Assembly (NCBI GenBank): GCA_973895155.1
Contig: OZ316894.1
Coordinates: 991,968 to 1,055,967, forward strand
Direction of reading: 5' to 3'
From: Marsupella aquatica
Taxonomy: Eukaryota > Plantae > Marchantiophyta
Length of the DNA stretch: 64,000 nt
Shown: positions 1-64,000 of the stretch, in pieces
Layout of the letters: each line of letters begins with the position of its first letter
Numbering within the stretch: position 1 is the first letter of the stretch
Made by a program: the position numbers and the translations under genes
The notes under the pieces: model-generated
Database searches by the model: none
What the model saw: only the letters and a program-made list of their open reading frames with translations
Told to the model about the DNA's origin: nothing

Positions 1-410
1 TTGGGGCAACGACACGGCTCGGCCGACTTTTCAACGGGCCTTTTTTCCTACCCCTTGCATCCCCAAACCCCATTGGTAACCCCAGATTTTTGGTTACTTT
101 AAGCATTTAACTTAAAGTCGACGTGGCCGCTTACTTGGCTTTGGCCGCCCCAATGCCGAGACCCCTTGGGGAAACGACACGGCTTGGCCGACTTTTCAAC
201 GGGCCTTTTTTCCTACCCCTTGCATCCCCAAACCCCATTGGTAACCTCAAAGTTTTGGCTACTTTAAGCGTTTAACTTAAAGTCGCCGTGGCCGCTTACT
301 TGGCTTTGGCCGCCCCAATGCCGAGACCCCTTGGGGCAACGGCATGGCTTGGCCGGTTTTTCAACATGCCTTTTTCCTACCCCTTGCATCCCCCAACCCC
401 ATTGGTACCT
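1..410. repeat. Tandem repeat, ~165-bp unit, ~2.5 copies visible, runs off the window start
   Basis: GTGGCCGCTTACTTGGCTTTGGCCGCCCCAATGCCGAGACCCCTTGGGG occurs at 123 and 288 (period 165). TTTTCCTACCCCTTGCATCCCC occurs three times. Confidence 0.9.
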
Positions 411-1098
411 CGTCCAAGCTTACTCGGCTCCTTACTCGCCAACGCCACACTCCCTTGGGGTGGTGGTGTGGTTTGCAACACTTTCCAACTTGGATGCTTG
501 AGAGGAGGTGGTCCCCTCATATATGCTTCTGGGGATTTTTCACTGTGGACCACAATTACTCCTAATATTTTGGCCCCCAACCCATGCGTTTTTGAGGTTT
601 AAAATGGGTGGCAAGTGATCACGGCAGGGCCGCGGGCTCGGCGGGGAGTTTGAACCATTGGAAGCAAGGACAGGAGTTCACTTAGGGCCGAGTACACCTG
701 GCCTGAAACTGGTTGTTGTTCAGTGCGCCTGGACCAAACACCCCAGAGTGGCCCGGCCGGTGGCACTTCATGCGCCTGGACCCAACTGGTTTCGAGCAAG
801 CACGCCAGGAGTCGCGGAGGGCGGTTTGGCGGGGAGGAATGGCAGCGGCGCTCATCAGTCCATGGTCCAGGCAAGTCGGGGCCGTGTGGCTCTGCTTGCG
901 AGGGCGAGTCAAAGGCCGCAACTCAATGACTGTGACTAATTTGGGCCCAGGCGCGGAGCGGCAAGCCCAGGAGGAGCGAAGGGCCCGAGTAAAAAAATGG
1001 CAGAGTTGAGGGGCAAGTCGGGGCACGGAGGGAGGAAGGGAGAGACGGCGACTCGCAGGCGAGTGGTCAGCCGACGAAGGCAAGGAATCACCCTGTCA

Positions 1099-1470
1099 CA
1101 GGTGCGAGTCAGTCCAGGCGTGGGGGAAAACTGAGTTGTGGCCGCACGCGCGTCAGCCGTCAGTCCACAGAGGGGAGTCGCAGAGGTGGAGGGTAGTCGT
1201 AAGCAGGAGGGGGTCGCAAGAGGAGGGAGGCGAGTTGGGAGGGAGGCGGAGGCGAGTTGGGAGGGAGGCGAGTTGGGAGGGAGGCGAGGTGCGAGTCAGT
1301 CCAGGCACGGGGGAAAACTGAGGTGCGGCCGCGCACGCGTCAGCTGTCACTCCACGGAGGGGAGTCGCAGAGGTGGAGGGTAGTCGTGAGCAGGAGGGGG
1401 TTGCAAGAGGAGGGAGTCGCGAGGAGGGAGTCGCGAGCAAGAGGAGGGAGGCGAGTTGGGAGGGAGGCAC
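1099..1470. repeat. GC/purine-rich direct duplication, ~187-bp unit, probably TE-internal
   Basis: AGGTGCGAGTCAGTCCAGGC..GGGGGAAAACTGAG at ~1100 and ~1287, with nested GGAGGCGAGTTGGGAG subrepeats. The overlapping ORFs are low-complexity. Confidence 0.8.
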
Positions 1471-2805
1471 ATCGCGATGGCAAGGCGAGAGGGGGTGACC
1501 ATGGTGAGGCAGGGAGACCCGAGGCGGGGGTCCGAAGGCGCAGGAGACCCGAGGCAAAGCAAGGCGGGGGTCGCGAGGCGGTGGGAGGCGCGGCAGTGGG
1601 AGGGCCAGAGGTGCAAGGGGTGGTGCGGGTTGCGAGGGAGAGCGAGAAAGGAAGGGAGGGCGAGGAGGGAATCGTGGGGGAGAGCCCGGGACTTCATCGC
1701 GGCACAGTTGCCAAGGAGAGTCGGAGTGAGGCAGGCCAGCAAGGTGGTAGTCAGAGCGTCGCGGCGAAAGAAGGGTGGCACGGCGTTGCAGCGACAGAAG
1801 GGTGTCACGGCAAGTCGGGAACATAGCGGCGAGGAGTAGTGGGTCGTCGTCTTTTTTCCCTTTATTGCTTTCATCTTTTTGTTTCCAATTTTTTCACCCA
1901 CCAAATTCAAATGACGACCACGGGAAAAAAGGGCGCAACGTTGTATTATAGTTTCTGATACCTCCCAACAGAGATACCAAAGTTGATCTAACCTTGTCTG
2001 ATCCACAAACTGAATTGACTGGATCCACAAATGCAATATTTGTTCAGTTTAGGTATTCTTTCCTTTTTAGTGGTATGTCACAACCATTTCCTCTTCAATT
2101 GCATCCTCTGTTGTTTGTGATACAACAAACACAAACTATGGCATCGACACTAGCCAAGAGAATGTAATGTCCATTTCATCGTCATTTTAGGGGTTCTCTT
2201 GTCACTTGTCTATTTAGTGGCGGCCAAGTTATAAACTCAGTAAAATTCAAGGGACTTCAAAGCACCACAAATCAATAAAAGAACCCATATAAGGTTGTTT
2301 GGCCATGATAGACAAAAACATGACATACAAGTCATTTTATAAAGTGCAAAAACTTGGCATAGCAGTCAACAAAGTAACATTGTACCCCTCCAGTCTAAAC
2401 ATGCTAACCATTGCATAAAAGGCTAGAACACTATGGGTGCCAGGTCTCGGCCCTTCTCATGGAAATTGTCCCTGCAACATTGGTATGGAATAAATTAGCA
2501 TAGAGGTAAGGAAGGAGATACCCTAATTTACAAGATGGATCCATTGCAAACTATACGTTTTCTAATAATAAAAATCCTGAACAATTTTTCACTCACATGA
2601 GATATGCTAGCCGAGGTCTTATATGGAGGTCTCACTCCATATGCACGCTGACTTTATGTGGACACAATACTTGGGTGGTACTGTCTCCACGGGATGCCAT
2701 GAAATCATCCTGCAACAAAACTGAGTATAATTAGAATTATGATGAACACACCTTATATCCACACATTTTCTTGTAGTAGTCATAATTATTGAATGGATTT
2801 TTACC

Positions 2806-4400
2806 TCATGAACTTGACACTCCATAAATGCGCTCACTAGTGGCATCCTTCCAACTAGTGGTCCGGTCCACCAATACTCGTGTTCGGGCAGGATGCTCTC
2901 TGACTGCTGTATTCACAGGTGTGCGATCATATATCTTCCAAACATGTCTTATTATATTCTTGTTCCAATCCATGGCAGCACAAACAAACGGGCCTCATGG
3001 CTTGCCAAGAAATGAATACGCTTGGTGACATACTTGCCCATGACAGAATGGTAGGTCTCTGACATAAAATTTTCTCGGGCCATGGTATAAAACCTCATCT
3101 TCGCAGGAGTAATGTATTTCTTCATGAATTTTTGCATAGCCTTGTGAGTCTCCCCACCTACATGCACAAAGTACAAAAAGTCAATAAAAAGTCATGCATG
3201 AAAGTTCAACCATGCTAACATTTGTCATAAGTCACAAAAGGGGGTCACACAATTATTTACCTCTTTCATAGTAATGGTCAAGCTGGATAGCTCCTGCTTC
3301 CTCAAGGTGCTGACAAGGTCTGTTAGATAATCTCGCACATAAGCTATGATCCCCGGCCCAATGATCACCACAGTTGCTCAACTCCAAGGCCAGAGATGCA
3401 GCGTCCCCCCCACTGCATATTGTACATTCTATAGTCAATATGGGTAAAATAAACCTGAACCAAGCCAACATTAGTATTTACACAATATATCAAATTCAGA
3501 AGTCACCTCATATCAACACTATAAATACCTGCTCTTACATTGTCAACAACATACATAAAACCAGGTCTTGAACTTTGTGGCAATGTTGTGTTGAGACAAC
3601 TCTGGGTACTTGAGACCACGTGTCGGAATATGTACTAGTTCACCTGGAGGCAACCCGCGCATGTCGCCAACTTTGTGAATTCAGAGTGCTTCTTTCCTAA
3701 GGGTTGAATACCCTCTCACTCCCCCTGCCTTGAGCCAATCCTGTAACTTCTTAGCGGTTATTGCTTGCAACTCCGAACGAGTTGCGGCAGTATCAATGTC
3801 AATAGTCACAGTGTATGTGGCGCTCACCATCTTGTCCACAAACTTCTTGACAAGGTTTTTGGCCTTATGCCACAAGTCCTTCTGGTTCCTAATCTCCATG
3901 TCCTCCACAATATTATCAATAGTGGCCTTGTCATCATGGATAACCTCTACGATAGAGATGCCAGCCTCTCTCAGATTATCCAATGCCCTCTTTGTACCCT
4001 TGTCCTCCATGTGCCAAGCATTTCTCTCCTCTCGCCTAGTAATTGTGACCATCTCAATTACCCTATTATCTTCCATGCTCAAAATAGAGGTGGTACCATG
4101 ATAACCGCTCCGAGAAGATACCCATCGAGTATCCACATACACTACTAACCCAGGGTCTGTCATACCAATACATATATACAAACTATTAGAATCAAAAGTC
4201 ATCATGACCTAAGAAGACTTTGACCCTTGAGTCACTAGAAAAATTCAAAAAGGCTAAAATGAATTACTTACTAGTCTCAGTCGCTCGCCTCTGCTGAATA
4301 GTATCCGCCAATTGCTGCCACATATGCCTTTTGTTATCTTCCCATTGCTGTCTCACAGCTGCTATCCATCCACCCCGAGGACGACCACGACCACTCTGAA
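2806..4400 (-). mobile_element. Degenerate intron-containing DDE transposase gene, Kolobok-type (Mutator-related)
   Basis: Spliced minus-strand translation gives motifs in Kolobok order: WIAAVRQQWEDNK | VVYVDTRWVSSRSGYHGT..SMEDNRVIEM..AWHMEDKGTKRAL..VIHDD..KDLWHKAKNL..WFYVCC | DHWAGDHSLC | ENFMSETYHSVMGKYVTKRIHF..HEARL..AAMDWNKN. GT-AG junctions are visible. In-frame stops and a frameshift are present. TIRs and TSD were not identified. Confidence 0.7.
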
Positions 4401-5040
4401 TTAGGCAGGATGGTTGGAGGACAGCCCACATGTGAGTGGCTTAGGTGTTGATTTTCATTCACCCTCTTGCCCCCTACCCCCTACCCCCATTCTGGCAAAT
4501 GGGGGTATGCAGTACAAGTGGCCAATTGCTCTATCCCCCCCCCCCCTCAGTTTTTGCAAGAATGATGGTGAAGGGTTGGCAGGGGAGTGAATGGAAATCA
4601 ACTCTTCCCCCCACCACCTTCTCGTGTGAGTTGTGACTGAAAAAGATAGTTCAATATCCCCCAAACTAGTCGAAATTACTCACCTACCCCAAAACTACTT
4701 TAATGATCAGGTTGGCCCCCATTTCACGTGGGCTAGTTTAACCAGGCTAGAGTAACCTAAGATGATTATTATGTAATTGGTCTGGAAACATGCAGAGGCT
4801 CATAATCTGTCCAAGCTGACCCCAACAACAGAAATATGGAGAGATGAGGGCAACCAGAATGGAAAGATATGCTTAATAGACCCCCTACTCAAATAAGTTT
4901 AATTCATAAACCCCCTTTAAATGTTCTTGCCCATATACACCGACCCCTCTTAATGAGCCATACTCTTTATTCTTGTTTTGGTCCTTCTAAAGCAAGAATT
5001 TGGGTTACTAGGACCAAATTTTGTCAATAGTGGCTACAGG

Positions 5041-5198
5041 CTGTGCCCGATCGAACTGTGCCCGATCGAACTGCAGGCCAATGGGGCTGGTCACCGTCAA
5101 CGGCGCTGTTGCAACAAGGCACTCATTTTTGCACAGGCCGTGAATGGGGCTGGTCCTCGTCAACGGCACTGTTGCAACAAGACACTCATTTTTGCACC
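5041..5198. repeat. Short tandem duplications (15-bp x2, ~63-bp x2)
   Basis: CTGTGCCCGATCGAA x2; AATGGGGCTGGTC..CGTCAACGGC.CTGTTGCAACAAG.CACTCATTTTTGCAC x2. Confidence 0.8.
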
Positions 5199-5739
5199 TC
5201 TGAAGATGAGGTTAGGGTTATTACAAAGTAATAGGCTAATAGGGCATGTCAAAGTTTTCTCCTAACCAATCTGTTAGGCTTTATTTTGTTTGGACATATA
5301 AAGTTTGTTTATGGGATATGTGGGTCCAGAGAGACATGACTTTGTGGTAGTTCATTTGAGTAGAGACTGATAGGTCTTGAGTTCAAGTGTTCTGGACTGA
5401 TTCTTCCCAATTATTGTGACTGACTCTTCCCTTTCGGTTTCACAAATTTCCCCAAAAAAAAAAGAAAAAAAAAGAAAAGAATAAAAATTTATGAGATATG
5501 TATTTTGGTAGCCAATAGTGATTTTGTCCACTTTGAATAGTCCTAACATATTAGGAAAACAAAAAGAAAACCCTTAAAAACTAAGCCACTAGAGCCCCGT
5601 CCAACAACCTGAAAAAATGTGCATTGCACTCTGTGCGTGCAGCTCCTCGAGCAACAGTCTGCGCATCACCTTTCAATCCCCGAGCAACCTTCCAGTGGTT
5701 GTTTGATTGATTGCCATCAGAAAGACGAACAGCCCTGCC

Positions 5740-8309
5740 ATGGCGCTCCAACCCCTGCGATCAGCTTTGGCCGTTCTGAAGGAGAAGGGTGTGGGTGGAG
5801 CTTTCCGGGAAGCCAAACGCAGAGGATTCCTGTGAGTTCGGTGCTCTCCTCTCCTCTCCTGTCCTCTCCTGATTGTTCGGCAACAAACCTACCCATCCTC
5901 ATAATTGTTCTCGATGTCATTTCGCGCTGCCTGCTTTCGGATTTCTGATTTGCATGATATCATTCTGTCGGGTTCCGTCCAAGCGCCGCTCTCCTTCTCA
6001 TCTGGTTTGCGATCCCTCGATTCATGCCTCGCAAGTTAGGCTTCAAAGTCTGTGAATCTGAAGGAACGATAATTATGAAGTTGTCGAGATGCTATGAGAT
6101 GTGATCAGGGGGCTGTTGCCATTGCAAAAGGGTTTTGCGGAATTTGTGCTAGGTTTTTTGAGACCTAATTGGGACGCCATATAGCTCTGTTTCCAGCCCT
6201 CTCCGACAGCCAGTCCGCTGTGGGAGTGTTGGTTGTTCTGATACCTCAGTTTAGGTGTATCTGCTGTCAAAAGGGTAGTTAAGTTGAGGTAAAGCATGAC
6301 TATAATGTGGACATATTGAGAAATTTAAAGTCAAAAAGTCTTAAAGGACGCCTAGTGAATTTCGTTGTCGTCGATGGAGTCGTTCTTAATTTTTCTTGTG
6401 CGGCACTGCTAAGAAGTTTGTAGAAATGATGATGAACTTTTCCGAGTCTAACCTTTATGTAGAGATTGCCTTTTGGCATTGTCTATCAGTCTAAGTAGTC
6501 CTACTTTGGGACTAGCGACGTCTAGCTGTTAGATCTGAGCGGGGGAGCTTTCCTGAGATTCTAAGTTCTAGGCCATTGGAATTAGTTTCAGAGTTTGGAT
6601 CGACTCGATCGTTTTCTCTGAAGTTGGCTGCATTGTTCGTCGGAGCGTGACCCTTCTCGTTTTCCATTGTATATCAGTGTTCTCCTTATCTCATTGGAAT
6701 GCGGAACTTTCTATTGAGGATTCTAAAAATGAGGAATGTTTTACCACAGCCGCAAGTAAGGCCCTTGAAGACAACTTGACGTTTGCCAACATTTTCTTCA
6801 CGGACTTGTGGTTCCCGATCGTTAGAACTTCTTTGATGATTCTCCATCTGGTCTGTTCTTCTGTCCGTCAGCCAGCTAACCTAACCCATCTCTCGCATCT
6901 TATGCTATTGTCTGCTGAATATCTCTGAAGCACAGCTTCGAACTGATTTCTGCTAACCATGTAAACTGATCCATTGCATGACGTATCGTGCACACAGGAA
7001 AGGGTTGTTGGATGGAAACCTCGGGTGAGTGCTTCTCCTCAAGTTGATGCGACGTGTAATTCACTACTCTTATAGACATAGGCTTTGTTGTTCATGAGCA
7101 TGCAAGTATGCGAGCCACTAGCTCTAGCATGGGATCTGGTGAGAATCTCTTTGTTGACTAGTTCAACTGGCCTCCTTGACTACTGACCTCACGGATTGGC
7201 TTGGAACGCATCTACCTAACTCAAGCTGAGCGAATGTGATATTAACTTGGGATAGAGACCTGGTATACAGGAACGCAGTTTTTCGACTGGGTGGCGTTAA
7301 ACTCGTTGGAGTCGATGAAAATGGGAACCAGTACTTCGAGAAGATTGAAAATACGCAATTTGGTGGGTAGCCTTGTCACATTTACATGATTGTTCTTTAT
7401 GTGGTGTTGGTTGTTACGTTATCGTCATTAGGGGTGATCATTTCTAGAGTTGTTTAGTGCCTATTCCTTCTAATACTGTGGTGAATCCAACTCACTGCTC
7501 AATTATTCTCTCTTATTAGCCTTCGCTAAGGATAAAGGCTTTAACCGTTCAAGTCCCAGCTGAGAAGTGAACATAGTTGTGACATTTTCTCGCTTATGTT
7601 TTGGTTGTGTTGATACAGGAAGAAACAGGTGGGTAGTTTATGCGGATCCGATGTATAATGCATCTGCGGTTCCACCTGAGTGGCATGGGTGGTTGCATTA
7701 CGTAACAGATCATAAGGCCGACGAGGTCTGCTTCTACCCTTTGTGTAAATTTGTCATAACTAGGTAGTGATCGATTAGTCATTTTGTTTTGGAAAGTGTT
7801 GGAGAAGAGAATGGACTAGTTTTGCCTCCTACTCATATATGCACTTTTGTGAGTTGTCAGCCTTGATAGTTACAATTGTAGCTGCTTGCTTGCAGAAAAT
7901 AATGTATTCTGAAGATTAAAATGTAGGTTTCATTTCAGTTTTGCGTGTTGAAAACTAACAAGGGGTTAGACCCTGTCTCCAAGATTAATTTACAAATACA
8001 GTAGCTCCAGAACCACAGCAATGTGAAAAAACGAAATGGAAGCTGCTCAGAGAGGATTTCCTGAGGCCCAAGTTTGCTCTACTTGAATCTCTGTAATCAA
8101 AATTTACGCTCACTGAACTAACATCCTTGTCTCATTCATGTGAACAGCTCGTGGGCCTGAAACCCAGCAGATACGGACTAGAGCATACGAGGAACAGAAC
8201 TGGGGAAGGTGAAGAATTTATCTATCATGCGAAAGGACATGCTCTCAATCCGTCTAAACGGGATTGGAAGCGATATGAATCATGGCAACCAGCAGTAAAG
8301 GATGCCTGA
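5740..8309 (+). CDS. NDUFA12: NADH dehydrogenase (ubiquinone) 1 alpha subcomplex subunit 12 (B17.2), 159 aa; exons 5740-5831, 6998-7024, 7271-7362, 7619-7725, 8148-8309
   Basis: Spliced product MALQPLRSALAVLKEKGVGG..LLDGNLG..KLVGVDENGNQYFE..TQFGRNRWVVY..YNASAVPPEWHGWLHYVTDH..KPSRYGLEH..GEGEEFIYHAKGH..RYESWQP. All introns are GT-AG, phases are consistent, and the exons total 480 nt. Confidence 0.96.
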
Positions 8310-9419
8310 CAAACAGTGACAATTTGAGTATGATATTTCTCAATGCCCATTCTTGCCAATATTGGTGCTTTCTGTGACATCTTAGGGTGACCCGTCTCCC
8401 TGACCAGCTTTGAGGCGGTATTTCGGATGATGAAGTGATAAGAAGCAGGCGTTGGATCCTTGGCACAGTCTCATGTGTACAGTATAAATGTTCCTAAGGT
8501 GACAACTGCATGTGAACATTATCACATGACTTCGTAACCATTGCATTCGATTTGCAAGAGCATTGAGTCTTAAATAGGGCAACTTGAACCAGAAAGTGCT
8601 ATTACGACTCGAGCTTGGTGCGAGCAAAGACGGTATCAAATAAAGGAGAGAATTTCCACTCTCCAAGACGAGGACAAGTTCTACGTCTCTCGGATCTGAA
8701 GCAGAGTGCCAACTCACCGTGCATAAACCAATGGCTGGTTGGTATTTGTCTATTGATGATAACCTGATTCTGGTAACCGATGCGCAATTCTGTTTGGCTT
8801 TATGCGTCACTCATTAACGATTTTCAATTCCTGAGAATTTGTCATGGGATCTTTGGATGCATATTCTTTTCATTATTTTTCTGAGTTATTAAAGGGTTTC
8901 GAGGGGACGAGTAGATTATGGTTTTATGCTGGCCGGGAAGCTGGCAGTTATATAAAGGTTTGCTGTATTAGATTGATATTTTTTACGAATTAAGCACATA
9001 TTACCAATGTTCTGTTTAGGATGAAGTGCAAACCGTGTTTGCTAATCTTCGAGCGTGATCTTCATAACAGTAACTGAATATCATGGGGTCCAATTGCTAA
9101 ATAAATCACATAGCACCGGGGTGAGCATGGAGCGAGATGGGGTGGTTGATATGCTTGAGTGCATCTCCAATTCCCCATATTAAAAGTACTTGATTCTCGT
9201 AGTTTCCAAATTTGATTAAGTAATGACAGTAAAGGTTTCAGTATCCGGGGGGATGGTGTTGGTAGTTGCCTGCAAGATTGTAAAACCTTTTTGTCCTTCG
9301 CCAAGCCTTCATAGTAACTCATCCAGACTTATCCACGAGCTCCATGCTCTTTCCTTTTCGGCCCACAGGCAGGAGGTTGGTGCAAATCAAAGCTGGGAAA
9401 GCCTGACGAGAGCAGCTAT

Positions 9420-9930
9420 CTGAGCACATGCCAATCCCTTCCATATCAGTGAGCATCCCATTGCTTAGCTAATCAGAGGTAGTATGTGTGGTTTCTAGTA
9501 CTCTCGTTAGATCTTTCTCGAAATCAATCTGAGCACAAGGCACGCCCTTTCATATCAGTGAGCATCCAGTGCTTTGGTTATCTATATAACTAATCGTGAA
9601 GAGAAGCTAGAGCTGGGTGGTAGGCTTCCAGAGTGAAGCCTCTGGACTGTGAGCATTCCATGCTTTGGTTATCTATATAACTAGTGGTGAAGAGAAGCTA
9701 GAGCTGGGTGGTAGGCTTCCAAAGTGAAGCCTCTAGGAAGTGAGCATCCCATTTTTTTTAGTTTATTTATATAACTCATGGGGAAGAGAAGCTAGAGTTG
9801 GGTGGTAGGCTTCTAGAGTGAAGCTTCTGGACTGCCGCATGGGCCCCACCAAAATTTATGTGGATGAAAAGAAGTAAGGGATATTGGGGCCCACCAAAAT
9901 TTATGTGGATGAAAAGGGATATTGTGGATG
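9420..9930. repeat. Composite tandem repeat: 91-bp unit x3 (9558, 9649, 9740) plus shorter duplications
   Basis: GTGAGCAT..TATATAACT..GAAGAGAAGCTAGAG.TGGGTGGTAGGCTTC.A.AGTGAAGC.TCT repeated. CCCACCAAAATTTATGTGGATGAAAAG x2 follows. Confidence 0.85.
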
Positions 9931-12239
9931 ACAAAATGATGATTATGTATGATAATTGTTGTCCTCATTTTTTCTAATATTCAAAGAATGGGTATTCAGG
10001 CTAGTAAGGTATAGGCTAGTAAGGTATAGTATGTAAATATCTACCACTCTTGCTAGACCATTTTTGAAATATAAACCACACTTGGTCATGAGAGATAGTT
10101 TATAAAATTTGTCGCCTACCAGTATTGTTAGGATGTTGTTATCCCATAAATGTAGTTCTTAGTTTGTTTTCCTCATTCACCATAATGATGAACATTGGTC
10201 TTTGTTAGAATATTCCTAAATGCAATTCCATTCTTAAGCATGGGTATGTGAAGCGAGATATGAAGGTGATTAGGATACATTAGCCTTGCAACAATATTTA
10301 TATATGTGTTCTACCCACATTCACTTCATTCCCACTTCATTTGCAAAATCGCAGCACATATTTTTGAGCTCTTTGTTGGATTGGGCCCTGCCATCCACTA
10401 GTTTAAGATTGGACTCTTCTTGAACCTTTAGCTTTTGTTTCAAATGGAACCTTTTACTAACGAGTAAAACTTAATACAAGGGACAAGTTCACCCACAAAC
10501 ATAAACGAGCTGAGGAGCCAACTAAGTCAAGGTGAGTCAAACCTTTAGCTTTAATTTCCGCAGGGGCTTAGTTGCCATTCTCAGCAAAGTTGTCAATGGG
10601 GAGCTTACAAAAAATCAATTGACAGCATACAAAATCTGAGCTGACTCAAAGGGCCCACACTTGTCAAGAGGGAGCTCACAGAAACCAACATCATACAACA
10701 TAATTTAAAGGGCCATACACAACCTATCAAGAGGATGCATACATTAATCAACATCATACAATATCTGAGCGAATTCAAGCCCCCACACATGAAATCCTTG
10801 GAAGTCGCTCACAAACACAAAGTTTTGAGGGATCAAGTATGGAAACCAAAGGGTATCATTAACCTGAGAGCAACGAGGAATTTTTGTCCTGCTACAAGGA
10901 CAAATTGGAACACTATTCCTCCCAGTACCCTAAAAATAACTTTGAGGTACTCAAACTTAGATTTAGGGTTTATGAGGGAAAAGCCCTACAGATCCACCAC
11001 TTTGCTAGCATAACCTTGGGTTTTACTACTTGAAATTTTGTGTCACCTTCATATTACCCAATATTTGGACTCCTCTTTTGCATTGGCCAGTAAAGTCACT
11101 AGCCATACGGACTCCTAGAAATTAATTAGAAATCCATATGCATAAAGAAGCAAGCTAACAATACCCTTCCTTGCTAGCAAAAATTCATGTTTGCTCGCAT
11201 CTTAGAACCCTTCCAAGCCAAAAACCAAATTGATAAACAGCCCATATGAACTTCTGGTAAACCATGGTGAGCAGGTTCCAGACAAAGTAGACAAGCATAA
11301 TAGATAACAAGAGAACGGATATAATTACCTCCAGCAGATGATAAGGCTAGGCACTCGACTATTGAATCTGGAACAGCCAGGTTTCAAAATAGTTATACAG
11401 GTGCTTTGCTCAGATCCAAGGCCGTCATGAAAAGGTCCTATATATGTCTTTCGTTGTGAGTAATCTGGCCATCAACCTAATATGTTACACCTTAATTGGA
11501 AGCACGTGGCTTTGAATGATGACCAAGATCGACCAGCCTGAAATTCGAGAGTAGAGGCCACTTTGCCTCTGACTCAATTCAGAAGCTCCAGAAGGACCTC
11601 AAATGGACTCCGACCTCTCCATTGACTAGCGATGGTGAGACGGTTTCACATGACTAGAGGCAACAGATCACGATCATGCCTTTTCAATTCTAACTTCGAG
11701 TATCCCGAACAAGCTTAGAGCATAGTCTAATCCTCGTAAATAATGTTGATTTACAGTTTGAGCTTGACATATATTGCTAACGAAGACCAGCTTAGTTAGT
11801 GAATCCCATGCAAGATCAGTTTGTAATGTAACAGGGTAGGCTCCGTAGGTGCATGAATTCATGTCTGAGAGAAGTTTGATCCAAATGATTCGAATCTGAA
11901 TTGATTAAGGCGCTCCAATTCAAAGTGGGGCAAGCAAGCGAACGGGAACTTCAAGAAACAAGAGGAGGTGGTTGTTCCATAGCTAGAAAGTACGGAGGAA
12001 GCACAGTCTTTGCCTCAGGAATCAAGTTTCTAGATGTAGGCTACGCTCGTTGCTTGTCACAAATCCAACATTCAATGACATTGTCAAGTCTTTCCCAGGG
12101 CCTGTTAGACCATCTAGCTAATTGGCTCTTTCTTCGCAAAACCTCCAAATCTTGAGTGGATGGCCTGGTTAGCTCTCTACTGTCTACCTACTAGTCTACT
12201 ACAGGAGTCAGAGCTCATGTTTGCTTACATGAAGAAAGC

Positions 12240-12320
12240 ATGTGCAAGACTTGTATTGTAAGCTTTCTAGCAAAGAAAGTATGTGCAAGACTTGTATTGT
12301 AAGCTTTCTAGCAAAGAAAG
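12240..12320. repeat. Tandem duplication, ~41 bp
   Basis: ATGTGCAAGACTTGTATTGTAAGCTTTCTAGCAAAGAAAG x2. Confidence 0.85.
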
Positions 12321-14537
12321 ATCATGTTAGATTTCTTGAATCAGTTCATGGTTCGGTAGGTCGGTCATAGACCTCACATTTTCTTTGGTCATATCTTGGA
12401 CCTTTTTTCGCCCCTTTCAATTCTGTTTTAAAAGCATTTGTTGGGCGCTATTTCATTTAATCCGTTCTCCTTTCTTTGGGGTAAGGTATGCCTGAGAGTG
12501 AGGTAATCTCGTGAAGAATAATATGATTGTCAGTTGCTAAGATGGCTTAAGGTTTAGAGTATTGTATGCTAGAGAATAGGGAGAAAAGTGTGAGACGTGA
12601 GCTTTTCTCTCACACTCGAATGTTTCCAATGTCTCACAACGTTACGGGGATTAAGTTACTCCTGGAATTTCATTTATGAAATCTGAAAACTGGGATATAA
12701 TATTCCTAGCATTTCTTTCTATTAAAACAGTTCTGTTTGTGCAATTTGTTTATGAATTTACTACTCGATTGCACTCAGTCTACTGGCAACCATCTTGTTA
12801 TCATAGTTTAGGACTATTCCATGTACTCCAGACAACCCTTCATGTATTTCACTCTTAAGTATAAAACTCCAATAGAACAAAAAGTGTCAAACCAGGAGAC
12901 ATGATCTCAAAGGCAGGGAGCAAACAAGGGATAATCCTAGGAAGACCAAGAGCCAAAAAGCCCGCAAAGTCCCCCAATATGGCAAAGGAACTAAAGCTCT
13001 ACTGAGAAAGTGAAAGGCCTACTATTCCCATTGCTAATGCATCCACTTTCTAAGGTCTTGTTATCCTATGTTATAAAAAATACATGTATACAAGCTTTCA
13101 CTCGACATTCCAGTTGCTGACAAAAGGAGAGAATGTTTTTGCTATAATTTCAGTACCGGGTGTCTAAGCTTTACTTATATTTTAGAATAAATCTCTAAAA
13201 CATACCATGCGGGAATATGATATCTCACTTTTCATTAATAATACCAAATATTTCCTTTTGTTTAAAAAATAACAAAAAAACCAATGCTAACATTTGGGAG
13301 TGACCACAAAGTCTCCCTTGGTTGGAGGACACATGTGTCTTTTTGAAAGCCTGAGGTCTCGGGGTCTCACTTTAGCTAAACAGCACATCAAGTGTGACAA
13401 AAAATAAGTACATTGTATTGTTTCTAAGGAAGACTATAAGTTTTTTCTAAGAGAACTTTAGGGTTTTTAAAATCTAATGTTGGGACATATACAAAAAGAT
13501 AAGGTTGTAAACCAAATTTAGAATATTCCAAATAAAGAGAGGTAGAAGGTCCCCAAAACATTTGTTTCTTCTTAAGGTTTAGGTGTCTGAGCCCTCAAAA
13601 CATCGCCCATGATGGGGGGTCCTGGATACTAAGACCCCCAAGCCTGAAACTACGATGTCAACAAAGTCAGGTTACAAAAATGTGTCTGGACTTATGCACC
13701 TTCTGCACTTTGAATTAGAGGTTAGCTCCAAAATGTTGGCTAGCCAAGAACTTACAATCCCCATTTTGTTAGCTTGACTTTGGTGATTGCATTGGTGGTT
13801 GCTCTGTTTGTACTCCATGGGCTTTTGAATTAGTATCCTGGTGCACATGGTTGTTGCCTGCATTCAATTGAACTCCATACCTCCATTTCTGTCCAGCCTG
13901 GTCCACATACCATCATGTCAAACTTACAAGAGTGCTTGGCCATTCAAGTAAGGGGTCCAGCCTGTAGGTCCTCAGGCTGGAGTTATAAGAATTGCCAGAC
14001 CAGGGACCAGAATAGAAATGATGTGTCATGTGCTTGTAGATTTCATCATACCCTTCATATGTCAAAACTCAAAAGTGTGGGTCACTTGCTTTTAGATTTC
14101 ATCATAACTGTTCATATGTCAAGTGACGGGTCCATTGTCGCTTTAATTGAGATTGAGATCAAGGTCACTTCTTAGGGGTGGAACTGGAAACAGCCACGAC
14201 TGAACTCATCATCTATTTAGGAGAAATAAAGCCACACTCATTGGATTGCATGAGAGCAGGTGAAATACATATGCATAACAACACTGCCAAAGAGCAAAAA
14301 CTGATATACCTGGATGCAAAGGTAAGAGATCCAATAAATAAGAGGGGGAGGGGGGACCTGGGAAAACCCCATTTATACCAAAGAGCCAAAAAAGCACAAC
14401 TCCAAAGAACTAAAACCCTAATGAACAGCAAACTGACTAGTAGAGCTTCTGAACTAGATCCTATAGGAGGGTCATGAACAGCAAACTCACTAGTACAGTA
14501 GAGGTCTCTGGTAAATCACATAAAAGGGTCATGAAAA

Positions 14538-14682
14538 GGAATTTTACTAAATGTCTCCTAAACCAACTGCCCTATGAAGAATAATGAATGCGTGAGCTGC
14601 TAGGGCAACCAGGAATTTTACTAATGTCTCCTAAACCAACTGCCCTATGAAGAATAATGAATGCGTGAGCTGCTAGTGCAAC
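14538..14682. repeat. Tandem duplication, ~73 bp
   Basis: GGAATTTTACTAA(A)TGTCTCCTAAACCAACTGCCCTATGAAGAATAATGAATGCGTGAGCTGCTAG x2. Confidence 0.85.
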
Positions 14683-16724
14683 CGACACCAGGTGGTGAAG
14701 TAGGAAATACCAAATATCGTAGAGATCACATCAGCAGCATCACCGTCAGGGGAGCTTTAAATGAGCGTCAGTCAGGTGCACACTGATAAAGGAGAGCCTA
14801 ATCGACTGCATTTTTTAAGCTTAGATATGGGATTTTGAATTGCCATTTTCTATTCAATCTGCTGGTTGTTTGAAACGACTCGCCATCGTTTCCTTCGGAC
14901 CAGCTCCCGACAGTATGATCATTCAAGAATATTGGGCAACCTCGAGAGCAACCATAGCCTTTAAGAAAGAGCAGCCATAGCCTTTAAGATGTACAGGACT
15001 CCTTGGAAATAGTTTTTCTAGGAGACATTCCTTGCCTGCACAGGATTCCAAGTTAGTACACTGAGTGTCTGAGTGTGTGGAATTAAATCAAAACCAGAGA
15101 CTGATCGTACGTAGGCCACTGTGTACACGTAAGGAAAATTCGATTCTCCACGAGTCTGCTCGGATTCTTAAAGGCTAGCTGAATTCGAGAAAAGTAAGGA
15201 TCGGGTGACGCACTGGAAGCAATTAAATAGGTCCTGGCATGGGCTGCTGGAGCGGTGTGGACAATCGCAAGCTTTTAGAGAACCTTAGCCAGTCGTGGCG
15301 GTGGGAGCTTGCTTGTGTGGAGTGCGAGGTATGCGAGGTACGTGGGCCCTCGTCTCTCGATCCAGGAAAGAATGATACCTTAATATCATCAGCAGCTGCT
15401 GGATGTCGTCGCACCACATCCCCAGCAGCTATGACAGCTAAGTGAACGAGTTTCAGCGTTGCTAGATCAGTCGACGACTGAACACCTACGAAAGTGGGCT
15501 ACCTGTATGATTGTTACGAGCAAGACAAGTTAGACGTCTTCCAATGTTCCGATTCCGCACATTATTGAGCAGAGGGAATCAGCGATCAATATAATTAACA
15601 AACGACTTCGATCATGGGGCAATCCGTCCAGTAACGGTGGCTCTCGCCACCGCCTTGCAATCAGTGAACAACAATAGACAAATTGAGAGCACGGTGATCG
15701 AACTGTCCCGACAAATGCAAGTACAGTATCATCAAATACAGCGTTCTAAGGTTTTGTGACGGACTTACTTTATGCACGCTTGCGCGTGCTTCGGAATTGC
15801 CTCTCGAAGCCCACAATTGACTTCCACGGATCTTGATTTGTGCAGCCAAATATTAATTCTGAATTACAATACGCTATATGCAGAACGTTCTTTTAGCCCC
15901 TGACTGCCGTCAACCGGGCTGGATTTAGAGATTTTTAATGCTCAGATTGTCGAAGATTCGTTTTTTGGTACAACGAACGTATCGAAAAAAACGGAAGTCT
16001 GTTATGCTAATTTCTTTAGATCTAAAGTAGTGTAATTAAGAGCTGAATCTACAGTACACCAAATGAATCTGTTAAGATAATTCACTTAGATGTCAGGGGA
16101 AGAATTAAGAGCTGAATCTATTCCCATCGGTGTTTCAGTTTTTTGAACAGAGTGACTTTACGATAGATCCTCAATTTAATAACACAATTTGATTGTGTGC
16201 CAGAGTGGAACTTTAGTTTCTTCAGGAGTTTGCGACTGACATCTTTCTGCCCCGAAATTTCCAAAGAATTCCGTTCCGAGATACAGGATCAGTCCGAAAA
16301 ACAGGATACGTGATGGGCAGCAAGGCAGCACACATGTGGGGACAATGTCCGAGGGGAGTTTCAGATTGACATCTGGCGCAGTTCCTGTCCGTGCAAGAAA
16401 TGGCTTCCTCGACGATGAGGTTGTCGACGACTGCTGTCAGTTCTGCTTGTAAGGCTTGAAGCCCTAAGTTGGGACACATGACAAAGGGATTTGGTTGTCA
16501 TTGGGATGGTGTCTTGTTTAGTTCCGCCCACTGCTATTTTAGTTGTGCTTCGCGCGCCGGGAAATGAATCTGGGGGCACTGCCCACGCACTTCTTCGGAG
16601 AAGTCTAGGTTTCGAATTGGAGGCTAGCTTGCAAGGGTGGACTACTCGGTCGGACAGGGGCTGCCTTCCTGTCGTCGTCTGCATTTGGATGATCCCCACA
16701 CACTGAGATAACCAGGAGTTTTCA

Positions 16725-16997
16725 ACTTACGTCATGGAACAAATGCCGTGCATCATCCTGGCTATCTACCACTCCGCCAACTGAAGGCATAGAATCACAG
16801 ACTGCCCAGTGCGTCTGAAAAACCAGTGAATGATGTTGTAGCAATTTCGCAAGGAATTTTGCACTGTTACTTTGATGTTTGAGACTCGACATATTCTCAG
16901 TCCCTGAATCTTCGCTCCTGCAAGCCCCACCCTGTCAATGGTTCCACCGCCACTCATCCCTCGTAAACAAGTATGAGTTGCTTTCAGCCTTTATATA
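16725..16997 (-). promoter_or_regulatory. Candidate TATA box and first exon of an unidentified minus-strand transcript
   Basis: TATATAAA on the - strand at ~16990-16997, ATGs at 16957 and 16892, and a consensus GTAAGT donor at 16730 that closes a 54-codon open frame. No recognisable protein. Confidence 0.3.
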
Positions 16998-17498
16998 ATT
17001 TCGGACCTTCTGGTGAGAATCCTCCTTGTCATTAAGTTAAGTCAAGAGGAGACCGATCCACACTCCTGCCATTGACTCTGTTACTACCTGCTCCAGACAC
17101 CCTGGATTGCAGTGCGTGAGTGACCAGAGTGTCTTTCAAGCTCCTCCTCTCGGTGGAAAATTCCTCCCCCGAGCAAACGCATGCTCCCAAATCCGAGTCC
17201 CGAATCCCGAGGGTCTGGCACAGGTCTCTCCTCCAAGTCAACCCTAAAAGTAGATTATCTGGGACACTGGGATCGCCTCCGTGGATGGGAGGGGAGAGTC
17301 AAAGATATTGTCATTAATCAATGGATACCGGCTTCGATAAATTCGGCCATGATTGTAGCAGGACGGAGGAAAGAACAAAAGAAGGCTCTACAAGTGTTTT
17401 TCTGGAGTCAGAAAGTCCGTAGCCCCTTGTGTATCCTCAGCCAGCATGCTGTCAAATTATCGTGAGATGATCGCTCTACAATTCCTTCGCAATCCCAC

Positions 17499-17499
<1 letters not shown>

Positions 17500-17540
<41 letters not shown>
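17500..17540. repeat. (CT)n/(GA)n microsatellite
   Basis: About 20 perfect CT units. Confidence 0.97.
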
Positions 17541-17541
<1 letters not shown>

Positions 17542-19462
17542 AAATGTGACTAAAAAATCAACAACTTTACTAAAAAAGGATGCAAAGCGTCCAAACACAA
17601 AAAGGAACAAAGCCACTGTAAAAGTCCGACCAAAGAAAATCTATTTCCCTGGGCAGTTAGTCAGGTTGCCCTTTGGGCAGCCTGAAACCTCGATTCTTTT
17701 GTCTGCAGCTAAACTCCCAATGTGATCGAGCACTACAATAACTAAAATGGCAACTGCCCCTGCATCACCGATGCCTTGGAAGGAACTAGCGCAAAATGAG
17801 GCATTGGCAGCTAGCTCTGCGTAGCCCCACCCGTGCTCCAAGAAATCTCAGTTGCCCTTTCCCTCATACGACGGGCTGGATGTCACGACTCAAGGTTTCA
17901 ATCAGAGGTCGTGACGGAGGCACATATGAGACCCGGTCATCGCCCGAAATTGGCGAATATCATTATAAAAATGCTCATGCCACGAAGCCTTGCGCCATCT
18001 ACTCAGAGCTAAAACGAACCCGAAATAGAGACGGTACGTTAAACCCAGGCAAACCACAAATCTCCTCAAAATTTCAAGTATACGTGGCGATCTTTCTACG
18101 GGTCCAAGTAGAGCTTCGAGAGCATTGTCAGCCCTACAGCAGTTTAATTGTTGTAAACAAAAGAAATCGTTCTAAAAGGTCGGTGGTGATACTGTAAAGT
18201 TTAAATAAGTTCTCTGCAATTAAAACCCTTTACTCCATTTGACGAAACGCGTGCTCGAGAAGTGCATCGATTTATATTTTAGAAAGGATCGATGCAAGTA
18301 CGTCTTGAGGATTAAAATCCTTGAATTAATCAGATGATCTCGTAGTCAGCAGGCAGGTGCTCACCAGATCAGGTGGAGAGATTAGCTACAGAGAAAATCC
18401 GAAGGAACTGATGGAAAGTTGCATGCCGTCCTTCGGGCAGTCCCGTTGGAAAACGAGCTCAAGTAGATGAAAAAGTTGTAAGATTTACTTCTTTGCCTTC
18501 ACTGGAATCGTTGGAATGGTCTAAAACAAACGAGCGACTTGGTTCCATACAGATTACAGAAGCTCATGTCGTGAGGCTGGAGTTCCAAATCTATTTTGGG
18601 AAGATGGGAAAACTGAGCTGGCAAGTGATAAGCTCGGAAACATCAAACAAATAGGATACAGTTGAACAATAACTCCTGGATCATTCAAGGAAACCAGAAC
18701 TCTAGAGCATTAATTGTGCAAGCAGTCAGTAAAAGACATGGTCCAGATACTGTGTCCAGAATCGGCCACGCAAAAGCGGAGTTCCTCTTGCCAGTGCTGC
18801 ATTAAGAAACAGGCTGAAAGATATACTAGGATGGAGAAATCTTGACGAAGGTCTACTGCTGGAAAAACCTTTACAGGAGACGACGGATTTTTCATGGCAG
18901 ATGCATTACCTTGATGCTATTCCACAACCCAAGGAAAATCGGAAATTGGGTCATTCAAGTTTGTCTAACAACAACTTGAAGGACTTTGATGATGAGCAAT
19001 GGAGCCAAAGAAAATCCAACCAGGTAGCGAGAATGAACTACGGGATTCTGGTAGCGTGTAAATCTAGGGCGAACCGTTTGAATGTTAGTTTTTGTGGCTG
19101 CAATTTCAGATGCCGATCTTTAAGTTTGAGATCTGAGATTCTCCTATAGCTCCAAATCTTCCTGAACCGGGCTCTCGTCATGATCACTTCTTGTCTTTCA
19201 CAGTAGGATACATTTTGCCTAAAGTCTTGATGTTCATTTGGCCTCCATCACCTTCAAGAGTCGCGGATCCTTCCACTCTTCGAAAACTTCTCCCCTTGCA
19301 GAAAGAGACAGAGAGCCAGATGACGCTAAAGTAGATGGAAAAATTCATAGCCAATGATAGCCATCTTGAAAAATGAGACACAATCGTTGGAATTTTTTAT
19401 ATGAGAGTGAATTTGGCAGACAGCAACAAAAAATTGGGTTCCCAAGCGGCAGCACCATTTGC

Positions 19463-19675
19463 GCTGATTTTCTCCTGGGGTAGGAAAGTGATGCTGATTT
19501 TCTCCTGGTGTAGGAAAGTGATGCTGATTTTCTCCTCGTGTAGGAAAGTGATGCTGATTTTCTCCTGGTGTAGGAAAATGATGCTCCCATGGAAGGAGAC
19601 ATTGGACAATGCGACCTAGGGTAGAAAAAGTGATACTCCCATGGACCGAGACATTGGACAATGCAAGCCCATGGA
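19463..19675. repeat. 30-bp minisatellite x4 followed by CCCATGGA..GAGACATTGGACAATGC repeats; probable TE subterminal region
   Basis: GCTGATTTTCTCCTGGTGTAGGAAAGTGAT-like units at 19463, 19493, 19523 and 19553. Confidence 0.88.
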
Positions 19676-22056
19676 AACTGAAACCTTTTCCACTTCACTC
19701 ATTATATCACTTTAGTTTCCAAAAAGTTTTCAAGAGCAGAGCTTGACTTTCAATAATAATATATCCCTTTCTATCTAGCATTATTGGCTATTTTTGGGCT
19801 TCGCAGAAGAGTCTGGGAAAGATATTTCCAAGGAGTCTAATATCTATAGATTTCATGAAAAATTGAGAGAGCTAGGGGTTTGTAAAGATCACTCCTTCAC
19901 TCAATGTTGCACATTACACTCCTGTAAGTTTTTAGCAGCTATCTTTGGCATTCAGTATCTCCCTTCATATCTTGCCAAGCAGCTTCTAATGAGCTCAAGA
20001 AGGGCCAATTCTGTTTGACAGCAAGGGAGATATTGAAACTAAGGCAAACTTTGTCATTGAAATCATTTTGGAAATGAGAACTCAAGGGTGTCAATAAGTG
20101 ATGTGTAAAACATCTTATGACCTGTGATTGGGGTTTGTATGGTTCACCCGCTTGGTCCATGGGAGCAGCAATTACCTTTTTGTTAATCTTAGGAAAAAAC
20201 TGGAAGAGTGTTGAGGATTAATGCGGCTATGGTTCCTGCAAAGTTTATGGTCTACCATATGTCAACTCACATATGTGGGGAGACATAGGACCTATATGAC
20301 CTACCTCTTGACATATAGCTTGAGTAATAGTCAAGATAGGAGAGTAGGCAAGATAGGAGAGAATATATATATACCACATTTGCAGCTCCTAGTCATTCTG
20401 CGCATTTCCCATTGCAGAAAATAATGATGTCCAAGCAACAAACCCCACGGCAAATACACAGCAGAGACCGCAGTGAAAATTTTACTGACAGAGTTTGTCA
20501 GTACTTAGATATATTACCTTACAGATTTTTAGGGTGTCCAAAAATATTTGGTCCATCAGATTCCTGGGGTCAAATGTTGTGGTCCATCCTAACGCCAGGT
20601 AGCAAATATTTGAAGTAACATTTTCATGTTAACAAGGGTTTTTTGGAAACTCGCCAAAACCATCTTTGGGCACGATTATATGGTGATGGCTCTCCATGAT
20701 GTCAAGAGAATCTGACAGTCAGATGTCGATTATAAGATTCCCATGCTTGTGCAGGGGCTTGTCCATTTCTTGACATAAGGGACCACCAAGCATGCCCCAA
20801 GCAATCCTACTCCCAACCCCTCTGGAAAGGTAATTAAATAGATAGTTACTAAGTTTTGTCAATCAATGGACAACACATTTCCAAATGCTCCACCGCAATT
20901 TCAAGCTGTCTTGCGTTTCTGGCTTGAGGAACTGCAAAGCCCTGGCTAAGGAAAAGCTTGGTGGTCCCTTGAGGCCTTTAAAACCCCATTTTAAAAGGCC
21001 ACCCCACCTGGAACTCCCCAGTCAACTTTGATGAAAGTGAATTCCAATTACTGAAAACATTGAAGCATACAGTCACCTCATTATCATGATGCGTGGGAAT
21101 CTCAAAGTCTATTAACTTGTTGTTCAATGGCTCAGCTTGTTTTGGGGTGTATGTAGTGAATTCATGGGCCGGGTGGATTTAATATTTCCGTAGTTATACT
21201 CTGGGCAGGGGATGACAATCATTTGTTCAACCACAGCTACCCTAGTGTTGTCATAACATCATTTCAAATGTAGGTCTCAAGGATATGAATACATTTGTAA
21301 ATTAAGTGAAAAACATATATAAATATGAGAATGAAATGTCACAAATCGAATGTATCTAAAAATATATACGAAACATCAAAGTGAACATGATCACGACTCT
21401 AAGGACTCAATCATTCAGAAGAAAGTTTAAAGCAAATACTTACAACTAAAGGATGTCACCAAGTATACCAAAAAATACTCAGAACCGGAAAGTTAGTGAG
21501 CTTACTAGTGAGCATTACTCAAGCTATCCATTGCCTTCTCTACCTATTGTCTCACCCCTAAACTTGGTGTGGCCCACAATCATGACCTAGAGTAATCATG
21601 ATCTAGAGACTAGAGGTTCACTCTACACCATAGGGTCAAGAGTATAGCTTTTCATTCCAAATTATTAGTTAGATGCAGTTCACGACAGGAGGATCGCATT
21701 TTGTTTTCGTAGCTCCTAGAGGCGAGATTCCCTGATCATGGAGAAGGGGCAGGAACCACAGTCAGATTGATTGGAGAGAGAAAGCAGTTGGAATGGAACC
21801 CGGGTCCACAACACTAGGCAGGGGCCTACATTATTATGTGGTCTTAAAAGCTGGTGTTGATTATTATTAAAAGCAAGAAAAAAAAAGATTTTCCACTTTT
21901 AATTTGTGAGTTTTTGAATCACAAACAAAAGTTTTCTTAGTTTTTGCCTTGCCAGCTGTGCCTCACCAGCAGTGCCCCTGCGCGCCTCCTCCCTCCCTGA
22001 AGCTCCATTGCATGCCCTCCCCTCCCATGCTTTTGCATGATGAGTGAGAGGAGATT

Positions 22057-22079
22057 TGGGGGGGGGGGGGGGGGGGGGG
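22057..22079. repeat. Poly-G tract within a purine-rich stretch
   Basis: About 23 consecutive G. Confidence 0.95.
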
Positions 22080-25000
22080 AAGCAAGAGGGAGGGCTGGGA
22101 GGAGATGGGGTGAGGGAGGGCAAAGGGGAGGAAAAAGAGAATTTTTTTGGCCCCCCCACTCAACCAATCAAAACCAAAATGATAACATATTTGTGATAAC
22201 ACCAATCAAAACCATAATACACTTGGAATGACAATAATATGTAATTCTTTGTCTCACTTCCATTGCTTTTCCTCACCTCAACATTTTTGTCTAACACACC
22301 GACATTGGACTAAATAATGACATATTAGAAAGGGACGGTAATTGCATTCCTTGGGCATGAAATATGCAGCCACGCCAGTGATGTTGCAACCAGTTGGATC
22401 TGGATCTATAAGAGACAAGGAGACCTACTCGAGCTCATCTAGGCACACAAGGGAGATGTGAAATCAAAGCTTGTGCTGGTTCCACATACTCATGGTCGGC
22501 ATATAAAAAAACAACACTTAAAATAAATGGTTGAGTCATAAAAACTACTGTATAGTTTTCATGTACAGTAGTAGTAGTTCAAGCCTTGGTGGCCTCTTTC
22601 TGTCGTTCCTATGATTTTCTTCTGGAGTGATCATTCTGCAAGCGCTGCTTCGGGGAAGGGAGAACGAAATGAGTAAAAGTGACTGAAGATCAGATGTAGA
22701 TTTTGCGTGACATAAACGGTTTTGGAGGGTGGTATGAGTGTATGAGAGTGTGACACGGACCCCATGCTGAGGTGATTGAACCAGAGTGCAGAATTGAGGA
22801 TCATTCATTCAGTCTAGTGTAGCAGATGTTAGTAACGTGGATCCCCAGAGAAGCTCCAATCTGTGTGCAGTGTCCTGGGCATGCAGCAGTCTGTTGTGAC
22901 TAGAAGGGTGAAGTTCATCAGTGTACACATCGAAAAGTAGGAATGGTGTACTGTAGTGAAATCAATGGCCGTGTAGGACGTGGCACTCGTGGAGCTGGTC
23001 GTTTGGGTGACAATACAGTTGCTACTGTAAGGCGTTCGAAGCAGCATGAAACAAAAAATTGGCAAGAGGACGGAATGCTGAAAGAATGTGTGGCTGCAGT
23101 CCTGAAGCCACATGGCAATTGGAGATGATGCGAGCAAGGGATCGTACTAGATTTGGCAATCAGGATGTTTTTTGGGTTTAAGATAGATCTCTGCAGCTGG
23201 CCCGGGAAAAAGGGAGTGGGTCCAAGGTGGTGACCGTCTCGCTCTATAGACGGGTTTGTGCATGGTGATGAGAATGCGCACGCGAAGCAAGGGTGGCACG
23301 TAATTGGAGCCATGCAGGAACCATGCATGACATAAATGAAGAGCTTTGTTTAGCGAGACATCAATATTATCGATCCACTCAACTGAAATTCCGAGGTCTC
23401 AGATAAACTTGGCCAAGAAACGACCTTGTTTCACCTCGTATTTCGGATAAACATGGCCAAGGAAGTGCGAAAGTGTATCTTCATTCCACTGCAACAACGA
23501 GGAAGAATGTCGAGGGATGTCGGTTGTCTTTGTCCGATTGAACGCCCATCATAGGCCTGTCAGCGAAGTGTTTTGACAGGTAGAGTCGGTTGCCGTGTAA
23601 TTATCGTGAATCAGAGTCTGCCTTTGCTGGACCGTCTCCACTCCAAAATACGAGGTGAAACAAAAAGGCGGCAAACCACGATCGCGCTAGACTTCTATTT
23701 CAGCCACAATCATGACCTCCATGGGATAAACAGATCTCGTCTTGTCCTGTATGCGGAATTGCGGATGGATGGGCTTTCATCGATGAAGACAATCATTTCG
23801 GATTAACCCATTGCGGGACGCCTCATTTATCACTGAGCAGTTGTCTCGTTTCTGGTTCGACATGAACTTATAGAACACTGGAGGCAGGACATCAGGTACA
23901 TCAGGACAGGTTTATAGTCCCAACGGATAGAACCAAAGCTATCTAACTTTACATGACAGTACTGAAAATTCTCTTTCGAGGCCCCAAAATGACACTTTGA
24001 TGACGTTCGTGTGGGGTCACAACTCGGAGGCGCTTTTCTGGTTTCCGTAGATTTGTTTTTGGCGATTTTCAGTAATGAAGTCAGTCAGTGTCTGAGTAAG
24101 AACAGTTCGCACTCAGGTCCACATCGCGGAGGTCTTGCTCATGATCATGATCCCCATTCAGATTATCTTAATTTCATTAAGTACGTGGGTGCTGCCGGGG
24201 GGTGCTGGGTTACGTACGACACCCCGTGACACTATGTTGTTCTTTGATGGCCTGTGTCAATTATGTTTCTCCTGGAGCCCCTCGATTTCTTCTTGCTTCT
24301 TAGAAAGCACTTGATGGAGGGCCCACCACACGTTACTCGCAATCTTCGTCAATTGATTGCATCCATTCGGAAGTTTGCAATTGAACCACAACGAGAGGAA
24401 CATTAACAATCTCACCAATTACTTAAGTAGGAGTAGGGATTGACAAGAAGTTGCGGACCGTCCAAAGCTCACAGCTGAACTAACCCAGTAAGTAACGTTT
24501 TGGGATTACGCATACAAATCCTTGAAAGTTTTAAGAAATTTCCCCTCTAATGGCAAATGCTCAACTGCGCATCCCGTGTATTCGTTCACAGCTACTATAA
24601 TCTCGTAGTTGGTTTCTAGACGGCAACTAAAATTGACCTACCTAGTTGGAGCTTTGCAATGATATGATCCCACAGTACAAATATAATCTGGGAACTAAAC
24701 TGTAACATGGTTGTCACTGCGGTGATCGCAAAGAGGCTCCTGGAATTGATCCCTACTGTAGTTTATGTCGCTGTCAAGGTATTTCATACCTGCGCGGAAG
24801 GACCATTTCCGCCTTTGGACGTGACTTCCTATTACGTGCAGCTCAATATGCACAGACGAGATGACCTTCGATCACAAAAATGGCAATAGTGATGTACAGT
24901 ACTAACGCTTATTACATATTTACTCTAATTCTGTACTCCGTAATTCACTGGACTAATCAAGGCAACCTTCGGAGTGTTCTGTTGCATTCGCAAAGTCTCA

Positions 25001-28000
25001 AAGACAGTAGTTGGGTCGGTTATCCCGTCGCTTTCAGAGTTAAGATCTTGTCCAATTTGGAAACAATACAGCTCAATCTCCCGCCGCATGCGGCGAGGTC
25101 TGCCAAAGCGACAAATGATAAGCTAATTGCACGCTGTATATCGATTAAATCGACTGCACTTAAGCTCCGCAGAGTTTCCGCATGACAAGGAATTTCTCCA
25201 CTAGATGTATATATATACCTTGAGAGGTGTTCAATCAAAGTACCAGTTCTTGCTCAGGTGACCATATCGTCCCAATGCAAACGCCATCTGTTGGTGCCTC
25301 ACCGGTCCTGGAGCAGTATAGTGAGGTTCCTCTAGCTCGGATTTCGTTGGATGTAGTGATGCATTGCACTCTGCATATGAGTCACATTTGCAAGCAATTA
25401 GTAGGTTAACCTAGAGCTTTATCCCGATAGTGGACCTAGCCGGGACAGAAGCACCGCTTTCCTGTGTGAATTATGGTTATTGTAGTGACGCCGAGCTGTT
25501 CATCGGTCCAGCTAATGTGGAAACTAATCCCGTGACTGATTCCTCAGCAGTAAGGCACCAGGTCACCTTTGCTGGCAGTCTGTTCTGGCTGGCTTTGATC
25601 TAGCTGACCGGAGTTATGGATGGGATCACTGAGCAGATTTTCAGACTTTCAGGCAAGCATCGATTCATTTTGCCTGGTCAAATGCATGAAAGTACTGACT
25701 ATTTGAAAGAGTGACATAGCTAGAAATTTCGAAGTGGTCTTTAATTCTTTCCATAGTCCTGGTCATATTGACCAAGAAGTTGCTCGAGGGCGCTACGGTA
25801 GAACTACGAAGATTAGGCGTCGTAGAAGAATTACGCCGCCACCTTTGAGCTGGAGTTGAAAAGTCAGAGTATTCTGTCCCGTATGTTAGACAGTTAGCCT
25901 TGATTTTACGTATCTGAGTACCTTGACACTTTCTGAACTTCATTTTGCGGCTGAACTAAAGCCCAAAGTTGACGGCCGAGGTCTACCCCGACCTCCTAAG
26001 TCAAAGATGATCCATAGATTGGCTTGCGGCAATTAGATGGTTCCTGAAGTCTGAGCTAGACTTGATCATGATAACGAGTTAATTAACTAGCTGGGCCACG
26101 GACTATATCAGCTAGGCGTTGCAGTCACCAAAGGAAAACGTCAGGAAGGTGCCTGACCCGAACGCTTACGGTAACCTGAATTAGGCATCTCAGATTCGGA
26201 TCGCTAATTTGGTCTGGTTAATTCCTTGGCCGCTCGTCCTGCTTGAGGCTACGGACCTGGTCACCACACGCTTCTCGGAGATCTTAGCCGATTCAATCTA
26301 CAGGAGTACTAGCAATCTTAACAACCATATCTGGATTGAGGACAGGAATCATGCAATTGCGGGACATTACTCATGGACGGACGGCCCACTCGATCCAAAT
26401 GCGATCATTGCCAGAGTTCTCAACGATACTCCTCGTACGGAATACAGCTCTTTCGACCTTGTTCGGGTCTGCTCTCAGATCTGAGGCAATATCAGAGACG
26501 GTGATGTGTCTAGATTCTTTGAAACCCACAATGTATATAAATATGTGTATGCTTTACAAGCGCATTGATAATTAATTCGGGCAGTCAGGCATCACTATGA
26601 AGTTCGAATTATAATATTCCATTCTCTATAATTATGTCAGACTATGCAGATCTAGCTTAGCCTCCATCAAGGTAGCCAAACCACCGTTCGAATCCAGGGT
26701 TTTATTAGTACGCAATCTTTATTCCGGCAGTAAAATGACCGTAGGTTTCGTTCCCAGGCCTCCTTTGTCATTTGAAGCCAACTGTGGGATTGCAATCCAG
26801 CATTTGAACTACCTCTCCGTGGCAAGCTGTAACACCAACTTTGGGATTCAGAGTGTGTACTTCATTTTGAGCAGCCCGGTCATGTTCGGAGCAACATCTC
26901 AGACGGCTGCATGTGAAGCGATGTCTCTGTCCAAACCATTATTGGAATTCAAACTCTCAATTACAATAATTCGAAGTATTTTGACGTCTTTGATGCCGCT
27001 GACCGCACCAGGATCCGACTTTGAAGTCCCAATTACGTGCAATCAACGCTCTTTACATTGTGCTGCGCAGAGTGTGAGTGCACCCAGCGTAACGCTCTTC
27101 TTAATGAGCTGCAAAGATTGCGGGTATCAGACGTCATATCAACCCATCACTCTAGAGTACTCTGGAGAACGACGTCCACATTCGAAGCCTTTTTACTTTA
27201 AGCTCCAAAAGACTCGAGACTCTTGACGATGATGTACTGGGCTGGCTGCAGGTCTCTGTTGACACGTCAACCCATCGTATGACTTGGCGCCTTATGTTAA
27301 TTGAAGTTCGGAATCTCACTAAGGCAGCAAGCCCGAGGAATGCAACACAATTCACATGGGACGTGTTCGCAGTAGGCTATACTGTACGAGACAAAAACCG
27401 GGAAGCAAACGAAGGACGATACACGTTGACGACGTCGGTACGTAGAGGGCCCTCTGGGGGCGCTCTGGCAATTTCAAGGCCAGACTACGAGTTCGAGATC
27501 CACGCTGCTGCCCGCTTTCATGCCCGAAGTTTATTGCGTATCCTTTCTGTGTCGGTCCGCCCACCTCCCAAATCATTTCTCAACTCGCCCTTTCTGATTA
27601 TCGGTGAAACGGTGGAGAGATATGAACGCCAATCGAGATTAATAGTGCTACAATGCCACTACTTATTACAGAATCTATCGCTCACCGTACGTCAATCGCA
27701 GCAGCGTCCTCAGATTCTTTATGGGGATACTTGTTCTCTCATCCCAATACATTCCCCCTACGAATTTGTACTTATACTCTGCTCTCGTATTGGATCCATC
27801 TAGGGATTTGTCATCCTACGTTTTACTGCAATATTTTAACCTACCCATTGGCACTATATATATGGGTCAACCAGTCTCCTCGGATATTAAGCCGAGCTTC
27901 AGCATGGACAAGAGTAATGGCAGAAAAGATTTTGAGACGGACAGGGTGGGGAAGGCATGATTGATACATACTTCATAGTTCATACCCGCACCTGCTCTAT

Positions 28001-28379
28001 CCCAGGCTTGCTGACCAGTTCTCTCTCTTAAGGTCATTGCTATAGATCAAATCTCACCGAACCTACGCAGGGTCCGCAGCGGTAAGCTTCTAGTTACTTG
28101 TCCACACGTTTCTGTTGACAAAACCACATGCAGTGACGTGCTTCTTACTTGTGCCGGCGGCGTAGCATTCGTTTTGACATGTGAAATCGATGTTTTACAG
28201 CTAGCAGCTTTCTTCACAATGTGTCATTCTGCGGAAGAAACAATCCCCCTCGCAGCCCAGACGTTTGGAACGCTCGGGGTATCTAGAGTAAAATCGGATA
28301 CGGGTGTCGGAATCCCAGAAGGCTGCAATTATTGTAGGATTGTTGTTGATGTCGAGGAAACATGAGGCTCTCGATCAGT

Positions 28380-28452
28380 GGATATAATATGTCTTTATGT
28401 CACATAACATCTCTCTCTCCTCTCTCTCTCTCTCTCTCGCTCTCTCTCTCTC
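28380..28452 (+). promoter_or_regulatory. TATA-like motif plus CT-rich tract, possible 5' end of the hairpin-cluster transcript
   Basis: GATATAATAT at 28381, followed ~30 nt later by an interrupted (CT)n tract typical of plant 5' leaders. No protein gene is recognisable downstream before the hairpins. Confidence 0.4.
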
Positions 28453-30870
28453 TCGCTCTCTCTCTCTCTTCTTCGTGCTATTGGCAAGCGCGATTGGATT
28501 CCCGAGCGGACTAATCGCTAGGAGTTCTTCATTCCTTTGCACAGGGCGCGGGTTCCAAGCTACATCCAACTATTTACAGCGAGTTCTTTGTATGTCTTTG
28601 TCTTCTTCTCTGTCACTCTCTTGCTCTCAGTAGCTTAGGATTGCAATAGCAATTTTCTGTTTAAGGCTGACATTTCATCACTGTGGACAGATGTACCGGG
28701 TGGTTTCTAAGCTTCTGGATGGCCCGAATTGAATGCGAGAAGCAGGTGGTGAGCTAGTGATCCCTTTTTGTGACCTTAGTGCATTGCTTGTCAGCTACTG
28801 ACGTTTACAAGTAATCAAAGTCTGACCGTGCAGCAACGCTCCAGGTTTTGCATTGCATCTAAATCTCGCACATTGACCCCTCAATTTAGCTTCGAAAGTC
28901 TTCTCTAACATTTTAGTGTTCTCTGGTTGGCACCTCTCTACCATTCGAATGTTCTCTCGTTAGAACGCCTTGGACTTCAGATATATAGGGTCGCTCTGTC
29001 CACTGAATGGAGAAATTTCTCATTGGAACTATATTGATAGTGTTGCGCTTTTGATATTGAATTGCGGCTTCAAAATCGTTAGTGTTGAAATCACGTAACC
29101 AGAGTATCGTAATGTTTTAGTGCCATGATCTTGTTCTATCTAGCCTCTCTGCTATGTGGCGAGGGAACCACAATTCTTCTGCGCGCTCTTGGCTGAAGAA
29201 CCCACATTATCGAATCTTGCTAAGGGTCTGTACCCGTCGAGACGATGATTTCTGTTAGTGATGAGTGTAGAGACAATTCAATGCTGGCACGCATTGTTTT
29301 GAGCTGTCCTCCTCTCCCTCTTCTGATAATATGTTATCATGATGGAAGGCTCCTGCCGTTCAAGTACTTTGGTAGTTACCAAAATCTTTTGTGGAGATCT
29401 TCCGTTGCCTAAATTTCTTTTGTTGGAGAGGGTACTCATGATTACTCCATCACATTTTGCGCAAATACAGGCTTACTCTGAGGTCATCTTGTGCCCTTTC
29501 TTGACCTTTCCGATTAATCAGTAATCGGGCGGGCGGGCGGGCTTGGTTTTGAATTGAAGGACTAAGCTGATTCTGTGATGATTGTGGTGGGTTCGTGGAG
29601 CTCAAATCTATCCAAAACAGCGCTGGCGTCGTTATCGAGACTGCATCATCATCTTTTTAAAGCGGGCAACTTGTCCTGCCCGGCACCAGCTAGCGGGCAG
29701 CTAGCCCAGCCCGGGGAAGTTAGCAGCTGAGAATGCGGGACTTCAAGACAACCCTAGCTGTAAGTTCGCACGTACCTCCACAATTCTCTCTTCACCAGGC
29801 GTAATCTTCATCATCTCAACATTCATGAACGAGAATTTAGTAACGCACCTTCCGTTGAAACAGAAAATCAGGGTTGGTCGATTGCTTTCTTCAGAAACAG
29901 TTCGAGGGACCAGGATGAATTCTCTGGATACGAGCTGCCATGTTCAAAGGGTTTTCGTTGCAGTCTAAGGTGGGGTAGTTCTGCGAGTGGCGACAATACT
30001 CAGTCCAGTCTAGATACACTTTTCTTGTTAGCTGTCGATGCGGGAGTCAATGTCCCTCTAGATCGCCATCATCAGTGAATAGATCGTGGTAACGAAGTGC
30101 TCTCCGTCAATCCAAAGTACGTGTGGGGAGCAAGTGGTCTAAAGCTCCCAAAGGATAAGACAAACTTCTCAATGCCTGTTGTCTTTGTATATTATTAATC
30201 ATCCAGTTGCTAGCTCTTATTGAATTGCTTCGAGGGATCAGGATTCTCTTCTAACACAGCCCACACAAGGGTTCTCTAGTTCTCTGTCTAGTCCTAAAGC
30301 ATAAATTAGTTTTGATCATTTGTGGTGATGGCGTCAATCGTCCATCATGCGAAGAGACGATTTCAGTTAGCAAGTGGAGCACAAGTTTGACGCCTGGTAA
30401 TAGTATTTGCTACAGTAGCTGCTTACGATCAAGGCAACAGCCTCTCTTCCCCACCACACCCCCACAACAAAATTCAGCGAGTCATCTCACGAATAGACGC
30501 TTGACATCATGGTCATAGCATAGCGTGCACAGAACAAACTACGCACATATTCAAGAAGGAATTAGAGGTTGACTCGAGTTTAACTGTAGGAGATTAACCC
30601 AAATACACATGTATGCCTTTGAAATTTTCCACGTGAAGGTCTCTAAGTACATCTAACTATGCAAGATTCTGTTACAGCTTCCTTGGTTACACAATTCCAT
30701 ATATTCACCCATCTTTTCAATCAGCCAAGTTTTATTCTTACCCTATTGTCAAGTCGTGGTAAGTATGAACATTTCTTCATTCTTTCTGCAGCCGTTTCTA
30801 ACTAAGGTTTACTAATATCATGACAATTTGTTGACCAGAGTCAGACAGGCAATATGAACATTGAACTGAT

Positions 30871-30987
30871 TGCCTAGCAATAGCTAGCGCCCTTGATGGA
30901 GATGTTCTCTTGTGGAGTAGTTACAGGCAACGTAGCAAGGAAGAACTGGAAACATCTTCATTGAGTATGCTAGCTGCTTGCTAGGCA
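30871..30987 (+). ncRNA. Putative miRNA precursor hairpin 1
   Basis: TGCCTAGCAATAGCTAGCGCCCTTGATGGAGATGTT pairs with AACATCTTCATTGAGTATGCTAGCTGCTTGCTAGGCA: ~36-bp stem with several G:U pairs, 2 mismatches and 1 bulge. Confidence 0.75.
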
Positions 30988-31334
30988 CTTATTGTTGCTC
31001 ATGTTGCACTGATAATGTTGTTCAACTTGCTTTGAAACTTATGTTCGCTACCAACTCTGAGATATATTACGCTGCATTGCTGTTTAGTTAGGGCTAGCTC
31101 TTTGTGCGTAAGGTACTTTCTGACGTTATTCCCTGAGTGGATTGTACGTACATGAACTTGTCTGAGAGATACGTAGAAGATTGAGAACGATGTCCTTAGG
31201 TTTCTGATTTGTGTGAAATACTAGATATGTAAAACATATTCACGTTTGATTCAATCTGTAGTATAGGAGACAGCTTTGAGGAAGTGGAGAGGAGAAGTTG
31301 GGTCTGGGCGAGGGTCTGGGGACAAAGATTTGAG

Positions 31335-31424
31335 GCCTAGCAAGAGTTAGCTACCTTAATGGAGATCTCATCTTTATAATATCTACCAGATATCACCATT
31401 GAGCATGCTAGCTGCTTGCTAGGC
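31335..31424 (+). ncRNA. Putative miRNA precursor hairpin 2
   Basis: GCCTAGCAAGAGTTAGCTACCTTAATGGAGAT pairs with ATCACCATTGAGCATGCTAGCTGCTTGCTAGGC. Confidence 0.72.
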
Positions 31425-31749
31425 AACGACTGACTCACATTCTCTTGTTAGGACATCTATAATGTCGTGATATATTGATTTCGTTCATTCTGTTTACACT
31501 GGCTCATGAATTATACCATTTCAGGTGCGTGGGGAACTTTACTTGAATTTGACTAAGAGAACAAATTTCGTGTGATATTCTTCGGCATATTTGCACATAG
31601 ATTTAACCTAGCTACTACCTAGCCCTCTTGATGACCCTCATTTTGTAAGGAATCAGCTTCCACGCATTTCATACATTCAATGAAAATGGAACATAAATGA
31701 TGATTGATTTGGTTCTGGGAGACAGTTCATAGGTCAGCATAGGATCAAA

Positions 31750-31806
31750 TGCCTAGCAGTAATCGTAGGGGTGAAGACACTTCACTGAGTGTGCTAATTG
31801 CTTGCA
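31750..31806 (+). ncRNA. Degenerate, internally deleted hairpin paralogue 3
   Basis: TGCCTAGCAG..TTCACTGAGTGTGCTAATTGCTTGC keeps both arm signatures but pairs poorly. Confidence 0.4.
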
Positions 31807-32031
31807 ACATCAATTATATTAACCTCGACGCTTAGAGCTCTTGAGATCCTAACCTCTACTCACGATCTCGATCTAAGTAGAGTTACGTTTGCTAAACTAG
31901 TTGGAAACCGTGAAATTCCAACCAAAATAGCTCAATTTCTCCATCATTCGCAAAATTCAGGGAAGGAACAGCAATAATTTAAATGTTCACGGTTGATGCC
32001 TTGCAAAAGTGACTTGCATATGAAGCTAGAC

Positions 32032-32141
32032 TGTCTAGCAGCAGCTAACGCTCTTAATGGGGATGTCGCATGATTCGCAACATGCAACAAGGTCTTTGTT
32101 TTGAGACATCTTCATTGAGTATGTTAGCTGTTTGCTAGACG
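32032..32141 (+). ncRNA. Putative miRNA precursor hairpin 4
   Basis: TGTCTAGCAGCAGCTAACGCTCTTAATGGGGATGTC pairs with GACATCTTCATTGAGTATGTTAGCTGTTTGCTAGACG. Two compensatory substitutions relative to hairpin 1. Confidence 0.75.
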
Positions 32142-32339
32142 ATGACTGAGTATGCCAGTCCTTAAATTGATTGAATTGGAAAGTTCTTAAGGCCACAAAC
32201 GATGAGAAAATACCATACTTTATGTTAAGGCTTTGCTCTGACTTACTATACGTTTCACTTTATAGAAAAGTCTTCTTTGTCTTGTGAAAATGTTGATGAG
32301 CTGAAAGAGAATTATGGGAAACTGAGTTATTGAAGCACT

Positions 32340-32460
32340 CATTGCCTAGCAGAGGCTAGCGTCCTTGATGGGGATATCATCTTCATAATTTCGATGATCA
32401 ACAAGGATGAGCAGTACGATGACATTCTCATTGAGTGTGCTAGCTGCTTGCTAGGCAATG
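32340..32460 (+). ncRNA. Putative miRNA precursor hairpin 5
   Basis: CATTGCCTAGCAGAGGCTAGCGTCCTTGATGGGGATATCATC pairs with GATGACATTCTCATTGAGTGTGCTAGCTGCTTGCTAGGCAATG. Confidence 0.75.
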
Positions 32461-33465
32461 GTAAGTGCACCTATGAATCTGTTTTAATTAGTCACGAAAT
32501 GTAATATGTGAAGTCCTTTTTACTAAGTCTCGCCCGAATCTCATGAATCTCCAATCCAATAAATTATTTTCCAGAGTGGCTTATGACAAATCATTAGCTA
32601 CATGTCAGATATTTAGGCTGAATATAACATGTGGTTAAAGTTTTACCCTGAGCCAGACAAAGAGACATGTCAGATAATACTTCTTGCCGTCCTAGAATTC
32701 AATAATTAACCTTGAAAGAGTCAGATTCTTGTAATTCATGCTAACCTTCAAATATTCTTTTCCATTGTGATTTTATTAGGGTTATGCATTGAAAATGAAG
32801 ACGTCGTTATTGTAATTATGTAGTTCAAGCATGCTTATTTGGAATGGGCATAACATTCTTCATCTGACCATATGATTAAAACCAATTTAAACAATCAATT
32901 TCAACATCTATCATCATGTGTAACCTTTTGTGACATAGTTTGCCACCCATCAGAATCAAATCGGAAAGGAAATAAATCTCGTAAGTGAACGCTTGGAGGT
33001 CAAGTATTGAGTGCAAAAGCTTTTCAAAGATTGTTTGAGAGACTGAGTACTCTCACTGAGTGTCACATGTGAGCAAATGATTCCTTTTCAAAATGCTTTG
33101 CAAAGGTAGTTTAAGAACGTTTCATAGCAAGTGATATGTGTAAGATCAAAATGTTCTTCATCACATTTTATTTCACCTTACTTTCGATTTATGTTTGCTG
33201 CATCGTATATTGAAGTCCGTATCCAAAGACAAGCACTCTGTCCAATAAGAAAAACTTGACAATATTGGGCAACTGAATGTAGCGTACGATTTTTAGAGTT
33301 TTAAGTACTGTCGAAAGTACTGTAGTATCTGAATAACTTTGTGTATGTTGGAATGCCATTCTATTATAAATTTGGGTAGTCTTTTGGGTCTTAAAACTGA
33401 GAGCGAGTCTAATGATCAGTCTTCGACCTGCAATGTCTCCTGGACAATTTCAATTAACAAGCTTT

Positions 33466-33583
33466 TAGTGCCTTGCAAGGAGCTAGTTAACATAGTGATC
33501 CACGTTACATTACCATCGAAGATTGGAAGAGAGCTCAGTTTACAACGTGGTCACTAAGTATGCTAGCTTCTTGCAAGGCACTA
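33466..33583 (+). ncRNA. Putative miRNA precursor hairpin 6 (most divergent)
   Basis: TAGTGCCTTGCAAGGAGCTAGTTAACATAGTGATCCACGTT pairs with AACGTGGTCACTAAGTATGCTAGCTTCTTGCAAGGCACTA. Compensatory changes in both arms. Confidence 0.72.
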
Positions 33584-34156
33584 GAGACTTCTATAATGAT
33601 ATGCGTCCCGTCTCGACCTGAGGAATATCAATCTAGCACTGCTACAGAGCTTTGCTGTTATTGATCCATCTAATTCAATGAGAGAACCCAATTGGAAGAC
33701 AATCAACCAGAAAATACCCAAACTAGTCGTACTTAAAGTCGTCTTGTAGATTCCTATATGATGCCCTGCATCAAGCAGATACGAGAGTGAAGGAATTTCT
33801 TTTAGTTCCTTATATTGGAGCTCCAGCACACTTGGTACAGAATTGGGTTTTGTCATTGCATGTCTTAGTTTAGAAGGGTAGTCTGCAGTTCTAATCCTAA
33901 ATGCACATGCTATCAATCGCCCTTATCCAACTTTAGAATAAATCCCAACCATTCTTGAGGAGTGATTTGATGATTAAGACTAGGTGATCACTTGAATTGT
34001 CTATAGGCACAACAAGGATTCCGGCTGGTTGAAAGCAGTTTGAATGAGATTGCTATTGATAAGTACTTACTAGTTTTTGTCGTGTGTGCAGCATGTGATT
34101 AAGTGCAATATCTGCATGCGTTTTACCCATGTCGTTAGGGAGAACATTTTTCAACT

Positions 34157-34966
34157 ATGCAAAACATGACACTGAAGACATTCCAAGAGGCCATGTTCTA
34201 CCTTTTGACGTTGAATTCCATGTCTTTTATGTTGTTCAAGCCCCCATTCTCGTTATCCTCACTCATCTCGACAACCCTACAAAAGACTAGTGCAGCTGCG
34301 AAACCATACAAGAAAATTACGATTTGCTCCCACCCTCAATTATTTATTGCACCATATATGTACTTGTTCTCACAATCTGATGGGGATTGGATGTCTACCT
34401 GCACAAAGGTTGATAGAGTAATTAAATTTCCTCCAGTATTATGTTTGGACCAACATCCTTCTGACTCGGTGGAAAGTGAAAGTCTTGACACAAATAGGTC
34501 CAAGAATGATGATGGATTTAGGAATTTACTCAATGAGAAGGAGAGGAGACTCATGGAGAGGGCCAAAGAGGACATAAAGGTTCTTTTGAAGAAAAGGCGG
34601 AAAGAAAGTCGTAGGCACAAAATCCCGAAAGATGATGATAGTCTTGACGTCTCGAGAAACACAATAGAGGAAGACATAGAAGGAAGAGATATTTTGCATA
34701 AGTCCAGAGGTTGGAGTATTAAGAAACGATACCAGGAGGGCAAGCTTGCCATCCAAAAGGCAAAAGATGAGATTGTAAAGAAAAAGTACGAGAGTCAGCA
34801 GTTCTGCCGTAATCAAATAAGACTCTTGGGCAAGAAGTTCTTGGAGAAATCCTTGCAACAAGGCATGGAAATCCAACATCAGTTGGCAATTGCTGATAGG
34901 ATACTCAGGTCAGCCCAGAACAGGGGGTCACCTCGACCCACATCAGCACACTCAATCCAGAACTAG
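34157..34966 (+). CDS. Uncharacterised Lys/Arg/Glu-rich, probably coiled-coil protein (true start uncertain, possibly M at ~34358)
   Basis: Uninterrupted 269-codon ORF in AT-rich DNA, with a charged helical C-terminal half (NEKERRLMERAKEDIKVLLKKRRKESRR). No recognised domain. Confidence 0.5.
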   Translation: MQNMTLKTFQEAMFYLLTLNSMSFMLFKPPFSLSSLISTTLQKTSAAAKPYKKITICSHPQLFIAPYMYLFSQSDGDWMSTCTKVDRVIKFPPVLCLDQHPSDSVESESLDTNRSKNDDGFRNLLNEKERRLMERAKEDIKVLLKKRRKESRRHKIPKDDDSLDVSRNTIEEDIEGRDILHKSRGWSIKKRYQEGKLAIQKAKDEIVKKKYESQQFCRNQIRLLGKKFLEKSLQQGMEIQHQLAIADRILRSAQNRGSPRPTSAHSIQN

Positions 34967-35564
34967 AGTATTAGTCAATTGTGTAGCTCAGTGAGATAGT
35001 GGAACTTTTGTTTCATTGACTAGCTAGCAGTTGCTATTCTTATCAACAATATTCTTCCACAGAAAATTTATTCATGACTTCCACTGGCATGATTGTCGTA
35101 TTCAGTCTATTGCTTGATGAAATACTTCTCGAGTTGAATCGAGCGAATGAAATTAGTATAGGCAGCCAAGTGTTGTGCTATACTTGTACACCAGAGATTG
35201 TCAATAAGGATGACTGCACATTTACAGAATCATCATTCCCTCCAACACTAGGAAAAAAGAAGTGGCAGAAGGATGATGCAAGTCCTGATTGCCTGTCATC
35301 TGTGTCAATCGATAGATTGAATCAGTGTTAAGGTCTATTCTCGAGGTCTATGTATCTAGCACTGGTTCAATCTCTTCGGCCGGGAAGCGTTTGGTTCCCC
35401 CGCTTCTTCACAATGAAGACAGCCGACACACCCCAAAACTGATGCATGTCAAGATGGCAGTGGAGCAACCATATTCCTGATCTGGATCAGGACAGTCAGA
35501 CAGCTCTAAGTGGTAATTCGCTCGTATTTGAGGTGTATTCTGCTAAAGGAGAGGTAAAAAGGGC

Positions 35565-35925
35565 AATAAATGAACTAAAGACTCAGTTAGAGCTTTTGTG
35601 GTTATGGGTCACTCTCCGTTACATGGAAAGGTGCCACCAGTGACATGTCAAAGGTGATACAAATAAAAAATTCCGTGCTCGCAAAGCACAATAAATGAAC
35701 TAAAGAATCAGTTAAAGCTTTTGTGGTTAGGGGTCTCCCATTCTCGTCAAATTGAAGGTTGTCCCCATTCGCCTCATAGAAAAGTTTTCCTACCACAATA
35801 AAATGTACGAAAAGACTACTCAATAAGAGCTTTTGTGGCTCTGGTTTGGTCTCAATATCCCGAATGGAAAATTGCCACCACCGACATGTCATAGGTAATA
35901 AAATGAAAAAATTCCGTGCTTGTGA
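35565..35925. repeat. Degenerate tandem repeat, ~110-125 bp units
   Basis: AATAAATGAACTAAAGA.TCAGTTA.AGCTTTTGTGG at ~35565 and ~35691, with a variant at ~35797. TGCCACCA..GACATGTCA.AGGT..AAAAAATTCCGTGCT occurs twice. Confidence 0.7.
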
Positions 35926-36098
35926 AGAAAAGAATCCCCACGAGATGCCCTTTACAATCGGCGATTGCATCGATCGACAGAGTACTCATTCTGCTCGAAG
36001 ACTACCTTCAGACTCACTAATTGAAGAGGATGGGGCTCGCCAAAGAAGTCACCGGGGATGTAGAGCTGGAGGGGCACACAATTCGGTTGAGCACAGTC

Positions 36099-37340
36099 CC
36101 CCACCTCATCAAGCAAGACTTTCTTCTGCACTTCATAATCCAAGATACTGCCTGTTTCGGCTGGTTGCATGCACCTCAGGAGAGACAGGTCTATCACAGG
36201 TACGCTCTCACCATTCAACGCATCGGTGTACTCATCATGTCTACTCTTGGGCCGGAATTCAGGACTGAGGACGAATGCCGGGTCAATCTTCAAACCACAA
36301 GTGCCTGCAGGGACTGGGGATTCTTCCAGGTCCTAAACCATGGCGTGGAATCGGAGACGATTTGGAGCTGGAGATGAAGGAGTTCTTTGCGTTATCACCG
36401 GAGGAGAAGAGGAGGTTGGGCCGGAGCGAGGGGAATCCCACCGTGGACTACTTTGACAGTGAGGTGACGAAGCATGGGAGGGATTGGAAACAGGTTTTCA
36501 ATTTCGTGCAAGGGAGGATGGAGATGCCGGCTGGCCATGATGGCCACTTCAAAGAAAGGAACACAACGTTAATCAGGCTGAATCATTACCCGGCTTGTCC
36601 CAGCCCGAAGCTGGCCTTGGGAGTGAGCCAGCACAAGGACGGTGGAGCATTCACGGTGCTCTGGCAGGACCAAGTCGAAGGCTTACAGGTGAAACGGAAC
36701 GATGGCGAGTGGATTGCTGTGAAGCCTCGCCGGGATGCTTTCACCATCAACGTCGGCAATCTATTTCAGGTCCGGACCTTTCCTCATCTCAGAGATATCG
36801 AATGCATAATAGATAATGAACGACACAATTGAATACTCCTTTTTCTGAGCCATTTGCTGAGAGGATTTACTGGCTGTTTGCCCCCAATTGAAGAGGCCTT
36901 ATGCTCAGAAATGTTAGTCAAAGCCTCGAGAAAGACAACGTTTTTCTTCTCTCGTTTGGTGAGGGGGGAAGAGTACACATACTCCATAAAGTGACAATGC
37001 TCCGGCCTTGGTAGATATGTCATCTTAATCATTTCGATTGATGTTACTGTACCAAAATAGCTAAGATACAATATGTTATGGGATTGATCCCTCTCAAAGG
37101 AATTATCTCACAACCACTGTAGCTTTCAAGAGACGGTGCAATGTGCAGGTGTAGAACAACGACTTGTTTCATGAGTGTGGAGCACTGGGCATTGGTGAAT
37201 GAGCAGAAGGATCGACATTCAATACCTTATCTCTTCGGCCCTGCCCACACCACGAGTGGTTCCCTGTGCCTGAATTGCTTGATGAAGAACATCCGGCCAA
37301 GTATACGCGTTACAACTGGGGCCAGTTCTTGAAACAAAAT
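36099..37340 (+). pseudogene. 2-oxoglutarate/Fe(II) dioxygenase (DOXC) pseudogene with an inverted 5' segment
   Basis: + strand: SACRDWGFFQVLNHGV..EFFALSPEEKRR..YFDSEVTKHGRDWK..IRLNHYPACPSPKLALGVSQHKDGGAFTVLWQDQVEGLQV..NVGNLFQ | intron | V*NNDLFMSVEH..RHSIPYLF. The N-terminus (KIDPAFVLSPEFRPK..VPVIDLS..LLDEVG) is on the - strand at ~36099-36299. Frameshifts, a stop and an internal deletion are present. Confidence 0.88.
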
Positions 37341-38766
37341 GCCATTATGTGGACGTGGGATAAATGTCCAAATGTTGCAGATCAGAATCAATCGGGACTA
37401 GATAAGAGGCCTCCAATTTTCTTCGATGTACCGGCGTATTGATAAACTTCGGTCCAAGTCTAACCAAGACAATTGTATATATCAGTGAAAAGGATTGAAA
37501 TCGTGTTGTGCTTGAATTCTCGATAACTCAACTTTTAAGCTTAAGCTCACTTGCAACCTGCTGAAGCAGATGAGAATTTCCTTTGCCCGTATCTCTACCC
37601 TGTGCACAGCCTGACCAAAGAATAAGATCCTAGAATGTGCAGTCCACTAATAACTAGACTCCAAGTGTGGGAGGCGAGATTACACAATCCGAAGATTTTA
37701 TCTCAGAAGTCAGAGTGCCCAAAAATTACAACTCAAGTGGGGGAAAGAAGGAGGCAACAAGAGAGGAGTGAAACGTTTGAATGAATTTTACAACGGATGC
37801 CCAATTGTGCCACCCGGAAACCATACAAGGGGGTAAGGCTGGAGAACAAAATAACCTCAAGACATCGTTCCCTCTTGAATACTACAATCTGACCGTTCGC
37901 TGCTTGGGTAAGGTTTTGTGTTCCTGAATGGTCTTGTCATCCTAGAAACCAGCACCTGCACCGTGTACTGACCAGTACTTCGTACAGGCCAGAATATATA
38001 TTCACCGCCATGCCCGCTAACTGCTACACTGATGGATGTTGTCATCCTGCCAAGCTATCTCCACAAGGAAATTTCATCAACTTAAACTTTGCATACGGCT
38101 TTACAAGAATCTTATACAAACGAAGAGTTGATGCTTGTGGATGTAGCACAAGCACCTTTGAACACAGATGATGCCCGAAATATGAACTTTGGGATCTAAT
38201 TCTCACCAAATGCAAGCCACCACGTTTCCATCATGTGTATTCGGGACCTCAAGGCTTTCGCTGATGTAATCCGAGCTGCCATTTCTGTCCACTTCAGTTT
38301 AACAGCTTTCCTCCGTTTCAAACGTCCACGAGTCACTCAGTTCTCCGTTCTGAAGTTAAGAACAGAGAGCACAGCTAAACTCCAGGTACCTCCAAATTAC
38401 GCGCTCGAGCTGTTTTGAATGCATCTTTGTAATCCGACCTTTTGCTCCTATAGTTGACGTATCTCAAAATGTGATCATCCATTATCCCTGGTGCCCCTGT
38501 TAGTTCCCCGAACATCTGCCACAGTGCTGAGCTTCAGATGTAACAATTGAAGTGCATATATGTGCCTCGATAACTTGAGTAACATGTTCTTTCAAATGCC
38601 GTCATCACACGAAGAAGCTCATGCCATTATGTTGTGGCGGAGCCCCAGCTCGGAATGATGAGGATAAAGCGCCGTCAGAGAGTTGGGACGACACAGAAAC
38701 AGAAGGGCTCTGTGTCTGTCCAATTTGATAGTAATCGATCTCGTTTTGTTCTCAAATGCTAATGAC

Positions 38767-41451
38767 TTAGATCTTTAAAGAGGGCTTATTTCTTCGCAGG
38801 TCAGCCACTGCTGCATCTCTCAACAGAACCACATCCACGGCACCAGAAACTAAGTGATAGCCCCGTTTGAACAATGAATCTGGAGAGCTCTCCGGAGTTG
38901 CAAACCCTGCTAATAACACCATTCCCTGGCGTGAAAGAATCTTTTCCTCTGCATGACAGAACAGCAAACGAGCTTGTGCATCACAAGCAAAGCACAGCTG
39001 ATTAAGCACTACGTCACCCAGGCTTGATTCCAGCCTTGGACCCAAATAAAAGGAATTTTCAAGTCGGTTGGATTAACAATAAGAACAAAAGATTCACAAC
39101 CAACATAGGTTTGATACGAAATCTTACTGTTATAATCAAGGTATGGATCGCCGAGGCTAGCTCCAAAGTCTAGCCCACCCATTTGAATGCAATCTACTCC
39201 GTCCACCCCTGCGATCTCTATAATATGATCGGTAGCTTCCATTGTTTCAACCTAGTAAACATCAGCAATTGAACCGTAGTTAGCCTCAAATATTAACATA
39301 GGTATTTATCTGAATAGAGAGCTCCTCCGGTACTATTTTTCCCTCCCGAGAAACTAGTGGTGACAATTGTCCAATGATGGGACTAAACCGTAGACTAAGG
39401 ATGACGGTACTGAGCTATGGGAGTTCACACTTTGATACCAAATACAGGTTGGATTAGATTTGTAGTATGTACGTTTTGTTTAAACATTTTTAGTTTTTAC
39501 TGTGGTGATGGCTGAATGTGGAGCAAAATAAATTGCCATCAATGACCTGAGAAGCCATAACCTCACTTGACTTATTCCAAAATTTCCACTACGGTTATAA
39601 GTGACATTCTGTTTGAGAGATCCGAAAAACATATGAGTTAGATCCTCTCCCTACTACGAGAGCCCGAAAATAGCTGGAGTAAAATCTGTTTTTTTTTTAA
39701 CTTGGTAGGCTTGGCGGGGGTTTTCTTCCCTTCTCATGGCCAGAATTCCTTTGTTTGTCGGTGTTTGTACTATAGGAGCTCAAATCTGATCCTTTGTAAG
39801 CACAAAACCTCATACGCTGTACCGTTTGCAGCAATCACGTACTGTATCCCAACCGTTTCCCACTAGACACCAGAGAATGGCATAACTTCAAGGTTTAGGA
39901 GTTTAGAATCTTAAGAGAATTACAGAGCATAAGAATGGTTTCGGGATTATGAATGCAACTTCACTGGACTGCGTGTGATATTCACCACACATATGATCTT
40001 CAAAACGTGTGAGAAGCACAATTGCCTTGACTGACCGTGTGACCTGAAGCAGCTTGATCATGAGACAGAATCTGGAAGGATGCACCAACCTGACATATTA
40101 CGAAGAGCTCTTCCTCACACCGATCTATGTAGGAGGCATCCAGACCATAGTGTGAAGCCCTGCTGACCACATGACGAGATCCCCTTCGAATTCCACCAGG
40201 TGGGTATCTGCACAGAGCCACTGCATTTCTCGCCGCTTCCTCGTTCTCAATCATGGAGAACATCAATCCGGCAGGCCCCATATCCAGCGCCTTGTTGACG
40301 AGAACAGGATCATCACCAGGAAGGCGAAATATGGCTGGCGTGCCTGTTGACGCCAAGGCTTGCAACACCGGGAGAGCGGCAAAATTGTCCCCAGGGAACA
40401 ATTGCCCCAAATCTACCACTACGAAATCGTAGCCCGCCCAGCCCAAAATCTCTGCGACGACGGTGGAAAAGCTGACCAGAAATGCTCCATAAAGTTTGTG
40501 TCCTGCTACAAGTTTGGACTTCAAAGATGTACACGTGGATGAAGGGGTAAGAGGAGCAGCTCGGGAAGGAGGAGGGGATACAGCAGCAGCTAAGTTATCA
40601 TGAAGACCTTCACTTGTCACACTTTCCCCCAAGCTCGCCCACCTATGAATTGAGGGTGATGCAGCGGCAGGAGAGGCTCGAGAGGATGACGGAATTGCAG
40701 GGGATTTGACTTGCTGCAAATCCACAACTTTAATGCTTTCCCTGAAACCCCTCGGCTTTTGGAAAGATGGGGATGCATCACATGAAGGGGACTTCACCAG
40801 CAGCACATCCCCACCTCTTATGGTATCCCTCAAGGTCCTCTCCCCTTGGTCAGATGGTGGCGCGTTGACTGTAGGGGAATTAGGGGTCCTGGCCTGCTGT
40901 ACCTCTCCACTTCTTACGCTGTCCCTCGAGCTCCTCTCCCTCAAGCTCGTGGGCTCTTGAGATGTTGGTGATCCATTTATTGACAAGTCCTTTGCCTGCG
41001 GTAAATCTCCAATTCTTCTACTTTCCCTCAAGCTCCTCTCCCGTTGCAAAGATGGCGAGGAAATCGCTGAAGGGGAGTTGGCCGGCTGCACATCTCCGTT
41101 TCGTATGCTTTCCCTCAAGCTCCTCGCCCCATGAGATGAAAATGACGCATCAGCTGAAGGGGACTTCACATCTCCACTTCTCCCATGATCCCGCAAGCCC
41201 CTCGCTTCTCGAGATGATAGCGAGGTAGCAGTAGCAGCAGCAGCAGCTCCAGTAGCTAGGGAAGAAGATGATGGGGCTGAAGGTGAATTGGGCTGCAAAT
41301 CTCCACTTCTTTCGTTGTCAGCAAAACCCCGCCTGGCCGTCGTGGCAGCAGTTGGGAAGTGCTCCAATTTGGACCCTTGAGCGAAACCACAAGTACTTGG
41401 GCGGGTTGGTCGCTGAGTTACACCACCGTTGCCCTCCAGAGCTTTGGACAT
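38767..41451 (-). CDS. HpcH/HpaI aldolase/citrate-lyase family protein with a long Ser/Pro/Arg-rich repeat N-terminus; exons 41451-40090, 39251-39128, ~38972-38767
   Basis: SLKSKLVAGHKLYGAFLVSFSTVVAEILGWAGYDFVVVD..PAIFRLP..KALDMGPAGLMFSMIE..CRYPPGGIR..RASHYG..ICQ | VET..IEIAGVDGVDCIQMGGLDFGASLG | AEEKIL..LAGFATP..RGYHLVSGAVDVVLLRDAA. GT-AG junctions. The last acceptor is uncertain. Confidence 0.9.
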
Positions 41452-43155
41452 CTCCTAAACCCCCAAACCTCCTCGTTACGTCTCTTCGTCCCTCCACCTC
41501 GTCGTCGTCGTCGTCGTCTTCGTCAACCCATCTGTGTCTTACTGCTGAGTTGGAAAGTGGATGGTCTGCTGTCTGCTGACCGACAGAATGCAAGCACTTT
41601 ACTGAAAGGCAAACGGCACCCTTATGGACAGAATATGGATAAGAAATAAGGTTTGTTGGATCAAAAAAATGAAGTGCCGGTGCGTGGAACCTAACGCCTA
41701 TCACAGTACTCCTGTATTTATCACACAGGAACGCCAAACCGTGGTATGCATAACACGTCTTCCATTCAGGGAGACTGACGGATACTTCTGGTTTATTCAG
41801 GGTATCGCTCAATCCTGATGAAAAGTTGAAGGTTGACCTCCGAAGCTTTCCGTTTGGTAGGGGAAGTGGCGACAGGATCTCTGTCCAGATGACAGAAATT
41901 GGGTAGATTTTGAACCAGTCCAGGGAAATCCTGAAAATTGAGATGTTCCCAGCGGAGCTAGAGATCTTGTCTCAGTTGAGGAGGTTGGGAAAAAAATTCA
42001 GGTGAGAGCTTTTCGTGCACCTGAGAGAACTTGTGAGATTGTGTAATTGTGCTCGACCTCGTCCTTTGCAATTTTAGCTGCTAAATATTTGAATAACTTG
42101 ACGTCTGCACCTTTAGAATCTTTGTTGTTCCTAAACACTTGGAATCTCGTTGCTGCCAAGAATCGAGGGGAACAGAGGGCATCCGAAACGTTCCTGCCAA
42201 GGACTAGAATCTTGGGGAAGGAACATGCATCCCAAACATGGAGAGGCACAAATAGCAAGGGGAAGTGATGTGTAGACTAGTCATTTAGTGCAACGACCAA
42301 TATCAGCGTTGTCATTACATCCTGCCTTAGCATCAGCTTTCAAGAATTTGTGGTAGGATCTTGCTCCATGAGAAGAGGAGAAATTCCAGCTGAAGCCTAC
42401 GTCCTTTCTCTGATTTGCCTCATCCAAAGGTTTTACTTTGAATTTTTTTAGTTTTTTAAATAATATCCTACTGTAATACAATCCCGGGCCAATAACCCCG
42501 ACCCACTGCTTCGCTTTGCATCATCCACAAGTTTTTCTTTGAATCGACTCCAAAAAGTGACACCATGGTGCCACAAAGCCTAGTGACTAGTCTAGGCTCA
42601 TGTTCCATGCCAAACACTACACAAAAAGCCTTCCGGCTCAGTCCTTGACAAGAAGTGGGTGACTGTAGACTCTAAACAATGCAAGCTGCAGAGTAACTAC
42701 TGTATCTGTTCTTATAAACTAACTCCGTGATGCTACATCTGGGTGGTTCAGAGTATCTATTAAATAACTGCAGATGCCTCTGGGCTCTGGTCCACCACAG
42801 GGTCCTCAATACACTTGAGACACTGCTAAGGCAAGTATTTTCACTAATCTCCTGGATACAAGAACAGGTACCGGAGTGAGAGTGATAGAAAAGAGCACCT
42901 GAGCAATTCCCACACTGTTCTGTGCTGGATAGTCCTACACTTCAGTTTATCGTCACGATTGGAGGGTGAAAAATTAAGAAGACACTCACTAATCAATAAA
43001 GACCAGCCACTCCATCCAAAGAAGGAAAAGGGTTGACAGAGGTGGTACGAAACAAGCTCAAATGAACTCATGAAAATGATTTTAAGCCCTGCAGAATGAA
43101 GGGCAAAACAATTGTCATTGTACAGATGACTGTTTTGAGAGACTCGTTGAAAGCT

Positions 43156-45225
43156 CTACTCTTCAGCTATCGGGAAAGCTGATCCGATGCAGTTTCTGCC
43201 GAGAGGATATACTTTGACGTTGACATAATATGGCCCCAGAGTCACGTGATTATCCTCTGCTCCACAGAAATAACATAAAGTATAGAGAGCCATCTCAAAC
43301 TCTGGACTCACCCCAATCAGGGTGCTACTCACTGCTTTCAGGATGCCGTTCCATTTGAATTGCACAGTTAGAAGCTGCGAGTGGGAATCAGGCTGCAACA
43401 CGCAAGAAACAGCATATTCATATATACATGCTCTTAGCTCTTCCAAAGTATGCAAGCAAACTTTTGGCATGATCGAGGCAATTCTACGAAAGTTTTGTCT
43501 CCTAACAATAAAGATTCGTCGTTTCCCCCTCTATACCTCCATAAGCTGACACAGGGTACACCGAATAGCTACTTACGCAGAGACTGTCAGAAGTAGCTTG
43601 CTAAAGATGGCAATGTTTCAAAACACAATCGCTCCAAAACTGAAATTATAGACCGAAAAAACTCACCATTGGATCCCCTCTTCGTCTTGGCATGATGAAC
43701 CCTTGGTAGTCCAAATGGCCCTTGGCTTCCTCCAGATAAAACTGCAAAACGGAAGGACTGTGTCATGAACCCTTGGGAGATGAAATCTGATGATCTAGGG
43801 TCCTGGCTGATGGTTTTAAATTCAATACCAACATCGTTCCGATTCTGATCCAGTTTCTCTTATCGACGACAGCCGTAATCTGCCAAGGTAAGGGACATCG
43901 AACCTTACGAAAAGAGGAAGGTCGAATTGCTGGTGAAAGCAATGGACGCCAGGAGCAATGAGAACGGAAACACAGCCATAGCACGTAATCATCCAGTCAT
44001 GGTTGTAAGCACTCGACCGGCGTTCGGGGAAATTGGTCAAAAAGCTAAAACAGATGAACCATGACAACAACTTCAATGCTGGGTGTAGTGAGCCTCATTA
44101 CCTGCATCCAATTATGCATTCCTGAAACTTCAGTCTCACCAGTATTCCTATCATGCTTGACCTCCCCAACGAACACATGCTCAAAAGCCGAAGAAGAGCC
44201 CCTCGTTCCACCTCTGTTATACGGGTCAAACCACAGAGAACGCATGGCATTCTTGAACTGCTGCTCATCTCCCTGGATAACATTTTTTGCTTCCAGATAC
44301 TTGTGAATATATTTCAGAGGTGCTGTCCTGCTTATCTCCTCAATGAAAGCTATCTCTTCATTTTGCTCTTGAGAAGATCTCTTTTCAGCAACATGCTCAT
44401 CCGGATTGTAATTATCCAGCAATGCGTAGAAGCGAGCGTACGTGGGTCTTTGAAACACACTTTGGTCCAAATGACTAAAAAGGGAAGCATCCGCGTGATC
44501 CTCCTTTAAGTAAACTTTCGTGCCGTTACCGACGTCAATGGCATAGTCCCTCCCCGGCGTCAAACGATTGATATCCAATTCCCACAACCTGCTGACTGCT
44601 TTGGACACATCGCTTAGCTCCTCCCTTGTAGGTTCCACATTCACCGTTGATGTGCTCACATGTTCTGCATATTGCTGCTCGCTAGCAGGAACTTTGTAGC
44701 TCTGACGGATGTCATCTGTCAACTGTGGGACAATCAGATCAAAGAAATCGATTATCAGCTAAAACATTTGGGCACCCTCAGATATCGGAAGCTGGTCAAA
44801 TAGATCCTCTGATGCTGAGATGATCAGCTGAAATAATCAGGATAACCATGGGAAACATCGACGTGTATGACAAAATAAAGAAAAATCAACCAATGTACAG
44901 TGATTATGATACGGAATGTCAATAGGTAGCTCAAGTAACATTTCAAACACCAAATACACCACATATCACGAGTTTACAATCTCCAGAGCGCTATCAAGGA
45001 GGCCTACCAATTTGAAAATTCATCTGTGAGCCTAAATCTTCTTGGCCATCTACCACGAATACTGGAAAACTCCTGCCTCGCTAATGTGTATCTCTTGCGG
45101 AAGCCTTCTCAGAGGAAGTTAAGATCGTTTTGTCAGCTTGGTTGTAAAGGAAAACTCACCTGATGAAATTTCGCACTCACCATTTCTTTCACTGTCTTCT
45201 TCAACGCGCCAAACATGCCTTTCAT
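43156..45225 (-). CDS. ENDOU: Poly(U)-specific endoribonuclease (EndoU/XendoU family); exons 45225-45181 (or 45160), 44722-44102, 43741-43667, 43392-43156
   Basis: RLWELDINRLTPG..LF..RPTYARFYALLDNY..SSAFEHVFVGEVK..VSGMHNWMQ | FYLEEAKGHLDYQG | TVQFKWNGILKAVSSTLIGVSPEFEMALYTLCY. The catalytic His, His and Lys motifs are present. All introns are GT-AG, phase 0. Confidence 0.94.
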
Positions 45226-45589
45226 AGAAAACAAAGATTCTCCATCCTGAATTTGACAAAATCCGCCTCGGATATAGGTAAGAAGAACACAACGCAACAC
45301 TACATATCGTACCCAATAGCACGAAGTCATACACACCACCCTGATGAAACTTATACACGAAACCGAATCGTCGGAACCAGACTAAGAGATTGCCTCCTCT
45401 TCTGAAACAAGATAAGTTTATGCCTCCCAGAAGTGGCTGGAAGAAAACAGTTGCAACCAAAAACAAAGCTGGCCACTGTTGTGTGTAGCTTTAAGTTCCT
45501 ACTACCCTTCTCCAAGGCTAACATTTCACACTAGCACTGCGTACTTGCATCTACACGTGCCACAGTTTAGTGAATCAACTATGCAACCG

Positions 45590-46045
45590 TACACAGCTAG
45601 GGACTGGTTTGAGCTTGAGAAGCTGAAGATTGAGCCCCTTGCTGCGATTGGTATTGTGACCTGGACTATGCGTGATAATATTTTGTTTGACAACCTCCTC
45701 GTCACCCAGGAGCAAGCTGAGGCAGAGTACAAAGAGAATACATAGAACCCCAATTGTGATGCAGAGAAGGTAACAAAGCAGCCGAAGAGAGCGTTGCAAG
45801 CCCTGAAGAGAGTCCTTCAACAGAAAGGTTTTCTAGTTATTATATTAGATTCCTGAATTTCCACATTTGGCTTCATACATCTGACGTGCGCGAGAAGGCT
45901 AAGAACGATAGGACGCGTGCATGTTGCTGGCATCGTCGGCGCAACAGCCATCTCTCTTGCCCTTTTCAAAACGGTCGATTTTGGTCGGAAGAAGACTATG
46001 GCCCCTGTGCCAGCTGCCGAGAAGAACGATGAGGAATTGAGGTAG
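45590..46045 (+). pseudogene. Calnexin C-terminal gene fragment
   Basis: DWFELEKLKIEPLAAIGIVTWTMRDNILFDNLLVTQEQAEAEYKENT* resembles the calnexin DYFEL..EPIAAIGIEIWTMQDGILFDNILI motif. It is followed by a TM-like AGIVGATAISLALF and a basic GRKK tail. Stops and frameshifts, no 5' part. Confidence 0.75.
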
Positions 46046-48677
46046 AAACGAAGCGCGAGGCACCTCAAATGAGTCATCATTGAGACACACAAGTTGTCAG
46101 CACCGTTTTATGTCTGTTGTAGTGATTATGGGAAGGGTACAACAGTTGGATGAGTGCATCTTGTTAGCTTCAACCATCACTGTTTGCATTTTCATCTAGG
46201 GACCCTCGACAAAGGCAGCCTTCCTGTGCTAAGATTTCCTAACTTTTAAGCTAGTTTAGAACGATCTTTCCCGTTCATCGCTTCCAATCCCACAAGAGCT
46301 GTCCTTCGGGCAATTTCAGGCTCTAGCAAACCTTCCGACCTTGTGTCGATCAACCGACTCTTACTGGGCCACATTGCTCTCGAGAGAAACCACAAGAACA
46401 CAGGTCACGGACGACCTACCCCTGACAAGGATCCTTACCTATCACTTCACACCCAGAAGAGACAATGCTAATTACTTGCCTGATTCATTTTGTGGCGCTG
46501 CTGAAGTTTGGTGCCGTCTCACTGCTCCACCCGTCCACTTGCCTGTCAACAGGAACAATGTCAAGAGTCAAGCCCAGCAAGGAAAGGCAAGGGAAGGAAT
46601 GGGAAGGAAGCTCTGGCATGAACTAGCGTACTTAGGTCCAGCGCTTCTACCCAATGCCTCAAAACTGCCAAACACAGACCATAAGAACGAACTTGGCCCT
46701 GGAATTGGTCCCGCGATGATCTAGTTTAGAAGGAAGCAAACTGACTCTTCGGGACTGTGAGGACACAACTTTGCACTCTAGTGGACCAGAGGAGATGCAG
46801 ACAGGTGAAGAGCTGTTGGGCAGGTTCAGCATTGTAACGGTTGTGCACACAATTACCTCCAAGAGACTGCAAAAAGTCTCACAACTCTCACAGAAATTGC
46901 AAACGGAAGGCAGTACAGCAGAAGCAGACGCGGACAGAGAAAAGAGAGACACGGATTGCTGTAAACAGATCAAACAATCGACAAATCCCAGAAGGTGACA
47001 CAAAGGGGACCTCACGGTGTTGGTACGCAATGCCTTGCTTTGCGTCGCTACTCGGCACTCCCTTCTTCCCCGTGGACAGCAGCAACAATTGAGCTCATCA
47101 ATTGAATGTCTATCTCCGCCCAACGCACTTGAGCAAAGTGCTGCTGCTGCCTTATCAATATGCGCTAAGACCAAGAGGGAATCAGTACAGCATCTTTAGA
47201 CATGAGGCATCCTCCTGAGAGATGGAAGGTGGGGATCGGTTGAATACCTCCCTGGAACTAGTAAAGTCACAGATTGGATTCTACAGAAACTGGTGTCTGT
47301 AAAGAGACTGATCGGCAGCGAAGTGGCAGGATTGTGCTTTTTCTTGAGAGCTCCCTATTTGATGGTCGGTGACTCGGTGGGCGTTCTGACGTGCTGACCT
47401 GCAACAATACTGTACAGCAGTGTGTGAGGAGGGTCTCGAGAACTCACTTATTACAGCTCTTATCCCAAAGTGTACACCATAGTGCTTGGGGACACCGCCC
47501 CATTCCATTGGGAATTTTTTAGGAATACTCTGCCCAAGTGGCAAAATAGTTTTACTGGAAATACATGGAAATACATAGTGCCAAGTTTGAGTTTAGTCAG
47601 TAATGTGCAGAGCGTCCATATGTGTGTTTTTGTTAACATTCTTGAAATGCACATATGCGCTGATGAATTGTTGTCAATAGGGAAGCGAAAACAAGTTGAG
47701 AAGAAGGTTGCAGACGAGAAGAGTGACACACTTCCAAAAGAAGTTGAGAAGAAGTTGTGAGGGAAGAAGAAACAGAAACCTAATGAGTATGTTGTGCGCA
47801 CAACTCTTATGGAAGTAACAATGTTCCTAGAAGATGAAGGAGACAAACTTGATGCCCTAGAGGAGAAGCAGGTACTAGAAGGAAATGATGTTCTCTAACT
47901 AATAAGGCAGTATTATATTTTTAGAATAAATAAACTATTTTCTATTCCAATGGGAAAAAATTGTCTGCGCCAGCAAAACTATGTTACAAGATGCTAAATA
48001 GTGCCCATGTGAAAGCACATTGCCGAACTCATGGTGAAAAAACCTGGACACAAACCTCACATCATGGACCTGCTTCCTTACAGCTCAAAGCATAAAAAGT
48101 TGCAATTGCATTTGACTCTCCAGCCATCTTTACATTTTCTCTATATTCTCTCATGGATAACATTCTGGCCTAAACACATCTGCAATCACCATTCACCTCA
48201 AGACAGCAAACTTCGCAGCAAACGGAAAAACTGTCAATGTATTTTCAATTAATTTATAGAAACAGTATTGACACACCATATTAAAGGTCATTATTACAAA
48301 ATGAAGTCTGGATGGACCTCTAGGTTTGTCAAAATGCTCCCATGGATTTTTGCAACTCAGATGGACCCCATTGTACTCACAATGTGACAAGGAATATTCT
48401 AATTAGTCCAGCCCAATTGTATGGTTTTTGTCTACTGTCCATGGGAGCATCATTTTCTCATTATGATGAATAAAGTTTTGCCTCTAAATGTTTGGTTAAA
48501 CTAACTGAAAAATACATTGACAATTTTTTTTTGGTGTAATTAACTGAGTATTTTACCCAGTCCATGGGGATTGGCAGCGACAAGGGAGTGTAAACTGAAA
48601 AAGGTCTACCCTTAAGTGGTGCACAAGAATCTAGGCAACATTAATGACTTTCCAGGGACTAGTCTCCCCGGTTTAAC

Positions 48678-48985
48678 CTGACGGGCAAGTTGATGGCTTG
48701 CCGGGCACGTCAAACTGTCAAATGACGGCCCGAAAATGACCAATTTGACGGATATTCGGTAATATTCTCCCGAACTCACCCGGACTCCCCCGGACCCTTC
48801 CCGGACTCACCCGGACCCCCGAACCCCCTGGACCCCCCCCCAAACCTCGCCCGAACTCCCCCGAACCTTGCCCGAACCCGGCCCTGACCCGGCCCGATCG
48901 TCTCCCGAACGTATCCCGGCCCGGACTGTTCCCGAACCCGGGTGCCGGTTGCCGGTGATTTTCCGTCAGTTTGACGGGCAAGGTC
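48678..48985. repeat. GC-rich island of ~9-10-bp CCCGGAC/CCCGAAC units bracketed by inverted CGTCAAACTG/CAGTTTGACG motifs; probably TE-derived
   Basis: More than 12 CCCG(G/A)AC variants. The inverted 10-mer sits at ~48708 and ~48967, and TGACGGGCAAG occurs at both ends. Confidence 0.7.
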
Positions 48986-50042
48986 TCTGTGAATGTTGAG
49001 GGAGACCTTGGAAACGCCTTTTGGCAATGGTTGACTTATGCCCTGGTCCTCTTCATTGCTTGCTACCCATCCCTATACATAAGCCCACATACATGTTTAA
49101 ATGTTTAGCTTCCTAAAATGATGTATGTACTGAAAAGTCAGTGTTTGCCATGCTTTAGAATATTAAAAAGAATTACGAGAAAAATTCTTTCAGGGCTTCC
49201 CAAAAACCCCAAAATATTTTGCTAGTTGGACCCAAAACTCTGATAGTTATTTATTTACTGCACAAACCGCTCGATGATAGTCAAGTTGAAAATGCACCCA
49301 AGTCTGAATGACTTGTTGCAGTGGAGAAATGAAAGTAATGGATCATAAGGTGGACCCATAATTTGTAATGACTCGTTGCAGTGGACAAATGAAAGCAATG
49401 TTTCATAAGCTAACCCACGATTCTTAGAAAACCTTGAAGTTCCGACCGAAGCCATTGGCAAGCACTGAACCCATGTTAGTTATAAAATTGATCAATGTAT
49501 ATAGAACACAAATAGAGCGAAGTGGCTATATTGATCATGGACTATATGTTACAAAGTTGTTGAGCATGGTGGCATATGCCTATCGGCCATCAGAGATTTA
49601 GCCTTGAGATTAGGCTCTATTTATTTACATTTGGTTCATGATGAACTTGTCCCCTCAACTCCACATTTATATATTTTATATATTGTATAATTATCTGGTA
49701 GCTTTTTGAAGCTGCCAATGTGTTACATAATCTATATTTTGGCAGCCAATGTTTTTTGAAGATGTATAATCACTTTCGCTGCCAATTGTGTTATGGGGTT
49801 TAAGGCATGATTAATGTACTTCCAAATGTATGTTGAGCTCATGGAGACCACAACAAGCCTTTGGTAGCTTGAGATACTCACTCAAAAATCAGATTAAGAA
49901 GCTTTAGGTTCCCAATGTCTTCCACAGCATTGTCAAATGAATTGATTCCCCTCAATTCAGTCCCCAAAGTAGCTGATTAGTCTAATCAAGATTCAAAAGA
50001 AAATATAACTTCCTAGCTGATTCTAAGCTAAGGTATATTCAT

Positions 50043-50855
50043 CTACAAAGGATTAATCAATCTAGAAGATTCACTAGTCCATGGCTTCAAGTAGCAGCAT
50101 ACTTCTGGAGTAGGAAGATGTTGGTGATCACCATCCATTATTGAAAGTTGAGTAATGCGTTCATCCTCCTCCTCTAGTGCATGAGCTAGGCGTTCTGATC
50201 CAGACCCACCTCGATTTTCATAGGCAATTGAGTGAGTAACACAGACAGTGCCATCTGCACTTATTGGCCTAATTGAACCACCTCCACCACTACCTCCACT
50301 GCCTCCATCCTCATACCAAATTCCATCCCAGTATAATGTGTGTAACTCTCTCAAGAGCTCTATTTGCTGGTTATCCACAAAAATGTCCAAACAATCACCA
50401 TTGCTGTATCTCTTAGTAAAATACACCTGAGGAGGAACTATGTGCTGAAACCTGTCACCCTGAAAGTATACAGTTGCTCGCAATGCGTGACTGAAATTGA
50501 AGTAACCAAAGCTCCTTACCATACCAGGACCAGTAAGTGTTAGAAAGTGTTGTGGTTGAAAGTCTTTTCTCTCAGTCTCCTCTATAGGCACAAATCTCTG
50601 TTGTTGGACAGGTTGTGACGAGCCAAGAAGGAGAACTCCCACCCTTGTGGCTGCATCATATTGCAGTAATAAACCAAAATGACGTCTAATCCTGGTTAAG
50701 TTGCCTGTGCATTCATTGACATCAACAGTTTGCAGAGGCCCTAGAAGCTCTTTTGGTGGAGAGTTATCATTCAACGGGACTAATGCCCCGACAAGGTAAA
50801 TTTGATTGAGTTGCATGTTCACGTCCATAGCAACCCCAATGTACTCTTCACACAT
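50043..50855 (-). CDS. Uncharacterised 270-aa protein with a globular-looking N-terminal ~180 aa and a Gly/Ser linker
   Basis: Uninterrupted ORF of normal complexity with a GGSGGSGGGG linker. No confident family assignment. Confidence 0.6.
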   Translation of the reverse strand: MCEEYIGVAMDVNMQLNQIYLVGALVPLNDNSPPKELLGPLQTVDVNECTGNLTRIRRHFGLLLQYDAATRVGVLLLGSSQPVQQQRFVPIEETERKDFQPQHFLTLTGPGMVRSFGYFNFSHALRATVYFQGDRFQHIVPPQVYFTKRYSNGDCLDIFVDNQQIELLRELHTLYWDGIWYEDGGSGGSGGGGSIRPISADGTVCVTHSIAYENRGGSGSERLAHALEEEDERITQLSIMDGDHQHLPTPEVCCYLKPWTSESSRLINPL

Positions 50856-51578
50856 ATAGGACCAATCACAAAATATAGAGGGAAATCAGACTTCTAAAAT
50901 CTTTGAGGATCAAGAAACCAACAATCCGGATGTAACTCACAAACAAGACCTGCTAAACAGTGCTAAACAGAAAACATCAGAGACTAGCCAGGAATGGCAA
51001 AGCGAGAGGCAAAAGCCCTAGAAAAAGAGCTGGAAATCCCTAAGTTTCGTGCGGAGGAGTCACAAGGGAAGTACACGAGCTGTCTGGGAAACTCGATGAT
51101 GCACTCTCCAATCCGCCAAGAACCTAATCATAAAGCAGGTGAATGGTGACATTGTGGGTCTAAGGTCTGAAATGACGAAACTAGAGCAAAGAGCACTTAT
51201 GGGAAAATAAGCTGAGTTCACCTGACAGGGGAAATTTAGCTTGCGGGCGTGCAAGGGCTGGAGTTTGCTAACTGTTCCAATACCTCCTGATGCTTTGTCT
51301 TTTCCTTCGACCTGCTCCTGAACTTCCAAAACGAGTAATCTGCAGTCCTGCTACTGAGCCCAACGAAACAAAACCCAAAAATTCAGCCGTCAATTTCCTG
51401 CATTCTCTTCTTCGACAATGGTTTTCTAAGTGGATGCCTTTGCCAGTAGGATTCAACTTCTGAGTGTGTCCCAATTCTATATTATAAATAAACAGATAAA
51501 GAGGCTTACCTGAAGTTCTCCTCGACTGCTGAACTTAATCTTCGATAGACCTTCTTCCAGCAAAAGCAAGGATTGTTC

Positions 51579-51856
51579 GAATATACAATAGTCGTTGCAG
51601 AAACTGCAAATCTCCTGCGACATTCCAATATCTTGCTACTTATACAGGAGCAGCGCTTGCGGAATACTTTATGTATTGTGAACAGCACACTCTTATTGTT
51701 TATGATGATCTTTCAAAACAAGCTCAAGCTTATAGACAAATGTCTCTTTTATTGAGAAGACCACCAGGCCGAGAAGCTTATCCAGGGTATGTTATTTATT
51801 TACATTCTCGTCTATTGGAAAGAGCAGCAAAATTAAGTTCTAATTTAGGTGGAGGT
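51579..51856 (+). pseudogene. atpA: Nuclear plastid DNA insertion (NUPT): internal fragment of chloroplast atpA
   Basis: [10 protein letters not shown](fs)[81 protein letters not shown] is the plastid-type variant, codons are AT-rich, and there is a frameshift. Confidence 0.93.
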
Positions 51857-52520
51857 CGAAGGAGCAACGAGAACCACGATTACCTCCCGCTTTCGCATCA
51901 AAAGACAACCTCACAAGTTCACACAAATCAGGCCTTCTTCTCAATCCGCCAAAGTAAACCAGGTCCCTACAGTACCTAAGGTCCGCCAGTTATGCAAATC
52001 GGGTCTCTCCTGTACCCACGGCAACGTCGCAGCTCGAGTACTTCAGGTAATCGACAATCTAATTTGGCAATTTCACTCGTTTTGATAAGCTGGCTGCGGT
52101 GCTGTACAGAAGCAACTGAGGGATTGAGCTGCACGGAAGCGTCAAGCGCGCGGTACGTTCAAAGTCCTCTCCGCCACAACGTACGTCCTCCTGTTCTTCG
52201 CTCCGTTTCTGTGTCTCTTGCTCTTTCCTTGACTTCTCTATAGGGACTTCGTTTACACAAACAAAATGAGCAGAAACGGCGAGCACGTCTCCCTGAGGGC
52301 ACAGCCCTGCCACTATGTTCTCTTCCCTGCGGACGGACAGACACACGTTTCCGTTCCTAGAGCTCTCGCTATGCTCGGGAATGGTTTCTGTGCATTCAAC
52401 TCCAGAGGTTTATACATGGAAATGCCGGGCCCCAAACTTAAACTCATGACAACTATGCTCTTCACGGTATTACTTACTAAGTTTATTAAGCTTGCGGAAG
52501 AACAGGAGGACATACGTCGT

Positions 52521-52825
52521 GCCTAATTTGTCGTGATACCCCACCTTGTACTACACAGCAACACGTTGACAATCATCCTTACTACTTTTATCTCAGACGC
52601 TAATTCTGTTGGGACTTGGGAGTGCTGTACCTATTGCTGCGGCTTTGCAGCGGTTACTACGGCGCCATTGGCGGAACCAATCATTAAGCCGCCCTCTCTC
52701 CGGATTCGGATTCAGCACTACAAGAAATTGCACCAAAGACCCCGCATGGATAAGTCTTTCAATGAGTCAACTAGATTTGTGCACATAAGGGTGGGGCAAA
52801 GTAGAAAATGCCCTTCACATTCTCC
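52521..52825 (-). pseudogene. Partial, diverged duplicate of the hydrolase gene segment 54620-54913
   Basis: Shared GCCTAATTTGTCGTGATACCCC..GGCGGAACCAATCATTAAGCCGCCCT..AAAATGCCCTTCACATTCTCC, including intron sequence, with indels. Confidence 0.88.
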
Positions 52826-54131
52826 GCTTCTTCATCTCCGCTTATCAACTATCTAATCGTCAAGTCCCAATGGCTTATCTACACACAATAGATTTGGATA
52901 TGAATAACTGTACAGATTTAAGCCGACTGTGAAAAATTGAAAAAGAAGTACAGTGCTTCGAGTGCAAGCTGGTGTCCATCGACGAATAGCTCGTTAGAAA
53001 GAGTTGTGCATTTCGAGACACTTCATCAATCGTTTAGACTTGCTCTCGGGCGTTCTTCGACCAAGTGTTACGGGCAAGAAGTTCCAGAGTGAACGTCTTG
53101 ACCATTCTGTCACCTCAAGCTTTTTTGGTCCAAGCCCAGACTTCGAGTATTTGACCAACCAAGCAGATCATCGACTGACCGTCACAGATCGGTGCTCGAC
53201 ATTAGTATGCGCTTGCCCGAAGTTGGCCTACCTAAAGACCTTGAATATGCTCTTTCACAGTCACACAAGATTAGAATGCGGACCTAGCCAGAATAAGTTT
53301 TCTTGCTTATTTTCATTCTCTTTTTGTCTGAATGTGCTAATCTGTCACATGAACGGGGTCTTCAGTGACATCCCTTAGTCCATTCGAAAAATTGAACATA
53401 TCAGTCCTCAGCACTGAGCTGACTATCACGCACAGAAGGGAGCTTAATTGTCTGCCATCCATAGTAAAAACTTTAATTCAACGAGTCTGTCAAGAGTGAA
53501 CTTCGCCTTATCAATTTTCCATTTTGAAGTTAGACAAAAAGCAGGAAAATGCACTTCCTCCTAGAAGTCGAAGCAACTGTTGGTAACAACCAATATTCTA
53601 TTGCTACGATAGAACAAGGCGCAGGGCGCCATATAAGTAGGGAACGATGGATCCCTGGAAGAGGAAGAGATCAACGGATATTTCGTAGTGACCTAGAACT
53701 AACAGCCTAGATGGCTACCGCATATCACGCATACTGGGCAACGTGATGTAAGGCAAGTAACGATGATCAACAAAGATCACACTAGTGTCGTCTACGGTAG
53801 GCTATGTGAAGAACAAGCAAGCAGGGGTTCATACCCAGATGATCAGGGCTTGTAATGAATTCAGACGACCTGTACTAAAGCAGATCGGCACCCTGGGCGC
53901 AACTTTGAGACAGCAATTACATGAAAGGCACCATTGCACAAATCACGAGGACGCTTTGAACCAACGCACTAACAATTTGATACAAGCACCCAACTTTCGA
54001 ATCACCAACAGACCCTAGTAGACGTATACAAGATCCAGATTCACCTAAAAAAGAATTTAAGCAAACTATGCATAATTGGAAGCTATTGTTAATGTCAACG
54101 GAACCGGTCTTCATCCTCGTCCTCATCAGCT

Positions 54132-55320
54132 CTAATATTTCTGCCAAAACACTCCACCAGCACATTTGCTTGTCGCTTCGAAACCAGCTTTTGCGAGGCC
54201 ACCAGTCAGATGGCTCTCCATTTCTGGGAACTTGCTAATCTTCTGTAATTGGTCTATAGTTATCCAAATTGTCTCCAGTTGCGGAAGTTGAATCAAGATG
54301 TTGTTGACAAGTTCATTACATGCACATTCATTACATGCACTCTCAATTCTGTCAGCAATTAGCTCAGCAGACCCGCATGCTCTTGCCGGTATTACTTCCT
54401 CAATAAGTTTAGTAAGCCTGCGGAAGCTGCTATCTGTTTCACCTCGAAGTTTAGAAATACCAAAATGATCTGTGTTACTGGTATAATAGTCGTCTACATC
54501 GTAACGGGCTGATCCTTCCTCAACTACATGAGTTAACTTACCTTTGCACAACAAAGCCTGCACACGGGAAATATGAGGGTCAACTAAGTCCACATTCAAT
54601 CATGTGATAAAACAGTCAAGCCTAATTTGTCGTGATACCCCATCTTGTACTACACAGCAACACGTTGACAATCATCCTTACCATTTTTCTCTCGGGCGCC
54701 AATTCTGTTGGGAGTGCTGTACCTATTGCTGCGGCTTGGCAGCGCTTACGTTGACGCCATTGGCGGAACCAATCATTAAGCCGCCCTATCTCCGGATTCA
54801 GCACTACAAGAAATTGCACCAAAGACCCCGCATGGGGTAAGTCTTTCATTGAGTCAACTAGTTTTGTGCCCATGAAGGGTGGGGCAAAGTAAAAAATGCC
54901 CTTCACATTCTCCAGAAAGACCTTGCATCGATCCGGGTCACGCAATACCATTCCCTCTATAAGTTTCTTGATAATCAGCCCCGCAAACCCGTGTCCAACT
55001 AGGACAACCGGGCGATTCTCTGCATAAATGTCAAGAATGTCATGTCGCAGATTCTCTGCAATTTGAAACAAGTTCATGTGACCAGCAGCGTCTGTCTTCC
55101 GTATGGCACCATCATAACAGACATACCAGATTCTGGCACCAGGGTACTTGGGCTTAAGCAGAACTTCTGGCCAACAAACATTCGGAGTTTCACTCAAAGT
55201 CCACGATTGCACATGAGGTTTCTCGTAGCCTTTCCATAGAACATCGTGAAAGAAAAGAATTTCTGCTTTCGGGACATCCGGTGAATTGGGAAACATGTAG
55301 ATTGAATTGTTGCACTGCAA
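54132..55320 (-). CDS. SERAC1/DUF676-like alpha/beta-hydrolase domain protein; exons ~55320-54682 and 54557-54132; 5' end uncertain; may be a pseudogene
   Basis: EILFFHD..SWT..VCWPEVLL..PGARIWYVCYDG..AENL..RPVVLVGHGFAGLIIKKL..FLENVKGIFYFAPPFMGT..RLNDWF | VVEEGSAR..TDHFGISK..SF. GT-AG intron, phase 0. Confidence 0.75.
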
Positions 55321-57451
55321 ACAAAGAGTTACTTTTCTTGATCAATAATAAACACTCACCAATCCTAAGAGAGGCATCTGCGTCGAATTTCCACATTCCC
55401 TAAAATTGTCAAGAAGTCGCACAGAGACACAAGCCATGAAACACAAAAATTACAGACATAGGAGATCTGGAATATAGAACCAATCGAACCCGTGTGAATG
55501 GGGTGCCACTTACCTCTATTGGGTCCGGGATTGGACTTTGTATGGTGGAAGTGGAGGCCATTGAGCATGGAAAACAGTAACGAGGAACCTGATGACGTTC
55601 TTCTCTCTAGCAGGGAATAAGGGTTCCATTTTCCGCACAAACGATCATTGATCTTTGGCTTGCCAGATGCTATAATTCAGTTCACTTTCAAATGAATTTT
55701 GAAGATTTCTTCAAGAGTCAGGCCAACCAGGCAAGAAGAATACCGTCAGGGAGATGAAGATGAGCACATTAGATCTGAATTCCATGGTCCACCTTCGGAC
55801 ACTCCTGCAATACAAACCATCACTTGAGAAACGTCCTACAGTAGGTCTCCACTTTGTCTAAACGACTTCTGATGTGTGGAGTTCAAGTCTGCGAAACCCG
55901 TTGTTCATTCGAGACGATCGATACCTCATTCGGGACACACTAGTGTATTTCTAGGCTAATGACCCGTACTCTGTAATCTCTAGCTTACCTTGGAGTTCTT
56001 GAGAACGTATCCCAACGGTCTGTCCGCTCTCAGAAAATACTTTCAAGTTCCATCAGCTGTACACCATTCTGGCTCTTTCGATCATCTGGTCACGGCTGCC
56101 CTCTGCTCCTGTAGCACGACTCCACGGTGCCTTCTCTGATGATGGTTTTTTCCTTCATAATGAAACTCTACGGTAGCATTGGTCAGCTCATAAACGAAGT
56201 CGCGCGCATTAGCTTCGCCGGATATGGCTTTGGCTTTAAAGAGTCAATCTGCAGCCTGCCAATGTCCTATCAGATACGTGAGTATGGCAGGCCAGCCTCC
56301 TCCCTCGCTCGACTTTGTTTGACTGCGTTCTCGAATCCCATTCCGCCCTTGTGCAAAAACACTCGGTGTGGGAAGACACTGTCGTCATGAAACAAGCACT
56401 CCACCCCTCAACTCTTGAAGCACAGCACACACCAAAGAATAAAAGAAAGACTGATCCCTGCAGTGGACCAAGGGGAAGTCCGAATTGTGGGATTGGCGAG
56501 TGTGCGAGTCGCCAATTCGTAGGACACTGCTTGCATCAATTCAAGACCTAGAAACTGTGCATCTCGAATCAAGGAATCCTCTGACCTCACCCAAAGGTAA
56601 AAAAAGTCCTCGGACGGAGGTGGGCCAGGTCTCGTTCACAAGGGTAGTACGGTACACACAGCAAATATTGCCAACCATTAGAGGCCAATTGGTCAATAGT
56701 TGCGCCTCTGGGCTTCAATGGTTGGATATGCTCGGTAGATCAGTGACGAGACTTCAGAGATACTGTACTATGAAACACGTGACAAGTCTCTGGACACAAA
56801 AGTCGATGTGAGCCTGGTCCTCGCTCTGGAAAAAGCTGTTGGGAAAACAAATTTTATGTGTATTTTGAACATATCTAGGCGCATCAATACTGTAAAGCTT
56901 TGCCAGATTGATGCGTTTTGCTGCCTAGATTTGCATGCTGAGTAACTGAATTCTGATGAGTGCCACGGAATGAAGGAATTAACTGATTAGGTCTGTTCGA
57001 GAGGTATGTCGAGCTTGCTTCGTCTGCATTCCAAAGCCAATTTCCTTTGCTCAAGGACAAGGAGAGTAGGGGGCAATTGTACTTCATCGCACATGGTGGA
57101 TGGTTTGGAAGGGGACTAGGTGAAGAAACTTTTCCATTTTCTATTCGTGACCAGTGGAGGAAAGATGTGCTGTTGGACAGGTTTTCTGAGTGTAGTTTGG
57201 CCACATATCTAGAAACGGTGAGATTAGGACTTCAGTTCGAACAAGCTTCTTCATCTCCGTTTAGTGTTACCTTCTAAACCTTGCGGCTATAAACGTGGAT
57301 CAGGTTGCACTGTATTGGACGTCTGGTGAACCAAACCTAAACTGACAACTGCAGCAGCTTCAATTCGCTAAGATTATGTTTGGTGCTTGGCAGTCCCTAC
57401 TAGGATCCCTTGCTTGTTGATTCCATATTTCAGGTACGCCGAATCCAGCCA

Positions 57452-57880
57452 ATTGCCTTAGATCCACAAGAGTGAAGATGTCTGAGTCTCCAATGCTGTC
57501 AAATAGCTCCTCTGGCCGTGGCATGGGATACCTATCCTAGGGTGTGACCAGGTTCAGTGGCTTATAATCCCCAACATGTGCTTCTCTGTCCACAATCCAC
57601 TAGAATCCTTTTTTGCTGGCATCACTATACGTAGCTGCTGCAAAATCTGATGTAGATGGCTGAATAAAACCAGCTTCATAGAGCTCTTGGCACCTCTCAT
57701 CCACCAGCTGTCATTCATGCTTACTCAAACGGTGTCTCTACCTGAAGATAGGTGTTTCATCAGCCAACTCAATGGAGAACTGCATAGTCTTGCACTTACC
57801 CAAGTCCTTCATAGAGAAAGCAAACACGTTCTCATGCTTGAGGAGCAAATTCAGCAGCTGGTCCTTCTGTCTTTTACTTA
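57452..57880 (-). pseudogene. Ty3/Gypsy reverse transcriptase, N-terminal part
   Basis: QLLNLLLKHENVFAFSMKDLGKC..IELADETPIFR*RHRLS..ELYEAGFIQPSTSDFAA..VMPAKKDSSGLWTEK..DYKPLNLVT..DRYPMPRPEELFDSIGDSDIFTLVDLRQ. The match ends before YxDD. Confidence 0.9.
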
Positions 57881-58244
57881 GGTGGTTGCCCATGATGAAT
57901 GTGTAGTTGGCAACACTAGGAATCGGACCTGATGTACTCGTGCTTGAAGAACCAGAAGTGCTAGCCTCTTCACTGTCCAAGTTGCTAGCATGCTGCTGAT
58001 AATGTGATGAGGCCTCTCCAAGGCCTGTTGTACCTGCTGATCTGAAGTGGTCCACACCATGAAACTCAGAAATAATGTCAGCCACATTACAAGGGATCTC
58101 CTCCCCCCCAACACTTGGACTAAAGTGGTGAGTGTTGGACAGAGGTAAGTGCACCTGGTCTGGATGCCATGCAGCAGCACCATGGAGTGGTAGGGCTAGA
58201 ACTCCTGATGCTGAATGAATGTACATCTGAAAAAGGATGCAACT

Positions 58245-59192
58245 GACCAAAAGCCAAGTGAGAGCATTAAGATCCATTACCTTGCCAAGTAAAGCATTTC
58301 TGGCCAGCTTGGTAATTTTGGTGTGGCCTGTAGTACCGGGTTGGAAGCCCATAGCCCGTTCTCTCTCCTCTTGGGGTTTAGGTTCATCCCATGTACCGGT
58401 AGAATGTCAATAAACCAGGCCAGGACCATCATCTTGAAAAGCATGTGCACCTGGAAAGGACACAAATGTAGGCCAAGCAGCACGGGGCTCTCCAATGGTA
58501 TGGGCTGGATACCAAGGGGCTGGCTCTTGCCGTGTAACTGGTTGGCAAGAACTGTCAGGATCCAAAATCTGGTCCACTGTGAGGTTAGTGTCCCTAGATG
58601 TGTGGTGAAGAGCTAACTCCAGCAAAGAAAGAGGTGCAAGGTTAGTCCAAAAGTTACGAAGACAATGTGCATAAGAACCACAATGCACTGCATCAATGAG
58701 AAGGGGTGGCCCCAAGTAGTGCTGGACCACACTAAAATCCTCTTTGACCTGTGGACATTGGTCAAACTGAGATGGAGTATTCTCGATTATATAACCAACA
58801 ACAGGGTAAAGGGATTGAGCCCAGGTGAGAACCTGAATCAATGTTGTGAAAAGGCCAGAACGAGAATCATGTAGTTTAGTGCCGTGACCAGCAGCTATAA
58901 ACCCTTGGCATTCCCAACTAGCTATGATCAAATCAAGGGAGCCAAGAAGGGTTAAGTGTCGGTGCTAGACAAGCTGGATATCTGGAGGGAAGAAAGAAAA
59001 TGCAAACTTCCATGCACTGTGTGGAAACTGCTGGGGAAATCGCTCTGAAAATTCCAGCAGATGGGAGGCAGCCACTTGCCTTGCACTTGGATCAATGTCC
59101 ACATAGATGTACTACTTCACCACCATGCCGGACTGTAGGAGAGCTTCCAGGCCTGTAGAAATGTCACCAAAAAGCTCAAGCAATGTAAGGCC
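58245..59192 (-). pseudogene. C5 cytosine DNA methyltransferase domain within retrotransposon pol
   Basis: Motif I LLELFGDISTGLEALL, II YIYVDID, III PPDIQ, IV DLIIASWECQGF, V DSRSGLF, VI IIENTP, VIII GSYAHCLRNFWTNL, IX ERERAMGFQPGTT, X RNALLGKVMD. All lie in one frame, interrupted only by point stops. Confidence 0.9.
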
Positions 59193-59498
59193 ATCCGGAG
59201 CAAGAGTCCATGTAATTGGTCCGCTCAAGATTGGGGCTACTGGCTATCCATTGTGCTGCCCAAGGTCTTCAAACTTGTGCAATGCAACCACCAAAGGTCC
59301 ATGGCCTGGGCTGCTTGGAGCCGTTGTACCACCTCTGGTTGATGATCCACGTTGCTGGAAAGTGCTGCTATACGTGCAGCAGCATGTGCAGTAGCCACCT
59401 CATCGTCATCCTCCTCAATCCAATCCTGCAATGGGTGGTTGACATAGGTAGTTGTGTGCACTTCTTTCAACACACAATGATGAGCCATGGGTGTATGG

Positions 59499-59805
59499 CT
59501 CGGGGGCCTCAATCCAAGGGGTGTCTCATATCACGCTCGAAGTTTTGGAGGAATAAACATCCTAAAAGTTAAGTCAATAAAGTTTTTTTTAGGAATTTTT
59601 TTACCCCTAACTTAATAGAATATTCCAAGAATATTCCTATATTTGATTTTAAAAAACCCTATGATTCTTATAATTCTCAAAATTGGATTAAAATAACCCT
59701 AATGTTCTTCAACAAAAATTTAAAAGTATTTCACTAAACCCAATAAAAAAACCCTATACTTATTCGCGCGTGATGGGTCGGAAGAAAAGAAGTGAGGACC
59801 CCGGG
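59499..59805. mobile_element. 307-bp MITE (hAT-like, 8-bp TSD) nested in the retrotransposon pol
   Basis: TSD GTGTATGG at 59491-59498 and 59806-59813. Imperfect 13-bp TIRs CTCGGGGGCCTCA / TGAGGACCCCGGG. AT-rich interior. Removal restores the frame LHGAHTPMAHHC. Confidence 0.85.
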
Positions 59806-59813
59806 GTGTATGG

Positions 59814-60270
59814 GCACCATGTAGATCAAGGGGAATGTAGCCCAAGTGTGAGCCATCAGTATGCCAATCAACTCTGTAGTATGCATGCTCATGCAAATTG
59901 TCAATGGTGAAACCTGGTGGGAACAAAGCCTCGTGGCCGGCCATTGAGCACATCATACGTAGTGGCATTTGTAACCAAGCATCTGACTGGGAAATGAAGT
60001 TCCTAATCTGTACCGGGCTGTACCTCCATTAAAAGTGAGGGTGTGTAAAGTAGAACTCTCACCCAGTACGTCCTCCACAGTGCCACTAGTATGTAGTTTG
60101 AATGTGCCACCTGGATTGCTATAAATGATCAATCAACATTCCCATCTTCTTGGCAAACTCAATGCCCAAGATCACTGGTTGAGCGCTTGTGTCTAGCATG
60201 ACCACCTGAGGAGTGTGACCCTCCAACTTGACCGCTGAATTCCTGTTGTCAACAATGGCAATGGTGGTGG
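59814..60270 (-). pseudogene. Retropepsin-like aspartic protease region of pol
   Basis: VKLEGHTPQVVMLDTSAQPVILGIEFAKKMG contains a D(T/S)G-like motif with G>S. It sits downstream of gag. Confidence 0.7.
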
Positions 60271-61373
60271 AAACTGAAGTCCTATCGCTAGGCACCACTT
60301 TTGGCAAATGATGAGGTACCTTGTGAAGGGAGTTAGTGTCCACGGTCTTTCCACTCAATAGCATAGTTAGGAAAGATGGAACAGCATGACCAGAATCAAG
60401 TGTAGCTCTAGCCACACAATCTGCAACAAAACTGTCATCTCTACCATTGGAAATTGGTACTGGGATAGCCAAACCAGTGGAAGCATGTAATGGAGAAGAA
60501 GAAGGTCCAGTATGTACATGAGATTGGACCTCCAAAACCGGTGTCATAGGGGCTGATGAAGAATGCAGTGAGCCCTCTAGCGCTCTAATGACAACTCTAG
60601 CATCCAATTGTAAATCATGATGGCAACTGAAAAGTGGAGTTGTAAGAATCTGTTGTGCCATACCGGAGGTGAAATGCTCAAGCAGCTTAGGAGAAACAAC
60701 ATCCTGTGAAATGTCAGCAGCACTTGGTGGTGGAATGGATGTGGCTGCAGCTCCCCCCCCCCCTCGCCAACAAGGTGCGCTCTTCAGCAAGTGTGAGTGA
60801 CTGAAAAGATTGGGGCATAACAGCCCGAGCTCCCCTAGCTCTAGTCATAGGACCACCAGCAAGACCATCAGCCTGTACAATGCGACATGTGGGAGCAGTA
60901 CGGGAGGCAACACTGACCTACTAGTAAGCAAAATAGGATGGGCAGAATGAATCTGAAAATTCTGCTGTAAGGCCAGGCTGTGTAGCAGAGGATAGCACGT
61001 GCTCACCCATATGAGCATCAAATGGCAAGCCATAGAAAGAGCGAGTTAGAGGTGTTGAACTGTCAGTGGTGCCTGGACCAGGGATGGGTTGCATGTGACC
61101 AACAGGTTGAGAAGGACCAGCAGAGGCTGGTGACTTACCTTTGATGTTGGCAAGTTGGGCACATAAGGACTCAACTTCATGAGTCAGAGACTGGAGTTGA
61201 GTTGCCTATGCGTTGTGAGCCTCCTTCTGAGCTGGTTGCTTCTGTTATTGCTTGGGTGGTTTGTTGGCACCGGGTGCTTTGCCACTGGAAGAAGGAGCAA
61301 CTGATGTAGTAGGAGCCCTCCTAGTTGGTGGGGGAGTGGAAGCAGGAGCAGGATGAGTGGCCTGCTATTGGAG

Positions 61374-62380
61374 CTACTTCCTCTCTAGGAATTTGGCAAA
61401 ACAAATTGCCTCCACGTGGCCCACTTTCCCGCAAAAATCACAAGACAGGTCCTCAGCAACAATATCACATTCATTAGCCTTGTGATTAGGGTTACCACAA
61501 TAATTGCAAAATAGTAGCATGAAAACAACATGTGCTGGCTTGGGCTTGGAACCATATTGTGGCACACGGGAAGGAGTGGCCAGTGTAGGGGCAGCAGTCT
61601 GGTACCTAGATCTCGGTGGACGTGCAATACTAGCCTCATAATGTGCATGGGCCAACTCAAGTTTCTCAGCAATGTCATAGACATTGAGCAATGTGTAGCT
61701 GTCTCCAAACTCTGAGAATACTTGCTGCAACACTTGCGAATGGAGAGCTGGTGTGCCCTCCAATGCACGAAGATAGTGATGAGCAGCCTCCAAGTCAGTG
61801 ATGCTCTGGGTGTCCTTCTTCAGTTTGAGAAGCCGACGATACATCATCTTCAATGTTTCATCGTGCTGCCTCACAAAGGTGGCCAATTGCATGATTTTGT
61901 CAACACTCTTGATTGGGAATTCCAATTCAAGAGCCTGGAAAACTCAGCCATTGGATCAGCAAAGGCAGGGGAATTAATGGTGGGAGAAATGCCCAATGTA
62001 GCCTGTGCCAAGATAGTGGGAGTAACTAGCGCAGTGGTAGGAACTGGAGTAGGAGGGGAAGTGGCAGGAGCAGCAGCATGGGCTGCAATGGCATTCTGTA
62101 AGACCAATTGTGAGGCTGTCGCAATTGCACTAGCATAGGTAGGGTTAGGCAATTGGGTGACAGCAAGCAGCCGTTGAGAATGCTGCTAGCTCATACACAT
62201 CCAAAGCCTCATGGTGCACATACCGGGCTAGCTACTTAAATGCAAATGCATTTGTGAAATTGCTGCCGTACGTCAACTCCAATTCGTAAATGATAATGTA
62301 AAAAGTGGATTTGAACTCATGCAAAGAAACAGTGCCTGGCCGCCTGCTGAAGTGCTCAATGTGGCCAGATGAGTGGCTGG
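61374..62380 (-). pseudogene. Retrotransposon Gag with two zinc knuckles
   Basis: GHIEHFSRRPGTVSLHEFK..EFP..MQLATFVRQHDETLKMMYRRL.., then CNYCGNPNHKANEC and CDFCGKVGHVEAIC (CX2CX4HX4C). Confidence 0.88.
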
Positions 62381-64000
62381 CATCCATGCTATATATCAAT
62401 GAAGCTGGAATAACCACTGATGCAGAAGGAGAAAAAGGCAAAGAAGCAATAGCAGGCTTTGGGGTAGTGGTGAAGCGACCACCAAATATAACAGAAGGAT
62501 TGCGTGGTGTGGGTGCTGCTGCTGTCTGTTGACGTCGTCAAACTTGTCGAGACTCCAATGAAATTGGCACCAACGGTCGTGGATCACTCTGCAAGTAGTA
62601 CCTGGGTGTCGGTGGCGATGAGCTGCTTTGACTCGGCTCCTCTGCTGACATGCTGCATGCTCACCTGGGGTGCCGATGGGAAAGAAACTGACAAGAAAAA
62701 GGAGTGGCAACCCAAGGCTAGGAAATGAAACCCACAAAGGAAACAAACAATGCGAGGCAGAAATGTGTAAGCGCCGAAAAACCGTCAAAGTCTATGCAGA
62801 TGACATGTGGCGACAGCAAAGAAATCCGGGAAGAATAGGCCCTTGAAAACGTGAATAGGGGCCCCCCTTAAGTGCATACATTGGGCCCCTTTAAAGTGTA
62901 TACGTCGGCCCCGATGTGGTCCCGAAAACTGGCAGCAAGGGTGCGCGTCGGTAGGAAATGAAAACCGGGCCAAGTGGGGACACGGTGCCCTATGCAGGTC
63001 GTCGATGGCAAGGCAAGAAAGAAACGGAAGAAATGACTCAAAAGGAAGGCGAGGGGAAAGAAAAACGGGCCTCAATTGCTCGAGCCCTGCATAGGGCTTC
63101 GTGCCATACGCCCTCCTTATGAGCTCCCAAACTCCCCTCCTTATAAATGCCCTGTAATTTGGGCCTTGTGCGTGGCAGGAGGACTCCCGAGAAGGGAGTC
63201 ATATGTACTCCCCTTCCCCCTTCTTTAATGCTAAAAGTGGGCTCCATGCCCTGCAGAAGGACTCCCGAAGGGAGTTGACGTTAAACCCCCCTCCCTCTTT
63301 AATTCTTCATAGGGCCTCGTGCCCTCCTTTTGCTTCCCCTCCTTAATGTTGTTGGATGGGCTTTGTGCCCTCTTCTTTCCTTGCGCTGCCTTGTGCTCAG
63401 CTCCCCCTCCTCCTCTCTTAATGCTTCATAGGGCCTTGTGCCCTCTCCCTCTCGGCTCTCGCTTGTACTCGCTCCCTCTCCCCTATTTTAAGTGCTGGCA
63501 ACCGGGGGGAAGGAAAGAAAATGGCAAGGGGGAAAGAAAGAAAATGGGTCCTAATCGAGTGGAGGGCATGATGCCCTACACATACCGGCAAGCAAAAGGA
63601 AAAGAAAACGGTAAGGAAAGACTGTCGCCCCCAATGTATACACAAAGGGAGAAGGGCGCCCTACGAACACAGTCGCGAGGCGGCAATAAACCTGGCGTGC
63701 GATGCTTTACGTGGCTTTGAGCAAGAGTAAGGCATCGACCTGCAACCCGTGGCTTGTAGTCAGCCGGAAGGTAGCATTGCGCAGAGAGGTGCAGCCGAGA
63801 AGGGGCGTGCGGCCCTATGCAGACGGCCCCTCCTGCAAAAACATTGCAAAACTGGCCCAAAAAAGGCTCGGGGGGATCACTTCCACGGAAGTGGCACATC
63901 ACGTGCGACGAAGTATAGGCCCATTTAAATGGGTGTGGCAGAAGACTTCCAAAGTTTGGTGGAAGAACACATAGGGCATGTTTTATTGACTGATCGACTT

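Follow-up and report, generated by a model that had tools for sequence, protein, structure and literature searches.

A tandem cluster of six hairpin units

The window analysed here is a 64-kb stretch of DNA from the liverwort Marsupella aquatica. Six co-oriented paralogous units, numbered H1 to H6, lie in it on the plus strand, spanning 30871-33580 (table 1). They were recovered as one plus-strand repeat family of six 39-nt copies, starting at 30951, 31389, 31775, 32105, 32421 and 33544 and sharing 100, 82, 62, 85, 87 and 82% identity with H1, respectively, which bears out the original prediction of six co-oriented units within about 2.7 kb. Start-to-start spacing from H1 to H6 is 438, 386, 330, 316 and 1123 nt. 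A 26-nt degenerate arm pattern matched five places and none in each of 100 shuffles, and an nhmmer search over the window revealed no seventh unit (next best E about 1). The 3'-arm consensus proposed earlier holds in general and fails at 31404, where H2 has C for T.

The surroundings are poor in open reading frames, as had been noted: Pfam gave no match for any of 47 reading frames of at least 55 aa in 26000-36300, nor for five further ones, which together make up all of the 53 listed frames but 34554-34718 (minus strand). The loops and spacers had been described as unrelated, which agrees with loop lengths of 19-44 nt with no shared sequence and with a best spacer-to-spacer similarity of only E = 0.44.

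Table 1. Hairpin units and predicted small RNAs of the cluster, in window positions.
Feature	Position	Strand	Description
hairpin H1	30871..30987	+	5' arm 30871-30906, loop 44 nt, 3' arm 30951-30987; z -5.56; predicted lower stem reaches about 30846:31011
hairpin H2	31334..31425	+	loop 19 nt; z -5.86; lower stem predicted, register uncertain
unit H3	31750..31811	+	decayed copy; z -0.55; 3' arm 62% identical to H1
hairpin H4	32032..32141	+	loop 37 nt; z -5.92; compensatory changes at two pairs; lower stem reaching about 32007:32163
hairpin H5	32343..32457	+	loop 42 nt; z -5.73; 8-bp helix directly below conserved block
hairpin H6	33469..33580	+	most divergent intact copy; z -9.43; duplex without 1-nt bulge; one compensatory change; 10-bp helix below conserved block
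predicted 3p small RNA of H1	30966..30987	+	21 nt (end 30986) or 22 nt (end 30987)
predicted 5p partner of H1	30874..30893	+	position of reported Marchantia RNAs

Five units fold as hairpins on the plus strand

Folding of the units on both strands had been proposed as a check. H1, H2, H4, H5 and H6 gave strong plus-strand folds of -42 to -63 kcal/mol, with z from -5.56 to -9.43 (300 dinucleotide shuffles each), and minus-strand z from -2.7 to -8.1. H3, in which most of the 5' arm and loop are gone, showed no plus-strand fold beyond shuffles. The five stems measure about 36 bp, within the 30-40 bp originally predicted for five units. In cluster context, 28-34 arm-to-arm pairs had p > 0.5 in the five hairpins, against seven in H3, and five of the six units fold back on a single strand within less than 300 nt.

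Aligned in a strand-neutral way, the arms of the five hairpins show 141 Watson-Crick, 22 G:U, 3 A:C and 13 other oppositions, in agreement with the earlier remark that many non-Watson-Crick pairs are G:U on the plus strand only. Counting distinct column types only, G:U exceeded A:C by 14 to 2 (p = 0.004). Transcription-linked mutation bias could add to a G:U excess. The consensus energy is -33.4 on the plus strand and -26.4 on the minus strand. With DNA parameters the strands differ by only 2-5 kcal/mol, so a role as single-stranded DNA is neither favoured nor disfavoured. The compensatory changes described earlier are all present, at columns 3:116 (CG>UA) and 18:101 (GC>AU) in H4 and 6:113 (AU>UA) in H6, and two-sided change occurs in 6 of the 32 predicted pairs.

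When pooled, the flanks of the intact hairpins pair beyond chance into lower stems, as in DCL1 precursors. Pooled 25-nt flanks out-paired pieces drawn at random from the spacers (Fisher p = 0.003), and also shuffles (p = 0.0007), as did 35-nt flanks (p = 0.011 and 0.002), and 18-nt flanks did not differ significantly from random flanks (p = 0.076). The 25- and 35-nt flanks pair in this way although flank identity among units is only 28-32%. Within single units, pairing of the 25-nt flanks was weak (p 0.025-0.23), and never significant in H2.

The 3' arm is conserved and lies in a predicted duplex

As first claimed, the 3' arm is better conserved than the 5' arm (mean pairwise identity 0.81 versus 0.69); over the basal 21 nt the values are 0.87 and 0.72. 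The conserved block of 29-36 nt is longer than one miRNA, and all 21-mers starting at 30959-30968 have identities of 0.86-0.89, so conservation alone cannot fix the register. We placed the predicted 3p RNA of H1 using the register of the Marchantia RNAs described below, the sharp family-wide edge at 30987 and duplex geometry. Its 21-nt form (30966-30986) is UAUGCUAGCUGCUUGCUAGGC, with a 5' U in five of the six units, and its equivalents start at 31404, 32120, 32436 and 33559. The 3p product originally placed at 30961-30981 is five bases off the Marchantia register (30966-30986/7). The predicted 5p partner is identical to three Marchantia cluster RNAs at 14-15 of 21 positions, with one gap.

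Near the stem base, the duplex leaves 1-4 unpaired bases in each of the four registers tried, in all five intact units. All five also stay within five mismatches and three bases in asymmetric bulges, the plant MIRNA annotation criteria we applied, which reportedly come from Axtell and Meyers 2018. A one-base bulge lies on the 3' arm of H1, H2, H4 and H5, the 5' arm being one base short in four of five; with a cut at 30987, this would give a 22/21 duplex. Such a duplex, made by a one-base asymmetric bulge, can start phased siRNAs (PMC11381321). The predicted 3p RNA self-folds at -6.7 kcal/mol and may ligate poorly.

For five units, each in four registers, a search of the window for targets yielded no site with a penalty of 5 or less. 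Translated, the conserved arm reads SLSMLAAC-stop, IEYASCLLG, PSKQLAYSM or QAASILNE. Any resemblance to the ends of PPR helices or to kinase subdomain III is weak, so we claim no target.

The cluster is part of a larger family

Contig depth and loose ends indicate that further hairpin copies, sharing mainly the 3' arm, are present elsewhere in the genome, and that the cluster is only part of a larger family. All five sequencing runs consist of contigs. Depth over the arms, which is not a copy number because overlapping unitigs were summed and 5' arms less than 80% alike escape mapping, reached 58-67 over most of the H1 5' arm and 987-1138 at 30958-30987 in run X1 (flanks and loop, 12-16), and about 317 over the 5' arm and 6300-7200 over the 3' arm in run X4 (flanks and loop, 82-85). 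In both runs it was back to baseline immediately past 30987. A 40-nt unitig had a depth of 169.5, against 12-19 for single-locus contigs. Loose ends and joints of contigs show the same arms joined to other loops and flanks, and some contigs contain two 3' arms. The extra copies probably number a dozen to a few tens.

Runs X2, X4 and X5 contain a second haplotype, about 2-8% divergent. Its X4 contig over 30867-31393 carries 17 changes, four of them within 30867-31010, and the three listed fall in the H1 loop. The H1 stem has at most one change in 73 bases, against about 2.5 expected by a hand estimate. Among the loose ends, some distant copies appeared by eye to have similar 3' flanks.

A probable relative in Marchantia

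The Marchantia tables list mpo-b3.0r1-1334, -1335 (mpo-MIR11888a) and -1336, all typed MIRNA, on one strand of scaffold_3 at 892447-893382, three tandem loci 410-500 nt apart within 936 nt, one of them given as 87 nt (PMC11799827). They report locus 1334 as down in Mpdcl1a (log2FC -3.8, FDR 0.014) and give an RNA of the 5p-like strand for all four related loci (PMC11799827).

The RNA of locus 1334 matched the complement of the 3' arms of H1 to H6 at 18, 18, 15, 16, 17 and 18 of 21 positions, respectively, and no shuffle of 3000 reached 18. Scanned on both strands of the window, it had three sites at 18, all of them cluster units, and two at 17, of which one was. For 500 miRNAs and 160 positions, the rough expectation of such a match is 0.0007. 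The MIR11888a and 1336 RNAs matched the 3'-arm complement at 14-16 of 21 in one register. The RNA of mpo-MIR11867, a related Marchantia locus, was also compared with the H1 3' arm; against this arm, the four Marchantia RNAs form seven G:U and two A:C oppositions, and the other mismatches fall mostly at Marchantia RNA positions 18-19, opposite a conserved internal loop of our hairpins.

The cluster is probably a homologue of Marchantia's three-hairpin MIR11888 cluster, a homology that rests on 21 nt and on the arrangement, from a likeness found post hoc after several motif searches. The original prediction had left the family unassigned; it can be tied to this catalogued cluster, as a probable homologue but not a strict member. 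Opposite-arm complementarity in one register was found, and in both species the loci are tandem, co-oriented and alike in size and spacing. On the same strand, no mature RNA lay within a few mismatches: against the three cluster RNAs the 5' arms reach no more than 13-16 of 21, with one gap, so we do not file the cluster as a strict miR11888 member. The strand reported in Marchantia is thus not the one conserved here but its partner. Pen-miR8170 / MpmiR11865* provides an earlier example of an arm switch between liverwort classes (PMC10841014).

Both clusters consist of same-strand tandem hairpins, 410 nt apart for 1335-1336 and 316-1123 here. They differ in number, with six units and many copies elsewhere here versus three seen on Marchantia scaffold_3, in that the strand listed in Marchantia is the variable arm here, and in the asymmetric bulge created by the short 5' arms of four of our five hairpins. 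A literature search on miR11888, miR11867 and their sequences retrieved no functional study.

Rfam 15 had no match at the gathering threshold in the window, and single-hairpin searches scored 21.5 bits at best, where the threshold is 170. Among the 42 novel miRNAs of Pellia there is no clear family member; pen-miR8186 scored 14, which 253 of 3000 shuffles reached and which is not significant, and pen-miR536a, tried for miR536, gave 13/22 with gaps, equalled by 61% of 1500 shuffles. Like the tandem units here, mpo-MIR11768a has a neighbour on its own strand, about 480 nt off; it matched the H1 5' arm only, at 15/20 (0.5% of shuffles), and 9-13 elsewhere. The arm motifs matched no miRNA in the Pellia miRNA supplements, in the searched part of Lin 2016 supplement file 2 or in the Lunardon 2020 supplements (all but file 1 of 8). 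In the four You 2017 supplements they had three matches, all in protein-coding sequences, and a full-text literature search with six arm motifs found none. A metagenome scan with an exact 20-mer returned no loci, and viral contigs gave no match. A degenerate 20-mer returned five, which we take as chance because none has a matching 5' arm or a blastn match to the window.

Clustered loci have parallels. About a quarter of the miRNAs of the moss Physcomitrium patens lie near other MIR loci (PMC9291395, PMC4368373), closely spaced as here, and a liverwort review counts one polycistronic locus among 23 resolved Marchantia transcription units and none found in Pellia.

Interpretation

We read the locus as six tandem plus-strand paralogues, five of them likely MIRNA precursors, probably MIR11888 homologues, cut by DCL1 from one likely shared transcript, and put this reading as a whole at about 75%. 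The original reading of DCL1-processed plus-strand precursors with a constrained 3' arm is supported by the G:U bias, the lower stems, the depth profile and the Marchantia relatives; its register and its lack of a family are not. Pol II would transcribe through the cluster, likely into one shared transcript. That transcript might start near 28400, and candidate GGTAAGT sites lie at 30758 and 32460. DCL1 would process the hairpins from base to loop, a direction suggested by lower stems free of shared sequence and by loops of 19-44 nt; in angiosperms, variable loop length is given as a mark of base-to-loop precursors (bioRxiv 10.1101/129684). The duplex would come out of roughly the bottom 21 pairs of the conserved block, and the 3p strand would load AGO1 and silence mRNAs. 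The family would have grown through duplications, both tandem and longer ones; loops, spacers and 5' arms may then have drifted while the 3' arm was held.

That the cluster is a plus-strand MIRNA locus is the part we hold with most confidence. Transcription from the minus strand, which would make the conserved arm a 5p guide and a direct orthologue of the Marchantia RNAs (18/21), would explain why the best-conserved arm is also their best match, and the minus folds retain z from -2.7 to -8.1. It is nonetheless very improbable: the 22 G:U oppositions turn into A:C mismatches, folds with 30-nt flanks are about 14-15 kcal/mol weaker in four of five units, and 3-7 bases of the candidate RNA stay unpaired, where the plus strand leaves 2-4. 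A non-autonomous transposon (a MITE or fold-back element), another DNA repeat or hairpins yielding diffuse siRNAs would fit the high family depth, the one or more 40-nt stretches identical in many copies and the inverted ends that start TG and finish CA in three of five units. Yet none of the five units shares a target-site duplication or direct repeat at its ends, the loops are unrelated, and the depth excess is far larger on the 3' arm and absent from the loop. The two arms differ greatly in conservation, all six units are co-oriented, non-canonical pairs favour one strand and the flanks pair together. The similar 3' flanks of some distant copies fit duplication with flanks rather than insertion, and we regard such elements as improbable. 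Slightly less credible still is a real miRNA cluster of independent origin, whose MIR11888 likeness would be chance or convergence on a shared target. The likeness spans 21 nt and was found post hoc, and Pellia, of the same class as Marsupella, has no clear member; against this stand 18/21 in one register at an expectation of about 0.0007 and the resemblance in tandem, co-oriented layout, in spacing and in hairpin size (87 nt in Marchantia, about 90-115 here).

Given the plus-strand MIRNA reading and the MIR11888 homology, we lean towards the 3p strand as the main guide. The same cluster and homology would also accommodate the 5p strand, or both strands, as guide, with a diverse 5p set aimed at sites resembling the 3' arm; this is a possible reading that we consider rather unlikely. 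In the tables, the RNA of each of the four related Marchantia loci comes from the 5p-like strand, the Marchantia transcript Mapoly0092s0064 is entered with multiplicity 2 for a site 16-18/21 identical to the 3' arms here, and wobble-type variation is expected of guides aimed at one fixed site. However, it is the 5' arm that varies here (0.72 versus 0.87 over the basal 21 nt) and that is one base short in four of five units, its family depth is about 15-20 times lower than that of the 3' arm, and a passenger should not exceed its guide in conservation; Mapoly0092s0064 is unannotated and could itself be a precursor.

With the 3p strand as the true guide, a further step is conceivable but doubtful: an old liverwort-wide family with tens of clustered leafy-liverwort copies, whose bulge-made 22-nt RNA would trigger phasiRNAs against a large gene family, a separately arisen counterpart of miR482/miR2118. 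miR2118 forms a clustered family. Like miR482/miR2118, the family here is multi-copy, and its bulge would give a 22/21 duplex; unlike them, it shows no sequence relation in Rfam, and both the 22-nt length and the phasing are predictions.

Only three liverwort-specific miRNA families common to Marchantia and Pellia have been reported (PMC10841014), and conserved miRNA families in Marchantia have one to three loci each (PMC4788410). If our reading is true, this would be a fourth shared liverwort family, and an unusually large one: its tandem cluster would have been kept both in a complex thalloid species and in a leafy one, where it would have grown, probably to a dozen copies or more. The cluster raises the precise question of which strand is the guide. 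It would also point to a conserved function of the Marchantia MIR11888 locus, whose three hairpins fit within one deletion of about 1 kb, so that this function is directly testable.

A cluster of six hairpin units

The region 30871–33580 is a real, well-formed cluster of six co-oriented + strand hairpin units (H1–H6), of a kind already known. Repeat, pattern, fold, alignment and covariation analyses bore out all the sequence claims of the original prediction, which had described paralogous units with a shared 3′ arm and compensatory changes. Stems of about 36 bp are formed in five of the units; the decayed unit, H3, has retained its 3′ arm and lost the fold. A conserved internal loop lies in the intact stems at the level of 30966–30967, and H1, H2, H4 and H5 carry one additional base on the 3′ arm. 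An MFEI below −0.85 was reached by three of 3194 windows (130 nt, both strands), two of them inside the cluster. The best MFEI structure outside it is a long fold-back at 10800–11250 (− strand; −140.9 kcal/mol over 451 nt), possibly a MITE. No Pfam domain was found in the cluster region and no + strand ATG frame of more than 70 codons between 28400 and 34100, while an Rfam scan found no family at the gathering score and otherwise only scores typical of long hairpins in general, well short of threshold. On the − strand, 22 G:U pairs become A:C and the folds are ~15 kcal/mol weaker, so a reading of the cluster from that strand was rejected.

When folded with 40-nt flanks, all five intact units continued to pair for 20–40 nt under the conserved block. 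We closed the flanks with a short clamp and compared them with random spacer pieces and with shuffles. Flanks of 25 nt gained −11 to −17 kcal/mol, whereas random spacer pieces gained about −8 (Fisher p = 0.003 against the spacer pieces and 0.0007 against shuffles). The corresponding values were p = 0.011 and 0.002 for 35-nt flanks, and p = 0.076 and 0.018 for 18-nt flanks; the H2 lower stem by itself was not significant at any flank length tried. As the flanks pair yet are only 28–32% identical among units, structure has been retained without sequence. Loops of the intact units measure 44, 19, 37, 42 and 39 nt. Base-to-loop precursors of angiosperms are recognised by a lower stem together with loops that vary in length (bioRxiv 10.1101/129684), and by analogy this rule may carry over to the liverwort cluster.

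Probable relationship to the Marchantia MIR11888 cluster

The family had been considered unassignable, but it is not an orphan: its arm motif matched a predicted target of mpo-b3.0r1-1336 in the supplement of the Marchantia DCL paper (PMC11799827). According to its tables, mpo-b3.0r1-1334 (1334), mpo-MIR11888a (1335) and mpo-b3.0r1-1336 (1336) lie on the same strand of scaffold_3 within ~940 nt and are typed MIRNA, with low counts (mean 2–7). Locus 1334 is down in Mpdcl1a (FDR 0.014), and 1335 and 1336 are down in Mpdcl1b (FDR 0.08 and 0.05) and under salt. A fourth relative, mpo-MIR11867, is looser. MIR11768a also has a same-strand neighbour, ~480 nt off (PMC11799827).

The 1334 RNA listed there, CUUGCAAGCAGCUGGCAUCCU, is complementary to 30964–30984 at 18/21 positions and to the other five 3′ arms at 15–18 of 21. 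None of 3000 shuffles reached 18, and a scan of both window strands placed the three best sites in H-units. The chance expectation of such a match for a 500-miRNA catalogue is roughly 0.0007, for a match that is post hoc and 21 nt only. A + strand site at 34015–34035, ~100 nt 5′ of the 34139 ORF and outside any family-type hairpin, is complementary to the 1334 RNA at 17/21; it may be chance or target-like.

On sequence comparison, the cluster is probably homologous to the catalogued Marchantia cluster, which is unstudied within the literature searched. A full-text search gave no paper on miR11888 or miR11867, miR11888 is absent from the liverwort papers examined, and the searched supplement files of Pellia, Lin 2016, You 2017 and Lunardon 2020 contained no matching miRNA. 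The Marsupella aquatica cluster differs from its Marchantia relative in size, bulge and conserved strand, and its units are not miR11888 members in the strict, same-strand sense. The Marchantia transcript Mapoly0092s0064 has a site 16–18/21 identical to the H-unit 3′ arms, with multiplicity 2 (PMC11799827); it could be either a precursor that has gone unrecognised or a target with two sites. By eye and post hoc, a 3′-side segment of pre-Mpo-miR11699 (PMC4788410 supplement) resembles the H6 3′ arm (19/21, one gap).

Strand and register of the predicted RNAs

The three Marchantia cluster RNAs scored 14–18 against the complement of the H-unit 3′ arms versus 13–16 against the 5′ arms, as expected if the 3′ arm was fixed in both lineages while the 5′ arms drifted separately by wobble. 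On the H1 3′ arm, the four Marchantia RNAs leave seven G:U and two A:C. Conserved cut sites would place the start of the 5p RNA at 30874 and the 3p RNA at 30966–30986; the predicted 3p RNA has a 5′ U in H1, H3, H4, H5 and H6. The register first proposed, 30961–30981, has valid duplex geometry and is compatible with conservation, but lies five bases off the Marchantia register. Given the bulge, cleavage at 30987, where the family ends sharply, would yield a 22/21 duplex, a geometry that triggers phased siRNAs (PMC11381321). Conservation points to 3p as the guide strand in the H-units; the Marchantia tables list the opposite strand (PMC11799827), and arm switching has liverwort precedent (PMC10841014).

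Further copies of the family

The stretch is present, always as contigs, in five public sequencing runs (X1–X5) from three studies, with RNA on record for none; the run that matches it best may stem from the source sample. Depth along 29800–34600 for X2–X5 spiked in the bin containing the H1 3′ arm in all four runs (X4 1442, X2 974, X3 520, X5 68, versus roughly 70, 55, 45 and 4), with a second, lesser spike at H5. At 6-nt resolution the excess spans 30952–30987, peaking from 30958 and stopping exactly at 30987; the H1 5′ arm rose only ~4–5-fold and the loop not at all. In X1, one 40-nt unitig stood at ~9–14x single-locus contig depth; it differs from H1 at three positions, the same number as H5. 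Depth is not copy number, and its sum is inflated by overlapping unitigs; read with this caveat, it would correspond to between a dozen and a few tens of copies in the genome.

Such copies might be a MITE family, but this is unlikely because no TSD is common to the units. At least some are hairpins, since loose ends include new loops preceded by 5′-arm sequence and a variant with outer bases changed on both arms (apparently compensatory, in separate rows rather than a single contig), and contigs bearing two 3′ arms are present. Along 29800–34600, X2, X4 and X5 also contain a second haplotype or homeolog, ~2–8% divergent with indels; X2 carries both this and a window-identical copy.

Genomic context

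Features around the hairpin cluster
Feature	Position	Strand	Description
Transposon remnant	3681–4208	−	Fragment we take to be Mutator-like transposase
ORF	34139–34966	+	275 codons; two relatives only, one from Calypogeia fissa
Genes 3′ of cluster	36269–45745		2OG-Fe(II) dioxygenase, HpcH/HpaI aldolase, EndoU, calreticulin-family exon
Frame	51539–51979	+	Presumably like part of plastid ATP synthase alpha chain; probable organellar insertion
Exons	54132–55341	−	Like an alpha/beta-hydrolase domain of the kind carried by liverwort NLR-type proteins
Transposon remnant	57738–62500	−	Decayed retroelement with zinc knuckle

The ORF had no match in Pfam or Atlas and is, on sequence comparison, a lineage-restricted gene. 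The genes 3′ of the cluster are ordinary and can serve as synteny anchors. Among 185 matches to the EndoU exon (44045–44758), the best named one was Calypogeia fissa (81% identity), with 58% to Marchantia and 60–61% to Riccia. Judged by this exon and the ORF's Calypogeia relative, the window probably belongs to a leafy liverwort. Pfam gave no match for the Mutator-like fragment, and none at 0.01 for the hydrolase-like exons in the one frame scanned.

A putative transcript and its products

Beyond the observed structure, strand bias, family expansion and Marchantia match, we infer transcription, processing, loading and targets. In the likeliest mechanism, Pol II would transcribe across the cluster, DCL1 would process every intact hairpin starting at its base, and the 3p RNAs, nearly identical to one another, would enter AGO1 and silence targets in common, the dose rising with copy number. 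No target site for the predicted RNAs was found within the 64-kb window. The primary transcript may start 2.4 kb 5′ of H1, at a CT microsatellite preceded by a TATA-like stretch (28381–28474, +); no long ATG frame lies between this site and 34139. GGTAAGT splice-donor-like sites occur on the + strand at 30758, just 5′ of H1, and at 32460, in the H5 lower stem, and the transcript may be spliced. The Marchantia relative makes a precise, cheap test of the cluster possible in a model plant.

Follow-up and report, generated by a model that had tools for sequence, protein, structure and literature searches.

Does the C5 cytosine methyltransferase (DNMT) domain found between the protease (PR) and reverse transcriptase (RT) of a decayed retroelement in this window (the whole stretch of DNA analysed, 64,000 nucleotides) belong to the element, and if so, what might it do there? 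We consider it rather probable that the locus is a dead, 3′-truncated copy of a Ty3/Gypsy-type family, that the DNMT3-class enzyme encoded in the gag-pol of this family likely methylates the element's own new cDNA, and that the family would integrate by cutting a palindrome in its terminal repeat.

Read along the minus strand, the window copy starts with a repetitive 5′ leader that is diverged between copies (62388-63866; related contigs extend to 63866, and read depth exceeds the single-copy level in four of four runs); this is followed by a frameshifted gag (61374-62387, located by tblastn of the relative P0004) with two CCHC zinc knuckles at about 61508-61392 (PF00098, E=2e-4), a frameshifted aspartic protease region (59810-60340, motif at 60193-60185, 54% identical to residues 1-158 of the Calypogeia protein P0022), the DNMT domain (58212-59192, catalytic Cys at 58910-58908), a DNMT-RT linker in unchanged frame (57774-58211), and the N-terminal part of RT (57453-57773), which contains stops (57740-57738 and 57713-57711) and frameshifts and is cut off before YxDD. 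Matches to gag-asp_protease are present in P0004 and P0022. The leader is interrupted where a second element, with terminal inverted repeats and a very high copy number, begins (63867-64000), marked by a jump in depth and loose ends at 63867/63870, and the 5′ terminus of the retroelement lies outside the window: the initial annotation had placed the element at 57452-62380, but the leader runs on to 63866. The terminus of this second element resembles the end of a nested MITE (59499-59805; 307 bp, 34% GC, imperfect inverted ends), which has a target duplication of 8 bp, possibly 9 bp (59491-59498 and 59806-59813), and is skipped in two of four runs by contigs that join 59489 to 59805. Homology to the relative loci ends at 57453, below which the flank is single-copy by read depth; RNase H, integrase, PHD finger, and 3′ repeats are missing. 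The window copy is a dead fossil, as had been proposed, with three stops in the DNMT frame (59114-59112, 58967-58965, and 58409-58407), frameshifts, the MITE, and the absence of all that follows early RT. The window also contains host genes (XendoU, an HpcH aldolase, and a 2OG-Fe oxygenase); no tRNA genes were found in it.

From 59231 a single minus-strand frame continues across the DNMT domain into RT, in agreement with the initial annotation, which had also reported the SWECQG motif with its catalytic Cys (found) and 18 codons after the stop at 58409-58407 (these lead to the next Met of the frame ending in ETPIFR). A PF00145 match, proposed as a check, is weak for the window copy (E=0.036-0.058, below the curated cut-off), but less decayed relatives pass (P0003 4.9e-9, P0017 4.6e-9, and P0148 5.9e-12). 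The family profile matched human DNMT3A in the PDB at 4e-27, DRM2-type enzymes at 1e-13 to 1e-10, and HhaI at 2.5e-10; and for the predicted fold (pLDDT 66) the best 50 structure ranks were DNMT3 chains only. Judged from its sequence and the fold model, the window domain is an unrearranged, intronless methyltransferase of the DNMT3 class, with a predicted catalytic function; it shares 74% identity with Calypogeia P0022 and 61-66% with the Sphagnum-type P0017 and P0003. Among 67 distinct copies, shared variants other than C-to-T give an N/S ratio of 0.08 in DNMT (9 N, 34 S) and 0.10 in RT (8 N, 21 S), and private variants a ratio of about 0.9: purifying selection acts on the DNMT domain, as it does on RT. 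Comparison of the window copy with Sphagnum-type copies gives a ratio of 0.08, a rough bound only, because dS is saturated (pS 0.74).

We suggest that the DNMT, which shares its polyprotein with RT, would have the new cDNA as its substrate. Self-methylation of cDNA by an element-borne DNMT is itself a published proposal (PMC5890265, in its accessible text). The domain may instead have been kept for another role, either in trans methylation of host or target DNA or in a non-catalytic binding to DNA or to host factors, which we find doubtful. According to the same text, the K. nitens (Klebsormidium nitens) domain produced no DNA methylation in yeast, which favors such a role, but human DNMT3B failed in the same assay and the authors judge the result inconclusive (PMC5890265). 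Of 150 representatives, 75 have Glu and 34 have Pro in the position before the catalytic Cys, and this Pro-to-Glu change in half of them, a C-terminal PHD finger that suggests chromatin targeting, and the presence of DNMT at two different pol positions likewise fit a non-cis role; but the catalytic and SAM-binding residues are all conserved in the family (across 21 diverse members the Cys, the Glu-Asn of motif VI, and the His-Arg-x-Arg of motif VIII show little or no variation), and the shared polyprotein also argues for action in cis. The window copy itself departs from the family at catalytic-motif residues in motif I, motif IV, and the first Arg of motif VIII. CpG observed/expected is 0.22-0.34 in the element vs. 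0.68 in the flank, a depletion that host methylation would explain equally well.

The window copy has neither end, and all terminal structure was read from Sphagnum-type relatives that are about 66-68% identical to it in DNA. Fuller copies with RNase H and integrase, which the initial annotation had anticipated, exist among these relatives, but the ordinary LTRs it expected do not: full-length elements (8.6-11 kb) have the structure A1-body-B1A2B2, with A alone at the 5′ end, B-A-B or B at the 3′ end, and not two equal complete LTRs. Their termini are those of canonical Ty3/Gypsy elements (TG..CA ends and a duplication within 4-6 bp): among 11 copies with both ends, eight have perfect 4-bp target duplications, two match at three of four positions, and one has none. 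A polypurine tract lies immediately before B1, and the site right after A1 has its complement within A, 30-34 nt past the TATA box, giving by complementarity a predicted self-priming site of the Tf1/Tcn1 kind (recognizable in 28 of 35 A1 copies, with pairing at 12-15 of 15 positions; the partner lies 30-34 nt after TATA in all 27 copies retaining the box). In all 20 loci the B1|A2 spacer measures exactly 2 bp (GC, AC, GT, or AT), and with GC the junction reads GACAGCTGTC, a perfect palindrome; the A2|B2 joint is shortened (resected) in 8 of 20 and clean in 12 of 20. The last 40 nt of B hold five CpG. The single-B form makes up 9 of 27 distinct 3′ ends, and no A-B-A-body-B copy was seen among 28 distinct 5′ flanks. 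An element of the chlorophyte order in a bacterial MAG (L161) ends in GACA-GC-TG at the contig edge and has no 5′ end.

These features suggest the following route. The RNA would start in A, 30-34 nt past the TATA box, and prime itself as Tf1 RNA does, and the repeat made by RT would therefore be B+A, in a linear cDNA of the form B-A-body-B-A. The left B|A palindrome (CA, 2 bp, TG) would then be cleaved by integrase, which would produce two processed ends at once. End-joining would unite the two blunt cDNA ends, either within a circle or once strand transfer has taken place, and B would thereby come to lie at the right end. A-body-B copies would come from one-repeat circles, and could equally derive from later recombination between B1 and B2. 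With its two palindromes, a symmetric two-repeat circle should yield A-B-A-body-B copies as well; the count of 0 in 28 stands against the model, so that palindrome cutting needs a bias that it leaves unexplained. The same count, together with the clean A2|B2 joints, favors a different origin of the split repeats, by template switching during reverse transcription, with integrase acting on ordinary linear DNA ends and single-B copies as later recombinants. This is possible but in our judgement improbable: with priming after A1 and the polypurine tract before B1, the adjacency of the A end and the B start is not on the copied template, and the resected A2|B2 joints contrast with the invariably exact B1|A2 junction.

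The family has a stable domain order, gag-PR-DNMT-RT-RNase H-DDE integrase-PHD in Sphagnum-type loci, which includes the canonical PR-RT-RNase H-integrase order that the window copy has lost. PR precedes DNMT in 74 of 80 loci and RT follows it in 72 of 80 (no locus shows another order), and DNMT, RT, and RNase H share one ORF in the open relatives P0003 and P0148; the proposal that DNMT is an integral pol domain kept across the family is thereby borne out, P0003 (DNMT-RT-RNase H) and P0004 (gag-PR-DNMT) being single open proteins. DNMT precedes RT in Calypogeia, Sphagnum, Closterium, and Mesostigma, and follows RNase H in chlorophyte relatives. In quick trees, both unrooted, the window copy groups with Calypogeia as its sister (SH-aLRT 95) and does not fall within the Sphagnum-type clade, and the streptophyte and chlorophyte orders separate with DNMT (91; 31 chlorophyte-order rows of 97 dropped) and with RT-RNase H (100; 41 of 133 rows kept). 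The element's own tree makes a liverwort host likely, and the predicted extension to land plants holds at the family level, with proteins assigned by name to Sphagnum and Calypogeia fissa on contigs several megabases long. A non-liverwort bryophyte host, or sideways movement of the family between bryophytes rather than descent from an early green-plant element, is unlikely: only one liverwort species is among the named matches and the unrooted trees have no host DNMT3 or K. nitens rows, but the sister position to Calypogeia and the agreement of the two trees on the streptophyte-chlorophyte split speak against it. No K. nitens-named match was found among the protein search results, and IMG/VR matches (4 of 64 parts scanned, 80 loci kept) were weak and partial, covering no more than about half of the DNMT domain at 25-46% identity. 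That the DNMT is a passenger (a host-gene fragment, a separate insertion, or an assembly or contamination artefact) is very improbable and largely refuted, in line with the initial annotation: the window copy's PF00145 score is weak, no contig covers the whole stretch, and the contig across 57453 extends 30 letters into the element, where the bridging rule asks for one more, but the domain is intronless, in frame, at a conserved position in 80 loci and named algae, similar in read depth to gag and RT, and under purifying selection.

Beyond the initial annotation, then, the methyltransferase belongs to the DNMT3 class, and the family, which has no ordinary LTRs, ranges across streptophyte and chlorophyte algae. 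The data point to a DNMT-Gypsy clade across chlorophytes, Mesostigma, Closterium, mosses, and liverworts; given this spread and the selection seen in land plants, an element-borne de novo methyltransferase likely existed at about the time when land plants arose. More tentatively, and with somewhat less than even confidence, we propose an ancient Gypsy clade of all green plants with DNMT3 at either of two pol sites, tRNA-free self-priming, and integration by palindrome cutting, in which the DNMT may mark the CpG cluster by the palindrome, deciding which of the junctions is cut or shielding chromosomal copies; end-joined or circular cDNA would then be the normal route, since integration would cut the element's own repeat. 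LTR circles and end-joined cDNA are usually regarded as dead ends; if the model is true, they would be the productive route, and the terminal structure offers a testable account of DIRS-like repeats in a retroelement with a DDE integrase. High-copy bryophyte families put both questions within reach of sequencing and simple enzyme assays.

Several known systems share parts of this design. Two candidates for the repeats and the element type were rejected: Troyka requires CG..CG termini and a 3-bp duplication and is confined to animals (PMC12440569), in contrast to TG..CA and 4 bp in the relatives; and Phygy has an NCGN target preference and a short element filled by pol (PMC6317226), whereas none of the target duplications read in the relatives is NCGN and their elements are 8.6-11 kb long. 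REM1 and Gypsy-7a_cRei of Chlamydomonas have the PHD finger in common, and DNMT is unmentioned in the accessible parts of the papers citing them. Compared by description, Tf1/Sushi elements and plant Tcn1 chromoviruses share the Gypsy order and a primer binding site complementary to the element's own predicted RNA 5′ end, with no tRNA site (PMC6317226), but here a PHD finger replaces the chromodomain, DNMT is added, and the repeats are permuted rather than paired LTRs. DIRS elements of the PAT/Ngaro/TOC1 type have the A1..B1A2B2 layout; they and SymbioDIRS-Dnmt3, whose Dnmt3 has been shown to methylate CG (PMC5890265, accessible text), differ from the DDE integrase, TG..CA ends, and 4-bp target duplications found here. 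PF00589 (tyrosine recombinase) is absent from the domain lists of the family protein searches, and locus L019 has no minus-strand frame of at least 150 aa and, outside pol, no spare room for such a gene. Foamy virus integrase, according to the accessible text of PMC1180852, can cut a palindromic 2-LTR circle junction into processed ends, similar to the cut proposed here at CA..TG; but that junction arises from joined cDNA ends, whereas here each repeat encodes the junction, and integrated copies are permuted. The closest system is KnitGypsy-Dnmt3 of the alga K. nitens (de Mendoza et al. 2018), in the searched literature the only described case of a Gypsy form with DNMT3: the accessible text reports an intronless Dnmt3-class domain in the Gypsy pol ORF with RT and RNase H, under purifying selection, and repeats called DIRS-like (two A flank the ORFs and two B flank A2), and gives no priming or integration model (PMC5890265). 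Our family resembles it in the class of the intronless domain, the ORF shared with RT and RNase H, the purifying selection, and, by description, the A1..B1A2B2 repeats of the Sphagnum-type relatives. The capture of Dnmt3 by Gypsy is treated there as an event of the K. nitens lineage (PMC5890265, accessible text), whereas the elements described here occur in land plants and in both streptophyte and chlorophyte algae.

The element in the window lies on the minus strand at 57453-62387 and carries a gag with two zinc knuckles, a protease (PR) motif, a methyltransferase (DNMT) domain and the start of an RT. On re-reading the sequence, the coordinates of the initial annotation, its SWECQG motif and its count of 18 codons between a stop and the next open reading frame were all correct; the DNMT was also rightly placed in the frame of the RT, since a single frame runs from 59231 through the methyltransferase domain into the RT (stops read as X). 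The copy is dead, as had been claimed from its stops, nested MITE and truncated RT: five stops interrupt the DNMT-RT frame, small indels occur at several places, methyltransferase motif residues are changed, a 307-bp MITE flanked by an 8-9 bp duplication has inserted, and the element is truncated at 57453. Its stops are absent from the family's read contigs. Two related, very high-copy inverted-repeat elements (the MITE, at 59499-59805, and another at 63867-64000) are inserted in the retroelement, whose 5′ terminus lies beyond the second, which begins at 63867. One contig of read run X4 skips 2836 bases at window positions 60581-63418, possibly a non-autonomous deletion derivative. The junction at 57450 looks lineage-specific: in organism B, both runs show the single-copy flank (56430-57450) carrying on beyond 57450 into sequence that does not resemble the element; in organism A a contig extends to 57482 without differences.

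Elsewhere in the window, an ATP synthase alpha fragment (51539-51979; PF00006 match, very high read depth) is likely an organelle insertion, and one segment of an ORF that weakly matches alpha/beta-hydrolases is locally duplicated, the copies lying about 2.1 kb apart (52516-52856 and 54615-55341). Host exons encode a 2OG-Fe oxygenase (36269-36832), an HpcH/HpaI aldolase whose N-terminus is repetitive (40000-41454) and an XendoU nuclease (44045-44758).

A PF00145 match, proposed as a check in the initial annotation, is present in the window copy but weak (Pfam, E=0.036-0.058). All 12 PDB sequences matched by this single copy (12/12) are DNMT3; a 21-member family profile matches DNMT3A at 4e-27 and HhaI at 1e-10, the predicted fold of the domain matches DNMT3A/B, and the catalytic set is retained in the family's DNMT.

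The DNMT is an integral pol domain of the element, as first supposed. Among proteins of related elements, P0003 is a single open DNMT-RT-RH protein (820 aa), P0004 a single open gag-PR-DNMT protein (1214 aa), and P0148 combines the knuckle and protease with DNMT, RT, RH and integrase. The order is conserved in a metagenome scan, from whose 517 confirmed stretches the best 80 were retained: PR precedes DNMT in 74 and RT follows it in 72, gaps being mostly contig ends. These loci were chosen by a DNMT query and are therefore blind to DNMT-less copies, a bias offset in part by summed read depth, in which DNMT is similar to gag and RT in four runs; for example, run X2 gives depths, not to be read as copy numbers, of 1355-2454 for DNMT, 1967-3152 for gag, 2036-3064 for RT and 14 for the flank. 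When shared and private variants were separated among 67 distinct copies, private variants had ratios of 0.78-0.94, near neutral, and shared non-C-to-T variants 0.08 in DNMT and 0.10 in RT; counting C-to-T changes as well brings the shared values to 0.40 and 0.34. Only one of the 63 copies covering the domain is stop-free.

The family reaches land plants, which the initial annotation had proposed, with named matches in Calypogeia fissa (74% over 249 aa) and in mosses (four Sphagnum species plus S. compactum). P0003, encoded in metagenome locus L019, shares 78-94% identity with named Sphagnum proteins; judged by sequence, the fetched loci are Sphagnum-type. The DNMT lies between PR and RT (the first order) in Closterium and Mesostigma, and between RNase H and integrase in Scenedesmus, Haematococcus, Monoraphidium and Chlamydomonas eustigma; Pyramimonas has a DNMT plus an RNase H match. 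A representative search gave 635 clusters at E<=0.001, and 85 of the best 150 of these showed another retroelement domain besides the DNMT: 14 follow the first order and 71 the second (DNMT after RNase H). Two trees built by a quick method and left unrooted, one of DNMT (66 rows) and one of RT-RH (41 rows), each split the two orders (SH-aLRT 91 and 100, respectively) and group the window copy beside Calypogeia (SH-aLRT 95). The trees are without host DNMT3, K. nitens and DNMT-free Gypsy sequences, so one capture with relocation and two captures both fit.

All terminal structure comes from relatives of the window copy. Full copies are 8.6-11 kb long and laid out as A1-body-B1A2B2, where A and B are terminal repeat units of about 290 and 175 bp; they start with TGTCA and finish with GACA. 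The 4-bp duplication is perfect in 8 of 11, matches at three of four bases in 2 of 11 and is absent in L047; a G-run immediately precedes B1 in 11/11. The integrase carries both the DDE residues and its zinc motif, and a PHD finger comes after it. There is no tRNA-type priming site after A1; in its place, 28 of 35 A1 copies (some being one locus in two assemblies) have a site that pairs at 12-15 of 15 positions with sequence lying 30-34 nt past the TATA box, and the remaining seven are without the search motif. The B1|A2 joint has exactly two bases in 20/20 loci; GC as this spacer creates a 10-bp palindrome, and AC, GT and AT spacers are likely deamination products of GC. Of 20 A2|B2 joints, 12 are clean and three lack two bases; the other five are changed in some other way or resected further. 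B stands alone at 9 of 27 distinct 3′ ends (leaving out L015, L068 and L076, which are cut or disrupted); among single-B copies with a 5′ end, the 4-bp duplication is kept in L057/L073 and L005, and at three of four bases in L058. At L004:9150-9190 only the final few bases of B follow A2, possibly paralleled by Gypsy-7a_cRei of Chlamydomonas, whose left LTR is described as lacking its final 8 bp (PMC9940879). A chlorophyte-order element in a bacterial MAG (L161:10236-10362), likely algal contamination, has a G-rich tract; its contig stops at GACA-GC-TG, resembling the moss junction and equally compatible with an ordinary short LTR.

Priming after A and a plus-strand start before B would make the copied repeat B+A, and the linear cDNA therefore B-A-body-B-A, of which the integrated form would be a permutation. 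By the simplest route, integrase would cleave the left B|A palindrome into two CA-ended ends with 2-nt overhangs, and the blunt cDNA ends would then be united by end-joining; one-repeat circles would yield A-body-B copies. This palindrome-cutting route agrees with the B1|A2 junction being fixed and the A2|B2 joint variable. Counting against it, the A-B-A 5′ form was seen at none of 28 distinct flanks, drawn from 32 loci that extend 700 nt upstream, so cutting would have to be one-sided. The DNMT likely acts on element cDNA, and any connection with the CpG cluster next to the palindrome (40 nt with 5 CpG, a density matched by 1 of 208 body windows) is speculation. Tentatively, and at somewhat less than an even chance, we envisage an ancient, green-plant-wide Gypsy-type clade with DNMT3 at either of two places in pol, self-primed and integrated by palindrome cutting, with end-joined or circular cDNA as its normal route and a DNMT that may mark the CpG cluster. 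Among known elements, the RNA of Tf1 primes itself, DIRS elements integrate without target duplication, and LTR circles are usually taken as dead ends.

Overall, the initial observation is confirmed and its interpretation supported. In the literature searched, mostly outside subscription papers, theses and Repbase, we found neither a DNMT3-bearing Gypsy element in land plants or chlorophytes nor a description of the palindrome-cut integration route; the comparison drew on accessible portions of PMC5890265, PMC12440569, PMC6317226, PMC11244446, PMC12885004, PMC2774666, PMC9940879, PMC6673714 and PMC1180852. The closest comparison is with KnitGypsy-Dnmt3 of Klebsormidium nitens, made with the text of PMC5890265, whose figures and supplement may bear on domain order and other taxa. 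The window family agrees with it in all features open to comparison and, from sequence, appears to work in the same way; the two likely derive from the same ancestral element.
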